Positions 1 through 64,000 of a DNA stretch of 64,000 nt are shown in pieces (the stretch's first letter is position 1; each line of letters opens with the position of its first letter). Position numbers and translations under genes: made by a program. The DNA is from Chara braunii. Lineage: Eukaryota > Plantae > Charophyceae. Location: the NCBI GenBank assembly GCA_003427395.1, contig BFEA01000031.1, positions 2,309,369 to 2,373,368 on the forward strand. Direction: 5' to 3'. The notes under the pieces were generated by a model that saw only the letters and a program-made list of their open reading frames with translations, did no database searches and was not told the origin of the DNA.

Positions 1-414
1 AAAAAAAAAAAAAAAAAAAAAGCGGTTAGGAATCTTAGGATTTGTGAAATGACATGTGGTACTACAGATTGGAGTTTCCCGGTTCGTTGTGGGTGGGTCT
101 TTCTTTTTTTTATTCCAACTCTCACAAGCAAATGAGATTTCCATGTTTGTTAATGGTCATAAAGACAACATCCCCAGTAAATGACCAGTGAAGTGTTATT
201 AATCTAGTATATTTTCTGTTGAATTTCCTGCCATCTGGGGGACACCAGGCTTCCAGCGTAGCTACCAGTCACAAGCAAATGAGATTTCCATCTTTTTCAC
301 TGGTCATAAAGACAACATGCCCAGTAAACGACCACAAAGTCTTGACTACCAGAGTAGCCCACAATCACTTGCTCAGGTGGGCCACCCAAAAAAAAAGAAA
401 AATAATTTAAAAAA

Positions 415-2635
415 CTAGGCTACCAGAGTGGCCGGGTCACTTGCCCGCCCGCGCCAAAAAAAAATTAAAATATATATATTTTATATATATATATATTTGG
501 AAAAAAAAATTGTATTCTATATTTGGTGAAGAATGTTGATGTCACCCTGAGGCAAAAGTTGTTCATGTTTTTTTTTTTTTTTTTTTTTTTTTTTTGGAAA
601 AGACATTCAATTTCATTCCAGAAAAAAATTAAGTCGAGGCCAGGGACCTCACAATTCAACCCGGAGTTATCCTGGCAGCCTCAGCCAGTTTCGGTTATAC
701 CAGAGTATTCCATCACATAACTCTTCAATGGTCCCAGCCTACTCCCGGAATTTTTAATTCCTCTTCTTACCTACCTATCCCTCATCCATTCTACCTCTAT
801 GAACGCTACTACTACACTATCCTTCCTACAACTATATCATACACAGACCTACAACCGGTCTGAACCCGGCCTGTTTCGACCGAGAGGAGCGCTTACAGCG
901 TTCCCTTTTGACCCCCTGACACTCTCCAACCCACCCTTGCCCGTTGCAATCTACTGTGATTGCCGACAGGAACCGAGGGTCCTGGTTCTTCGTCATATCT
1001 ACCTACCCTCCCATTATCTTCGTCTAATAAAACTACAAACTTCCTTACCGCCTGTGTTCCTGTTCCTCATGTCCCCAACCAATTTGATAGGACGAGTCGC
1101 CCCCCTGGAGATACTGTTGCAAAGCATGAGCCTTTCGCCCAGGTTTTCAGAAACCAGCTCTGCCCCTTCTCCCTTCCTTTCCTTCCTGGTGCGCCGCCAG
1201 TCAGCTCTGATCTCGTTAGCTAGTATGTGTTTGAAGAGTTCGAACGCCTGTTTATCTGTCAAGCCTTCTCTGTCAAACCTTCTCGCATTCCTATCTTTCC
1301 AAATAACCCACATCATTACTGCTCTTGAGACCTGAGCCATGTAACCCCAGCCTTCGTTACCTGTGCATCCTTCTGGCAGCGCCCCTAATAATGCCCACCT
1401 CTCGTCGCAGAACTTGTTTCTACGTGTAATCTCTTTCCAGTTGAAGAGCCACCACTTCCACCATTTCTGTCACTTAGGACAGTCCCACCATAGGTGCCTA
1501 ACTTCTTCATACAGCCGGTCGCACCTTACGCACTTCTCGTCAATTCTGTCCATACCCCTGTTTTTTAACCATACTGCTGTGGGGACGACCAGGTGGGACC
1601 CCAGGTTCATCTCGTAAAACAATAGTGAACTCGAACGAGCATCTTGGGTAGTTTGTGCTAGCGATCGATATCCCCTCACTTGTCCTTTTCCGGCATGCTC
1701 TTGTCCTGTCAAATTCGCAGTAAGCCAAATGTCCAGAGTGCAGAATTGATTGCACAGGCTCTTTCTTCTTGTTAGAGCCTTTCGTAATTAACTTCAGGTA
1801 ACCGAACGGTCGCCCACATGCTTGCTCCATTGGCGTGCTTATATTGAAGTAGCCAGCCTCCTTGAACACGACCAGGTGGGACTGAAGCCACAGAAGAGAA
1901 GCGAGTTTCTGTGATGGGATTCTCTTGAGCTGATCCCAGAGCTGATGGAGCTCCTCCTTCTTTGGTGGTGGGACATTATGGACTGTCCTTTGCCATCTGA
2001 CTGTCAGTTTCTCTTCTAGGGGGCTGACTCTCTTTCTTGTTACAGCAGGCGGTTTTCTTTCCCAACTTCTCTATCCCTACTATAGTCTGGCTACCACTTT
2101 CCCAACCCCAAGCTTCCGGATCTATTCTAAGCTTCTGATACTTCCTTCCCCCCCAACAATCATGGGTGTCTGCTTTTTTCCTCTCCCATTCCCCTGCACT
2201 CTGCCAAGCCACTGAGCCCATACTTCTCTATTGTTCCAAAAGAAATAAGCTTCGTGGATTCCAGATCCTCCTTCTCAAACACTTGCAAGACGCATTTACC
2301 CTCGCATTCTTCATCCCATTTATCCAGTTTGTAGAATCGTCGATTCTCCGGGTCTTCGGCACAGAACCAGGTCCCTGGTGGGTTTACTCCACTTGGGCCC
2401 AGGAGGTGCTTCCATTCCTGAGGTACTGCTTCCTTGATGTTCCACAGCCTCTCCTCCTGTTCCGGCAGCTGTCCTAGTTTTCCCTTCAGATCATTTGCAG
2501 TTTTCCACTGGTTCAGTTTATTTTTATGCATAACATAGTTTTTTTCGATTTTTTTTTTTTTTTCTCGCTGGAACCTTCCCTTGTCCTTGCACGGGCTGGC
2601 CACCCAGGACCCGGGCGGCCTGGCTAGTAGCCTAG
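415..2635. mobile_element. Non-autonomous TIR element (hAT-like), interrupted by the L1
   Basis: Termini CTAGGCTACCAG...CTAGTAGCCTAG with taaaaaa flanks. Family core gatgtgaccctgaggcaaaagttgttc is shared with 4355 and 5614. Confidence 0.7.
568..2510 (-). mobile_element. 5'-truncated, decayed L1/Tx1-clade LINE (ORF2 C-terminus)
   Basis: Broken frames give the zinc-knuckle region KCVRCDRLYEEVRHLWWDCP and WVIWKDRNARRF. Poly(A) at 568-595. TSD-like gttca(t)gttt at 561 and 2511. Confidence 0.85.
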
Positions 2636-2663
2636 TAAAAAAACATCTTTTTTAAGTATTTTT

Positions 2664-3177
2664 CTAGGGCGAAATCCCGGGCGCCCGGGTCCCGATGCCA
2701 CGCCCGGTTTGATGACCAGGCGACCGGCCGGTCGGAACGCCCGGTCGGGCCCCCAGGCCTGAAATGCGCCGACCCGCAACATTTATTTTTTTTTCGACTT
2801 CGGGCTTCGGGGGGTCGAAGCTGGCTTGCAGAACCCTGCCCGCCAAAAAAAAGAAACTTCGGGTACCTACCAGGTGCTGGGAGCAGTTTGAAATCAGGCG
2901 ATTTCTGGCCGTCGATATTGAAGATCGACAGCCAGAAATCGCCCGATTTCAAACTGTTTCCCCGCGCGATTTCGCGTGCGGGCAGATCCCGAATGCCCCC
3001 GCGAAATTGAGCGGGTGAAGTGTGCTTCGACTCGCTCGTCGGCCCCGCTGTTCCGTGCCATTGTGCCCTGCCGCCGTGCCCTTCTGCAGCCTGCCATCGC
3101 CTTCCCGCCGCCCGCAAGGTAAGTCATCCTTTTCTTCTTCTTCTTCTTCTTCTTTGTCTGTGTCGTCGTCGTTGTCG

Positions 3178-3248
<71 letters not shown>

Positions 3249-3833
3249 CACCTACTCGCTGCCCGTTCGGGCGAGCTTCCGCGTGGCCACCGGCACCCCC
3301 TCTCCCTCCTCCTCCTCCTCCATCTTCTTTGTCACACCTACTTCGTCGTCATTCCGTTTTCTTCTTCTTCTACTTCTTCTTCGTCTTTCTTTCTTCTTCT
3401 TCTTCTCTTCTCCTTCTTCTTCTTTCTTCTTCTCTTCTCCTTCTTCTTCTTCTTCTTCTTCTTCTTCTTCTTCTTCTTCGTCATTTCTTCTTCTCATATC
3501 TTCTTCTTTTACTTCTTTGTCATCATTTCTTCTTCTTCTTTGTCTTTCTTCCTTCTTCATCTTCTTCTTCTTCTTCTTCTTCTTCTTTCTTTCTTTCTTC
3601 TTCTTCTTCTTCTTCTTCTTCTTCTCCTTCTTCTTCTTTCTTTCTTCTTCTTCTTTTTCTTCTTCTTCTTCGTGAAGGCTCCCGACTCCGAATGTTGCCG
3701 CGCGGGGCAAAAAAAAAAGAAAGGTCGCGACTGACGCGCAAGGACTGGCGCGCGCGGCGAATCCCAACACGCGAAGACTGGCGCACGCGGCGAATCCCAA
3801 CACGCGAAGACTGGAGCACGCAGCGAATGCCGA

Positions 3834-3910
<77 letters not shown>

Positions 3911-4321
3911 NNNNNNNNNNNNNNNNNNNNNNNNNNNNNNNNNNNNNNNNNNNNNNNNNNNNNNNNNNNNNNNNNNNNNNNNNNNNNNNNNNNNNNNNNN
4001 NNNNNNNNNNNNNNNNNNNNNNNNNNNNNNNNNNNNNNNNNNNNNNNNNNNNNNNNNNNNNNNNNNNNNNNNNNNNNNNNNNNNNNNNNNNNNNNNNNNN
4101 NNNNNNNNNNNNNNNNNNNNCCCCCCCCCCAAATCCCGAAATCCCCAAAATTCGAAACGACCCCGGATTCGTGCTCATCTCCCAATGCGCAGAACAACCC
4201 CCTGGACCAAAAGAAAAAAAAAAAAATTTAGGCTATTTTTTCACACGACCGGGTGACCTGGTCGTCGGACCTGCCCGGGCATGACGCCCGGGCGACCGGC
4301 CGGTCGTCAGAATCTTCCTAC
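2664..4321. mobile_element. hAT-like non-autonomous element with internal microsatellites
   Basis: 8-bp direct repeat gtattttt at 2656 and 4322, TAGG...CCTA ends, subterminal GC-rich repeats cgaccggccggtcg. Contains (TG)n, (AG)n, (CTT)n, a 33-bp tandem and an N gap. Confidence 0.6.
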
Positions 4322-5591
4322 GTATTTTTTGTTTTGTTTTGGTAAAGAATTTTGATGTGACCTGAGGCAAACGTTGTTCGTTTTTTTTTTAAAGATTTTT
4401 TCGATCTGTTTTTTTTTTTTTTTTTTTGCTGGGACCCACTTTGGCAGTTGCACAGCCGGGCTACCCGGGAAAATAAGGTCACCCGGGCGGCCCGGCTGGT
4501 AGCCTACATAAAAGTATTATTAATTTTGTTCAACTTCCTGCCATCTGCTACTGAATGTCGAAAGCCACTGATGATCAGATTCATGCCTACACCATGAAAG
4601 TTGTGAGTGTACAAGAGGTGTCGAGATTCACAGAGCCTGAGACAGGTGGTTGGGCACTTTCAACAGAGAAGAGCCACCATTGCAGGGGGGGGATGTTATC
4701 AGTTTCAAAGAGACGGCAGTGGCCGATAACAACTTGTACAAGCAGGGCCTCAGGGAGTCTTATCAGAGCGGCTATTGCAGTTTCGAAGAGACGGCAGTGG
4801 CCGATAACAGCTTGTGCAGGCAGGGCCTCAGGGGGTCTTATCAGAGCGGCTATTGCGGGGAAGTTTATCAGGTGTTGGTCACCATGATCAGGTTCAACCA
4901 CCAGTACATGGGCCCAGTTTTTTAAAAACAAGTTGAGAATGCGAATCACGATTGAGCCTCTCCTTAAATTTATGAGACTCGGGACAGGGCCTCCAAAGGA
5001 ACAGTAGGAAAAAAAAAAAAACTCTGCCATGCCCTGCGGTGGCACTAGGCCCAGCCCTGAACAAAAAAAAAAAAAAATTCCGCCAGGCGGGCGCCGGCTT
5101 GTGTCCCCTAACTTTTCAGAGAGAGGCTCTCCCGCGAAAATAAGGTCACTGTTTTCCAGCCTTGAGCGCCCGGGAAAATAAGGTCACTGTCCACTGCCCC
5201 GCCGTTCATTCTAAAGGTAAGCACTGTGTCAGTCTACGGAAGGACACGTGTGAAGAAAATCAAGGCCAACACTGACTTAACCACGAAAGAAAAGTCCCAT
5301 CGGTAGTCTCTTTACGGATGGTACGAAACCTCGTCCATTGCTAGAAGAAAAGGAAGCTGGCGCTCAAGGCTGCAAAATCAGATGTCCATTCTACAAAGGA
5401 CGGCCTACCACTATACCCCTGTATGTGGTAGACTTTTAACTATTGAGACTTTTACACGATGAGCCCTGCCGCAATTGCTGTGAGGCACGTGCCAATACCC
5501 TTATGGAAATCTGTGCGCGAAAAGTTCCCGTGCCGAAAACAAATCCACCTCTCACCTCCTTATAAGTGATGCCAGCCAATTCTATTAGGAA

Positions 5592-5839
5592 CTAGGCTTA
5601 GGTAAGGCGTTTCGATGTGACCCTGAGGCAAAAGTTGTTCAGCTTATTTTTCTGGATAAGGCTGATAAGCAGCATAACATTATTTTTTATTTTTTATTTT
5701 AAAGTTTTTTTATAATTTTTTATTATCTTTTTTAAAGTTTTTTTTTTATATATTTTTTTTGCTGGAACCTTCTCTGGTCCTTGCACAGCCAGGCCGCGCA
5801 GGCAAATGGGTGACCTGGGCAGCCCGGCTGGTAGCCTAG
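5592..5839. mobile_element. Short copy of the CTAGGC...GTAGCCTAG family
   Basis: Same core and right end as 2511-2635 and 4350-4506. Confidence 0.65.
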
Positions 5840-6462
5840 ATGAGGAATATATTTTTACCACTCATGGCAGAGAGGAAAGAGCGGCTTGTTTCATCAGCGC
5901 CGAAGTATGCAGTATACATAGATGACATGGCTGCCACTTCAGGCACACACAAACTCTCTGCAATGATCAATTCCAACCTCAGAGGGAATATGACTTCACA
6001 AGCTTGTCCAGGTTGTAAAGGGGATAATTGGTCGAAAGCGCCCACATGGAAACCCTTTTGAAAAGTGCCTACCAGAAAATGAATCTGGCGCAGGTACAGC
6101 ACCAGGTTCATGATCTGGTAGGAAGGGGCCCAGCAGTCGGGACCCAATCCCAGCCCCCATCCGACAGCCTGTTGCCCATGGACGCTTTTCACCAAGAGGG
6201 AAAAGTTTGGGCGCACTTGCCACCAACTATCCCGTGTACACGTCTCAGAAGAGCCCACCCTTGTGTGCACACGTGCTCGGAGGTCCAGGGTGTAAAAGCC
6301 TCCGAAGAGCCCACCCTTGTGCGCACGTCTCCTTCTACCACTCTCAGAAGAACCTGCACACACACACACACACACACAGATACATGCACACACAATACTA
6401 GGGTATGCACACAACCGTGGGCTCTTCCTAGACTGGCAGTCAGTGGACAAGTTGCAATGTCA

Positions 6463-6563
<101 letters not shown>

Positions 6564-7548
6564 TTCTCCAGTATGCTCTGCCAGACTCAGCTTTTGGCCA
6601 TTCCAAGTCCTTCCTTGGAACTGCCCACCAACTGTGTGGGTGTGGAAATCCAGCAGTCACGCGCCTTGAGAGTTCACAGGTCCGTTTGAATGTGTGTGGG
6701 GATACAGAACGTTTAAATTGGAAAAAGTATAACGCCGTGCAATGCATCCAGATAAAGAAGACGGAGGGTGGTGGTATGGGCTGACGCAGGGGTAGGGAGG
6801 AAAGAGGAGGCGGCAGGGAGGGAGAAAATGGGCAAGGAGGGGGGGGTGTATTGCAACAAGTGAGGGAGCATGGAAGGGGGGCAGGGAGGTAGAGCAAGGA
6901 ACAAAAGAGAGTTATATTCGCTTCGGGAGGGGAGGGAGACAGGGAGGGCGGCAGACAGAGTAACCCAGTGGGGAAATGCCCTAGAAAGTGAGAAACATCC
7001 CCGTTGCCTAGATTCTCCCAAAGTTTGTCTTTCTGAATTGTGTCCATTGCAAGAAGAGGATATTTTTGGAATTTTGATACCCAATCTGTGGTTTGCTATG
7101 CTTGCCTCACTCCTGTGCTGTTTTGCTATGGTTGCGGTTCTCCTGCTTTGCTATGATTGCGGTTCTCCTGCTTTGCTATGACCGCGGTTCTACTGCTTTG
7201 CTATGACCGCGTTGCTAGATCATCAACACTAAGAGTGTAATGTGTCCAGTGTATATTGGAAGTTCCAAGGTATTGATGAGGCAAATACAGTCCAAGTGGC
7301 AACTGAGTTGTGCCTGGCTAAACACTCCCCTTACCTACGGGACCGTTTCCTATGTGACAGGCTCCACGAAGTGGGTAGTTGGTATGAGTATCGACTAAGT
7401 TCATGAACATTTCCAGTAGTAATCTCCCGTTCGGCAATGCCTGGGTTGACAGGAGAGCATATCAGCAGCACAGCGTGAAGCGATGAAAGCAAAACGGGAG
7501 TGCATACTTTGCTGGAGCTTGTGGAACTGCGCCGGTTCCTGTACTTAA

Positions 7549-7749
7549 GCCACCAGTACTTGGCCCATACATCGGGCGCGGCACTTCCCTGTTACCGCGC
7601 CGCACCTTTAGGCCTTCGGGCTACCAGACCACAATGGCTGGAGGCACCAGCCAGAACGAAAATGAAAAGTCGTGCTGGTGGTTCGTTCAGACTTGGTGCG
7701 AAGGGTTCTGCAAGGCTCGGCATCGATAACTGAGCCAAGTACTGGTGGT
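7549..7749. mobile_element. MITE with TTAA flanks (piggyBac-like target)
   Basis: TTAA-gccaccagtacttggc...gccaagtactggtggt-TTAA. Confidence 0.8.
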
Positions 7750-7994
7750 TTAATAAGCCTGACCATCTGTATGATTTATTTCAGAAAGCATAAACCATGT
7801 GACACATGCATTTGTGTACATAGTGGGCTATAATATCCCTCCCCTCCCCGCCCCCCCGTCTTTTACAGCATGCTTTACAGAGAGCACTGCAGCCATCTTT
7901 CAACTGCGTGACACATGCATTTGTGCATATAGTGGGCTATAATATCCCACCCCCCACCCTCTTCTCCCCTTCTTCCCTTTACAGCATGCTTTAA

Positions 7995-8195
7995 GCCACC
8001 AGTACTTGGCCCAGCTATCGATGCCGAGCCTGGAATGCCCCTGCGTGCCGATTTTCGCCGAAGCGCCGGGGTACCGTTTCAAAATTGTTTTGGCTGGCGC
8101 TTCCAGCCATTGAGGTCCGGTACCCCGAAGTCCTAAAGGCGCGGCGCGTTAATGGGACAGCGCCGCGGCCGATAGCTGGGCCAAGTACTGGTGGT
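7995..8195. mobile_element. Second TTAA MITE copy, inverted relative to 7549-7749
   Basis: Same TIRs with reverse-complementary interior. An empty paralogous site lies at about 7865-7900. Confidence 0.85.
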
Positions 8196-8944
8196 TTAAA
8201 GAGTGCAATACTGCCATCTTGTGCATCCCGGTTGATCAACCAGTCCCGCAAGTCCTCTTTTTCACCCACAGCACAACTCCCTTCCCCCCAAAGGTGTGGT
8301 TAGAAATGTTGAAGTGACAGCAACAACATATATATATTTTTTATTATTTATCCTTCTTGCAAACCTCATTTCAACCATGTTTCCACCAGTACCTTACTTT
8401 TACCCATCATGAATTATTATTTATCCTTCTTGCAAACCTCATTTCAACCATGTTTCCACCAGTACCTTACTTTTACCCATCATGAATTCGGTAGAGGCGG
8501 CTTCCTTGAGCACCTTTGTGAAACAGACGACAACTCATTTTATCCCAGTGTTTCCGTGTCTTAGCTTCCCTGCTTTTCTTTCTCTTTTCGATGCTCTTCT
8601 GTGTGGTGTGTAGTTTCTTCTGCTTGGTACAATGGATTGCAGGTGGGTTCGTAATTTCTTCTCGAACTACACGCACAGTTGATAGCAATCATGTGGTGGA
8701 AGGATGCCTTTGGTGAATTCTTCAGGTTGCCAGTTACACTGAGGAGCTTGCACTTCACAGATGTGCTGGCCGTCCTCTTGAAGTTGACGACACAGTATAC
8801 TGTGACAGCGTACGATTCATAGGACGTGCCAAGGGGTGCACAACACCCGCACACATACGCACAAAGAAAAGGAGAGAAAGAAGGAGAAAGAGTTTCAAAA
8901 AGAAGCATAAAGAGAGTGAGGTAAGAAGGTGTGAGCGTCCAGAC

Positions 8945-9029
8945 CTTTGCGGCTCCGTACTGAAAAGTAAAAGTCTCTCCAACATCGTCCTTTCCCTCAT
9001 TTCCGTAGCCCAAGGAGTCCACGTAGTAC
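8945..9029 (-). CDS. FKBP-type PPIase, internal exon C
   Basis: Acceptor ctattggcag|, donor AAG|GTCTGG. Encodes YYVDSLGYGNEGKDDVGETFTFQYGAAK (FKBP DS....F.F..G...V pattern). No C-terminal exon found in the window. Confidence 0.8.
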
Positions 9030-9894
9030 CTGCCAATAGAAATCAATAAAGAATGACAATGTTGTCACAGTTCATCCCCACAACATTTGGAGTTTCAGAA
9101 CTAGGTGCCAAGGGGTCACATGTTGGTAAATATCGTCACAGATCTATCAACTGAAAGAAGCCACTTTGCGAAACAAATGAAGAAAACAGCAGACAACATG
9201 AGGCGCACAAGCGTTTCACCCTCTCTTTTTTTTTTTTTTTTTTTTTGAAATACAAAACACAAGGCTCCTTCTATTCTGGGGAGCAACAGTCCGGTTCCTT
9301 TTCCACCTGCAAGTGAAAAAGAATACAAGTTTTACCCAAGTGGACGTCATTGAATACGTCAGCTAAGAAGGATATACCACCCCTCACCCCTGCCTAAGGT
9401 AGCCTCATGGATTACCACCAGCCAACCGATTCCGTCTGCCCCTTCTGTTGCAATACCATTATAATCCCTGCCAACCCGCGGCGGTGCACCGAGAGACCCC
9501 GAGGCAGGGCGTGCCCATATACCTAATGAGACCCGTTTAGTACCGCCATGCAGCGGGCCCGGGCTGCAGTCCATCAGAGGAACACAGCAGAGATCACCCA
9601 CGTGGGCTACGCCATGTGGGGGAATTTGAAATTTGGGCAAATCATGTTCTAATCCCTGGACGTTTGGGGCTGCATCCTCCATGGGACTATGTATATATCA
9701 TCATACAGAAGTGCACGGTGATCCATAGGCCGAGAGGGAGAAGAGGACAACAAATGAGGGGGATTCTGACAGACTGTTTCATCACAGTTTCACGGCCTCA
9801 TTAGGAGCCTGAACCCCCTACAGCCTGCAGAGTTCCCTAATCTCAGTCACATTGCACGGTTTTCCGTTTGAGGCAAGGGTGTGGCATGACCCAC

Positions 9895-9981
9895 CCGTTA
9901 AGTTTATAAATTGTGTAGTAAACAGAGCAGATGCTTCCAAGAGTGATTTCTTCGCCAGTGCCCTTCCTCCTCTCCCTGTAC
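9895..9981 (-). CDS. FKBP-type PPIase, internal exon B
   Basis: Acceptor ctctag|, donor |GTGGGT. Encodes YRERRKGTGEEITLGSICSVYYTIYKLNG, phase 2/2, compatible with exons A and C. Fits the FKBP Y....G.G....G..V.V.Y pattern. Confidence 0.8.
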
Positions 9982-10121
9982 CTAGAGCAATGCAGTCAAC
10001 ATGCACCAAACATCATTTCCACAAGGTCAATTCGTAACTCTAGATGATGGCAGACGCCGAAGCAAATGCTAGAAAAAATTGAAAAAAGCTTTTCTTTCTT
10101 TTGTTTCTCTTTTTCTTTGTG

Positions 10122-10203
10122 TGTATGTGTCATCCTTGCGCAGGGCGGGCCCATACTGCTCTTCTGTGTAGCATTGCAGTTTTTAACGGATGTCGAGAAG
10201 GAC
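10122..10203 (-). pseudogene. U6: Degenerate 3'-truncated U6 copy
   Basis: GTCCTTCTCGACATCCGTTAAAA..CCCTGCGCAAGGATGACACATA followed by an A-rich tail. Confidence 0.8.
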
Positions 10204-10216
10204 AACTTTCTTTCTT

Positions 10217-10249
<33 letters not shown>

Positions 10250-10250
<1 letters not shown>

Positions 10251-10350
10251 TTTGGACCATTTCTCGATTTATGCGTGTCATCTGTGCGCCGGGGCCATGC
10301 TAATCTTCCTTCTCTGTACCGTTCCAATTTTAACGAATGTCCCAAAGGAC
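10250..10350 (-). pseudogene. U6: Full-length U6 snRNA retrocopy
   Basis: GTCCTTTGGGACATTCGTTAAAATTGGAACGGTACAGAGAAG..ATTAGCATGGCCCC..GATGACACGCATAAATCGAGAAATGGTCCAAA, then poly(A). TSD-like GAAAGAAAG on both sides. Confidence 0.92.
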
Positions 10351-12519
10351 CTTTCTTTCATTTCTTAACGAAGAGAAATTCATGAAAATTTGCCACAAAA
10401 GAGAGCCCTTGTGGAGCACAAAGTGCTTTCCAACCCACAGAAAGATTAGGCATTCGATGCATAGCTCTGAAACAAACATCATCTTCATGTGGACTCTCCA
10501 TTGCACCAATCAATAGCAAAATATAAAAAAAAGAAATTCAATCCTCATATTTCAGCTCTGCAGGTTCAAGCAACAGAGAACAGAAGGGGATTCAGTAAGG
10601 ACCTGCCAAACACGGACTGAGACACAGTTGATTTCTGAGTTTTGCGAATGGAATGTATGCCTTGTTGAGTTCCCCGCTTATTGACGAGTTTTCTAAGTCT
10701 GTGTGTGTGCGTGTTTGCTGGTCTGTGTGCCTGTCCGAGTGCTTGTCGATTTCAGTGCGTGTGTGACCCGCAAGGGTACTTGTTCATTCGGGTAGAGCCG
10801 GAAGGGCCGGTGGTTACCTGTGGCCGTGACATTTGAGGGTTGCAGCGGGGAAAACATTGGCGAGAAAGAGGCCCGCGACAAAACACTCAAGTAGCAGGCA
10901 GGCCAGTACCACACCCAGTGGCGTTAGATGTGTCGGGTACTCGAGGCTGAGAAGCAAAAGACCGAAGTTGGCATTTTTAGAGGCCCAGTAGTTGTAGGCT
11001 AGGTCTAGGCGGGGGTACCCAGTCCAAGTAGTCTGAGTCTTGGGCCTGTACGGTCAATATCAGAGTCTGCAATGATGTTTCCCTCTGAAAGGGAGGTGGT
11101 ACCGGTTGCTTGGAGGCCGTGCGCCCTGGTAGTCACCGCCCAAGAGGCAAGCAGGCCACTATATCTCCAGGAGGAGCGAAGTGCTCCTCCTCATTCTATG
11201 GTGTGCAAGTTTGGCGACACACTGGTTGGAGCGCTGCTGGGGGATGAAGGAGCGCCCAGCTCCCTCCACCGTGACTATGGTGGTGGAGCTTGGGCTGGAG
11301 GAGGAAGAAAAGGAGCAGGAAGGGAGAGCGCCAGAGGTACTTACCTGGCAATGGTGGACACCATCTTCATCACCTTGGTGGGCGCTGCATCTGGAAGGCC
11401 CCAGTTGGGGTAGAGCTACACCAAGAAGCTTCGGGGCAGAGTCAGGCATGGCGGCCTGAGCCAGCGCAGCCATAACTGCTTTGAGTTGTCTTTTGCACAT
11501 CAGGACAAGGCCCTAGCAATCCGCCATAGCCTCGGCCTTCAGGAAGAGGAAGGAGAAGGGTGGCCATGGCTATGGTGGACCTCATGTTGTACCTGCAGTA
11601 GAAGAGGGATTCGGACATTGATTCCGGTTCAGCCATTCAACATTATTATTATTATTTATTGTGAAGAAAGAGGGGAGGAGAAAGGAGGAGGCGAATGGTT
11701 GGCAAGAAGAAGGGATTATCATTGGCCCTTGCTGGTGTACATCTTCTTCTTCTTTCTTTCTTTCTTTCTTCTTCTCCTTCTCCTTCTCCTTCTCCTTCTC
11801 CTTCTTCTTATTTCCCTCTCTCTCCTCTCAAGTTCATTCATTTGTTTTTGAAATTGGACGGCATTGTACTTTCTCATGAATTTGTACTTCGAAATTGGCC
11901 AGGATCATAACAATTCCCTTTCTGTTTCCTTTTTCTTTTTCCTTTTTTTTGGTCTCGGTGGTGTATGCATGAGTTGACCCGGGGGGGCGAGGTGGGGGGG
12001 GGGGGCAGGTTGAGGCAAACGGGGACTGAAGGGGGGAACGAGACAGGGAGCCTGGGAGATGGGCAGAGGTACTAAAGTCTGTCATTGGTTGTTAATTATT
12101 ACTGAGAACACGTGTATTCAAAAGTCTAGGGGACAGCTCGGGAGGAAGAAAAACAAACCAAGGGGCCAGAATGGTGGTGAAATAGAAGGCACACAAAGAA
12201 GGAAAGGCCTCAAGAACTGTCTTTTACAACTGAAAGGGACCATGGCTATGCTGTAGGAGATCAGCGGATCAAAACAGCAAATTATGTTTTTTTAACTTTT
12301 TTTAGTTTTTTTGCACTTCAGACACACACCTTCCTTAGCCTGTCTGGAAACAGGAAATCATGAAATTATGCCAATAGTAGACCCAACACGTGTACCCCGC
12401 CTTCGCCAGACTTTGACGCACAGGTACTAATCAAGTTTCTATTGGCACTGAGGCTGAGTACCTGCTCAAGATTTCTTTTTTCTTTTTTCCTCAACCGTCT
12501 ATTCAAGCATAGGCACACT

Positions 12520-12638
12520 CCGCCTTTTGCCCGAATAGAACGCCCGGTCATCATAGCCGTATCTGGGGCAAAAATGTTCAGTCCAGATGCAGCAATAATG
12601 ACTGCGCGTTGGCGTTCTATTCGGGTGAGAAGAGGGTA
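12520..12638. mobile_element. Hairpin MITE of about 110 bp (CCGTCTTC.CCCGAATA family)
   Basis: cccgaatagaacgc...gcgttctattcgggtga TIRs. Confidence 0.75.
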
Positions 12639-12831
12639 GGCGTCACAGACAACAAAGGACAAGGGAAGGAAAAGGAAAATATCAAGGTCAGGTTAACAGA
12701 GTGTGGTGATGCAGCTTCAGAAATCGTTCGACACGTGGCTTGGATAACGGTCTCACTCCACTGCAATCTTTCACAGACCAAGTCTTTATCATCATGGAAA
12801 ATGTGGCATGAATGGGGAAATAGATGCTCAC

Positions 12832-12948
12832 TTTACACCAGATGGCAGAGTAACTATGGGTCCCAGCTCCCTGTCCTTCTCTTCTCTTCTCTTCTCCCCA
12901 GCCTCTTTCGCTTCTTCAATATTTGTGAAAACTTTTGGAACCTCAGAC
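12832..12948 (-). CDS. FKBP-type peptidyl-prolyl isomerase, internal exon A
   Basis: Acceptor gtttgacag|, donor |GTGAGC. Encodes xSEVPKVFTNIEEAKEAGEKRREEKDRELGPIVTLPSGVK (split codon AA|G). TLPSGVKY is a typical FKBP domain entry. Confidence 0.8.
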
Positions 12949-14639
12949 CTGTCAAACACTCCAATCAGCACACATTGGTCAGGTGATCAATACCATGTTG
13001 GCTTGCCAAGGGGCTAAGAACAGAGGGCAGCGACACATTTCTATATATTGTACACTATGCGTAAAGTCGACCAAGCTACGATGCTGGGAGAAACTTGCCA
13101 TGAAGCGTTCACAAATGCCAGCACATGTCAATATTTCCTTGAGGCCAGTTTATTGTGGGAATGCAGTTCAATGAACTTCAATCAAGTTCAATGGACATGG
13201 TCTAATGCCGAGGTCAATTTGGGAATTATACTCCCACTTACTTGAACATCTGACATCAACCATGGCCAGATTCAGTTGAGAAGGTCCTAGGGTGAACAAC
13301 CCCGTGGAAAAGGCGGAAAGAGGTGGGACCAATGTGCTATTCCAATATACCAGCACAGATTTATCGGAGTTTAAACCGCAAGTACATGGCCCCAGCCTTG
13401 CAGAAAGTTTTTGTCGCCACAAGCGAAAATCGGAGGGGCCGCGGGGCGTGGGGCATCGTTGGGAAAAAAAATTGGCGGCCTCCGAAGTGGTGTGGGTTTC
13501 GTCCTGACACCCGAGGGCCGATGTGTGGTGTACTGGTGCTTTAACATTCATGCACAAGGCTATTAGAAATTTAGAATTAAACAAAAACCATCTACCATGG
13601 GAATGAAACTCTTATTGGTCCGAAATGGCTACTGTTCCGTTGAATACACCGATTGTGATCGGTTCTAAAAACTTCCTATTTATTCAACCTCATGTCTCAG
13701 GATCCTTTTAAAGTTTTAACTTTTAAGTTTTAAGTTTTAAGCCTTTTTTTCTTTTTTCATAGAACACAGTCTTATGTTGGCATCTGCGTTCTATTCTGCG
13801 GAGTGTCAGTCCAGCCACTTTCGACCGGCAAGTGATTCAATTATAGTAATTATTATACACACTGTTCTGCATTGCGTATAACTGACACATATCACAGCCA
13901 GCACGGCTGCCACATGCCAAGAACATGGAAGCAGGGTGGTCATAGTCTACCTGAGCAATGTAGAAGCAGGCCTGCTCTGCTGAGAGGAGATGGCAGTGGA
14001 GAATGCGGCGGACGGGAGCAGAAAAAAACTACCATCACGGACATCAAAACATATACTTCCATGAATCCATCACACACTGTTGTAATGCTTGCGTCAATGG
14101 GAATGCTGATCAGACATGATCACACACTGTCGTAATGCTTGCGTCAATGGGAATGCTGATCAGACATGATCCAAACATTACCTGGGTCGTCACAAGGTGG
14201 CAGCAAATGCCCAGTTTCTGGGGCTCGTATCTGTGTTGGGGCCGCTCCAAAGAAAGGGTGTTAGAGAGTTGCAGGATCGGGTCCACCACTCTACATCCAG
14301 AGAGCGTGACAGCCTGTCGGTATTCTGCACTGTACATGACTCATGTAGCCGCCATTCAGCATCCTGCTTGGATTTCTGACTCGTGTCACTGTTCTGGCTC
14401 CAATTTGGACTCCAGTATCAGTGCATTACATGCTGTTGATAGAACAAACCCTATCATCACCTTTATATCATGCCTGCAGGGTCTGACTGCCTTGATTCTG
14501 CTGCTGCCCATGCTCCTGTTATCACACCTTCTGCACCCCCCAGACTGCAAGTTTCATGATATAGCAGATGCGTGTGTGGGCACTTCCCCTCAACAATACA
14601 GATCTAGGGCACTTGAAGCTAGTGCAGAAAAGAAAAGTA

Positions 14640-14772
<133 letters not shown>

Positions 14773-15777
14773 GGAAACAGAGCCAGTGTCCCTTTCGTCT
14801 TGCCCTTTTTTTCTTGTCCCTCCACTTGTGTGTATCACTTCTGAGCAGCAACTAATGCTCTAATCTCCTCTGTATTGTAGCCATCGCTCCAGTTTCAATG
14901 GTATGTTCCAAAACTTCCGAAGGATGCCACGAGCCGTGCTTATCTCGACTGTATTGCAGCTATCATTCCAATTTCAATTGACATCCCAACGATGCCCTTC
15001 CTCCAGCCGTCCATCCTTCCTCCCTGCTATTTTCCTCACATTTGATTTGCAACCATGCTCCAACATTCCTTGGTTGAGACATCATGACTAGTATTTTTCC
15101 CCGAAGACAACACGCCCTCGTCATGACTGTATCTGTCGGTAAAAAAATACTAAAAATAGATGGTATACATTCATGAGCAGGGTGTTTGTTGCCTTCTTGG
15201 CAATATGGTAGCAAATTCACTGCGTTTATCCTCTTGGTTGGCCATTCATTTACACGACAAACTAGCAGTGAGAAGGGCCCTAGGGTGCTCCATGACTGTT
15301 GCCGAGGTGGTCCAGGAATGTACCCACCAGCCACATCAGGGGCAGTCATGGACTGCCTGGCCACCTCAGGGTCAGTCATGGACTAACAGGTGATCTCAGG
15401 GCCCTCCTCACTGCTACTTTTATCAGGGGAGCCTTCCATAAGGCTGGTCTATGAAGCCACCTCGTCAGCTGCCTGCATGCACCTTTGGAAGCATGGACCC
15501 ATTCGGCACATTCGCCATCGTGACTTGTGACAGAGATTGGAAGCCACAGCAAAATAGCAAGAGATCAAGAAGAAATCCACTCAGAGCAGCGACTTGCCGT
15601 GAGATGAGCTGACAGTTCGCATGCGGCCAAATTCAATAATGTTACAGTTTCCCCTCACAAAGGAAAAGGCAAGAACAAATGCCTTACTCTTCTTTGTGGA
15701 GACACAGACCACACAGAACGGAGGTAAATTGAATGCAAGTGACAATGATACAGAGATAACAGTCAGATAAACAGCAG

Positions 15778-15834
<57 letters not shown>

Positions 15835-16938
15835 GTGTGTGGGCACTTCCCGCTCAACGACACAAACGTGGGAAACCTTGCACCTTCTATTATATTGCTT
15901 ATCTATACTTTCCTTGTTTATGGATGATTTGTGATGGTACAAGGATGGATTGAGAGAGAGAGAGAGAGAGTGTTTGGGGATCTTGACTAACACACACACA
16001 TGCACACCCCCCCCACACCCTCACACCTTCTCCTGTCCCCCCCCTCCCCACAGACTCACATATACAGAGTGAAATGATGAAGACAGAAACTTCTCTCACT
16101 CAATGATATGCACGCATTGCCACCTTGACTTCCGTGAAAGCAGAAAAGCAGCATCGTGTCACAATCAGCATATATACACATACCTCGCAGTTTGGGAGGC
16201 ACTCGTGGTTCCCGAACTCGCCAATCCCATTGCGACACCAATCAATGAGGCAATAGCATGTCTTCTTTGAAGCCCCTGACATATTCCAGCAATTACCTCC
16301 TGACCCCTGCAATTACCTGACTGCCATGGAAAAGAGACACAAAGGTTACCTCCCATCATCCTCCGTAATTTGTCTATCAGCATCTGTAATGGGTAGTCTT
16401 TGGCAGATAAAAATGCAAAGCAAGAGTCAAGAGGGAGATGGCAGTGAGGATGAGGTTGTAGCTGTGAATTCACGCTTGAAAGAACTTCCTACATGTTAGG
16501 AAACACCATTCTGAGTACACGTGGAAAAACTCTGAAGACCAAACCTGAAAGCTTTGAGATCAACCAAACACTGAAGACAGGGGAAGCCCGGGGGGCAATG
16601 CAGCAATGCGTCATCATCTGCATGTCCAAGTTCCCTACTCGCTGACAGGGTCTCGTCACATTCACATACAGCTGGGCTGGTAGAATTTAGCACCTCTATT
16701 GGAACTGTGAAAATTGGCCCGTTGTCCAAATTGGCCGACCCTCTGGAACTGGCCCCAAGGAGAAGACAACACTAACCTATAGCGAGTGCCCCAGGCTTCA
16801 GGCTTAGACCCTTTTTCTAATTTCAAAATTCAAATCCAATTTCTAAATCAAATTTTCCTTCTAGTCTGGGCCAGCAGTCGAATGCGTAACTAAACCACCA
16901 CTTAATGCCAGCTCCTCATTCTTCTTGTAGGGAACCCC

Positions 16939-17046
16939 TACCGTCTTCACCCGAATAGAACGCCCTGTCATTATAGCTGTATTTGGGGCATTCTTCAGTC
17001 TGAGGTGCAGCAATAATCACCGGGCGTTGTATTCCGGTGAAGACCA
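16939..17046. mobile_element. Hairpin MITE of about 110 bp, same family
   Basis: TA-ccgtcttcacccgaatagaacgccc...gggcgttgtattccggtgaagac. Confidence 0.8.
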
Positions 17047-19250
17047 CAAATGATGGGGTTCCCAACAAGAATGAGAACACAGACCACACAAAGGACACAG
17101 TTTTCTCTCTGTGGTTCGAGTTGGGAGTACCAAGAGTGATTTTTTCTCTTTGAAGCTCTGTTCAACTTCAGGATGCCCTTAGGGTATGTTGTGTGAGAGA
17201 GAGTGAAAAACAAACAAACAAACAAACAAAAAAATAGCGGTTCTTCGCTGTATTTCTGTCCCGATAGGGGAATATCAAGATTGACATGGATCAGGAATTC
17301 CTCCTCAGTGTGCCACCACAGCCCCATGACCACCTTTCCCCTCCCCCCCCGAAAAAGAAACAGCCTTAAGCCAACCGTACATGGCCCCAGCCAACCTGAG
17401 AATCACGATTGGGCCTCTCCGAAAAAAATCGGAGGCTTGGGGCAACCAGACCAAAATGGCTGGCAGCACCAGGCAAAAAAAAACAAAAACGCCGTGCTGG
17501 TGTTCAGCATTGGTGTGCAGTGGGAATACGTCTCGTACAAAACAGGGTCGTCGCTTCCAGCCGTAACGACAGAATTAACCCATCATCCAACCACCAGATA
17601 GCTAGTGGCAATGGCGTAAGACATTTCGACCATACCATCCATGTCAAATAGCTAATTGATCTTTTTCATGTGCTACGTTATGGGTCTCTGTTAGTTGAGG
17701 AAGATCACGACTCTGAAATAACTTTCTGTTTTTTATTGAGAAGTATACTTGAAACGGTTTTCACCTTTTAGCCGATGCAGATCCCAGGGCTCGATCTCTA
17801 GACCTTACCCTACCGTGTACAGTACCTGTGTAGACCCCGAGAGTTGAACCCGTGACCTGTGTATTCGTAAGCAACCGGTAGGCTGTCATAGGTCCGTAGG
17901 TTGTAGGGGTTCGATCTGTAGGTCTGTCGAACAGAAGTCTCAGTGAAGTCTAGAAGTCCTAGCTGTAGTCTTCTAGAAGGTTGGCAAGTGGGCAAGTGGG
18001 CAAGTGGTACGCCAAGTGGTGGACTAACTGCAGTACGATTGCAGTAAGACCTCAGTAGGTTAGCAGTGAGTCTCCAAGCAGTCAGCGGTGCAGTCCAGTC
18101 AGTCCCAGTCCGGTCCAGCAAGCACCATGAGGGACTGTGTGCACCATGGGCCGATGGAAAGGGGCAGACCAACGAGCTTCAGAAGTATAAATCAAGAGGC
18201 AGCGCCCAGCCATCCATTCACTCCTGCGTGAGCCATGCGGAAGCGCTGCCACAGCGACTTGTGCAAGAAGGTCTGCAGTGAGCCCGGAGCTGAAGTGGGC
18301 GAGAGAGGAGCGTAGCATAGCGATAGGGTAGAGGTGGCCATAGCCACCATAGCTGTAGTTAGTATTCAGCATGTGTGTGTGTGAGTGCAGAGTAACGCGT
18401 GTGGGATATCCAGGGTGATCCGGTGTATGCCAACAGTGAGTTGTTTGGGCGCTAAGTCGCCAGAGCCATTGAAAGTGAACTCGTATCTGGGTTGCCATAT
18501 CTCTGAGTTTTGAGTGGGCGCATGTCGCCAGTTTGCTGCGCTACTGTTTGCATGCATGAAAGGTGTGAATGAAAGCGAGTCTGATTGCATACTAGTATAA
18601 TCATATTATAATGATATAAATTCTAATAAATTTTTGTAAGTTATTTGATTTTTCAGAATATTTGAGGTGTACTGAAGGTTATCCCCATAGAACCAACACT
18701 AAAGAATGTATATCCAGGTTTAATGATAGGCTTACAGTGGCATGCTCCAAGCCAAGTTTCCATTGGTCACAATGTTGAAATTTACATTGCAATAAAAAGC
18801 AATATAAGTGGCAATATTGACTGCAATAATTCCAAAATGGCCCACAATAAAACTTATAAAAGTTATAGAACCATATTGAATTTCGCTCTTGCACATTTTG
18901 CCATGATTTGGCCATAATCTGGACAAAATTGTCATCACATAGATGAGTTGGTGAAACTCCGACGAAACAGTCTGTCACAGCCCCTTGTTTGTTGTCCTCT
19001 TCTCCTTCCTGGGCTATGGTTCCCTGGGCAGTTCTCTATCATGATACATCCTAGAAACTGCTCGCTTGAGTATGGCATTGCCCCAAGTGGCATTAATGAT
19101 CATTTACCAGCTCAACCACAGGCCTCAGCTGAAAAAAAAAACATCGGGATCCTGTGGCAACCACATAATCATTGCAGCTGCCAGGCAAGAGGGCCATCGG
19201 TAATTGACCTAGTGTACCGGATGCAGTATCCCAGAGTGCGACGGAAAAAG

Positions 19251-19305
<55 letters not shown>

Positions 19306-20140
19306 TCCATTAATGACAATACCAGTGCATTGTTTCTACACGGGATTCTCTGCCAAGTACTACGGCTATTAGTTGGCATGAGCTGTTTCTACAACAGGTT
19401 CAATAATGGCACTTCGTCGGCATACTGTCACAGATATACCAGCTAGGCATAATGCGGACTTTGCAAAGGCATGCCATTGCCTAGGGCAAGGAAGCGAATT
19501 CAACTTTTCTGTTCACTGACAATGTTCCAAGACAATAGAATCAGACCCATAGCATTGAAGTGGTGCCTTTTCTTCTTGGCCCTTCCAAAACAGGTTGTGC
19601 AATCCCTGTTTCGATCTGGTTTTGGTTCAATAAGGAAAATGCCTCACTGAAAGCTTTGGAGCTGCTGGCTACTGTTGGTTAATATGTGCACATCATGGAT
19701 CAGGGGTTTCAAACGGCATGCAAACAAAGGCATGCAAGCAACTGCAAAGCCATTTTTTTGGGGTTCTCCTTTCCTATTTCTATACATGCACATTGCCGTC
19801 AATTGGACCTACCTTATCCAACTTTCACTGCTTACAAAGTGTAGCATACAACAACTTGTAGCTTATGCAGATGCAGGTTTCCCAGAGTCATTTTTTTTCA
19901 ATCTCTTTAAAAGGTTCCCCTTCAATATGATTTATTTTATCTGCCTAGGGATTTGGGTTCCATCTGAATTCTCAACTACTGTAGTACATACATCGGGTGA
20001 AGGGCTTACTAGTCGATTGCCAGCACATTCAGGACAATGCCACACTGGTACTATGTTTGTTCGATGTTTGTTCTTAAAAAGCATGATCCCCTGATCTTAA
20101 TAGTGGCCAGGTTCATGCTTTCTCAGCACAAACAATGCAC

Positions 20141-21271
20141 CTGTTGGGCCTGGCCCTTAGGTACTTCACACTCATTGGTACGTACCATGGCCACATTCCT
20201 TGTCTCCTCCACATATGCTGTGACGGGATCCATTCCTGCTTGACTGAAGGCAATTACAGTCCCAAGCTGCTGCTCCTGTTGCTGCTGCTTATGCAGGTGC
20301 TGTGTGTAGAACGGCATGCGACTTTTATCATCATCAAGGTGGTGATGATGGCCATTGTCTGGATGAGCTGCTTCGGGACCACCATCTTCAGGCTGCGTCC
20401 CCACCTCACAACTTGTTGTCTGGTGATTGACTAGCACTGTCCAGCATCTCTCCTGGTTTGCTCGGTCGTGAGTGATTTGAGAGCCAGCTGCTTCTCTCCC
20501 ACAAACCTGCGATCGCAATACCCTCAAGGGCCTCAACCAGGAAAAGAGTGGAAATTGTCTTCTATTAACATCAACATCAAGATCACACATGTTCAGCTTG
20601 CCACAGCAACTGGTAGCGAGGCTGCCGTGCAAAGACAACCCATCCTTGCGCACCTGACGTTCGGCCACACTGCCGTCCAACCTCAGCTTCTGCATCGTGG
20701 TAACCCCACCGCGACTCGTCATATCTGCTCCTTGGATGACTGCCTGCATCATTGAAGAAGATCGGCAGTTGATCGCCACCCTCCGTCTCCTCTTCCTCTG
20801 CCTCCCCCTCGCATTGCTCCCAAGCAAATACTGCAGTTGACAGCAACTCACAGCCCTTCCGAACTTCACCTTCAACGTGTTGCCCGTCAGCAATCTCGAG
20901 GTCACAAACTTGGATGTGTGGGCATTAACGAATTCACTAGTCAATTGACAGTATGGCATGTGAACAAACCCTGCGTCCATCGGCTGCAATGCTTGGTTAT
21001 AAGAGTAGTGTGAACCGGTCCATAAAAATGAAACCGGCGGTCTTCGTTTCACTGGACGATGCACTCCGCGTGCAGGACCTGCGCAGATTGCAGGACAGGC
21101 TGAAGAGGACGACAAAAATGAACCTGGTGTCAGTATTGCTGCACAATGCACTCCACTTGCAGGACCTACAGATATTGCAGACCACCCCAGAAGACATCCA
21201 TTCCAAAGAGTAGCAGAAGGGCTGTAATTGGAGAAGGTGATCATCTGCTGCAACAACAACGCCTGCAACAT
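20141..21271 (-). CDS. Possible long low-complexity coding exon (unknown; may be an N-terminal exon of the FKBP gene or of another gene)
   Basis: 382-codon open frame in non-repeat DNA, S/R-rich with His and Gln runs, ending near a CAG|GTGCAT donor. No recognisable domain. Confidence 0.35.
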
Positions 21272-21850
21272 GGTGCCACTGGACTCTGTCTACAACCCTT
21301 AGGCGGTGAGAATACTACACTTAGTCTAGCTGCTTTAGTCACACGCCGAAACTGCATCAGTGCCTTGAAGGTGGCCGGCGCAGAGTTGACGCCACGGAAT
21401 TGTCTGCTGGATTGACTGTGAACCCCTTGAGACTACGACGCCTTGTACACCACAATGCCACACCTGTCATTATCTTACAATTTCTTCTCAGAATTAACTC
21501 AGCTCGCCAGGAAGTGCGAGGAGTGCCTGCAGCAGAACCGGTCAGCCAGGGGCGAAAAAACAAACAAACAGTCAGAAAAGGATGCCTGTTAGCAGCCATA
21601 TCCGAGGGCGGGGAGGGGTAACCGTGCAAATGTCTTGGGCCGTTTGGCCATTTGTTGACAAAAGAATCTTGTTATAACTGTAAGAAGGGCGGTACTCATC
21701 CTTGGACTTTTCTTGGCAGACCCATGAAATCAACTCTGAGAATTTGCCTGGGGATGCAGGGACTTTTATTGGCAGACCGATGATACACTCTGCCAGAAAG
21801 GCTGCCAGTCATAGGCACATCCATGAAATTATCTGAAGTAAACATGACCA

Positions 21851-21923
21851 ACTGGACTAGCTCAGTTGGTAGACCCATGTGCTGTTAAAAATACAGACCT
21901 CAGTTCGAATTCCAATCGAACCA
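21851..21923 (+). pseudogene. Degenerate tRNA-Asn(GTT)-like sequence
   Basis: ACTGGAC-TAGCTCAGTTGGTAGA..CT-GTT-AA..GTTCGAATTCC. A and B boxes present, stems broken. Confidence 0.55.
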
Positions 21924-22013
21924 GATGAGGGGAAACAACTCTGCGAATTTACCTGCGGCCGATCAGTTGGAAGATGATACCTCAAGGTTGTCACCCTTTT
22001 AAAAATCAAAAAT

Positions 22014-22092
<79 letters not shown>

Positions 22093-22179
22093 AACAGGAA
22101 AATAACTCAAAAAATAAGAAACCGATTCCGGGTAAAAAAGAGAATGATGATGACATTCGTAAACAGAGATTTGCTTTAC

Positions 22180-22267
22180 ATACCTTTCTTGGCCTTTTGG
22201 CTAAGATCAAGCGTAGTGTCTGTTATGATAAGTTTAATATCTATTAATCTGTGGTCCATCGGTTAAC
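22180..22267 (+). pseudogene. U2: U2 snRNA 5' fragment retrocopy
   Basis: ATACCTTTCTTGGCCTTTTGGCTAAGATCAAGCGTAGTGTCTGTT..AGTTTAATATCT..GTGGTCCATCGG matches the plant U2 5' end. No Sm site. Flanking direct repeat agatttgctt. Confidence 0.88.
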
Positions 22268-23114
22268 AGATTTGCTTCATAATGCAAGTAGATTACGCCA
22301 CCTGTGGTCCTTGCAAAAGCTCCCAGTGAACCACACATAGGCCAGTAGCACCCCAGCCTTGAGCCTGAATCATGGTACAAGCAGTTCTTGATAAACAGAT
22401 CAAGAGTTCTAAACCTGATGGATGGATGCAATAATATCCGGGGAAAATCCCTTCAAGGAAAACGGAAAAAGAGAAGGCTAGTAGTGCCAGCGAGCCCAAG
22501 GGCATCTACTACCAGCAAGAAGGGAAACTGTTCCCACTACCGCCTTCCCCCGAGCAGAACGTACCCTCGTCATGACTGTACCCGGACGGAAAGACAGCTC
22601 GTATACATTCGGAGAAAACGGGGGTGGGTTCTGCTAGGGCGAAGTCGGTAGTCACTAGGGGAGATACGGTGCTTGGATCGTATACATTCAGAACGGGGTT
22701 GGGTGGTGTTTGGACAATAATGACGGCCGCAATTGAATTGTTTTCGTTATTTGAGGATTCGACTTGTTTTCGGGGATCCATAATTACATAAAAACACATA
22801 AAAAAATATTAAAAAAGAAAAAAAGAACAAAAAAAAAACACATAACCAAAGGAATTGCGTGAACTATGTGCATTGATCTAGTTGAGGCATTTTACCTCCT
22901 CACTTATTACTGCTCCAAGGGCACTGCCGTTCTAATTAAACCCGTTCTAATTACGGTAAACGGCAATTTGGGCGGGAGGTGGAGTGTGCGATGTAGTGGG
23001 GGGGAGGAGGAGGTTCGGGGAACGAGAGAGTAGGGGAAGGAGGGGGATCCAGGCAAAGAGAGGAGGCTCCGCTTGGCACCAACGACTTCCCTCGACATTA
23101 GAGCGCATTGTGTA

Positions 23115-23480
23115 TGTCGAGTACAGGATTCGATCACACAACTCTGGGCTCGGCAGGCAAACACCTAACCATAAGGCTTAGCGGGCTGGGGTGAAAGTAG
23201 AAGCCCCAAGATAAGCACTTCACCCCAACCCAGCACGGAGATCCCGCGACACGGTGTACCCAACCACACTCATCCTACACAGCCACACTTCCCATAGTAC
23301 AATCTCTACGGCAGTCACACTGCGTGAAAGAACCCGAATGGGGAATACAGGACTCGAACACACAACTCTGGGCTCTGCAGACAAACACCTAGTAACCATA
23401 AGCCTAAGTGGCCTGGGGTGAAAGTGAAGCCCCAAGATGAGCACTTCCCTTCCCCACCCCAGCACGGAGATCCCGCGACG
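23115..23480 (-). mobile_element. Two direct repeats of about 137 bp, each with a tRNA-Cys-like Pol III head (tandem SINE or TRIM-like)
   Basis: 23115-23251 resembles 23339-23480. Minus strand has TTTGTCT-GCA-GA..GTTCGAGTCC. The first repeat is bounded by TGTCG...CGACA. Confidence 0.55.
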
Positions 23481-24174
23481 GCCATGGGCACTAATTATAT
23501 CGGACGCAACAAAGCTTTGAGGCAGATGCAACAAAGATTTCCGTAAACTTGCGGAACTTTCTTTGTTCACAGTGTGATTGAGGACAGGCAAATTATCTGG
23601 CAAAATTGGGCTACAAACTGGGAGAAAGAAACCAGACAGAATATCAATGCCACGAGTAATCATTGATAATCATCTGACCTACCCTTGGCCCGTTTCACAA
23701 TGTTGGAAAAACTGCAATCCACGGGCGTTTTCTTTCTTTTTCCAACTATGTTTTGTAGTGACAAGAAAAACCTCAAAGAATTAACGAAATCACTGCTCTA
23801 CATTTTCATACAACCCCGCAACGCCCCTGCCTTACGTTCGCGGGGGTCGAAGGTTCCCAGTTTTGAACCGAGAGAGGAACTATTACAGTAACTTAGACTA
23901 TGAAACTATGGAAATTCACCGCCATCAGTAACAAAACCAGCTCGCCATCAGCACAATCTAGTAACTAGTTGAGGAGCAAAGAAAGGGTCCCATTGCGCTA
24001 CAAATCGCTTCGTACAATCATATAGCATAGTACGTGATACCCGCCTAATTTGGCCTTTATCAAATGTATCTTGAATGCTGGCGAAATGCCAACATAATAA
24101 CATGCTTTAATGTCCATTGCGAATAAAACCTTCATCGACCGTTCAAATGTCAAACAGCAATAACCTCCTCCTAC

Positions 24175-24283
24175 TACCTTCTTCCCCCGAATACAACGTA
24201 CGGTCATTATAGCTGTATTTGAGGCATCTTTCAGTCCAGATACAGCTATAATGACCGTACGTTGTATTCGGGGGAACAAGGTA
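24175..24283. mobile_element. Hairpin MITE of about 110 bp, same family
   Basis: Near-perfect palindrome of about 45 bp per arm, flanked by TA. Confidence 0.85.
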
Positions 24284-25716
24284 CTCTTCCCCCTCCTCCT
24301 CCTCCTCTTCTTCTTCTTCTTCTTCTTCTTCTTAGTTGCGCGTTTCAAACTGAGAGCTGTACATGCGGAGAAGTAATGCATATATGTCGATGCTTGTACG
24401 AGAAGCAGTCTATGGCCACTGTTTTTCCACTGTTGTTCTTCTTCTTCTTCTTCTGCTGCTGCTGCTGCTGCTGGTGCTGCTGCTGCTGCTGGTGCCGGTG
24501 CTGCTGCTAGTGCTGGTGCTGCTGCTGGTACTGGTGCTGGTGCTCCTATCTCTCTTTGTCGCTGTTGTAATTGTTGTTGCTGCCGCTGCTGCTGTAACCC
24601 TTTGTTTTTGTTGCAGCTATTGTCGGTTGTTGTGGTTGTTCTCGTTGCTTCTTCTTCTTCTTCTTCTTCTACATCCGTGGCGGAAAGTTAGGTGGATGCG
24701 GGAGTGTGGTCGGCCCCTTGATGAGTGCTGGAGCGCAACCAGCCGAAACGCGTCGGGGAATGTGCGCGGTTTTTTGGATGTTTGCTCGTGATGGTGCTGT
24801 AACGACTTTCGTACGTGCATGAGCGCATAGCGTTGGCCTCGCTATCTCCTTCTTCTTCTTCTTCTCCTCCTCATCTTGCTTGCTTAATGGCACACTCGCA
24901 CTTTGGACTTTACCGAGTGTTAATCACGGCTAAACTCAGTGTACATACCACTAACGTTAGTAGGCGGTTGCTGCTGCTCTCCATACTATTGTTGCCTAAA
25001 GGCAACCTAACGGCATACTCGCACTTCGACCCACGATTACCGAATGGCGATGCCATTCATCACGATCGAGATGCGGATACACAGTCGGTGGTATGCCGCA
25101 GATACTACGCGTCAGCGCTTCCACCAGTAGTTCCCCATTCCAATTGGTTCAAAACAAGAACACAAAAAAAAGACGGAATTGTTGGATTTTTCAAGCCCAC
25201 GGTTTCTCCGTCATGCGCACGAAGATGCCACGAACCCCCTCCCCTCCCATTCTCACTTCCCCCCTTTCCCTCCTTCTCCTCCCCCCCGGCCGGGCACCCT
25301 TCACCTCCCTTACTATTTGCGCATCTTATCCGTGCGCACAAGACCGAATCTACAGCCTATGCCCATTCCCATTTAGTTGCCCGTGGCCAAGTCCCATTAG
25401 CAGGAGTTTGGTTTCGATTCCTGTAACGATGCGGCACGGTGCGGCGGGGGGTGGCACCGTGTGACACCATTTCGAAGCTGTTTTTAGGAATTCAGAAAAT
25501 TGTGTAGAAGGGTCCTGCACTGATGACAACATGCCAGGAGTTCCGGGAGTGCACGTCGTTGGGCGTTGCTCCACCTCACCAAATGTGGAAAATGAGAATG
25601 TATTTTACGCCTGTACATGGGAAAATACATCACCATAGTTTTTGCCTTTCGTGTGTGTGGTGAGAAGCGCCAAAGGCTGTAGAGTGGACGTCCACGCACA
25701 AAGCATGTGCGTGTGT

Positions 25717-25756
<40 letters not shown>

Positions 25757-25757
25757 N

Positions 25758-25825
<68 letters not shown>

Positions 25826-26640
25826 CAGTCTGCTCAGACTGACACACTCTTCTCACGATTTTTAACAAATTCTCGCCCTTACCAATTTCCGAACTGGTTT
25901 TGATTCCTGACCCATCAAAACACGACAGGTCAGGAATGAAAACCCCTCCAACGATGAGAAAGAATTCCTAGCACAGTTGATGGCAAATGAAAGGGTAAGA
26001 AAAATGTACCGTCCTACTATTCGCAGGCAACAAAATTAGGACCGTCCGATCCCTTTGCTACCTGCGGCTGAAAAGAGTCACACACACGAACGCTCCTCAT
26101 TCCTATACTTTTGTGACCGCTAGTGGGACTTGCCCCCCGGTGTTGTCCAAAGGGAACCGGCAATTGATCTTTACTTCATTCTACTATTTTGAGGCGGGGC
26201 CTGGTTTTGGGTCTGGTGAGGGGTCGGGGAGAGAGGGCCGTAAGATGCGGCTCCTCCGTTTGAAATTGTGAGCTTATTAGCCACAACTACGATGCAGCTG
26301 GGCTTCTGCTCGTCCAGGTGCAGATCATGCACGAGGGTTGCACAAGGTGCGTAATTGTTTTTTTCGTGACCGAAATGCTCCAACACCAATCATAGTTCAG
26401 CAGGCCTGCTGGTAGGAGGGGCGTATTCCTCTAAGCGAGTCATGTGCGCTCATTTGTGGCCTGCTTTAGCTAGGTTGATTTCACGACATGAATTTTAGCG
26501 AGTCACGTGCCCTCATTTGCGTCCAAATTCATGTCAGGCAGCGGTCGTGTGAGAATGCCCTAGGTTACCCTTGGAACATGTGGACCACGCAGTAGAAACA
26601 GAGAACGGAAAAAGAAGCAAACGCAAAAAAAAACACAATG

Positions 26641-26721
26641 GTGCCCTTCGGGACATCCGTTAAAATTTTGGAACGACATAGAGAAGATTAGTATGGCCCC
26701 TGCGCAAGGATGACACTCGTA
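26641..26721 (+). pseudogene. U6: 3'-truncated U6 copy
   Basis: GTGCCCTTCGGGACATCCGTTAAAATTTTGGAACGACATAGAGAAGATTAGTATGGCCCCTGCGCAAGGATGACAC followed by an A-rich tail. Confidence 0.9.
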
Positions 26722-28006
26722 GAAAAGAACAGACAAAAGGGCCACTAACCGAGCTGTATATTGCGCTAACGCCTTCACACCATTGTCCTCCATTGTCCTC
26801 CAGCCAAATCGCATAGCATTCCTCAAGCACATTGCACAGCGTTCGTCAATCACACCGCATAGCGCTATCCAATCACGTGACCGAATCGGCCCGACACGTG
26901 TCCTTCTGACTGCATTTTGGGCTGAAGAGTATGCTCAATTCCTTCACACCCACCCTATCTTCATCTCCTCGAGAAGTGACATGAACGGAGAGCATTCTAG
27001 GGGCGCATACGGAACGATTTTCGGTCCAGATACAGACATGATACCATGCTTTCCATGCAAGGTAAGTTAGACAGAGGTAGTACGCCTAATCAGTGTCTGC
27101 TTCATCGAGCAGCTGGACCGCTATGTATACGCCGGAGCACCTCGACCAATCGATCTTGAAACGAACCAAAAGTAGCAGAAGAAGAGGGAGTGAGAAAAGG
27201 GTAGAGAGAATGCAGGGAGAGGTTCTTCAGATTCATGACGACGAAGCAAAGCGAGGCGACGGCGCGCTGTGACCATGGCGGGACGTTGTTTCGCTCAAGA
27301 AGAGGGAGAGGCGCGGGCAATCCTACCTGGCTCTCCTCCACCGTACAACGAACGAATAAATGAAATGAATTGAAATGCAATGAATTATCAGTCCCTCCCT
27401 CGGAAAACCTTCCCGCCCATTCGACTACGCAGAGCTTCCGGGCTCGATTTCCCCGCGCTTCGCTTCAAACTCCTTCCCGCGTCGGACTTTTTTTGCGTCG
27501 GACTTCAAAAAAAGTCCGACCTCCTTCCCATCCCATCCCTCCCGCCGTTTTACTTCTGACTCCTTCCCGCCGTCCCTAATTGTGTGGTCGATCTTTGATC
27601 CCCTGATTTGACATTTGGAATTCGAAATTTTCAATTTTCAAATCAAATCCGTCCGTGGCACAGTGTCGCGCTCATCCGTCGTTGACATCAACGTTTACTG
27701 CACGGGGTAACAGCGAATTCCCACCTCATGCTTCTCCGCTGCAATACGATACGAAACTGTGTCCCCTATCGCCCTATCCCCCCTTGCTCTTCCCCCTCAC
27801 CGACGCCTTAGGTTGTCCACCAGGCCAAACGGAGGGCTGTAATCGCGCCGCGCGCGTTCATCGACGACCTTCCGAGATCCACCGGCACATTTCTACGTTC
27901 TTCTTTGGGGCGGTGACGGTGTTCGGTGGACCCAAGGCTACCACCAATTGTTTGTCTTTTTCCTTCTTTTTTTTTCTCGGTCTGCACCCCTGAATCCAGC
28001 GGCCCA

Positions 28007-28290
28007 CCGTCTTCCCCCGAGCATAACGCATATGTCTTTGTATTCGAGTTAAAAAGAAAACAAACGTTTTTCGGAAAGTTAGGCCCTTTTCTTCGAATAC
28101 AAGGGAACTTCGAATATAACACGTGTGTTTTATTCGAACAATCCCTATACACGTTATATTTGAATTTCACTTAAAGAAAATTGTTGTATTCGAATATAAC
28201 CTCCCCCCCAGAAGGTCAACGCCTGCTCCATTCTTGCCTTGGTGAACGGGACAGGCCTGTGCAGGCCCGTAATCACAGATCACTGCCCGT

Positions 28291-28371
<81 letters not shown>

Positions 28372-28432
28372 TTGTGCCCCCTACGCTCTTCATTAGACAA
28401 GAAATTGTCCTCCAGGTCATTGACACACGCTG

Positions 28433-28510
<78 letters not shown>

Positions 28511-28984
28511 TGCGCGAAGGTGCTTCTAACAGCCAAGAAAGTGGCACTTCTGACAGCCAAGAATGTGGCGCGGCCAAGAAAGTGGAAAAATAAGAAAGCC
28601 ACTCACCAAAGTCTCGCTACACTACCGTGGTCACCTAGACAAAAAAGAAAGGGGTTGTATTCGTCCATGGTCTAGTGGAAGATTCATTCGCATTTTGCAC
28701 ATTTTGCTGAGGAGTGGAGCAAGGGCCCAAGTAGGGGAAAGGAATGAAACTCAACCAAGAATATGGAAACGTACGTTGCTGCTTTACTTTTACCTTTTTG
28801 CCAAGGCTTCGAGTCCCCCAGCTGTGGTCCAGAACTGAACCTACTCAGCCTGGACCCGACCCTCTTGTGTAGGCAAAGTTGGTCTCGTTCACTCGAACAG
28901 AACGCATATGCGTTGTAAACGAATACAACGCACGATATGCGTTGTATTCGTTAACGCATATGCCTTATGTTCGGGGGAAGACGG
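28007..28984. mobile_element. Long member of the CCGTCTTCCCCCGA TIR family (Tc1/mariner/pogo-like, TA target)
   Basis: About 28-bp TIRs ccgtcttcccccgagcataacgcatatg / catatgccttatgttcgggggaagacgg-TA, with internal tattcgaa repeats. Confidence 0.7.
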
Positions 28985-29432
28985 TAGCTCAGTTGGTTAG
29001 GCACGCAAGTGCCATTCAGGAGGTTGTTGGTTCGTGACCGCCTACGGCGCACTTAGTGCCAACGGATTGTGATAGTCCGCTTGATACCCCTGATAGGTAT
29101 CAACAGGGCCTATGACCAACAAAGGTGTGAGTGCGAGCATGAGTGGGTTGTGTGGGAGAGTGTTGACCATAGGCACTGCTGCTACTCGATGGGGGTTGGG
29201 GGAAGTAGATGGGAGGCGCAACAACTGGCAAAATGGTCGGTCTTTGAGTTAGTCGGCCCCCTCCACAGGTGGCCCCACCCTCCTTCTTGACCACCGCCGA
29301 TTACGGCGGTGAAACATGAATGATCTCCTTAATTGTTAGAGGTAGCTATGCTTGGAGGGGTCCCCTTTATGGGCATAGGAGTAGTGGTAGGTCGTGAGCG
29401 AAAGGTGAAATCGAGAGAAGAATATTGCTTAG
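28985..29432 (+). mobile_element. tRNA-derived SINE-like repeat
   Basis: TAGCTCAGTTGG A box and GGTTCGTGACC B box. Body 29175-29432 recurs inverted at 47637-47890. Confidence 0.65.
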
Positions 29433-29754
29433 TTCTATGTTACCCAGATCGGACGTTTGAGACCCCCCTGACCGTCCGGGGTTGTCCGATCGGACAACTA
29501 GTCGGACGTCCTCCCCGGGCAGTTTGTCCGAAGTCCGAATGGTAAAAAAAAAAAAAAAAAAAAAAANNNNNNNNNNNNNNNNNNNNNNNNNNNNNNNNNN
29601 NNNNNNNNNNNNNNNNNNNNNNNNNNNNNNNNNNNNNAAAAAAAAAAAAAAAAAAAAAAACTCAAAAAATTCCGAAAAACAATTATGTTATGCAGAGAAA
29701 TAAAGTTTAATAAAATGAACAACTTTTGCCTTGGCCTTGCTAATGTTTCCTTCC

Positions 29755-29847
<93 letters not shown>

Positions 29848-32134
29848 TCAGTGTGTGTGTGTGTGTAGACAGTGCATCTGTGTGTGTCTACATAGTGTGT
29901 GTATGTGTGTAGACAGTGCAGTGTGCGTGTGTGTGCGAGTAAATAGTGTGTGTGTATGACTGTGTGTATGTGTGCTCACGTGCGCGTCACTCGTTGTGTT
30001 TGTGCGTGGATAGAATGTGTGTGTGTGTGTGTGGATGTCATTGTCACTGCAGCTGTTGCATCTGCTGGAACGGATGGTCCACATTCTGCTTCAGACGAAA
30101 CAACTGCAGTCGCTGCATGCGCAGCAGTTGCTGACTGCAGCAGCAGACCCTCCTGTGTGTGTGTGTGTGTGGATGTCGTTGACACTACAGCTGCTGCATT
30201 TGCCGGAGCGTATGGTCCACACGCTGTATCAGACGAAGCAGCTGCAGTCGCTGCATGTGCAGCAGCTCTAAACTGCAGCAGCAGGCCCTCCATTTCAACT
30301 CCCCAAGCAATCCACCCCCCCCAACACCAAACCATCACACCTGCCCAAGGATAAGTCGTGAGGCCTTTGCGGCACCCCTGTCTTTTAGGCAGTGGGTGAC
30401 CATAAGCAAGAGGCGTAGGCCCATCTCAAGGGGAAAACCCTTTTGTACTAGACCAGAGTCTGGGATGTCCTGGACAAGGACCTCGAATTTCAGACTCAGG
30501 ACCAACGTCCGACTAATAATTTAAAAAGCAAAACTCTTTTTGAGATGGGATTCGCCTGTCCCTCCCCTTAAGGAAGAAAATAAGAGTAGTCACGGGTTGG
30601 CGAGCAATTCGCCATACCCAGACTAAGTCTCAGTCCGAACAAAGGTCGAGCGCTAAACCTTGCACTCGTTTTCTCCTGGTTGCTCGCTCGATGCGTGTGG
30701 CAGGAGCAAAATGAGAAAAAGAAAAGGGCGAGTCTCGGGGGGAATCAGGGAGAACCATTCTCACAGCCATAGTTGAATCTTATCACTTCATTCATTCACC
30801 CATATCACCCTTAATTCAGGAGCGAGTCATCGCTCCCATACATACCTGCACAGACATGGAATCTAATGGAAATCCACACGCAGATGCCACAAAACGTGGT
30901 CAACTCCTTTGCTCCCAGGTTCATGTCCCACACGCCCCTTTTCGACCCCCACTCAACAAAGGCATATCCGCCCGTCCCGATTCACACAGCTTTTGCATGG
31001 CCATTCAAGAGAGGTTCCAAGGATAGGTTTTCTTTCATACGGAAATGCCTTTCGCCTACAGGGTCACATACATCTGGGCGTGGGTATCACAGTGGGTAGG
31101 AGTTGAGTCGCAAACCGACCTGCTATCAGTCCGATAACAGAAGTTGATGAAGCTCAAGACTTCGAAGAACACTCGCAGGTAACAATGACCTGCGTCACAA
31201 AATCAAGGCAGGCATCGTCTGTTGAATTAACGGAGTTCAACTCCGTATTGCACTTTAAGCTACTTAATAGTAGCATCCCGTAACGATGTGAAAATTCCAA
31301 AAATTTCGGCAGCACTTCCTTTAGGGAAGTGTGCTCGAAGAATATTTACTAAACCAAATCTAAAAATAAAAAGTCGCGACTATAAAAATCATCTGAAATT
31401 AAACTAACGCTTTGGTTTTAGTAAAAATTTGGGCAGCACTTCCTTTAGAAAGGAAGGCTTCCAGAATTTCTACTGTCCCCAAAGACTAAACTATACCATA
31501 TCCTAGCTTACATCTCAAAACCTTGGTTATCTTTAAGGATTTAGCAGAAATTTTGGCAGCATTTCCCCTAGGAAAAGAGCCTCCCAGAATTTTTATTAAT
31601 TCAAAGGCTAGCCAAAGTCCAATCAAAACAAACATACATGAAAAAGACAAATGTGAACACAAAAGTGAACATGTACCTGGCCATCGTTCAAGTATAAGGC
31701 GAGCACTAACAGACTACCCTATAATGTAGAAGACAAACAAAGCATTGAGCAAAAGACAAGGCATTGCCAACAAGTATGTCAAGTCGATAGCACATTCAAC
31801 CAATTCAAAACAAGGATTTGTTTATCCAAAGACTTTATCTTTCGTTTGTCCTGATCACGAAAACATTAGTCCCGTATTCTTACTTAGTTCATTAACTTCC
31901 CAAGTTGTTCTCAGTCAAACTCCATGCAATCACCAACACACTAGCCCGAACTATTCTCACAAGGAGAAGAGTCAGACCTTTTGTCAACAAGCAAAACTAA
32001 CTGACTCAGCAAAGCGACCGGATCGGTCAGAAGGACCTCATCTCCAGCCTCATTTCAATGTCTTAGGCAAGCAGCAAATCGACCGGATCGGTCAGGAGGA
32101 CCTCATCTCCAGCCCCTAATGTCTTAAGCAAACG

Positions 32135-33022
32135 GCAAAGCGGCAGGTCCTGACCCCGCCCCGTCTCAATGTCCAGGCAATCAGCAAAGCGGCAGGTCCT
32201 GACCCCGCCCCGTCTCAATGTCCAGGCAATCAGCAAAGCGGCAGGTCCTGACCCTGCCCCGTCTCAAAGTCCAGGCAATCAGCAAAGTGGCAGGTCTTGA
32301 CTCCACCCCGTCTCAATGTCCAGACAATCAGCGAAGCGGCAGGTCCTGACCCTGCCCCGTCTCAATGTCCAGGCAATCAGCAAAGCGGCAGGTCCTGACC
32401 CCGCCTCGTTTCAAAGTTCAGGCAATCAGCAAAGCGGCAGGNNNNNNNNNNNNNNNNNNNNNNNNNNNNNNNNNNNNNNNNNNNNNNNNNNNNNNNNNNN
32501 NNNNNNNNNNNNNNNNNNNNNNNNNNNNNNNNNNNNNNNNNNNNNNNNNNNNNNNNNNNNNNNNNNNNNNNNNNNNNNNNNNNNNNNNNNNNNNNNNNNN
32601 NNNNNNNNNNNNNNNNNNNNNNNNNNNNNNNNNNNNNNNNNNNNNNNNNNNNNNNNNNNNNNNNNNNNNNNNNNNNNNNNNNNNNNNNNNNNNNNNNNNN
32701 NNNNNNNNNNNNNNNNNNNNNNNNNNNNNNNNNNNNNNNNNNNNNNNNNNNNNNNNNNNNNNNNNNNNNNNNNNNNNNNNNNNNNNNNNNNNNNNNNNNN
32801 NNNNNNNNNNNNNNNNNNNNNNNNNNNNNNNNNNNNNNNNNNNNNNNNNNNNNNNNNNNNNNNNNNNNNNNNNNNNNNNNNNNNNNNNNNNNNNNNNNNN
32901 NNNNNNNNNNNNNNNNNNNNNNNNNNNGTCCTGACCCCGCCCCGTCTCAATGTCCAGACAATCAGCAAAGCGGAAGGTCCTGACCCCGCCCCGTCTCAAT
33001 GTCCAGACAATCAGCAAAGCGG
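32135..33022. repeat. 49-bp minisatellite spanning an N gap
   Basis: Unit gcaaagcggcaggtcctgaccccgccccgtctcaatgtccaggcaatca, period 49. Confidence 0.95.
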
Positions 33023-34239
33023 CTGGATCTGTCAGAAGACCTCATCTCTAGCCCCATTCAGATCATCGCATGCAAACATCGTGATTTTTACCACAGACAG
33101 ATGAGTTAACATCCATAGTAGATTACCATTTTTTGTTTAGTTAAAGTCCTGAAGGAAAAGAAAACAAACATATACATTAGTCAAAGTCAGAGAGATCAAA
33201 CACCAGGTTTGTATAAATAGAGGTTTATTGGGATAGCTAAAGGTATCGTGCCGACCTACCTCTGAGTTCCCTGCCTCCAGAGTCCCGCCTGGGCTCCGGC
33301 AGAGCTCCCGCAATCGGTGGGTCGACCTCCCACAAAGGCCTTGATGCGGTCCTACGGGTTGCAATCCCGCCTGCCGCCTTCCTCCCTGAACATAGACTAG
33401 ACTGAGAGGAAGAAGGAAAGAAAAAGATAGATTAGACGCTCGAGGTACGAGAAGGGGCCAACTCAACTCACACGAGAGGGCCTTGGTGCCTTCAGATCCT
33501 GAGGGCCCCGCAATGGCGGCCAATCACATAGTACCTTGAAGTTGGTAGCGCCAGAAACCGCAACTACCTCACAACTCCATCAGTACTAGTAGCAATCCCC
33601 CTTTAACTCTTTGATGATAGCTGTAGCACTGGACTTTTCCAACAACAACCTTTAACCCTACAGGTTGAGCCTTGGAGCAATCGCTGAGACAACTGCTTTC
33701 ACGTTCACGGCACGAGCAACAGTCCAAATATAGTTGGAAGAGCCCACTCAGTAGGCCACACCTGACGCAAGCAAAGTAGCGGCCGTCCTCAACAACATCT
33801 TGTCCTCATCAGCAGCAAAGGCCTCAACAATGGTGGCTTTAACTATTGTTCAGTACATGAACTGATGAAATAACGGTCAATCAACAGACTCTGAAGGCAA
33901 ACAAATGTTTGTTCATCAGCAACATCGGTTTTCTGGGCAGGTAGCAGCATCCTGCAAGATATGGTTCCTCATCTCTTGAAAAATGTGACCCGAAGCAGCA
34001 CCAAGACACAGGCCATGCTGCAGGTTCCGCCCAAAATTTTGAACCCTCATCATAGCAGAAACGCAGGGTGCGGCACGAGGTGATCAATTGTAAGGCCCGC
34101 TCAATGAAGCACGTCCGTTCTCCCCTCCTCTATCCTTCTCTCTTTGGCAGTCTTTGCTACTTTGGATGCTTCACGTGACATTTTCTCATCACGTGTGCAA
34201 AAATAAGAATGAACTTCCCGTTACAGCGTGAAAAATCAA

Positions 34240-34280
<41 letters not shown>

Positions 34281-34677
34281 GCGGCCCCCTAGCATATGAA
34301 TATGCCTTATTGTTCTCACGACCAGGTTCATTAAAGGCCACAAAGACGATGACTTTAGACCAGAAGAGGATCGCGGCATCAATCCCACTGGCAATGGCTC
34401 AATGAACACTTCGAGCGTGATGGAGAGCTCGATTACGAAGATTACCACCTTGTAAATCTTGCCACAATGAGGACGACGAAGACACGCTGATGGTAATCAC
34501 GATGGTTGAGCCGAGGCGTGCAATCATGGGCAGCACCCCATTATTCACCAAAACGCTCAATATTGAGGATAAATCTTCCACTTAATCATGATAGATATAT
34601 CGTGAGATTGCAATGCAAGGTAAATATCTCTCGTCCTCTATCTCTCTCTGCCGCCTCAGACTCGTGAACGCACCTGG

Positions 34678-35015
34678 CCAACAAGTAAGTCTTCAACCCA
34701 CAACTGTCTCCACTCTACTTCTATCGACCGTAGGTCCGTAGGTGCAGCGCTCCTTCCAACAGGTAAGTCTTCACCCACAGCTGTCCTCATACTACTTCCA
34801 TCAACCGTAGATCCGTAGGTGCAGCGCTCCTTCCAACACGTAAGTCTCCACCCACAACTGTCCTCATACCACTTCCATCAACCGTAGATCCGTAGGTGCA
34901 GCGCTCCTTCCAACAGGTAAGTCTCCACCCACAACTGTCCTCATACTACTTCCATCAACCGTGGATCCGTAGGTGCAGCGCTCCTTCCAACAGGTAAGTC
35001 TCCACCGACAGCTGT
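34678..35015. repeat. Tandem repeat of about 77 bp, about 4.3 copies
   Basis: ccgtaggtgcagcgctccttccaacaggtaagtc..ctacttccatcaa repeated. Confidence 0.9.
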
Positions 35016-36299
35016 CGAAGGTGATGCCGCTGTCGCTATCCCGCTGTCGATGAAGGTAGCCGCGGTCCGTCCTGGTCAATGGAGATGGCCTCAATTTCGC
35101 TGGTGAGGACGATGATTCGTTCGATGATGAAGGCTTGGCTCAACATCCCTCTCTCTCTCTCTCCGCCCATCTACCTCACCGTTACGCCCACTCTCATTTG
35201 CACAAGAGACTAATGTGAATGAATCTACCATTAGAAAATGGAAAGATTCATTTTCATATTTGAAAACTCCCCTCGCAGCTTTTTTTGTCCGTACCGCCAA
35301 AACCACTGCACCAAACCCGGTTCTGTCATGACCACTAGATTCAGAATATAGTAAAACCCGTAGTTAGCATCTTTTCTCGCTCGTTTTGGTTAAGAAACGA
35401 GCGAGATATGCACTTGTTTTCATTTCCCACCTTTTCTCTCCCATTAGTTCAACTATTCTACGCATGCAATTTTTCTTCAATCTCCTAATCCACTACCCCT
35501 TTGCCCAATCTAATTGCAGATTCGAATTCGCCTTTCCCTAAAACCTCTATTTCGCTTCTTCCCGCGTCTGATTCCGTTAAGAGTAGAGTAGGCTTTGGAT
35601 TTTCCCCCTAGGCCATACCCATTTCCTTCCTCTGTCGTTGTCACTTTCCCGTCTCCTTCATCTTCGTGTATGTGGACCTGATCCCGGCCAGGTTCACTCG
35701 TCTTCCTTTACTTTCTCTATCTCTCCCTTCACTCACCTTCACCATTGCCTTACCACTCTCTTCTCTCACCAACCTCGCTCCCTCCTTCGCCTTGTTTCTG
35801 TCTTCTCCTTGTTTCCCCCGACGCATTTCTTTCCTCCGTTAGACTCTTAGCGCAGCCTAGTGCAACTCTTGTCCGACAGCGCCGTATTCAGCCACCGTGA
35901 GAGTAATTTCAAAGAGGGCCAGCCAACAACTGGCTCGAAAATGTCTGGCGTCCCTATTCTCAAATCCGAGGAACGATTTGCACGTTCGTAGGAGGGAACC
36001 CTGCTACTATTCAGTTTGACAGTCTTTTGCCCTTGTGTCCGAGTCCGAACGAACAATTTCCACTTCAAGACGCTGTCAGCCTTAGTCCAAGAATCCTCTG
36101 GCTGTGCCTGGCCCAGGCACAGTTCACTATCTCTGGGGTCCACGGGCCTGTCCACACTCAGGTCCCCACTGGTTGTGCCTTACCTAGGCACAGTCTACCA
36201 TTCCTTCGGGCCCCAAATGGGCCTGCTCATACTCAAACCTCTGCTGGTCGTGCCTCGCCCAGGCACAGTTCCCTGTTTCTTGGGTCCCACGGGCCTGCA

Positions 36300-36372
36300 C
36301 TGTGGCTGTGTGAGCAGGGGCTGCACAAGCCTTCCCCTTATCGTACTAATTTTAATGGTTGTCCCAAAGGAC
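36300..36372 (-). pseudogene. Highly diverged U6-derived 5' segment fused to tandem repeats
   Basis: GTCCTTTGGGACAACCATTAAAATTAGTACGATAAGGGGAAGGCTTGTGCAGCCCCTGC aligns to roughly U6 nt 1-60. Confidence 0.65.
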
Positions 36373-36529
36373 AAAAGCGGGGCGGAGCCCCGCTGCACCG
36401 CCCAATAGCTGAGTGGTCTTAGGTGACTCAAGTAGGAGCGTCCTGCATATCTGCGTCCGACAAAATTTCAACTTGGGCCTGTATTTCATCAGCTCTTGGG
36501 TATACTAACTGAGCTTAGGTAGGTGCTCA

Positions 36530-37040
36530 GCCCACAGGACTGTTTTTCAACAGTCTGCGGGAGTACCGACCTGAGCTAGGCCCAGTGGCACTATTCCCGC
36601 AGACCTGTTTTTCAACAGTTCGCAGGTGTACCACCTGAGTCAGGTCTACGGGTGCTGGTCCCATAGGCCTGTTTTTCAACAGCCTGCGAGTGTACCAGTC
36701 GAGCTTGGCCTACGGGTGCTGTTCCCACAGGCCTGTTTTTCAACAGCCTGCGAGTGTACCAGCTGAGACAATGGCACTGTTCCCACATACTGTTTTTCAA
36801 CAGTCCGTGGCTGTACCACCTGAACTAGATCTGCAACTGTTGTTCCCCCAGGCCTATTCACAACAGTTCGTGGGTGTTCCAACTGCGCTAGGCCGTGGTG
36901 CTGGTCCCAAAGGCCTATTCTCTCAGCAGTTCGAGGGTGTACCAACTGAGCTCGGCCCAGTGGCANCTGTCCCACAGGCCTGTTTTCAACAGCCTGCGGT
37001 GTACCAACTGAGCTTGGCCTACAGGTGCTGGTCCCAGCAA
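36530..37040. repeat. Degenerate tandem repeat of about 62 bp, about 8 copies
   Basis: cctgtttttcaacagcctgcgagtgtacca..gagct.ggcc..ggtgctg.tccca.agg repeated. Confidence 0.85.
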
Positions 37041-40000
37041 NCTATGATGGCNGNCACCCTACCTCTATTAAGGAAGGTGTCGACGCAGTTGTTATCTATC
37101 CCCGTCTTGGTGGGGATACTCAACTCACGTTCGTCCGCTCCTTGCTCAGCAAGCTCAAGCACTCTTTAGTTTTCTTTTTGAAGTTATTTTCGGTACTTCT
37201 TCGCTGTCGGTCCCGGAGCCAGTTTTCGGCCTCGTCAATGGACCGAAAAACGAAGAAAAGTAAAAATAAAAATAAAAATAAATTAACAAAATAAAAAATA
37301 AAAATAATAAAGTTGAAGAGGACGAGGATCTACCAACGCCCTCTTGGTCTTGCCAGTCGAACCCAGGTTTGGGCTCGTCCGGTAAAACCAAGGGGGATAG
37401 TCACTTAAGACCCTCGACCCCTTAGTCTCCGCCTGTCGCGCTTTTTTGCTCCATCGCCTCTAGCTGACCTTGAACTCTAAACGTGCCGCTTGAACGTCAA
37501 GTACTGTAACCAACAGGGCTAAGCCCAAGCCTGAGTTAGGTAGGCGCGACCTTACATATGAATAGTTATAGGACCCTAATTGGTCCTACCTGCACAAACC
37601 AGGCCTTCGCCTTGGCCTATCGGCCAACCTCCTAGCCGTCAGAAAATGCCGAGACGTCGTCCGCTCCTAGGATCGTAGCTACTTGGTATCTTGGTCGTCG
37701 GGCGCTCGACATATTTTCGTCAAACTTTCGACTTTCCCTCATACTAGGTTTGCCAACGCCACGCCTTTCGACGCGTCGTCCAACATAAACTTTCCGCGTA
37801 TGCGCAAGGTAAAGTTTTATCCTCTTCACGCCGTGTCCCATCAGAGACCGAACCAGTTAGCGATATCAAGCTGGTCTCTATAAAATAAAAAAATATATAT
37901 AATAAAAAAGAAAAATTATAGAGAACGTAGGTGGACCCTATGGCTTTGGCGTCTTCCGCCGTCCTGTTATTGCCGACCAACAAACATCTCACAACGCAAC
38001 GCAATAATGCGTGCCCCACTCACTCTCTCTCTAGCCACATTCGATTCGGAGTTTCGCCAAGAGCGAGGCTGCCGAGATAAGCGCCCTGACGCGATTTACC
38101 TCATCGGCGTATTTCATTGATCAAGGACGCACCCAGTGCGACCTTTAAAAAGGATGGCAAATACCCTTGTAAGAGTGTTTGCTACGACAACAGGTTGTAG
38201 GGATTTTAAATTCCTACAACCCCATTTTTTTTTTTGAAACTGATAAGTTTTTGTCATTATAAAAAATAAAAAACAGAAAAGACGGAGCAGAAAAATTAAA
38301 AAATAAATTTAAAAAAACGTTTTTTTTGGGGGGGGGGGATTTCTGGTTGGTAGTTCTTTGTATTCTTCGTTTTTACGATTTTTTTTATTTATTTTTTTTG
38401 TCCTAAGGAAACAATCAAGAAATGAAAAAAATATATATGGTTTTTTTTTTCCGGGGCCTTTTAATATTTGTGTGTGAACACGTGTGTGTGTGTGTGTGTN
38501 NNNNNNNNNNNNNNNNNNNNNNNNNNNNNNNNNNNNNNNNNNNNNNNNNNNNNNNNNNNNNNNNNNNNNNNNNNNNNNNNNNNNNNNNNNNNNNNNNNNN
38601 NNNNNNNNNNNNNNNNNNNNNNNNNNNNNNNNNNNNNNNNNNNNNNNNNNNNNNNNNNNNNNNNNNNNNNNNNNNNNNNNNNNNNNNNNNNNNNNNNNNN
38701 NNNNNNNNNNNNNNNNNNNNNNNNNNNNNNNNNNNNNNNNNNNNGTAACACAACCGTCCCACGTAATGTGGGAAACAGGACAGAACCCAAGAGTATCCAT
38801 TAGTGCATAGCTTATTTTTAGCCATGGATGACATACGTTACGCAGGTAGTAGAGGTTAGGGGTCATAGCTAACAAAGGAGTAAAAATTAGTATGTTAGTG
38901 TTAGTATGTTAGTGTTAGTATGTTAGGGGTTAGGAGAGGGCAAGAAGCCCAACCGTAGGGGGGGTGCACGCCCTAAAGCGCGCTTTTCGCCGCTTAGCAC
39001 CCATAGCAGCTCATCAGAGGGATTAGAATTAGTAAAGGCTTCTGTTAGTATTCGGGGTGGGGGATGGGGGATAGGTAAGCAAGGAGTCATAGGTTCCAAG
39101 GTAGAACAGAATTACGTGTTTTAGCGAGTTCGTACCTGGGCTGTCATGGCTGGTGTCACTGCAGAGTCAGTCCCCGCCATCGCACGAAAATTGTAGCGTA
39201 GCATGGTATCAAAAGGCTTACGTCGTAAGCGGATTGCCCAAGACACCGTAATACGCCAGACTGTTCCTATGCACCAGGATCAGTACTTGATCAGAACTGC
39301 TCAAGTAGGGAAGATGTGGATGGAGAGGCGTCATGCAACATGAAGCAGAGTGCCGGTGTTGATGGTATGGCAAGTAGCAAGGAGTATAAGTAGCGAAGTT
39401 GTGTGTGCCATTTACGGCGTGATCGCTGGTAGCGCTGTGCATGCCATGGGTGCTTTGCGTGGTTGGTAAATTCGTGGGGTATTATTAAGGGGTAATTACT
39501 GGGGTAGGGAAGAGCGTAGGGTGTGTGGTTTAAACACATTGTTGGTGATTGGGGTGGGAGAGCGGGTAAGCTAGTATGGAGATAGCAGAGAGCGGGATGG
39601 GAGAAAAACTGGTCAGGAAGAAGGAAGTTTTCTTACGTAATTTGCTGGCGGGGTTGGGGTTGACGATGTATGTTATGTGAGCAGGCAAGGTCAGGTTGAC
39701 GATGCTTTTTGTTTATTGTCTTGTAGTGCTTGGGGTTATTTGGTGGGAGACAGGCTATGGTGGTGCCGTGCCGTGTTGCAGGTGTGCTTGTCCTGTAGTG
39801 ACGTTCCGAGGTGGTGCGTCACATGAAGGTATGCTCGAACTTTGAGAGGGGGGAACGAAGCGGGGAACTTACTAGGGGCATGCTTGTTATGAGGTTCGAA
39901 TAGGTTGAAGGCCACCGTGTAGTGGGGAGCTTTGCTTCGTAGGAAAAAAATTGGATATACTATGGTTGTGCCGGCGTTGTTGTAGCTGTATACTTCATGG

Positions 40001-40301
40001 ATTTAATGTCATCGTATGCAGTTTGTTTCGTAGTGCATAAGAGTTGGGTATTTTCCGTCGTAAGTGGCTATGGCGGTAATCGTTTTTTGTCCTACCTAAT
40101 TTTCTTTCCTCGTGCGTGTGTTTGTATTCTTGTGTGTCAGTCGCGCCGTTTCAGGATGGCCGTGACATATGAGAAAATAAGGTTTTTGCTATTTTAAAAA
40201 AAAAAAATTGTATTTTGTTTTTACGTTTGCTATTATTTTTCTAACTTTACATTTTTATCAATAGGAAGCTGGTGACCCATTTTTCTAACTTAACATTTTC
40301 T

Positions 40302-40338
<37 letters not shown>

Positions 40339-40604
40339 CCCTTCCCCCCCCAACCCCCCCCCCCCCCCCAAAAAAATGTTTTTTTTTTTTTCTTTTTTTT
40401 TTTAGGGGGTGGGGCTGGGGTTTCGCCGCCCCATGGCACTTCCCAAATCCCAAACCCCCCTCCCCACTGGCCGCCATGCAACCGCAAAGTCGCGCGGCCG
40501 CGGAAGAATACGTACTTTCACCAAAACCCTAAGTTATTTTCACTTAAGTAGTTCATCGTCTTTCAGTTAGATAAACCCTAATACCCTAACTTACATATGA
40601 CATA

Positions 40605-41232
40605 AGAAGGTCAAGCCAAACCGAAGCCACATTTCTTAACCTTTTGCCTTTGTATACACAAAATAAAGAGCGCAACTACTTCTCTCTTCATTAGGCAGTT
40701 AACTAAATCAAACCGAAGCCACATTGTCTAGTCCTGTCAAATGTGTGATATCCAAATTTATAATAATTATCTGAACCTTTTAATCTTTTGAAGACTAAAA
40801 TAGTCACCCAGCCAAACCGAAGTCACATTGCGCAGTCCGCTTTTTTATTACACTCATTATATTCTTAATTGAGTATTATCTTCTCCTTTTGTGATAAGCC
40901 ATAGTCAGACCAAACCGAAGTCACATTGTCTAGCTAACTTGTTCAATAATAAAAGTATAATACATATATTAAAAAAATCATATTATCCGGTTTCTCGTTC
41001 TATGCGCGACCTCAGATTAAGTCAAACCGAAGTCACATTGCTTGGTCTTCTGTTCAAACCTCCCTCAGAAAGACACAAGTAACATCAACCAGACCTCACC
41101 GAAGCCACATTGCCTAGCTGCTTAAATAACAACTTAAAGGGGTACAACAATCAGACCTAACTGAAACCATATTGTCTAATTGCTAAGGAAACAAACAATA
41201 TTTTGGTCAACCGAAGCCACATGGCTTGGCTG
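40605..41232 (-). repeat. Array of 8 conserved motif copies, most forming hairpins, with unique spacers
   Basis: Core AACCGAAG(C/T)CACATT (plus strand, some copies variant) at 40619, 40711, 40815, 40913, 41025, 41097, 41159 and 41209, most with complementary variable arms. Confidence 0.85.
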
Positions 41233-42780
41233 TAGAGAAAACATAAATAAACAAAGGAGACCCAATTAACGCAGGCAAAACCACATTCCTCCCACCTTCC
41301 CCCAATTCATCCCTCTTCAATCCGAGTTTCAAGCAACAATACAGAGTGAAATTCATACATACTTTTCTTTTATCTCACGTGATTAAGTTCCAAAATGAAA
41401 TAGTAAAACATAAGATTGTATGCACATACTACAGCCAAACTAGCGAGATGTAATAAACAAGTGTTCAAAGGGTTAACATAAGACAAAAAAAAGTTTACCT
41501 AACTGTTCCCTACCTCCAGAACTCCTCCTGAGTTCCCTCAGAGCTCCCACAATCGGTGGATGGACCTCCCACAAGGTCTTGTTGTGGTCTTGTGGATTAC
41601 AATTCCACGTGCCGCCTTCCTCCCACAACCATAAATTAGACTTAAACTGAGGTGTTGCAAATGCTCGGGATACAAGTATTAGAGTGGGACAAACTCAACT
41701 CACGTGAGAGAGCCTTGATGCCTTCGATCGTCCAAGGGGCCCGCAATGATGGCAATAAATGTAGTGAACTGGCCAATCCGTTGCCAGGATGCAGAGTGAC
41801 AACCTCCTCACGATTTTTCAAATCGCAGTAATGACCCCCTCGTCGGGCCCGATCACCTCCTTCACAACTACAGTACCTCCCTTCAAAACAATCCTGTCGT
41901 TGTACATCCCATAAGGGTCACGTTTAAATAGTGTACACCTCCTGTGCTTTATTTAAACCGCAAGTAAAACACACCGATTTGCAGTAGCGAAGTGTGTTCA
42001 ACAACCATATACAGGTAAAGTTCAGAAGCACTCAACAAAGTACAACAAACAATACTTGCCCAATCTACTCCTCGAAACCATGAGATTAGTACGCTTCAAA
42101 ACATCAGCCTGCTTCTACGTAGCCTACAAAGGCTGCTCCTGAATAGAGTTACACCTTTGTGCCCTTTTCACGTTGCAGTCTAATTGTAGCGACTCATCGA
42201 AACTCCGCGTTTGGCCATCATGCGGGGCAGTCCGGTACCTGTGACAGCGCACAACACCCGATCATAGTCGCTATCAAACTGCACCTGACTATATGCAATA
42301 TAATATACAACAAAACGCGCAGCTACCACACCAAAATGTAGTAATGCGCAGTGCAAAGCATAATTATGCGCAATAACAAGTCACGACAAAACAGTGGTAC
42401 ATAGTGGTGCTCAACAACCTGCACCATAACCAAGCTTAACAACACTGAAAAGCAAGGCAATTACTTCTTAATTGGTAACCTATTTCACCTACTGCAGTAG
42501 CGCCACCGGCGTCGACACCCAGGCAATGGCAACAATTGAAGTTGGAGGACTGCAATAGCTCCTCCCCAAGTCAACCACGGTAACATGAGATAGTATCCCT
42601 GGGCCTTAACAATAGCAACTTAATTAAAACCGACCCAAATAACCGCATCGGGACGAGACTGTAGCAGCAACATCCGTAGTGCAGATATTTCAAGCTTGGG
42701 AGTACTTCATCAATGAGCCCCGTGAACCTATAATCAATCAATCCTTGCTATGTCTTGACTTGGCTTCTGCTGGCTAATCA

Positions 42781-43530
42781 TCCAATAGTCCCTCTAAGGA
42801 GCTGGCCACGAGGAAAGGTTCCCACGTAGCTAACTTTCGTTGGCTAGTCCTCCAACAATCCCTCTAAGAGGTTGACCACGAGGACAGGTTCCTGCGTAGC
42901 TAACCTCCGTTGGCTAGTTGTCCAACAATCCTTCTAAGAACCTGACCACGAGGAAAGGTTCCCTCGTAGCTAACCTTCGTTGGCTAGTTGTCCAACAGTT
43001 CTTCTAAGAAGCTGACCACGATGAAAGGTCCCCACGTAGCTATTTAGCAGGTCGAGGTCCCCACGTAGCTATTTAGCAGGTCGAGGTCACGTAGCTATTT
43101 AGCTAACTTCCGTTAACGAAATTAGCCAGAGAAATTAGACCCCACCATCTAAGAACGACCATGCACTACCACCGATAGAATCAAGAAAGAGTTACAATTT
43201 GTCAATCTCCGCTTCAACCATATTGCCTGCACACTGAAGTTGTTAGATGCAAATGTCATTAAGCGCGCTGGCGAGAGAGATAGCAAGAGGCTACTTCCAT
43301 CGTTAGGATGAGAAAAATCAGGACGAATATTCCTCTAAAATCTAGAAATATACATTGCATTCCAACTATGCACGCAGAGAGATAGAGAAAGGTTACTTCC
43401 ATCGTTAGGATGAGCAAAATCGAAATCGAACTTCCTCTAAAATATGAAAATATACATTGATTTCCAGCTATGCATGCAGAAAGATAGAAAGAGGCTACTT
43501 CCATCGTTAAGATGGGTAAAATTGAAATGA
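42781..43530. repeat. Tandem repeats inside element B (70-bp x4, about 30-bp x3, about 102-bp x3)
   Basis: tccaa..ctctaag..gaccacgaggaaaggttcc..cgtagctaacc at 42781, 42851, 42921 and 42991. gagatag..ggctacttccatcgttaggatgag occurs three times. Confidence 0.85.
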
Positions 43531-44630
43531 ATCTTCTGCCACAATGCAGGAAAATTGAAGTTCTCCGCGGCCTCGTGCAAAGGCCGCGCGACAGCAACCC
43601 CTCCACCTGGTAATCCTCTCTTTCTCTCTCTAGCTCAAGCTCTTCATCAGGCAAACACACTACTTATCCTAGTGGAGACAGATCAACACTATACAGAAGA
43701 CTCACCACAATGAGTCTCTGTAAGCGGCACTGTGTGAAAATGAAGACAACCTCCACCAAGTCAATCAAGATCGTAATGGAGGTGCGCACAATGAGTTCGG
43801 CTTCACTGCATATGGAGATGGCGTCCGCAATAACCCACACCCTTTAGACCAAGAAGCGACCACGATGACACCCATGTTGAAATCAAGATTGCCACTCTAC
43901 TAGTTAAATGTGGAAAAATGAAAATGAATCTTCCACTAGAATATGGTAAGATTCATTTTTATATTTTTGTATTCTCCTCCTCACTACGTTTACTGCATGC
44001 ACTAGAAAAAACACTAACCTAGAGCTAAATACTAACAATACCATCGCCTCCCCAGTATCCCAGAACCTCTACCTACCACCTTATCGTGCTCGATTAATTG
44101 AGAATTTAGTGATATCCTTGTTTTCCACTTCTGCCATGTCCATTTTCACGCACCTTCTTTTACCTTTTCACAAAAACTAACACTTTACCGCTATATCTGA
44201 CACCGCCGTTCAACTTGTAATGTTCCCAAACCCCTTTTTAGCATCCTTGTCTGCCTGCTTTCATCGAGAAACGGACAAGATATGTAAACTTGTCCTTCGT
44301 GTTAGATAGACTAACATTATGTTTTCTTCTCTAAAAAACACAACTTTATAAGTCTTAATTTTTAAGTTTTTATAAGTCGTTAACGAGTGATAATTATGAA
44401 ATAGTTATGTCTTAAAAGTAATGGTTTTAATTAACATGTATGATTAAATGAGATAATAATTTTTTTATATGTCCATGACTTTCGTTATTGTTTGTAGTCG
44501 GTGAAAAATGTCATCTCACGTTTATCAAAACAACAATTGCATTTTTTGTTTTATTTTTTCCTCAGCCTCACGAGGTTCAATTTTTATCGATGTCGTTTGC
44601 ATAATTTATGATTGGATGTATAGTTATCAG

Positions 44631-45910
44631 CGGGGTTGCTGGCGTTCGGGACGGGCCGAACACCCGAACCCGAACGCCCGAACGTTTGGGACCCCCTCTC
44701 GATGCGTTCGGACGTTCGGCCAAACGCGGAACCAAAAAAAAAAAAAAAAAAAAACTAGGTTACCAATGGTCCGGAGACCGAACGTCTCCACCTGACATCT
44801 CCCCCGGACATCTCCCCCCCCCGTCGCCCGGATTTCCAGACGACGCCTTTTTGGCACAAAAAAAAAAAATAAAAAAATAAAAAAAATTATGACAGTGTTG
44901 CGCATGGCCTAGAGACCCCCCACAAAAAATTTCAGATTTTTCTGAGCATTTGCTGACAGGGTGGTATTTTGGGGGGGAGGGGGGGGTAGAAGGGGTTTTG
45001 GTGGGGATAGGAGGGGTATAGATGGGGAATGAATCTTTAAACATTTTTATTATTTATTCTACTGGCCCAAATAATCCAAAAATTTGGTGGCATACACCTA
45101 ATGCAAGGTGGAAGCCACATGATTTTTTTTTTTTTTTTTTTTTTTCTGCGCTAGGTCGAACATACCCTGTCCGGTCCGACGTCCGACCAGACGTCAGGTC
45201 GGACATCCCGAACAGTCAGGGGGGTCCCGGACGTCCGGCCCGGTAACCTAGAAAAAAACAAAACAAAAAGTTTCCAAAAATTCTGAAAAAACAATATGTC
45301 ATGCAGAAAAATAAAGTAAACAACATTTGCCCCAACAGTACATCCAAATTCCTTACCAAATTTGAAATAAAAATCAAATACGAAAAATAAATAATATTAA
45401 TAAAAATAAGAAAAAATAAAACGAGAATGAAATTATTGCGTGGGCAAGCAAATTTTTGACACCGCCATCTTTGGCGATTTTTCATTTTGTTTTGGATTTG
45501 TCAAATGCCATGAAATTTTATACATATGTATCTTACATAATAGAGAACCTACAAATAAAGTTTGAAAAAATAATAATGTTTTTCAGGCCCCGAAAGAAAG
45601 GGAAAACAAAAAGTGAAAAGAGCAAAAAAACAAATTAGTAAGTGGGAAAACAAGTTTTGACACCACCATCTTTGCCAATTTTTCATTATTGTTTGGCTCC
45701 ACATAAGGACTTCAAAATTGAGATACAGGTAGCTTACATAACAGAGAACTCACAAAAAAATAATCAGAAAAAAATAATAATGTTTAGGTACCAAAATATT
45801 TTTTTGCGGGGTCCGAACACCTTCAAGTTCGGGCCCCGTACGGGGACCCGAACGCCCGAACGTTCGGGGGTCAGCTTAGGGGCCTCCGTACGTTCGGCCT
45901 GGCAACTCTG
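44631..45910. mobile_element. Non-autonomous hAT element
   Basis: Exact 8-bp TSD gttatcag (44623, 45911). TIRs CGGGGTTGCTGG / CTGGCAACTCTG. Subterminal ccgaac repeats. Confidence 0.85.
44755..45251. mobile_element. TIR element nested in the poly(A) tract of the hAT (related partial copy at 29437-29735)
   Basis: CTAGGTTACC...GGTAACCTAG termini flanked by A tracts. Confidence 0.7.
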
Positions 45911-47636
45911 GTTATCAGTATGGCTCGACGATTATGTTGCCTAACAGATAACGGTAGGAAATAAAAGTATAAAGTCACACTTTCTTACTTATCATACTAA
46001 TCTGACGAGGGTGTTGCTCTTAACACTTCGAATTCGTATTAATAGCGAAGTCACATATAATTGCACGATGTACTTACTGCAAAAAACTTTGATGCTATTC
46101 ACATATAACGTTGTTGTGCATGTAACTAAACTCACTGTTATACAAAATTCACTTGTAGATTACACAAAACAAAAGTGACTGGTTCTCGTTTTAAAATATT
46201 GGTTTGTGATGTGCTACGTTGTCCTTTTCATGTCTACTTTGAAATATGCCTTGGTTATTACATTGAGATATTTTTCTCATCCCTTATCTCCCTTCTACCG
46301 CTGCTCAGATAATCAGTGGTGGGTAACCACGCATGCACAAAACCACGTTGCATAACCATACTGGGCACCCAAACAATACGTTCCTTTATCTGTCTTTACT
46401 ACACAAGGTGCTTTCTTAAGTTGACGTCCATTGAACCCTGAATTCAACAATCTCTCAAGTTCACAAAAAACATTTTGATGATTGAATTTGCAAATCGAAC
46501 TTCATACAGATGAAGTGTTTTAATAATGCTTTATCCTAAAAGTTGACAAATATACTAACTAATGAATCAAACAAACTTTACTTGTTTTGCGTATGTCTCC
46601 CTGCTTCCTTTAATTCTACCTTCAATGCCTTGTTAATGAGTTATAGGGAAAACTTGCTCGTTCTCTCCATGACGAATATCATGTTTATAAAACTTGGATG
46701 CACTCCAACCTAAAAGTCAAGCATAAGTTCTCAAAGAAGTTTTAGATGAATGGGCGTACAATTTCAGGTTCATGTAGGTGAAAAGGTCTACAAATCAAAG
46801 TCCATATATGCAAAATGTTTTAATGATACTTCACGGTCCTCACCCGCAACAATCACAATCATATGAAAATGGTGAATTGGCCCGACCAGGGTTATTTAAA
46901 CACTACGCTTGCTATACCAATTTCTCCCTTCTCTAGTCTGGTCCCTGTCTATCTTGCCTCTGGGGGATTATAACCTCACACACTTTTTTTTATTTTCTAT
47001 TTTTATTTTTTAGTGGAAGACTGGACCTATTGGTGGCGAGCAACACCTGTTGGAAATCGGGTCCCGCATCCAAGTAAAATACAAGGATGATAGAATTTGT
47101 TGTGGTCAAAATTTGTTGTCTAGGTTTGGGCTTAGTCTACGGAATCCCTCCCCATGTTATCCGAGTCCTCTATTACTCCACGTCATGGTTCTCACTTTCT
47201 CTGCCTTGGTTGTCGCTTTCGCTCAAAATGCCCTTTCCTTATTGTGTCTAGGTGTGCTTCTCCTCGCCTTCATCCTGCTCGACTGCAAAACTTTCCTTCC
47301 AAAAATATGAACTATTGCTCTTTGAATGGCCCTACCTTCCACACCATAAGATAAATGCCCTCCCTACCTTCCACGCCGCAGAATGGCGTCCCGGGGGGCA
47401 CAAAGGGAAAACAACAACTTGCAAATTCATTGCCCGCTGTTCGCCAGCACAAAGGGCCTTGCCGCATAGCACACGGCGCAGAACAGTACATCTGCCCGGA
47501 GTATGTGGCGAAATACATTCGCAAATGAACGAATCATACCATTCTCTGTGGGAAGACGCACTCACTTCTTTTGAGTTTCATGTGCCATGCAGCGAGACCC
47601 AGATTCTGCACCTCCAGTGTTTTTTATTTTTATTTT

Positions 47637-47890
47637 AATTAAGCGATATTTTTCTCTCAATTTCACCTTTCACTACCCATTACTACTCCCAAGCCTACAC
47701 AGGGAACCCCTGCAAGCATAGCTACCTCTCACAATTAAGGGGATGCATGTTGCCCCCCGCCCTAATCGGCGGTGATTGGGGAGGAGGGTGGGGCTGCTGG
47801 TGGGGGGGGGGCCGGCTAATGCAAAGACCAAAAATTTTGCCAGTAGCTGTGCCTCCCATCTACTTCCCATGCCCCCATCAAGTAACAGCA
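47637..47890 (-). mobile_element. 5'-truncated copy of the 28985-29432 repeat
   Basis: Reverse complement aligns (gaagtagatgggaggc..actggcaaaat..ccttaattgt.agaggtagctatgcttg..gaaaggtgaaat.gagaga). Confidence 0.75.
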
Positions 47891-47910
47891 AGGTCTACGG
47901 CCAGCACTCT

Positions 47911-48332
47911 GGGCCTCGTTCGACACCACTACAAAACCCTTACAAGTAAGGTTTTCATCGTTCCACCCCTCCCTAATCACGACGAAAAAGAAGTCGAACT
48001 TGTTTTCACATTCGCGGCTGTAAGGGCTGGCCCTACAAAAGTAAGGACTCCGCAGCCAAAACGGACCTTGATGTAAGGAGGCCCGTGGAGGTGACTTGAA
48101 AGTAGGGGGTGGCACCCTTACATCCACGAAACAACCGTTTTTATTTTTTATTTTTTTTAACATCAGGTGTGTCTTACGCAAACCGAGGCACCTGAAATGT
48201 AAGTGCACCTAAATGTAGGGTTTTCCTAAGTGCTTGTGGAACGGAAAATGAGGTAAGGGAAAATTAATCACTTTTTCGCCGTAAGGGCACCCTTACAAAG
48301 TAAGGGTTTTGTAGTGGTGTCGAACGAGGCCC
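47911..48332. mobile_element. PIF/Harbinger (Tourist)-like MITE
   Basis: About 40-bp TIR GGGCCTCGTTCGACACCACTACAAAACCCTTAC. 3-bp flanks tct/tcg. Confidence 0.8.
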
Positions 48333-49379
48333 TCGCGCCCTTCCAGCTGCATCTGGCCTCTCCCCCGTGTATGACCTGGTATGACCCCTTTCCCTTGGAC
48401 GCAACCGGCCGAAGCCAAGGACGTCGCGCCCTTCCAGCTGCATCGGGCCTCTCCCCCGTGCCGCTGATCACAACTTCACGCTCACCCTACGGGCTGCGTA
48501 CCCATCCCCTCGCGGTATGTCAGTAGGACCTGAGCAGGCCTTTTCGGCCAGATACCTGGCACCACACCTGGCGACACCTGGCGACGCGGGCCTTTTCCCA
48601 GATCTCTCTACTAGGCCTCAAACCCTCCCACGTAGCGGGTTACAGGGTGGCACAGCTCACCCCAGCAAACCGACCAGCCGACAGGACACAATGCCGAAAG
48701 CCGACGCTTGGAAAGGAAACGTTTGCGTCCGTGGAAAGTTGGCGTCCGATGATTGGTAGCGGATGATTAGATGGGCGTGGTTCGGCGTATTTTTGGACAA
48801 AGAGGCAAGAATCGCCTCTGTCGCTGTGCATGGGACGCGGTTGACGTCTTTCAACTATATAGGAGCGAGCTGCATCCACGAATGGTATAGCAATACGCCA
48901 TGCAGGCTTTTCCGCGAAGGGCAAACGAACGAGCCTGTGGAACGCTGACGGCTCAAGGTTTGGGGAAGACGGTCAGGGGCGCGGTATTTGGGTAACGTCG
49001 ACGGCAATCCCAGCGGACTTCGAGCGGCTACGGGTAGCGCGCCTTCTCTCTGCGTGCGCATTGTGCTCATGTAGTTTCAAATTGACGAGCAGCACTGAGT
49101 TCTGCTCCAATTGTGTGCGGCCGGTGGTGAGCGGTACGGTCTACCTGTCAGTTGATGCACAGGAGAAAGCGCGCAAAGCGCATGCTTAATGCAGCGTGCG
49201 CCGTGCTGAATTTTGCCTGGGTTGTATTGTGTGCGCGGGGTATTGTGTTCGAGCTTCCGAGCTTGGTTGCTTTTTAGTCTACGCTCGTTTGTCTGATTAG
49301 AGGAGCGCGGGCGGGAAGTATCCTCCGAAGGATACGGTTAGAGCTCTTGCGTAAGTGGGACTCAACGTCGATTGTCGCA

Positions 49380-50060
49380 CTCGTTGACCATAGGGCAGAA
49401 ATAGGTGGTGGGTGCGCTATCTACAAATACCGAAGTAGGATCGGAACTTAATTGCGGATTCTGGACACGTATAGCGGTCGGAGCCGCTGACCAGTGTGTG
49501 TGTGGGGTGTGGGCTTGACGTAGACGGCGGGAGTTTTGGTCGGTTCGGTCATTGACCGGTCGCGTGTGATGCGCTTTGACCGAATACGGCGGGAGGATTT
49601 ATCACCAGCCAGCGTGTGGGGTGTGGGCTTGACATACACGGCGGGAGGTGTGGTTGATTCGGATTCGGTCATTGACCACTAGCGTGTGGTTCGCTTCGTC
49701 GGAAGGCGACGGGAGGACTAGCGATCAACGTGGGGTTTGCGTTCACCGCGTACGGCGGGATGTTTGGTCGATTCGGTCATTGACCACTAGCGTGTGGTTC
49801 GCCTTGACCCAAGGCGACGGGAGGATTAGCAACCAGCCAGGGGTTTGCGTTGACCGCATACGGCGGGAGGTTTAGTCGATTCGGTCATTGACCACCAGCG
49901 TGGGGTTTGCTTTGACCGCAGACGGCGGGAGGTTTAACCACCAGCGTGGGGTTTTGAGTTGACCGCAGACGGCACTGCGAATCCGGCGGCGGTCGGGTGG
50001 CAGTGATTGATCCACTCATTGACCACCATCGTGTGTGGTTTGCGTTGACCGCGGGAGGTG
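49380..50060 (+). promoter_or_regulatory. Degenerate tandem repeat with 12 W-box (TTGACC) motifs upstream of the GolS-like ATG
   Basis: TTGACC at 49384, 49552, 49576, 49672, 49780, 49804, 49850, 49888, 49912, 49959, 50019 and 50045. Confidence 0.5.
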
Positions 50061-50196
50061 GTGGTCGATTCGACTGGATTGATTTGCTACACAGCACAGC
50101 CTGATTGGATTCGCTGACGGGTGAGGTGAAACGGGCTGAGGTAGAACGGTTTACGTTTGAAATCATTGGCTAGCGTCAGGTGGTTGAACTCGCTGG

Positions 50197-51771
50197 ATGG
50201 CGGGAAGTAGCACTCGTGAGGAGGGTGGTATCTCTCACGAGGAGGAGATTAAAGTGATGACCCAGAGGAGTATTCCTAGGACCGCTGTTCGCGGGAAGAC
50301 TATGGCACCAGAGTGTCTCCCATCGCAGTCCTTGAAGAACGGAGGCGGTGTCGCTCGAAAGTTCTCATTGACTCTCCCTTCTTTACATGAGGACGATGAT
50401 TATAACAAGGAAGAGGAGGTCGGTGAGGAGAACGATGAGTATAACCTGGACTTCCTATTCAACGGTGGCGGCGTCTCTCGCATTGAGGAGAGCGAAATGG
50501 TGACTCAGAGGAGTTGTCCGAGCAGCGCAGTTGGCGGGAAGACCATGGACGCAGAGTGTCTGCACTCCCAGTCCTTGGGAAACGGAGCCGCCGCTCGAAA
50601 GCTTTCCTTGACCCTCCCTTCTTTAGATGAGGAGGAGGGTTATAACGACGACTCGGAAGAGCATGAGTCAGACATAGACTACGGTTTGGAGTCGTTCTTT
50701 GAAGTTGTGACGTTTCCGAGTCTCATGTGGAACAGTCGTTTTGGTGACACTGATGATGTTGAAGCTAGAGAGGAGGAGAACGATGAGGAGATTGACGAGT
50801 ATAACCTGGGCTTTCTCTTCAACGGTAGCGTGGAGGAAATGGACTTCCTCGTGAACTGTAGCATGGAGCGAGGGAGAACGCCTTCCACTGAGCATCAACC
50901 CAAATATGACTCTGAGGACGAGGAAGAGGAGAATCTGGAGGAGGCCGATCGGAGTGATGGACAGAGTGCACCAGGCATCGCCGGATGTACGAGTGATTCT
51001 TCCGAGAGAAATTCATCTTCGGCGAGTGATTCTTCCGAGAGAAACTCATCTTCTGAGGGAGATATGAGAAGGAGAGACGAGAGAAATGAACCCTACGACG
51101 TCGATGAGAGTTCTGATTCTTCTGAACAAGCCATCGCATCCGTCTTGCGCCTCCGTTCCGCTGCCCTCCCTCCCGTTTCACCGCAAGGGAAAATGCAGCA
51201 GCCACGAAAAGCGCGAGTTAGGAGCCATCATGCCGCTTGTCGCAGCGGTCTCGGTACTCCCGAGAGTTTTGCGCAGCCTGAGTTGTCCGCGACCAACGGC
51301 GGTGACAACGGCTTGCGGTCATCGGTTCCCGGTAAATTAAGGCGTAATGGAGGAGCAGGAGGGGTGTGGGAGGCTTGCATGAAACCTCCGCCTTCTCCTC
51401 AGACCCCTCTTGATCTCTTCCCGGACACAGAGGAGGGTGTTCCTTCTCCGAGCGGTGTGAAAGCGCTCAATTCTCGGCCTGCTGGCCCAGGCTTGTCGTT
51501 TGGTGACGATACTGACCGCCGAGTCAACGAGCGGCGTCTGTCTCCCTACCCCAAGTCAACTCCGTTCGATTCTGTGGCGTATGTGGCGCTGTTGATGGGA
51601 AGTTCGGATTACTACAAAGGTGTGGTGGCCGTTGTCAAGAGCCTGAGAGCAGTGGGGAGTCGTGTGAAACTGATCGTGGCCGTCAGATCGGATGTTCCTG
51701 AAGCGCATCGGGAGATACTGAAGGAGCATGGCTGCGATATCAGAGAAGTCGAGATCATCGAGTCTCCCAGG
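50197..51771 (+). CDS. GolS: Galactinol synthase-like GT8, exon 1 (long acidic N-terminal extension plus GT8 start)
   Basis: ATG at 50197, 525 codons open. The end reads AYVALLMGSSDYYKGVVAVVKSLRAVGSRVKLIVAV..DVPEAHREILKEHGCDIREVE, matching the GolS AYVTFLAG..DYVKGVVGLAKGLR..DVPE.HR.IL..QGC.VREIE block. Donor AGG|GTGAGA, phase 0. Confidence 0.85.
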
Positions 51772-53369
51772 GTGAGAGAACTCAGAGAAGGCTAACTATT
51801 ACTATAATATTTGTTATTATTGTTATGCGGAATTACGTTTTTCTTTTTTCCTTTTTTAATGCCATTGTCATCTGCTTTGTCTATGGGTGTCCATGTTCAG
51901 ACCCTGGTTCGTCACATGTAGGCAAATTTTGAAAGTCGCTGATAGTTTTTGTGGATGGTCGGTTTCACGAGTCGACTCTTCCTTTGTTGTAGTGGTTTCG
52001 CTGTTGATTGACCGTCTGACATGTTTACCGGTAGGTAATTATGATGATTATGTATATCATGTACTCGCGATGTTTCGAGGCTGCACTTTATGTTCATTGG
52101 TGAGTTTCTGAGGCATCACTTGATACTGGTTGGTGTTTCTCCATGCTGCACTTTATGTGCATTGTTGTTTGACCCTTCTCTTGCCGTTTGTTTTTGGCTG
52201 GCTGATGTTTCTTATGAATCTTGTTGGAATTGTCGTGAAACCTGATATTTTCTTCTTTGATTCGGGGTCGAGCTGCTCAATCTTGTTGAATTTATGTGAA
52301 CTGTTTGTGTGAATTTCTGTGAATTGATTACTTCACCTCAGATTGTAGGTAGTGGGTGAGGAGCCGGTGCTTCTCCATGCTTGTTACGCTGGACAGTATG
52401 TGCAGTTCTTTAGGCTAAACCGATGTCACTATACTTCTCAACATTGTTACTTCATAATTTTTTAACTGTTTGGAAAAGTCTGTAGGATAGCAACGTTACG
52501 CTAATGAAAAGGGGGAAATCGAATGCCTTTGGACCATAGACATGTTGAAGTCGACCGCAGTCTTGAAGACTCTACGAAGGCAGTGGCAGTTGATTTGATT
52601 TGCCCGTTTTTTGGAAGGGTCACCCTGGTGGGCGAAAGCTGCGGACCTTGTGGGAAAATTTGTAACGGAGTAATTCTCAAATTGTTGGAGTTCTTTAGCT
52701 GGTGAATATTTCGAGTTTTGGTATGATGATAACTTCGTTTCAAATTTGCTACACCCCCCGTACATAGGGGTCTGTTTTGCGTGCACTTACCACGTCAAAT
52801 GTTATAAATTTTGAGGTTTTTTCCGATATATTATTTTCCTTACGTTGCACTCGGTTCCATTTAATTTTGTTTTCTGCTTTCTTCATCATGCGTAAGCGCT
52901 GTAAACGAATACAGCGCATAGGTTTTTTCTATTCGAGTACAACACGTAGTGTCTTCTGATTTTTGCCTCACCCGTGGATTTGTCCCATTAGAAAGACCTT
53001 CTGGTGCAAAAGTTCCTTTTCATTTTGTTAGTCTTCTTATTTCTACATAACGCATATGCGTTGTAGACGAATACAACGCATAGGTTCATTTCTATTCGAA
53101 TACATGTATCGTCTTGCACTGGATTCGGAAGTCTTCACACTTGTCTTCCCCCAAATAGAATGTAGGGTCATTGCCGGGGCATCTGGAATGAAATTTGCCC
53201 CGAATTCAGCTATGCGGACGTTTTATTCGGGGGAGATGCTACATATTACGGGGCCCGTAGCTGTGTATGGATGTGGAAGTGCGGTTCGTGTCGAGGTCTA
53301 TGCGCGTGGACGGTCTCCCGGTACTTAGATGATGGAGTATACGTGCACCTTGGGTAAGTGGACACTACC

Positions 53370-53487
53370 TACGGTCTTCACCCGAATACAACGCCCGATC
53401 ATTATCACTGCATGTGGAGTCGTGGACTGAAAAGTTGCTCCTAATACAGCTATCATGATTGGGCGTTCTACTCAGCTGAAGACGATA
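53370..53487. mobile_element. Hairpin MITE, same family, in GolS intron 1 (other copies and fragments at 53050-53240 and 53945-53978)
   Basis: TA-cggtcttcacccgaatacaacgccc...gggcgttctactcagctgaagacga-TA. Confidence 0.75.
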
Positions 53488-54569
53488 GGCCGAGAGGTGT
53501 TTTGTGAATTGAGCCGCGGTTAGACTCTTAGCCTATTGTGAGTACGTCACGTCGCTGCCGTCGGACTTTCTTCTGTTTCGTCCTTTTCCTGTGACGTCCG
53601 GAGAAAATCGGCACGTTGTGAAACGGGTTGAGAGATTGGTACAGCAGCTGAACTGAAGCATGAAGATGGTTGGTTGTGCGTTTCAGAAGGTGGTTGGTTG
53701 TGCGCTACAGTAGGGCCTCGCTCCCCACTACTCTTCACATGCACAAAAGGTATGGCGGAGATTCCATGTTCTAGCTGGAAATCCATTCTCAATTTGCACA
53801 TTTGGTGAGTACTGGAGCGAGGCCCTAGGTGATATTTGAGCACTTTACTGTGTGTGGTGTTTCCTGGTTGAATCCGCGTGGGGGTATGTGTGGGGCTTTA
53901 GGCGGCTACGCGAATAGAAATCATAAGAAATGTACGTAGGCCGAATGACCGTACGTTCCATTCGGGGAAAGATGGGTAGGCTCCTTGGAGACTTCTCGAA
54001 CCCCGATGTAATGATATTGATGAGCTGCGGGGCGATTCGTCTGCCAGCATAGTGTTCATAATGAGCGGGAGTCGGGAGATTACATGTTGCGTGCTTTCTC
54101 GTGCTTGCCTTTGGCTGCCTGCCTGCTTTCCTGCCGATATGTGTTTTGACTCTTGAGCTGGTGAAATGGTTTTCTCTTTTGACTGGCAGTGGGTCTGTAT
54201 GTATCTTCGGCTTTGATTACCGCAGCCCCGTGGAGGTTAAGCACAGGTGGTCAGTTACGAGTCGGGACATTGGGCCTCGCTCCAATACTCACGAAATGTG
54301 CAAATCGCTCGAAATGTGCAAATCGTTAGTGAATCTTCTCCTAGGACATGGAATGATACGTTGCCATGATTTGTCTTTTGTGCATGTCGAGAGTAGCGGT
54401 ACCAAGCCCGTTACGTGCTGCGAGCTTTCCCGTACTTATCTTTGGCTGGCTGGCTACCTGCCGATATGAGCTTTTGAATGTGTTTTGGAACGGGTTAAGT
54501 GTGCTTATGTTTTCTGACCGGCAGTGGGTCTTATGTGTGTCTTCGGCTTGGAACTTTTGGTGGCCGCAG

Positions 54570-54811
54570 CCCCGTGGAGGTAAAGCACAGGTGTTCGCAG
54601 TCAGTTATTATGCGTGGAATTACACGAAGCTGCAGATTTTTGGATTCGATGAATATCAGCGATTGATCTATCTGGACGGAGACATGCTGCTGCTCCAAAA
54701 CCTAGATCACCTTTTCTGGGAGCCGCTGCCAATCGACGGCGCAGGAAGGGTAGGAATTGCGGGTGTCAAGGACTGCTTCTGTGAGGGAGAAACTCATCCC
54801 AGGGAGAGAAG
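54570..54811 (+). CDS. GolS: Galactinol synthase-like GT8, exon 2
   Basis: FAVSYYAWNYTKLQIFGFDEYQRLIYLDGDM..NLDHLF..GVKDCFCE contains the NYSKL-like, DxD and DCFCE GolS motifs. Acceptor CAG|54570 (in-frame alternative at 54591). Donor AG|GTAAGA, phase 2. Confidence 0.9.
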
Positions 54812-55108
54812 GTAAGAGATTTGGACACCTGATCAGTACGTCTTCAATTCAATTTTTTTATTTTTTTTGGTGTGTGGTGACAACTTGAAAGCGATTGCGG
54901 GTTAAACTTGTAAACTTCGGTTGAGTGAGATTCTTTTGTTGTGTTTTCTCTTGAGGGAGAAAGGCCGCCCTGCTGCTGATTTAGGTTCTCCGCCGTCTTT
55001 GTCTTCTCTGTTGAAATGTGCCAGGGCGAGTATGCCCTTTTATCAGAATGTGCCCGTCCCAAACTCTCCGAACAGCGAGGACTTGAACCTGTCAGGTGCG
55101 CCTGCCAT

Positions 55109-55518
55109 TAGCAAAGAGGATTGGATTTAATAGAGGAATCTGGACGTGTCTGTGGAGAGATGCAAGAGTTGCCATTGGTCTGCTTTTCTGCATCTCTGCG
55201 GAGAACACATCCAGATTCAGGAATTTGATCCAATCTTCTTTGCTAGTGTGACCAGGCCCCAGGTGCTCTTACCGCTTGCCGGGTAGTAGTCTGTCACCGA
55301 TGATAATTAAAAAAAAGATTGGGTTTAATTGAGGAATCTGGACGTGTCTGTGGAGAGATGCAAAAGTTGCCATTGGTCTTCTTTTCTGCATCTCTGCGGA
55401 GAACACATCCAGATTCAGGAATTTGATCCAATCTTCTTTGCTAGTGTGACCAGGCCCCAGGTGCTCTTACCGCTTGCCGGGTAGTAGTCTGTCACCGATG
55501 ATAATTAAAAAAAAAAAA
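55109..55518. repeat. Tandem duplication of about 198 bp containing a long foldback
   Basis: gaatctggacgtgtc at 55136 and 55334. Arms tagcaaagaggattggat / atccaatcttctttgcta. Confidence 0.85.
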
Positions 55519-58500
55519 CGACTGTCCGGTGAGCTCATCCGAGCACATGTCCAAACCGTCCGGTCAGCACATCGAGTATATTAGGGTGTACGGTGACAGG
55601 GGCGTTCTGGCCAGTGCAACAAACCGGACCTGTGGACCCAGACACCTTTGCTAGGACGTCCTCGCACCCCTCACTGACGCGTTGCAGCTGATGAATTGTC
55701 CGTGTGTACGGTGCAGACCTATGTCGGCTTGTCCGTGTGTACCGTGCAGACCCATGTCGGCAGGGTTGATGACATGCTGTTTTTCATAATTTCGCGAAGG
55801 ATGTAGCAGCTGGCAGATTAATGTTCTAGTGTTGCGGGAAGAAGTGGAACGCTTGATCTTCCTTCTGAGCGCGGAGGCGTAGCCCTTGTGTAGACGGGGA
55901 ACGCTATCACCTTCACAATGCGGAGGCATAGAGCATCGTGCGGAGGCATAGAGCATCGTGTAACACTTCGCGAGAGTATGCCGTTCTGAAGTTGTGAGGG
56001 CATACTCGCACTTGCTCTTTCGCAAATGCATGTGGCTTCAATGTAGCCTTACGTGGATGCATCTGACGGCAATCACGGCCACTTCTCAGCCGGAAAAGTG
56101 TAGTGTGAGCATGGCCTAAAGCATGCTGGTTCTTCAAATTTCGCGGATGGTCAGCTTGCAAGTCTAGTGCAGTGGAATGGGATGTCATTGCTGGTCCAAG
56201 TATCGGAGAGCAATTACTTGAAACTTTTGAAAGGCCCCGGCCGTTTTCAGTGTTTGCTCCGGAACGCTCCCGAACAAATTTTTAGTGAACCAGAGTCTAT
56301 CTATAGACTGCGAGCTACAGCAGCTATGCAGTGGTCGTAGCGTGTTGTGTCAGCGGCTGAAGTGCGGACTGTTTTGAGGTGTATCAGAGCACTGTGCATT
56401 TGCATAGCATATGAGGTCAGGTGCATTGATGACCACTCGACAGTGGAATGAATGAATTCAACCCATTTTTTCACCTGGCTTACTCATCCGTGAAATAAAT
56501 AAATAAGCCAGAGTGGCCTTCGCGCCCTTATTTGACTGGAGGCTTGGCCTCGAACTGTGGTGGGTGCGGTGATCCGATCATCGTTGATGTGCATCTTGAA
56601 GGGTGGTTAATTGGTAATCATTGGGGTGCAGTTGTATTCGGCGGCTTCAAAGACTCGCAAAGCTTTTTTTCGTTTTGCTGATGTTTTCTTTGAACATGAT
56701 GCGGTGGTTTTGGTAAATGGGAGAAGTACCTAGGTACTCCCAAAGGTATTCTTGAGGTATAGTACCTAGTTGGTACACCCAGACTCTCTGTTCTGGAGGT
56801 ATAGCATAGCATTCCGCATCTCCATGGCATAAGGGGCCAGGTGCACTTGACAGGTGCGGACGGCACACAGGTTATCACAGGCAGAACAGAGCCGACAAGA
56901 TCGCGTGTGTCTCGTCTCCGATTCTATCGAGCTCCCGTTTTAATGACCCGCACAGTTCTGCTCGCGTAAGGCAACAACTGCTAGATTATGGGAGTTTGAC
57001 CGTACGGGGGCGCATGACGGCTTGAAGAGGGTCTCCGTATTTATCGCGGAATGCTCCAGTCGTGGTGGACAGAGGCAACTCTTCCTCGTCGGAACCTCTG
57101 TGAATCCGAGTGGCAGTCATTTGACTGTACACGCAACTTGTAAGATACGATCTTACCTCTGTGAATGCGAGGGGCAGTCATTTGACTGTACACGCAACCT
57201 GTAAGATACGATCAGCAGAACGCGTGTCGATAGTAGGAGAGAAATGGAGTGGCGTCGAGGTTTTGGATTTCGAGGGGCGATCGTTGTGGCCCAATCATCT
57301 TCCCGTCCGGCACGAGTTTGTGGCATTTTTTGTGAATGGAATCGTACTGGTATCGTAATGAAAGTGCATACTTCGTACATGGTCTGAAATTGAATATTAT
57401 GGGGTAGCATTGGGGTTTATTCAGAATATGTTGGTGCTCAATTCCGTCATTCATATCGGAACAGTGCTCTTGATGAAAGGGGGAGTTGAATGCTGGTGCT
57501 AAATTCGGTCATTCATATCGGAAAAGAGAAAAGTTATTTGTGTGACAGCGTGCTCTTAGTTTCGTCTAGCATGCTTGTAAGTGAACATGCAGGCCGGACA
57601 TTTTGGTGGTGCGAAGGGGGAGGTTAATGAATGGACGGTTCTCGGTGTCTTCTGACGAAAGAATCAAGGATGTATTAAGTCGTGAAGTATTGAGCAAATG
57701 GTGTCAGCCTCTTTATGTAAGAAGAGTGCAAATGAACAATAATTGTTTTCGGGTATCTTTTGGGAGAAAAGGGATGGGGGAAAGTTTGGTGTTGTGAGAT
57801 GAGATGTCTGTCTTGGGGGATTCAGAGGAATGAAGAGGATGACGTTTAGGGAATCAAGAGGATGAACTTTGGGTAGTATGACCTTTGGAGCTTCGTGCTC
57901 AGGGCTGAGTTGTTGTGTTCTTTTCCTTCGACACCGGTTTGTTTGATTTCGCCGAAGAAATTCATTGGTCCTTCGAGCGATCGTCCTCGTGTTATGAGCG
58001 CTCTCAGTGCACTGCCATACACTCACGGAAACCGGAAAATGCCCTCGGAAAGTCTTTCGGAGGCGGCACAGTCTGTTCTCGATTGCGTTTCTCCATTCGT
58101 TTTCTGTGTGATGTGAGCGTCCAATGTCCCGCCTGTCAGTTGATTGTGAGGAACTTTGCAGGTAAGGGAAGGACCATGTGCCCGACCCCCGACACCCCCC
58201 CAACACCCTCAGGTGCCCCTCCGCCTCCTCCGCCCCCTCCCTCTTCTTTCCCCTTTCGTCCCCTCTCCGCTTTCTATGATCGTATGTTCCCGAATACACG
58301 CTCTCCATCCTGCTGTACTTGCATACCCTCGCAAGACGTCCCTCTGAGTCCAAACACGTAACTGTTTTCCACCTGCCCCTGCGTCCTTCTCCTATCCCAT
58401 CCGAAATGATAAACCACCCTCCATCGTTTATCCCTCCTACATGCGCTGTACATGTCTCCACAGTATATAAGACATACGTTTAAAACTGTGCGTATTATCA

Positions 58501-58963
58501 TTCTAAATGACTTCCAAATGATAATCCACCCTTTCATCATTTGTCCCTCCTACATGCGCTATATATTTCTCTACTGTATATAAGACATACGCTCGAAAAT
58601 TTGTCGTATTTTATTCTAAATGATTCTCTCGCCTGTAAGCGTGAATTGTGTCAAATGGGATTCTACTCGTCTTTAGTCCAAACACCAAACTGTTTTTCAC
58701 CTGCCCCTGCGTTTTTCTCCCAACCCATCCGAAACGATAACCCACACTTTAATCATTCTTCCCTTCCACGTGCGCTGTATACTTCTCTACCGTATGTCTT
58801 TACGCTTGAAAACTGAGCGTATTATCAGTTTAAATGATTCTATTGTGTGCAAGCATAAATGGATTCACATGGGATTCTGTATTTTATGGGATTCTGTATT
58901 TTAGGGATGGGATTCTGTATTTTACGCATGGGAGTATTTTAGGCATGGGATTCTGTCTTAGGC

Positions 58964-59068
58964 TACCGTCTTCCTCAAACATAACGCACCCGGATAGTAT
59001 GTATACAAGCTATCTTTCTAGTTGGGTACAGTCGTAATCAGGGCGCGTTGTGTTCGGGGAAGACGGTA
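58964..59068. mobile_element. Hairpin MITE, same family, in GolS intron 2
   Basis: TA-ccgtcttcctcaaacataacgc...gcgttgtgttcggggaagacgg-TA. Confidence 0.75.
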
Positions 59069-59580
59069 GCGGCAGGCTAATGTAGGGCAGCAGTAGTTCT
59101 GCATTTGATAGGGAAGCCCCGGGAGCGATTATTGCACAGTTCCCTGCCGTAGTTCGTTTCATCACGAGGTACATTATTGCATTTATTATTGTCAACGTAG
59201 TTTGCATGGACCACTAATTATGTTGTTGTCATGCCAAAATCTATGCCATTTACTAGAAGGTACGGCACTCGGCACAAATCACTATGATCCTAATCATAAT
59301 GTGAATTTGAAGCAGCGAGTTGTTATCGAGAATTCGTTGTGTTATTTTTGGAATGGTCATATGAAGCTAAACCATCGAGTAGGGTATTATTATTAATGTA
59401 TTTTAATATATACTATGCAAAAGATACAACCTCAATGACTGACTATATTCATCATTATTATTCAAACCTACTAAGGCAGTTGGATATACTGGAATTATTA
59501 TGACATTATGGGAATGTTGTTATTGGATTGGACATATGAACGTAAACCACTGATTATTGTACATACTAATATCTTAATAG

Positions 59581-59618
59581 CTGTCTCTTATACACATCTA
59601 GATGTGTATAAGAGACAG
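59581..59618. other. Nextera mate-pair junction adapter (assembly artefact)
   Basis: Exact CTGTCTCTTATACACATCT+AGATGTGTATAAGAGACAG (Tn5 mosaic ends). Confidence 0.98.
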
Positions 59619-61235
59619 TATCATACATTATGGGAATGTTGTTATTGGATTGGACATATGAACGTAAACCACTGATTATTGTACTTACTAATATCTTAGT
59701 ATGCTGAAAAACTTTTATGTCAACCGGTGCATATAACCTCAATGACTGCTTATATCATTTCTATTCAAGCTTACTAATGCATTTGGATAAGGTGAAGTTC
59801 TTATGATATCATTATTTCTTACGTATAAAATTGTGGGTGCAGGGTGTCCCCCGTGATGAACTGATCAGTGTCTGTGATTGGCTGGTGAATGAGATCTGCT
59901 TCATTGCAGCTGAAGTAACGCAGGTGGCAGATGGCTTCTGGAGGAAGTTCCAGTCCGTCATGCAGCAACGGGGGCTCAATAACTAGTCCAGTGTCCTGCC
60001 CCTAGGACGGGGTTCTCGCCGTTGTCTCAGCCTCTTAAGGCTGTTTGTGACCCCACTCTGCCTGTTTGCTAGTCTGTCTGCCTGTTGTTTGGCTGGCTGG
60101 ATGGTGGCCGACTGGTCTGCCTGGCTGTCCTTGCCTTGTGTTTGTCTGTCTACCTGCCCGCCTACCTCCGTGTCCGAGTTGTGCTTGTGTGTGTTTGTCT
60201 GTCCGGGTGCGGCGGGTGGTTGTCTGTCGGGATGGTTGTCTGTCGGGTCATGGCCTTCGTTTGTGCGTAGGCCCTGCCTTTTGGATCATGATGTTTTCGA
60301 CTGTCTCGCGGTGTTCTTCTGTCTGTCTGGGTGGTTCTCTGTCCGGATGTCTGTGTTCATGGCCTTCATTTTGTGCATGTACGAATGCCTTCATTTGCCC
60401 GTACGCATTCCTTCGTTTGTGCGTACACATGCATGTTGGATGGTTGTTTTGGACAGTAGTATGTACGTCATGATGTGATCCTGCCGTATGAAAGTTTCAG
60501 GGAGTCTCAGAATGGATGCCCTGCCCTGTTGATAGTAGGGTGTCCACTGTCCTCATGTCGTAAGTCATGTGTGTGTTCTAGGAATGAAAAAATAATGACC
60601 TAATCTTGTTGGATGATTGTTCTGAGCTTCAAGTTATGTGTGTGTGCTAGGAAGGAAGAAATAATGACCTAATCTTGTTGGATGATTGTTCTGAGCTTCA
60701 AGTTTTTCTGACCACCAATCTCACGATTCAAGTTGCCTGAGCATGAAAGTTTTGTAGAGAACGTATGCCAAAGTTGGGTGATTGGCCTTTGGTCTTGATT
60801 TGAATCAACTTCCCGGCCAAAGAATTTGTGGAAGTTCAGGTGAGTCGCCACCTGGGTATTGTGATTTCAACTCATTCGAGTAGTGTTCCTGACCACAGTA
60901 TTCCTGAGTCCAGGTGAGTCGGTGTCTGGATGTCGTTAGCTGGATCCTATGGATGTTGGTCTGAATGTTACACTTATGCATGGTGATAGCACTTGTAAGC
61001 ATGTTGATGCCCTCACAAAGAAAAGGGCATGTTGATGCCCTCACAAAGAAAAGGGAGTTCAGGTGCATGTTGATGCCTTCACGAAGACAAGGGAGTTCGA
61101 CTGAAGACCTCGAAACAAATGAATGAATGTTACTTCGGAAGTTTGCTATGTATAGGATTGGTGACGAGCACTTCGTTCCGCATTTTTTTATTTGTGGAGT
61201 TTTTTTTTTTTCGGTTTTTTGCAACGTCTTTTTGT

Positions 61236-61764
61236 GGGGACTAGTGCGTGCAGTAGCTCTAATGTTCCTCTTTTTTTCTTGTTCTTTTCTTTCTTGTTCT
61301 TTTTTCCTTTTCTTTTTCTTTTTGTTTCCCTTATTTGGCTCTCTTAATGTATTGAAGGCCCATGATGTGAAATGTGAGGGCTCCTGTGGTTTCAGTCTGG
61401 TCTTATTTCAGGAAGAGTTGGTGGGGTTGATGATGTGAGGCGCCTGTGGTTAGCTAGGGTTCCCAGGAAACTGCTGCCTTGCATAAAATGTTAAATGGGA
61501 CTAGTGCGTGCAGTAGCTCTAATGTTATGTACGTCCTCTTTTTTTCTTGTTCTTCTTCTTTCTTGTTCTTTTTTCCTTTTCTTTCTTTTTGTTTCCCTTA
61601 TTTGGCTCTCTTAATGTATTGAAGGCCCATGATGTGAAATGTGAGGGCGCCTGTGGTTTCAGTCTGGTCTTATTTCAGGAAGAGTTGGTGGGGTTGATGA
61701 TGTGAGGCGCCTGTGGTTAGCCAGGGTTCCCAGGAAACTGCTGCCTTGCATAAAATGTTAAATG
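61236..61764. repeat. Tandem duplication of about 260 bp in GolS intron 2
   Basis: gggactagtgcgtgcagtagctctaatgtt...cataaaatgttaaatg occurs twice. Confidence 0.9.
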
Positions 61765-62630
61765 CAGTATGTCGGGCTGTTTCTGGAATAGAGTTGTGAG
61801 CTGGGCTACCAACGGAGCTGCCGGGGCCCCATGCTCCCCACCCCCCGCCCCCCTTGGTTGCCTGAGGAACTAGGCATAATTCATTGTAACAGTTGTCTGT
61901 TGAGGGATATCTCACAGGTTTGGGTAGAGACCGTAGAGATGATTAACGAGTATTGAATCGTTGTTTCCTTTCCCTTCCTTGCACGTTTATCAGTGTTGCT
62001 CAGCAGTTGTGGAAGTGGCTGCCAATGCCTGCCGCTCTCTTCTATGTGTGCCTATGATGTTGCCGCCGACTTTTTGCGTAATATGTGAGGGCAGATGAAT
62101 CGGCACCATGATACATTTTGCTTCCGGCTGTCCATCGTTCCTCTTAACTTCCTTACCATTTGCGATACACATTTTCAGGGACCCAGTCGGGAATGGGCTG
62201 TGAAAAGCCATGCCTTAATACTCTCTCTCTCTCTCAGTTGAACTTGCCGATATGATCATCCTCTACAGGAAAAAAATGGGATCCTGGTATTTGAGAGAAC
62301 CTGGTCTCAAGAGGGGCTCGAAAAGGGTCCGTTCCGTGCCTCTATTTATTTGGACCTGAGCAATCTCACGACTCTCAAAGATCATTTTAGACCCGCGCAG
62401 TCTCATAAAAGATCATTTTGGACTCTATTCGTTATTATCGTCAAGGGCCTTATGGCACGTTAGTGGGTACTGTCACTGTGCCCTCATCTGTAGCAGGGGG
62501 AGGAGAGCACACGAGACTCGTCATGTGCTGTTGCAGTGTTTCTCACACACCTATGTGTGTTTGTGAATGTTTCTGTCTTTGGTTGTTGTGCCTGTCTTCC
62601 TGACCCCGATTTTATTTGTGGGCATATCAG

Positions 62631-63312
62631 AGGGGAGGGTTATTGCCAGGTGGATCCCGATACACATCCATGGACGTTGGAGCTGCCTTTGCCAGCACCA
62701 TATATAAACGCTGGTTTTTTTGTCTTTGAGCCGAGCAAAGCTGTCCTGCAGGATATGTGCAGCCAACTCCAGAAGTATGAGCCCACACCTCTGGCTGAAC
62801 AGGACTTCCTGAACGACTACTTCTGCAGAAGAATCAAGATCCTTCCAAATGAATACAATGTGCTGATGCCGCTCTTGTACAATCATCCTACTAGGGTTAA
62901 TCTGGATGAGGCCAAGCTGATTCACTTCTCAGTGACTGGATCGAAGCCGTGGAGGTTCGACCCTCGAGAAAAGAACATGGATCACAAGGCCATTCAGCAG
63001 CTGGTGGCTTGCTGGTGGGAGGTGTATTGTACAGATATGAAGTCGATTCTCCAAGCAGCTGCTGCCGAGCCTCTGCCCTGGTCTTCTCCAGATGATGATG
63101 ATGATGATAATGACACTAGCAATTGTGGAGTGAACAATTCTGGACTGCGCATTAGAGCAGATTTCGACTGTGAGCAGCACAAGGTTTGTTTCCCAGAGGT
63201 TGAACTGGATCGGTCGGACATGGAGAAGCTGGACACGGTTTTCAAACTGACAGGCCGTCCGGGTATCAGCAGAAATGGAAGTGACGGTTGCAGCACCACA
63301 GTTCAGTCCTAA
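62631..63312 (+). CDS. GolS: Galactinol synthase-like GT8, exon 3
   Basis: Acceptor TCAG|A completes AG|A (Arg) in phase with exon 2. Reads GYCQ..PYINAGFFVFEPS..PTPLAEQDFLN..YN..HP..LIHFSVTGSKPWRF..NMD..WWEVY, stop TAA at 63312. Spliced CDS is 2499 nt, or 832 aa. Confidence 0.92.
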
Positions 63313-64000
63313 AATTGTTGTAGATGCGACAGGTCAGCTGCCGCAGCCCTCGAGTTTCACTTCACAGAGTGCTGTAACAGTTGTGCTGTTGTGAACTGCA
63401 TCCCGTCGCATGCTCTGCCATGCTGTCCACGGGCCACCAATGCTGTGAGCTTTCTGTGCAACGGGGTCTGTTAATTGAAGAGGGGGGTGACATTGTCTAC
63501 ATTGCCCATGATTGCCGGAGTGTGGAGTGGTTCATGGAGTTGGGGTTCACGGAAGGGGCACCAGTGTTGATTAGATTGCTTTTGTGTGAGGATTTCCTTC
63601 TGCGGCCATGTTAATCACGACTTTATCACCTCAGGTCTGCAGACTGCAGTCTCTGATTCCAACTGAAGTTTTGGAATGAGAATGCATGGAGCTTGTGCAT
63701 AAGATGTTGGCCATAGTATTAGTGTAAATTTCGGAGTGTTAACACTGTTAAGCATAACCACAGTGCGGGCATTGCGGCGCCCATGTTGCTCTGCGGCGCC
63801 CATGTTGCTCTGCGTGTACGGGGTTTGAGATGGTTCTGCAGTCATGATTGTGTAATGGAAGTCTATGGCACAGAAACATATCCACACCAAACAAAGGCGC
63901 CTCCAGAACCATTACTACGCTCAAAGATTCGCAAGTGTTCTGCCATACACCATCCCCTCAATGTTGCACTACATATTTGTGTAAGGGCCTATAGGCTATA

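What the first reader, a model, noticed from the sequence alone, without database searches (positions are those of the whole stretch)
33140..41757. Two diverged elements share the C-terminal exons of an unknown spliced gene upstream of the hairpin arrays
Seen: 33140-33525 and 41380-41757 are homologous only in exon-like blocks and splice signals on the minus strand. Both have donor GTGAGTTGAG and a second donor (GTAGGT/GTAAAC), with two introns of about 80-110 nt. Spliced copy A reads ..EGTKALS-WRKAAGGIATRRTASRPLWEVDPPIAGALPEPRRDSGGRELR-GL*. Copy B reads ..EGIKALS-RRKAARGIVIHKTTTR(frameshift)LWEVHPPIVGALRELRRSSGGREQL-GT* with degraded acceptors. Several substitutions are synonymous and the stop position is the same. 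Both also share an upstream hairpin AATGAATCT.CCA.TAGAA.ATGG.AAGATTCATT and CTACTTCCATC-containing tandem repeats. Inference: a mobile family encoding a small basic protein whose 3' region carries structured repeats, possibly a protein plus cognate RNA array module. It is reminiscent of accessory ORF and tandem-repeat regions of Tat/Ogre retrotransposons.
Basis: partly seen in the sequence, partly recalled or inferred. Interest (0 to 1): 0.7.

Follow-up and report, generated by a model that had tools for sequence, protein, structure and literature searches.

The report
Conserved folded RNA in algal retrotransposon
The two look-alike stretches are copies of a very abundant repeat, likely part of a jumping gene of the alga Chara, whose shared core is conserved letter by letter and in paired hairpin stems rather than as a protein, so it is likely a folded RNA signal that would help the element's RNA pair up and be packaged, not the tail of a new spliced gene.

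Summary
The homology is real, but the protein reading fails. With two more copies from metagenome contigs (L001, L003) and reads, no single frame survives. The copies differ by 1-nt indels, substitutions fall evenly on the codon positions (8/8/9; read variants 6/6/5), four-fold sites are nearly invariant, and upstream homology stops within about 100 nt. No splice joint appeared among 1,252 laid RNA reads, and reads run on into the 'introns'. The minus strand folds into hairpins and two helices joining the 'exons', with 7 of 53 pairs changed on both sides and a self-complementary loop. Overall folding stability is unremarkable. Read depth suggests thousands of copies, and two of three polyA runs are strongly minus-strand. 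The only real protein hit is a Chara braunii gag-RT gene model that uses the block on pol's strand. Best reading: a structured cis-acting RNA in a Chara Ty3/Gypsy element, probably in its long LTR, likely a dimerization or packaging signal (inferred). The scan had no look-alike of this block, but noted a same-loop hairpin array like the one beside it in L001.

The parts
33472..33519 (-).
33385..33471 (-).
   Evidence: RNA loose ends read through it
33260..33384 (-).
41704..41752 (-). Copy B, block 1
41623..41703 (-). Copy B, variable spacer (81 nt)
41499..41622 (-). Copy B, conserved core; GT donor-like site follows at 41498
31290..33022 (-). Copy A, downstream arrays: 49-bp units (32128-33022, with an N gap), 65-bp pair (32007-32114), 124-bp units (31290-31595); multi-copy in the genome
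40608..41243 (-). Copy B, downstream same-loop hairpin array of 8 units with variable spacers; 7 of 8 units fold better on the minus strand
34678..35016 (-). Copy A, upstream 77-bp tandem repeats (4.4 copies) with ACTTCCATC; promoter or enhancer role inferred
42771..43536 (-). Copy B, upstream 70-bp and 102-bp tandem repeats, the latter with ACTTCCATC
35218..35252 (.). Copy A, upstream AT-rich inverted repeat; 35050-35261 aligns to B 43740-43966 (z 15)
43923..43957 (.). Copy B, upstream AT-rich inverted repeat

Best explanation
The shared blocks are copies of a very abundant repeat that are conserved at the nucleotide level and carry stems changed in matched pairs, and they likely form a non-coding, folded cis-acting RNA domain of a Chara Ty3/Gypsy retrotransposon, probably within its long terminal repeat, that would act as a dimerization and packaging signal. 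Shown: nucleotide-level conservation without codon bias, paired changes in local stems, high copy depth, and minus-strand excess of polyA reads in two runs. Inferred: the host is Chara (named protein hit and scan notes); the element is a Ty3/Gypsy LTR element and the minus strand is its sense (one gene model); the upstream hairpin and tandem repeats are its promoter; the self-complementary TTGCAA loop lets two genomic RNAs kiss; and the downstream same-loop hairpins are Gag docking sites. The splice-like motifs may be used in a minor or younger-copy isoform. The helix closing the spacer would hold them in the unspliced RNA.
For: Against coding: spacing between conserved motifs differs by 1 nt among copies (64/63/64/64; 50/49/49/49; 14/14/15/15), so the invariant TGTGGG stretch is read in different frames. 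Four-fold sites differ at 0-1 of 7-9 per pair, while nonsynonymous codons outnumber synonymous ones in 6 of 6 pairs. The 17 listed core variants from reads fall 6/6/5 on codon positions. One-base indels are frequent in reads. No protein similarity extends more than about 30-40 codons upstream of block 1 among the four copies. For structure: 95.7% of cells pair and 7 of 53 pairs change on both sides, with 0 of 500 shuffles reaching this. Read consensus adds a two-pair swap in the TGTGGG hairpin, GACTC/GAGTC against GACCT/AGGTC in B. The minus-strand consensus folds at -55.7 against -41.9 on plus. The loop palindrome is kept in 3 of 4 copies and B has a G-U-compatible form. All 8 L001 array units and 7 of 8 B units fold better on minus. 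Element link: summed contig depth is about 42,000-46,000 at 33337-33339 against 12-28 at low-copy sites. The hit P0002, Chara braunii GBG87673.1 with RVT_1 and RT_RNaseH, carries the core's 3' half after RNase H on the same strand. Expression: X5 shows 85 against 5 and X7 173 against 1 first mates on plus in the peak bins, meaning minus-strand RNA if the library is of the usual stranded type.
Against: The block is not unusually stable: single copies give z -0.05 to +1.3, the cores give z -0.2 to -1.7, and the alignment gives z -1.9 on both strands. The structure was derived from the same four sequences it was scored on, and relatedness inflates the shuffle test. By my inspection 2 of the 7 double changes are CpG decay on both sides, and template-switch repair can also perfect DNA hairpins. 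The long-range helices have only one double change between them. X6 shows both strands about equally. No LTR termini, PBS or pol were established in the window, and exact 5-bp TSD matches were no more than chance. The strand and position relative to pol rest on one ab initio model that may join nested elements. The second GT donor sits exactly at the edge of conservation in 3 of 3 copies and in read consensus, which a pure packaging signal does not explain. Nothing tests dimerization or packaging.
Confidence: 0.55

Rival explanations
1. The core is the short middle exon of a spliced, non-coding, LTR-contained transcript like those described in maize. Its edges are kept by splice signals and its folding serves the spliced RNA or splice-site choice. 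This is compatible with the element assignment above but gives a different function.
For: The GT donor at the core's 3' edge is present in 3 of 3 copies and in loose-end consensus of X1, X5, X6 and X10. A pyrimidine tract plus AG|TCTA is present in 4 of 4 copies. PolyA reads are minus-strand in X5 and X7. Loose ends before 33265 in X5 (14 reads) and X7 (22 reads) lack the donor, at only 0.5 agreement, and could be spliced. Maize LTR transcripts often have three exons with a short middle exon, and splicing falls with LTR age (bioRxiv 10.64898/2026.05.08.723830, section 5 read).
Against: There were 0 read joints among 138, 857 and 257 laid reads. Consensus loose ends behind 33384-33416 continue through the AG into the pyrimidine tract. 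Donor 1 is GC in 2 of 4 copies and acceptor 2 is absent in 2 of 3. Caveat: a joint needs both sides 80% like copy A in 101-nt reads, and only 6-13% of each run was read.
Confidence: 0.2
2. One reading: C-terminal exons of a small accessory protein of the element, now decayed in all copies seen.
For: Donor 2 is phase 1 in all copies, and the last 20 or so codons (PPIAGAL to GREL) are open in A, B, L001, the part held in L003, and P0002. By inspection block 1 shows several third-position differences in the AAIAGP frame.
Against: No frame is common to the whole core, there is no codon bias, four-fold sites are conserved and there is no upstream protein homology. Family consensus keeps a TAG in the best alternative frame in X1 and X7. 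There was no Pfam match above cut-off among the 115 ORFs from 30-44.5 kb. Only one real hit came from 1.84 billion representatives, and it is a chimeric RT model. No spliced reads were seen.
Confidence: 0.12
3. The conservation acts at the DNA level (promoter-proximal protein-binding sites or a recombination cassette spread among families), and the paired changes are by-products of CpG decay and template-switch repair of inverted repeats.
For: Folding z-scores are near zero. The motifs ATTGCGGG and CAAGGCC each occur in both blocks. Some double changes are CpG-type.
Against: G-U-type one-sided changes favour the minus strand, as expected of RNA. The spacer between the blocks is 30-58% diverged against 6-29% in the blocks, so recent transfer of the whole stretch is not enough. 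The block is transcribed with strand bias in two runs.
Confidence: 0.13

Closest known systems
Retroviral DIS/SD/Psi region and Ty1 PAL1/PAL2 dimerization signals (PMC10483063 and PMC6844567; passages read)
   Same: A hairpin with a 6-nt palindrome in its apical loop, a nearby GTGAGT splice-donor motif, and a cluster of hairpins in retroelement RNA.
   Different: No sequence relationship was tested or expected. The donor motif lies 5' of the palindromic hairpin. No PBS or gag start was located near the block, and the position may be inside the LTR. In Ty1 the cited paper could not confirm kissing-loop initiation.
Spliced non-coding LTR-contained transcripts of maize LTR retrotransposons (bioRxiv 10.64898/2026.05.08.723830; section 5 and passages read)
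   Same: A short conserved exon-like block with splice signals and no ORF in an LTR element, in polyA RNA.
   Different: Maize LTR introns average 1,303 bp against 63-110 nt here. Splicing was not seen here. The parts read describe no conserved RNA fold.
Retand/Tat and Ogre POL-3'LTR regions with tandem arrays and antisense TRP28 ORFs (PMC11963269; first of five parts and passages read)
   Same: Family-specific tandem arrays in a Gypsy element.
   Different: No ORF or TRP28 (PF04195) match was found, and the block appears sense to pol. The paper finds recently active Retand elements only in eudicots and monocots among chromosome-level assemblies.
U1 snRNA (RF00003)
   Same: By eye, a similar order of stem-loops and an ATTGCA loop (recalled lead).
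   Different: No Rfam match, and no similarity above shuffles to 10 real animal-type U1 sequences with or without the spacer.

Membership tests
Spliced accessory protein gene | One reading frame kept across copies | tested here: not met
   motif spacings differ by 1 nt among four copies; indels in reads
Spliced accessory protein gene | Synonymous or third-position bias | tested here: not met
   8/8/9 and 6/6/5; four-fold sites 0-1 of 7-9 differ
Spliced accessory protein gene | Junction-spanning reads | tested here: inconclusive
   0 joints in 1,252 laid reads and unspliced loose ends; sensitivity limited by divergence and partial reading of runs
Ty3/Gypsy LTR retrotransposon | Linked gag-pol with RT and RNase H | tested here: inconclusive
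   no RT domain among the ORFs scanned; link only through gene model P0002
Ty3/Gypsy LTR retrotransposon | Paired LTRs with TG..CA ends, TSD, PBS and PPT | tested here: inconclusive
   one candidate 37434-44202 with an exact 5-bp TSD, but exact matches did not exceed chance; no genome held
Ty3/Gypsy LTR retrotransposon | High dispersed copy number | tested here: met
   depth contrast (not a true copy number); further copies L001 and L003
Retand/Tat antisense aORF | Antisense ORF with TRP28 or similar domain between pol and 3' LTR | tested here: not met
   no such domain; P0002 places the block on pol's strand
Retroviral-type DIS/packaging signal | Palindrome in the apical loop of a conserved hairpin | tested here: met
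   TTGCAA in A, L001 and L003, TTGTAA in B; stem with 2 double changes
Retroviral-type DIS/packaging signal | Position near the 5' end of genomic RNA, close to the PBS | tested here: inconclusive
   no PBS located
Retroviral-type DIS/packaging signal | RNA dimerization and Gag binding depend on it | not testable with these tools
   needs bench assay
U1 snRNA or other Rfam family | Match to a covariance model or sequence similarity | tested here: not met
   Chara's own U1 was not available

The most novel reading that the evidence does not exclude
Chara Gypsy elements of otherwise unalignable families share one ancient multi-branched RNA domain of about 230 nt. In it a helix between the two 'exons' clamps a short intron-like spacer next to a kissing-loop hairpin, so that one fold would choose between splicing to an LTR non-coding RNA and dimerizing for packaging. 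That would be a retrovirus-like DIS/splice switch in an algal retrotransposon LTR.
Probability: 0.15. Interest if true: 0.7.

Novelty: new variant of a known kind. Interest (0 to 1): 0.38.

Why it matters
The paper on Ty1 says little is known of how LTR-retrotransposon RNA dimerizes and is packaged (PMC6844567, abstract). A short element conserved across divergent families and probably thousands of copies gives a concrete, easily tested candidate in a streptophyte alga, with enough natural variation for a rigorous covariation map. It also warns that such blocks look like exons and are picked up by gene predictors, as in GBG87673.1. It is not a new protein-RNA system.

Tried and rejected
No whole genome is held, so genome-wide BLAST, termini and dN/dS on many copies were not possible. 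Homolog searches with A's and B's core peptides alone found nothing; the profile found only P0002. The representative search gave 3 hits, of which P0001 (tapeworm Fn3 repeats) and P0003 (nematode repeats) are repeat-inflated chance matches and were dropped. ESM Atlas gave no usable hit. Pfam on 121 ORFs gave only the GT8 gene above cut-off. A 29-letter pattern found nothing in viral or metagenome contigs. A 21-letter pattern found 0 viral and 3 metagenome loci, of which L002 is a chance match in a bacterial-like gene and was dropped. The run search listed no RNA holder, which is no evidence either way. The U1 snRNA idea was tested and rejected. A tRNA anticodon-arm resemblance was rejected: ARAGORN found 0 genes. 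The own covariance model found no third copy in the window. TSD searches were not above chance. The N-terminal AAIAGP match in P0002 is weak (E 0.059) and is used only as a hint. Rfam did not confirm the short rRNA-like piece used as a strand check. Paper searches (listings only) showed no description of this element; subscription papers, including the Chara genome paper, may be missing from the library, and bioRxiv supplements were not seen.
Full report
Setting. The window is eukaryotic, repeat-rich DNA with a glycosyltransferase-8 gene and U6 and U2 copies. No genome is held. The only real protein hit of the finding's sequence is a Chara braunii gene model, and scan notes from this genome also name Chara (unchecked), so I take the host to be Chara; this is inferred.

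Observation. A (33260-33519) and B (41499-41752) share two blocks on the minus strand: the core is 78% identical and block 1 is 75%, with flanks unalignable. Homology also covers 35050-35261 against 43740-43966 (z 15). The stretch between the upstream repeats and block 1 does not align (z 1.5).

A large family. Laying DNA contigs at 80% likeness gave a summed depth of about 42,000-46,000 at 33337-33339 and a bin mean of 184,456, against 12-28 at low-copy sites nearby. The tool warns that this is no copy number, but the contrast implies thousands of copies. A pattern scan returned 3 loci, of which L001 and L003 are real copies (70-78% identical to A and B over about 260 nt in three of four comparisons, and over 143 nt for L001 against B) and L002 is a chance match. 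L001 has, just downstream, eight hairpins with one invariant 6-nt loop, and a short stretch matching B's array region.

The protein reading fails. Between A and B substitutions fall 8/9/9, 9/9/9 and 8/8/9 on codon positions in the three minus frames. Seventeen core positions among the 40 variant rows shown for RNA reads (90 more were not shown) fall 6/6/5. Distances between conserved motifs differ by one base among the four copies, so the invariant TGTGGG is read as W-E-V in one copy and C-G-R in others. In the best-kept 3' frame four-fold sites differ at 0-1 of 7-9 per pair, while nonsynonymous codons exceed synonymous ones in all six pairs, although the spacer is 30-58% diverged. No protein similarity reaches far upstream of block 1. 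Searches gave one real hit, P0002, a gag-RT-RNase H model that appends the core's 3' half as an exon. That shows a predictor's choice, not a protein.

Splicing is not shown. Donor 1 is GT in A and B but GC in L001 and L003. Donor 2 is present in 3 of 3 copies, and acceptor 2 in 1 of 3. Among 138, 857 and 257 laid reads no joint was listed, and the consensus of loose ends runs on into intron-like sequence on both sides. Six joints in X10 contigs bridge the spacer with unknown letters between, so they are uninformative. Two low-agreement loose-end groups at the 3' edge (14 and 22 reads) lack the donor and could be spliced. Detection needs both sides 80% like A, and only 6-13% of each run was read, so minor splicing is not excluded.

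Structure. The four-copy consensus folds better on the minus strand (-55.7 against -41.9). It has a hairpin with loop ATTGCAA, a TGTGGG-loop hairpin, a terminal hairpin, and two long-range helices joining block 1 to the core, one of which closes the spacer. Of 53 pairs, 7 change on both sides and 95.7% of cells pair; 0 of 500 shuffles reach this. Read consensus shows a further two-pair swap in the TGTGGG hairpin. Against this, the structure was derived from the same sequences, 2 of the 7 double changes look like CpG decay, the long-range helices have one double change, and overall stability is not above shuffles. The downstream arrays also fold preferentially on the minus strand. No Rfam family matches, and a U1 resemblance did not survive testing.

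Expression and orientation. In X5 and X7 first mates lie almost only on the plus strand over the core (85 against 5 and 173 against 1 in peak bins), while X6 is balanced. A short piece at 35952-35985 attracts reads that I recognise from memory as large-subunit rRNA, with first mates opposite the rRNA strand (333 against 8 in X6). This fits the usual library type and hence minus-strand RNA, but Rfam did not confirm the piece. P0002 puts the block on pol's strand downstream of RNase H, with a weak block-1-like match upstream of gag (E 0.059), as an LTR location would give. An unreviewed scan note places a same-loop array like L001's in a long LTR (e1-10641911). I could not fix termini: one TG..CA pair with an exact 5-bp duplication spans B (37434-44202), but such matches are at chance level.

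Mechanism. The most likely reading is a cis-acting RNA domain in the sense transcript of a Chara Gypsy element, downstream of a repeat-rich promoter and upstream of hairpin arrays. By analogy with retroviral DIS hairpins and Ty1 palindromes (PMC10483063, PMC6844567, passages read) the palindromic loop would start dimerization and the arrays would bind Gag. That step is inference only. The main rival is a short middle exon of a spliced non-coding LTR RNA as in maize (bioRxiv 10.64898/2026.05.08.723830, section 5 read), and the two may coexist.

Verdict. The feature is real, the protein is not supported, and the element is an apparently undescribed structured RNA of a known general kind. My paper searches found no description, within an incomplete library. 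Interest 0.38.

Noticed in passing
window 36090-37130 (-): A third set of hairpin arrays (64-bp units, minus-strand z -7.7; 71-75-bp units) preceded by a third GTGAGTTGAG at 37128, without the conserved core; well covered by RNA reads at 36767-36960.
   Followed up: partly
window 38745-40166: Solo-LTR-like segment starting after an N gap with GTAACAC and ending GTGACA, inserted between the two copies.
   Followed up: no
window 37434-44202: TG..CA ends with identical 5-bp flanks enclosing copy B and nested insertions; possible solo LTR, not above chance.
   Followed up: partly
window 28640-28730, 25559-25643, 53763-53825: Single arms of the upstream hairpin motif in other repeats and orientations, suggesting a shared promoter or terminal motif.
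   Followed up: partly
window 10246-10350, 26641-26744, 22180-22373: Two U6 and one U2 snRNA copies above Rfam gathering score, probably pseudogenes.
   Followed up: no
window 50188-63312 (+): Spliced glycosyltransferase family 8 gene, galactinol-synthase-like by recalled motif, with a long acidic N-terminal ORF.
   Followed up: no
window 35952-35985: A 34-nt stretch that attracts abundant reads resembling large-subunit rRNA (recalled), with four differences; chance likeness or a captured fragment.
   Followed up: partly
window 12530-12640, 16937-17045, 24174-24283, 53146-53234, 53368-53489: A family of about 110-bp palindromic elements, MITE-like.
   Followed up: no
window 33266-33519 (-): The motifs ATTGCGGG and CAAGGCC each occur once in block 1 and once in the core, in mirrored order.
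   Followed up: no
L013-L016, L026, L029-L031, L057-L059 and others: Several prokaryotic MAG contigs match the U1 pattern, some in tandem arrays; Rfam confirmed U1 in 12 of 20 loci checked, which points to eukaryotic contamination.
   Followed up: partly
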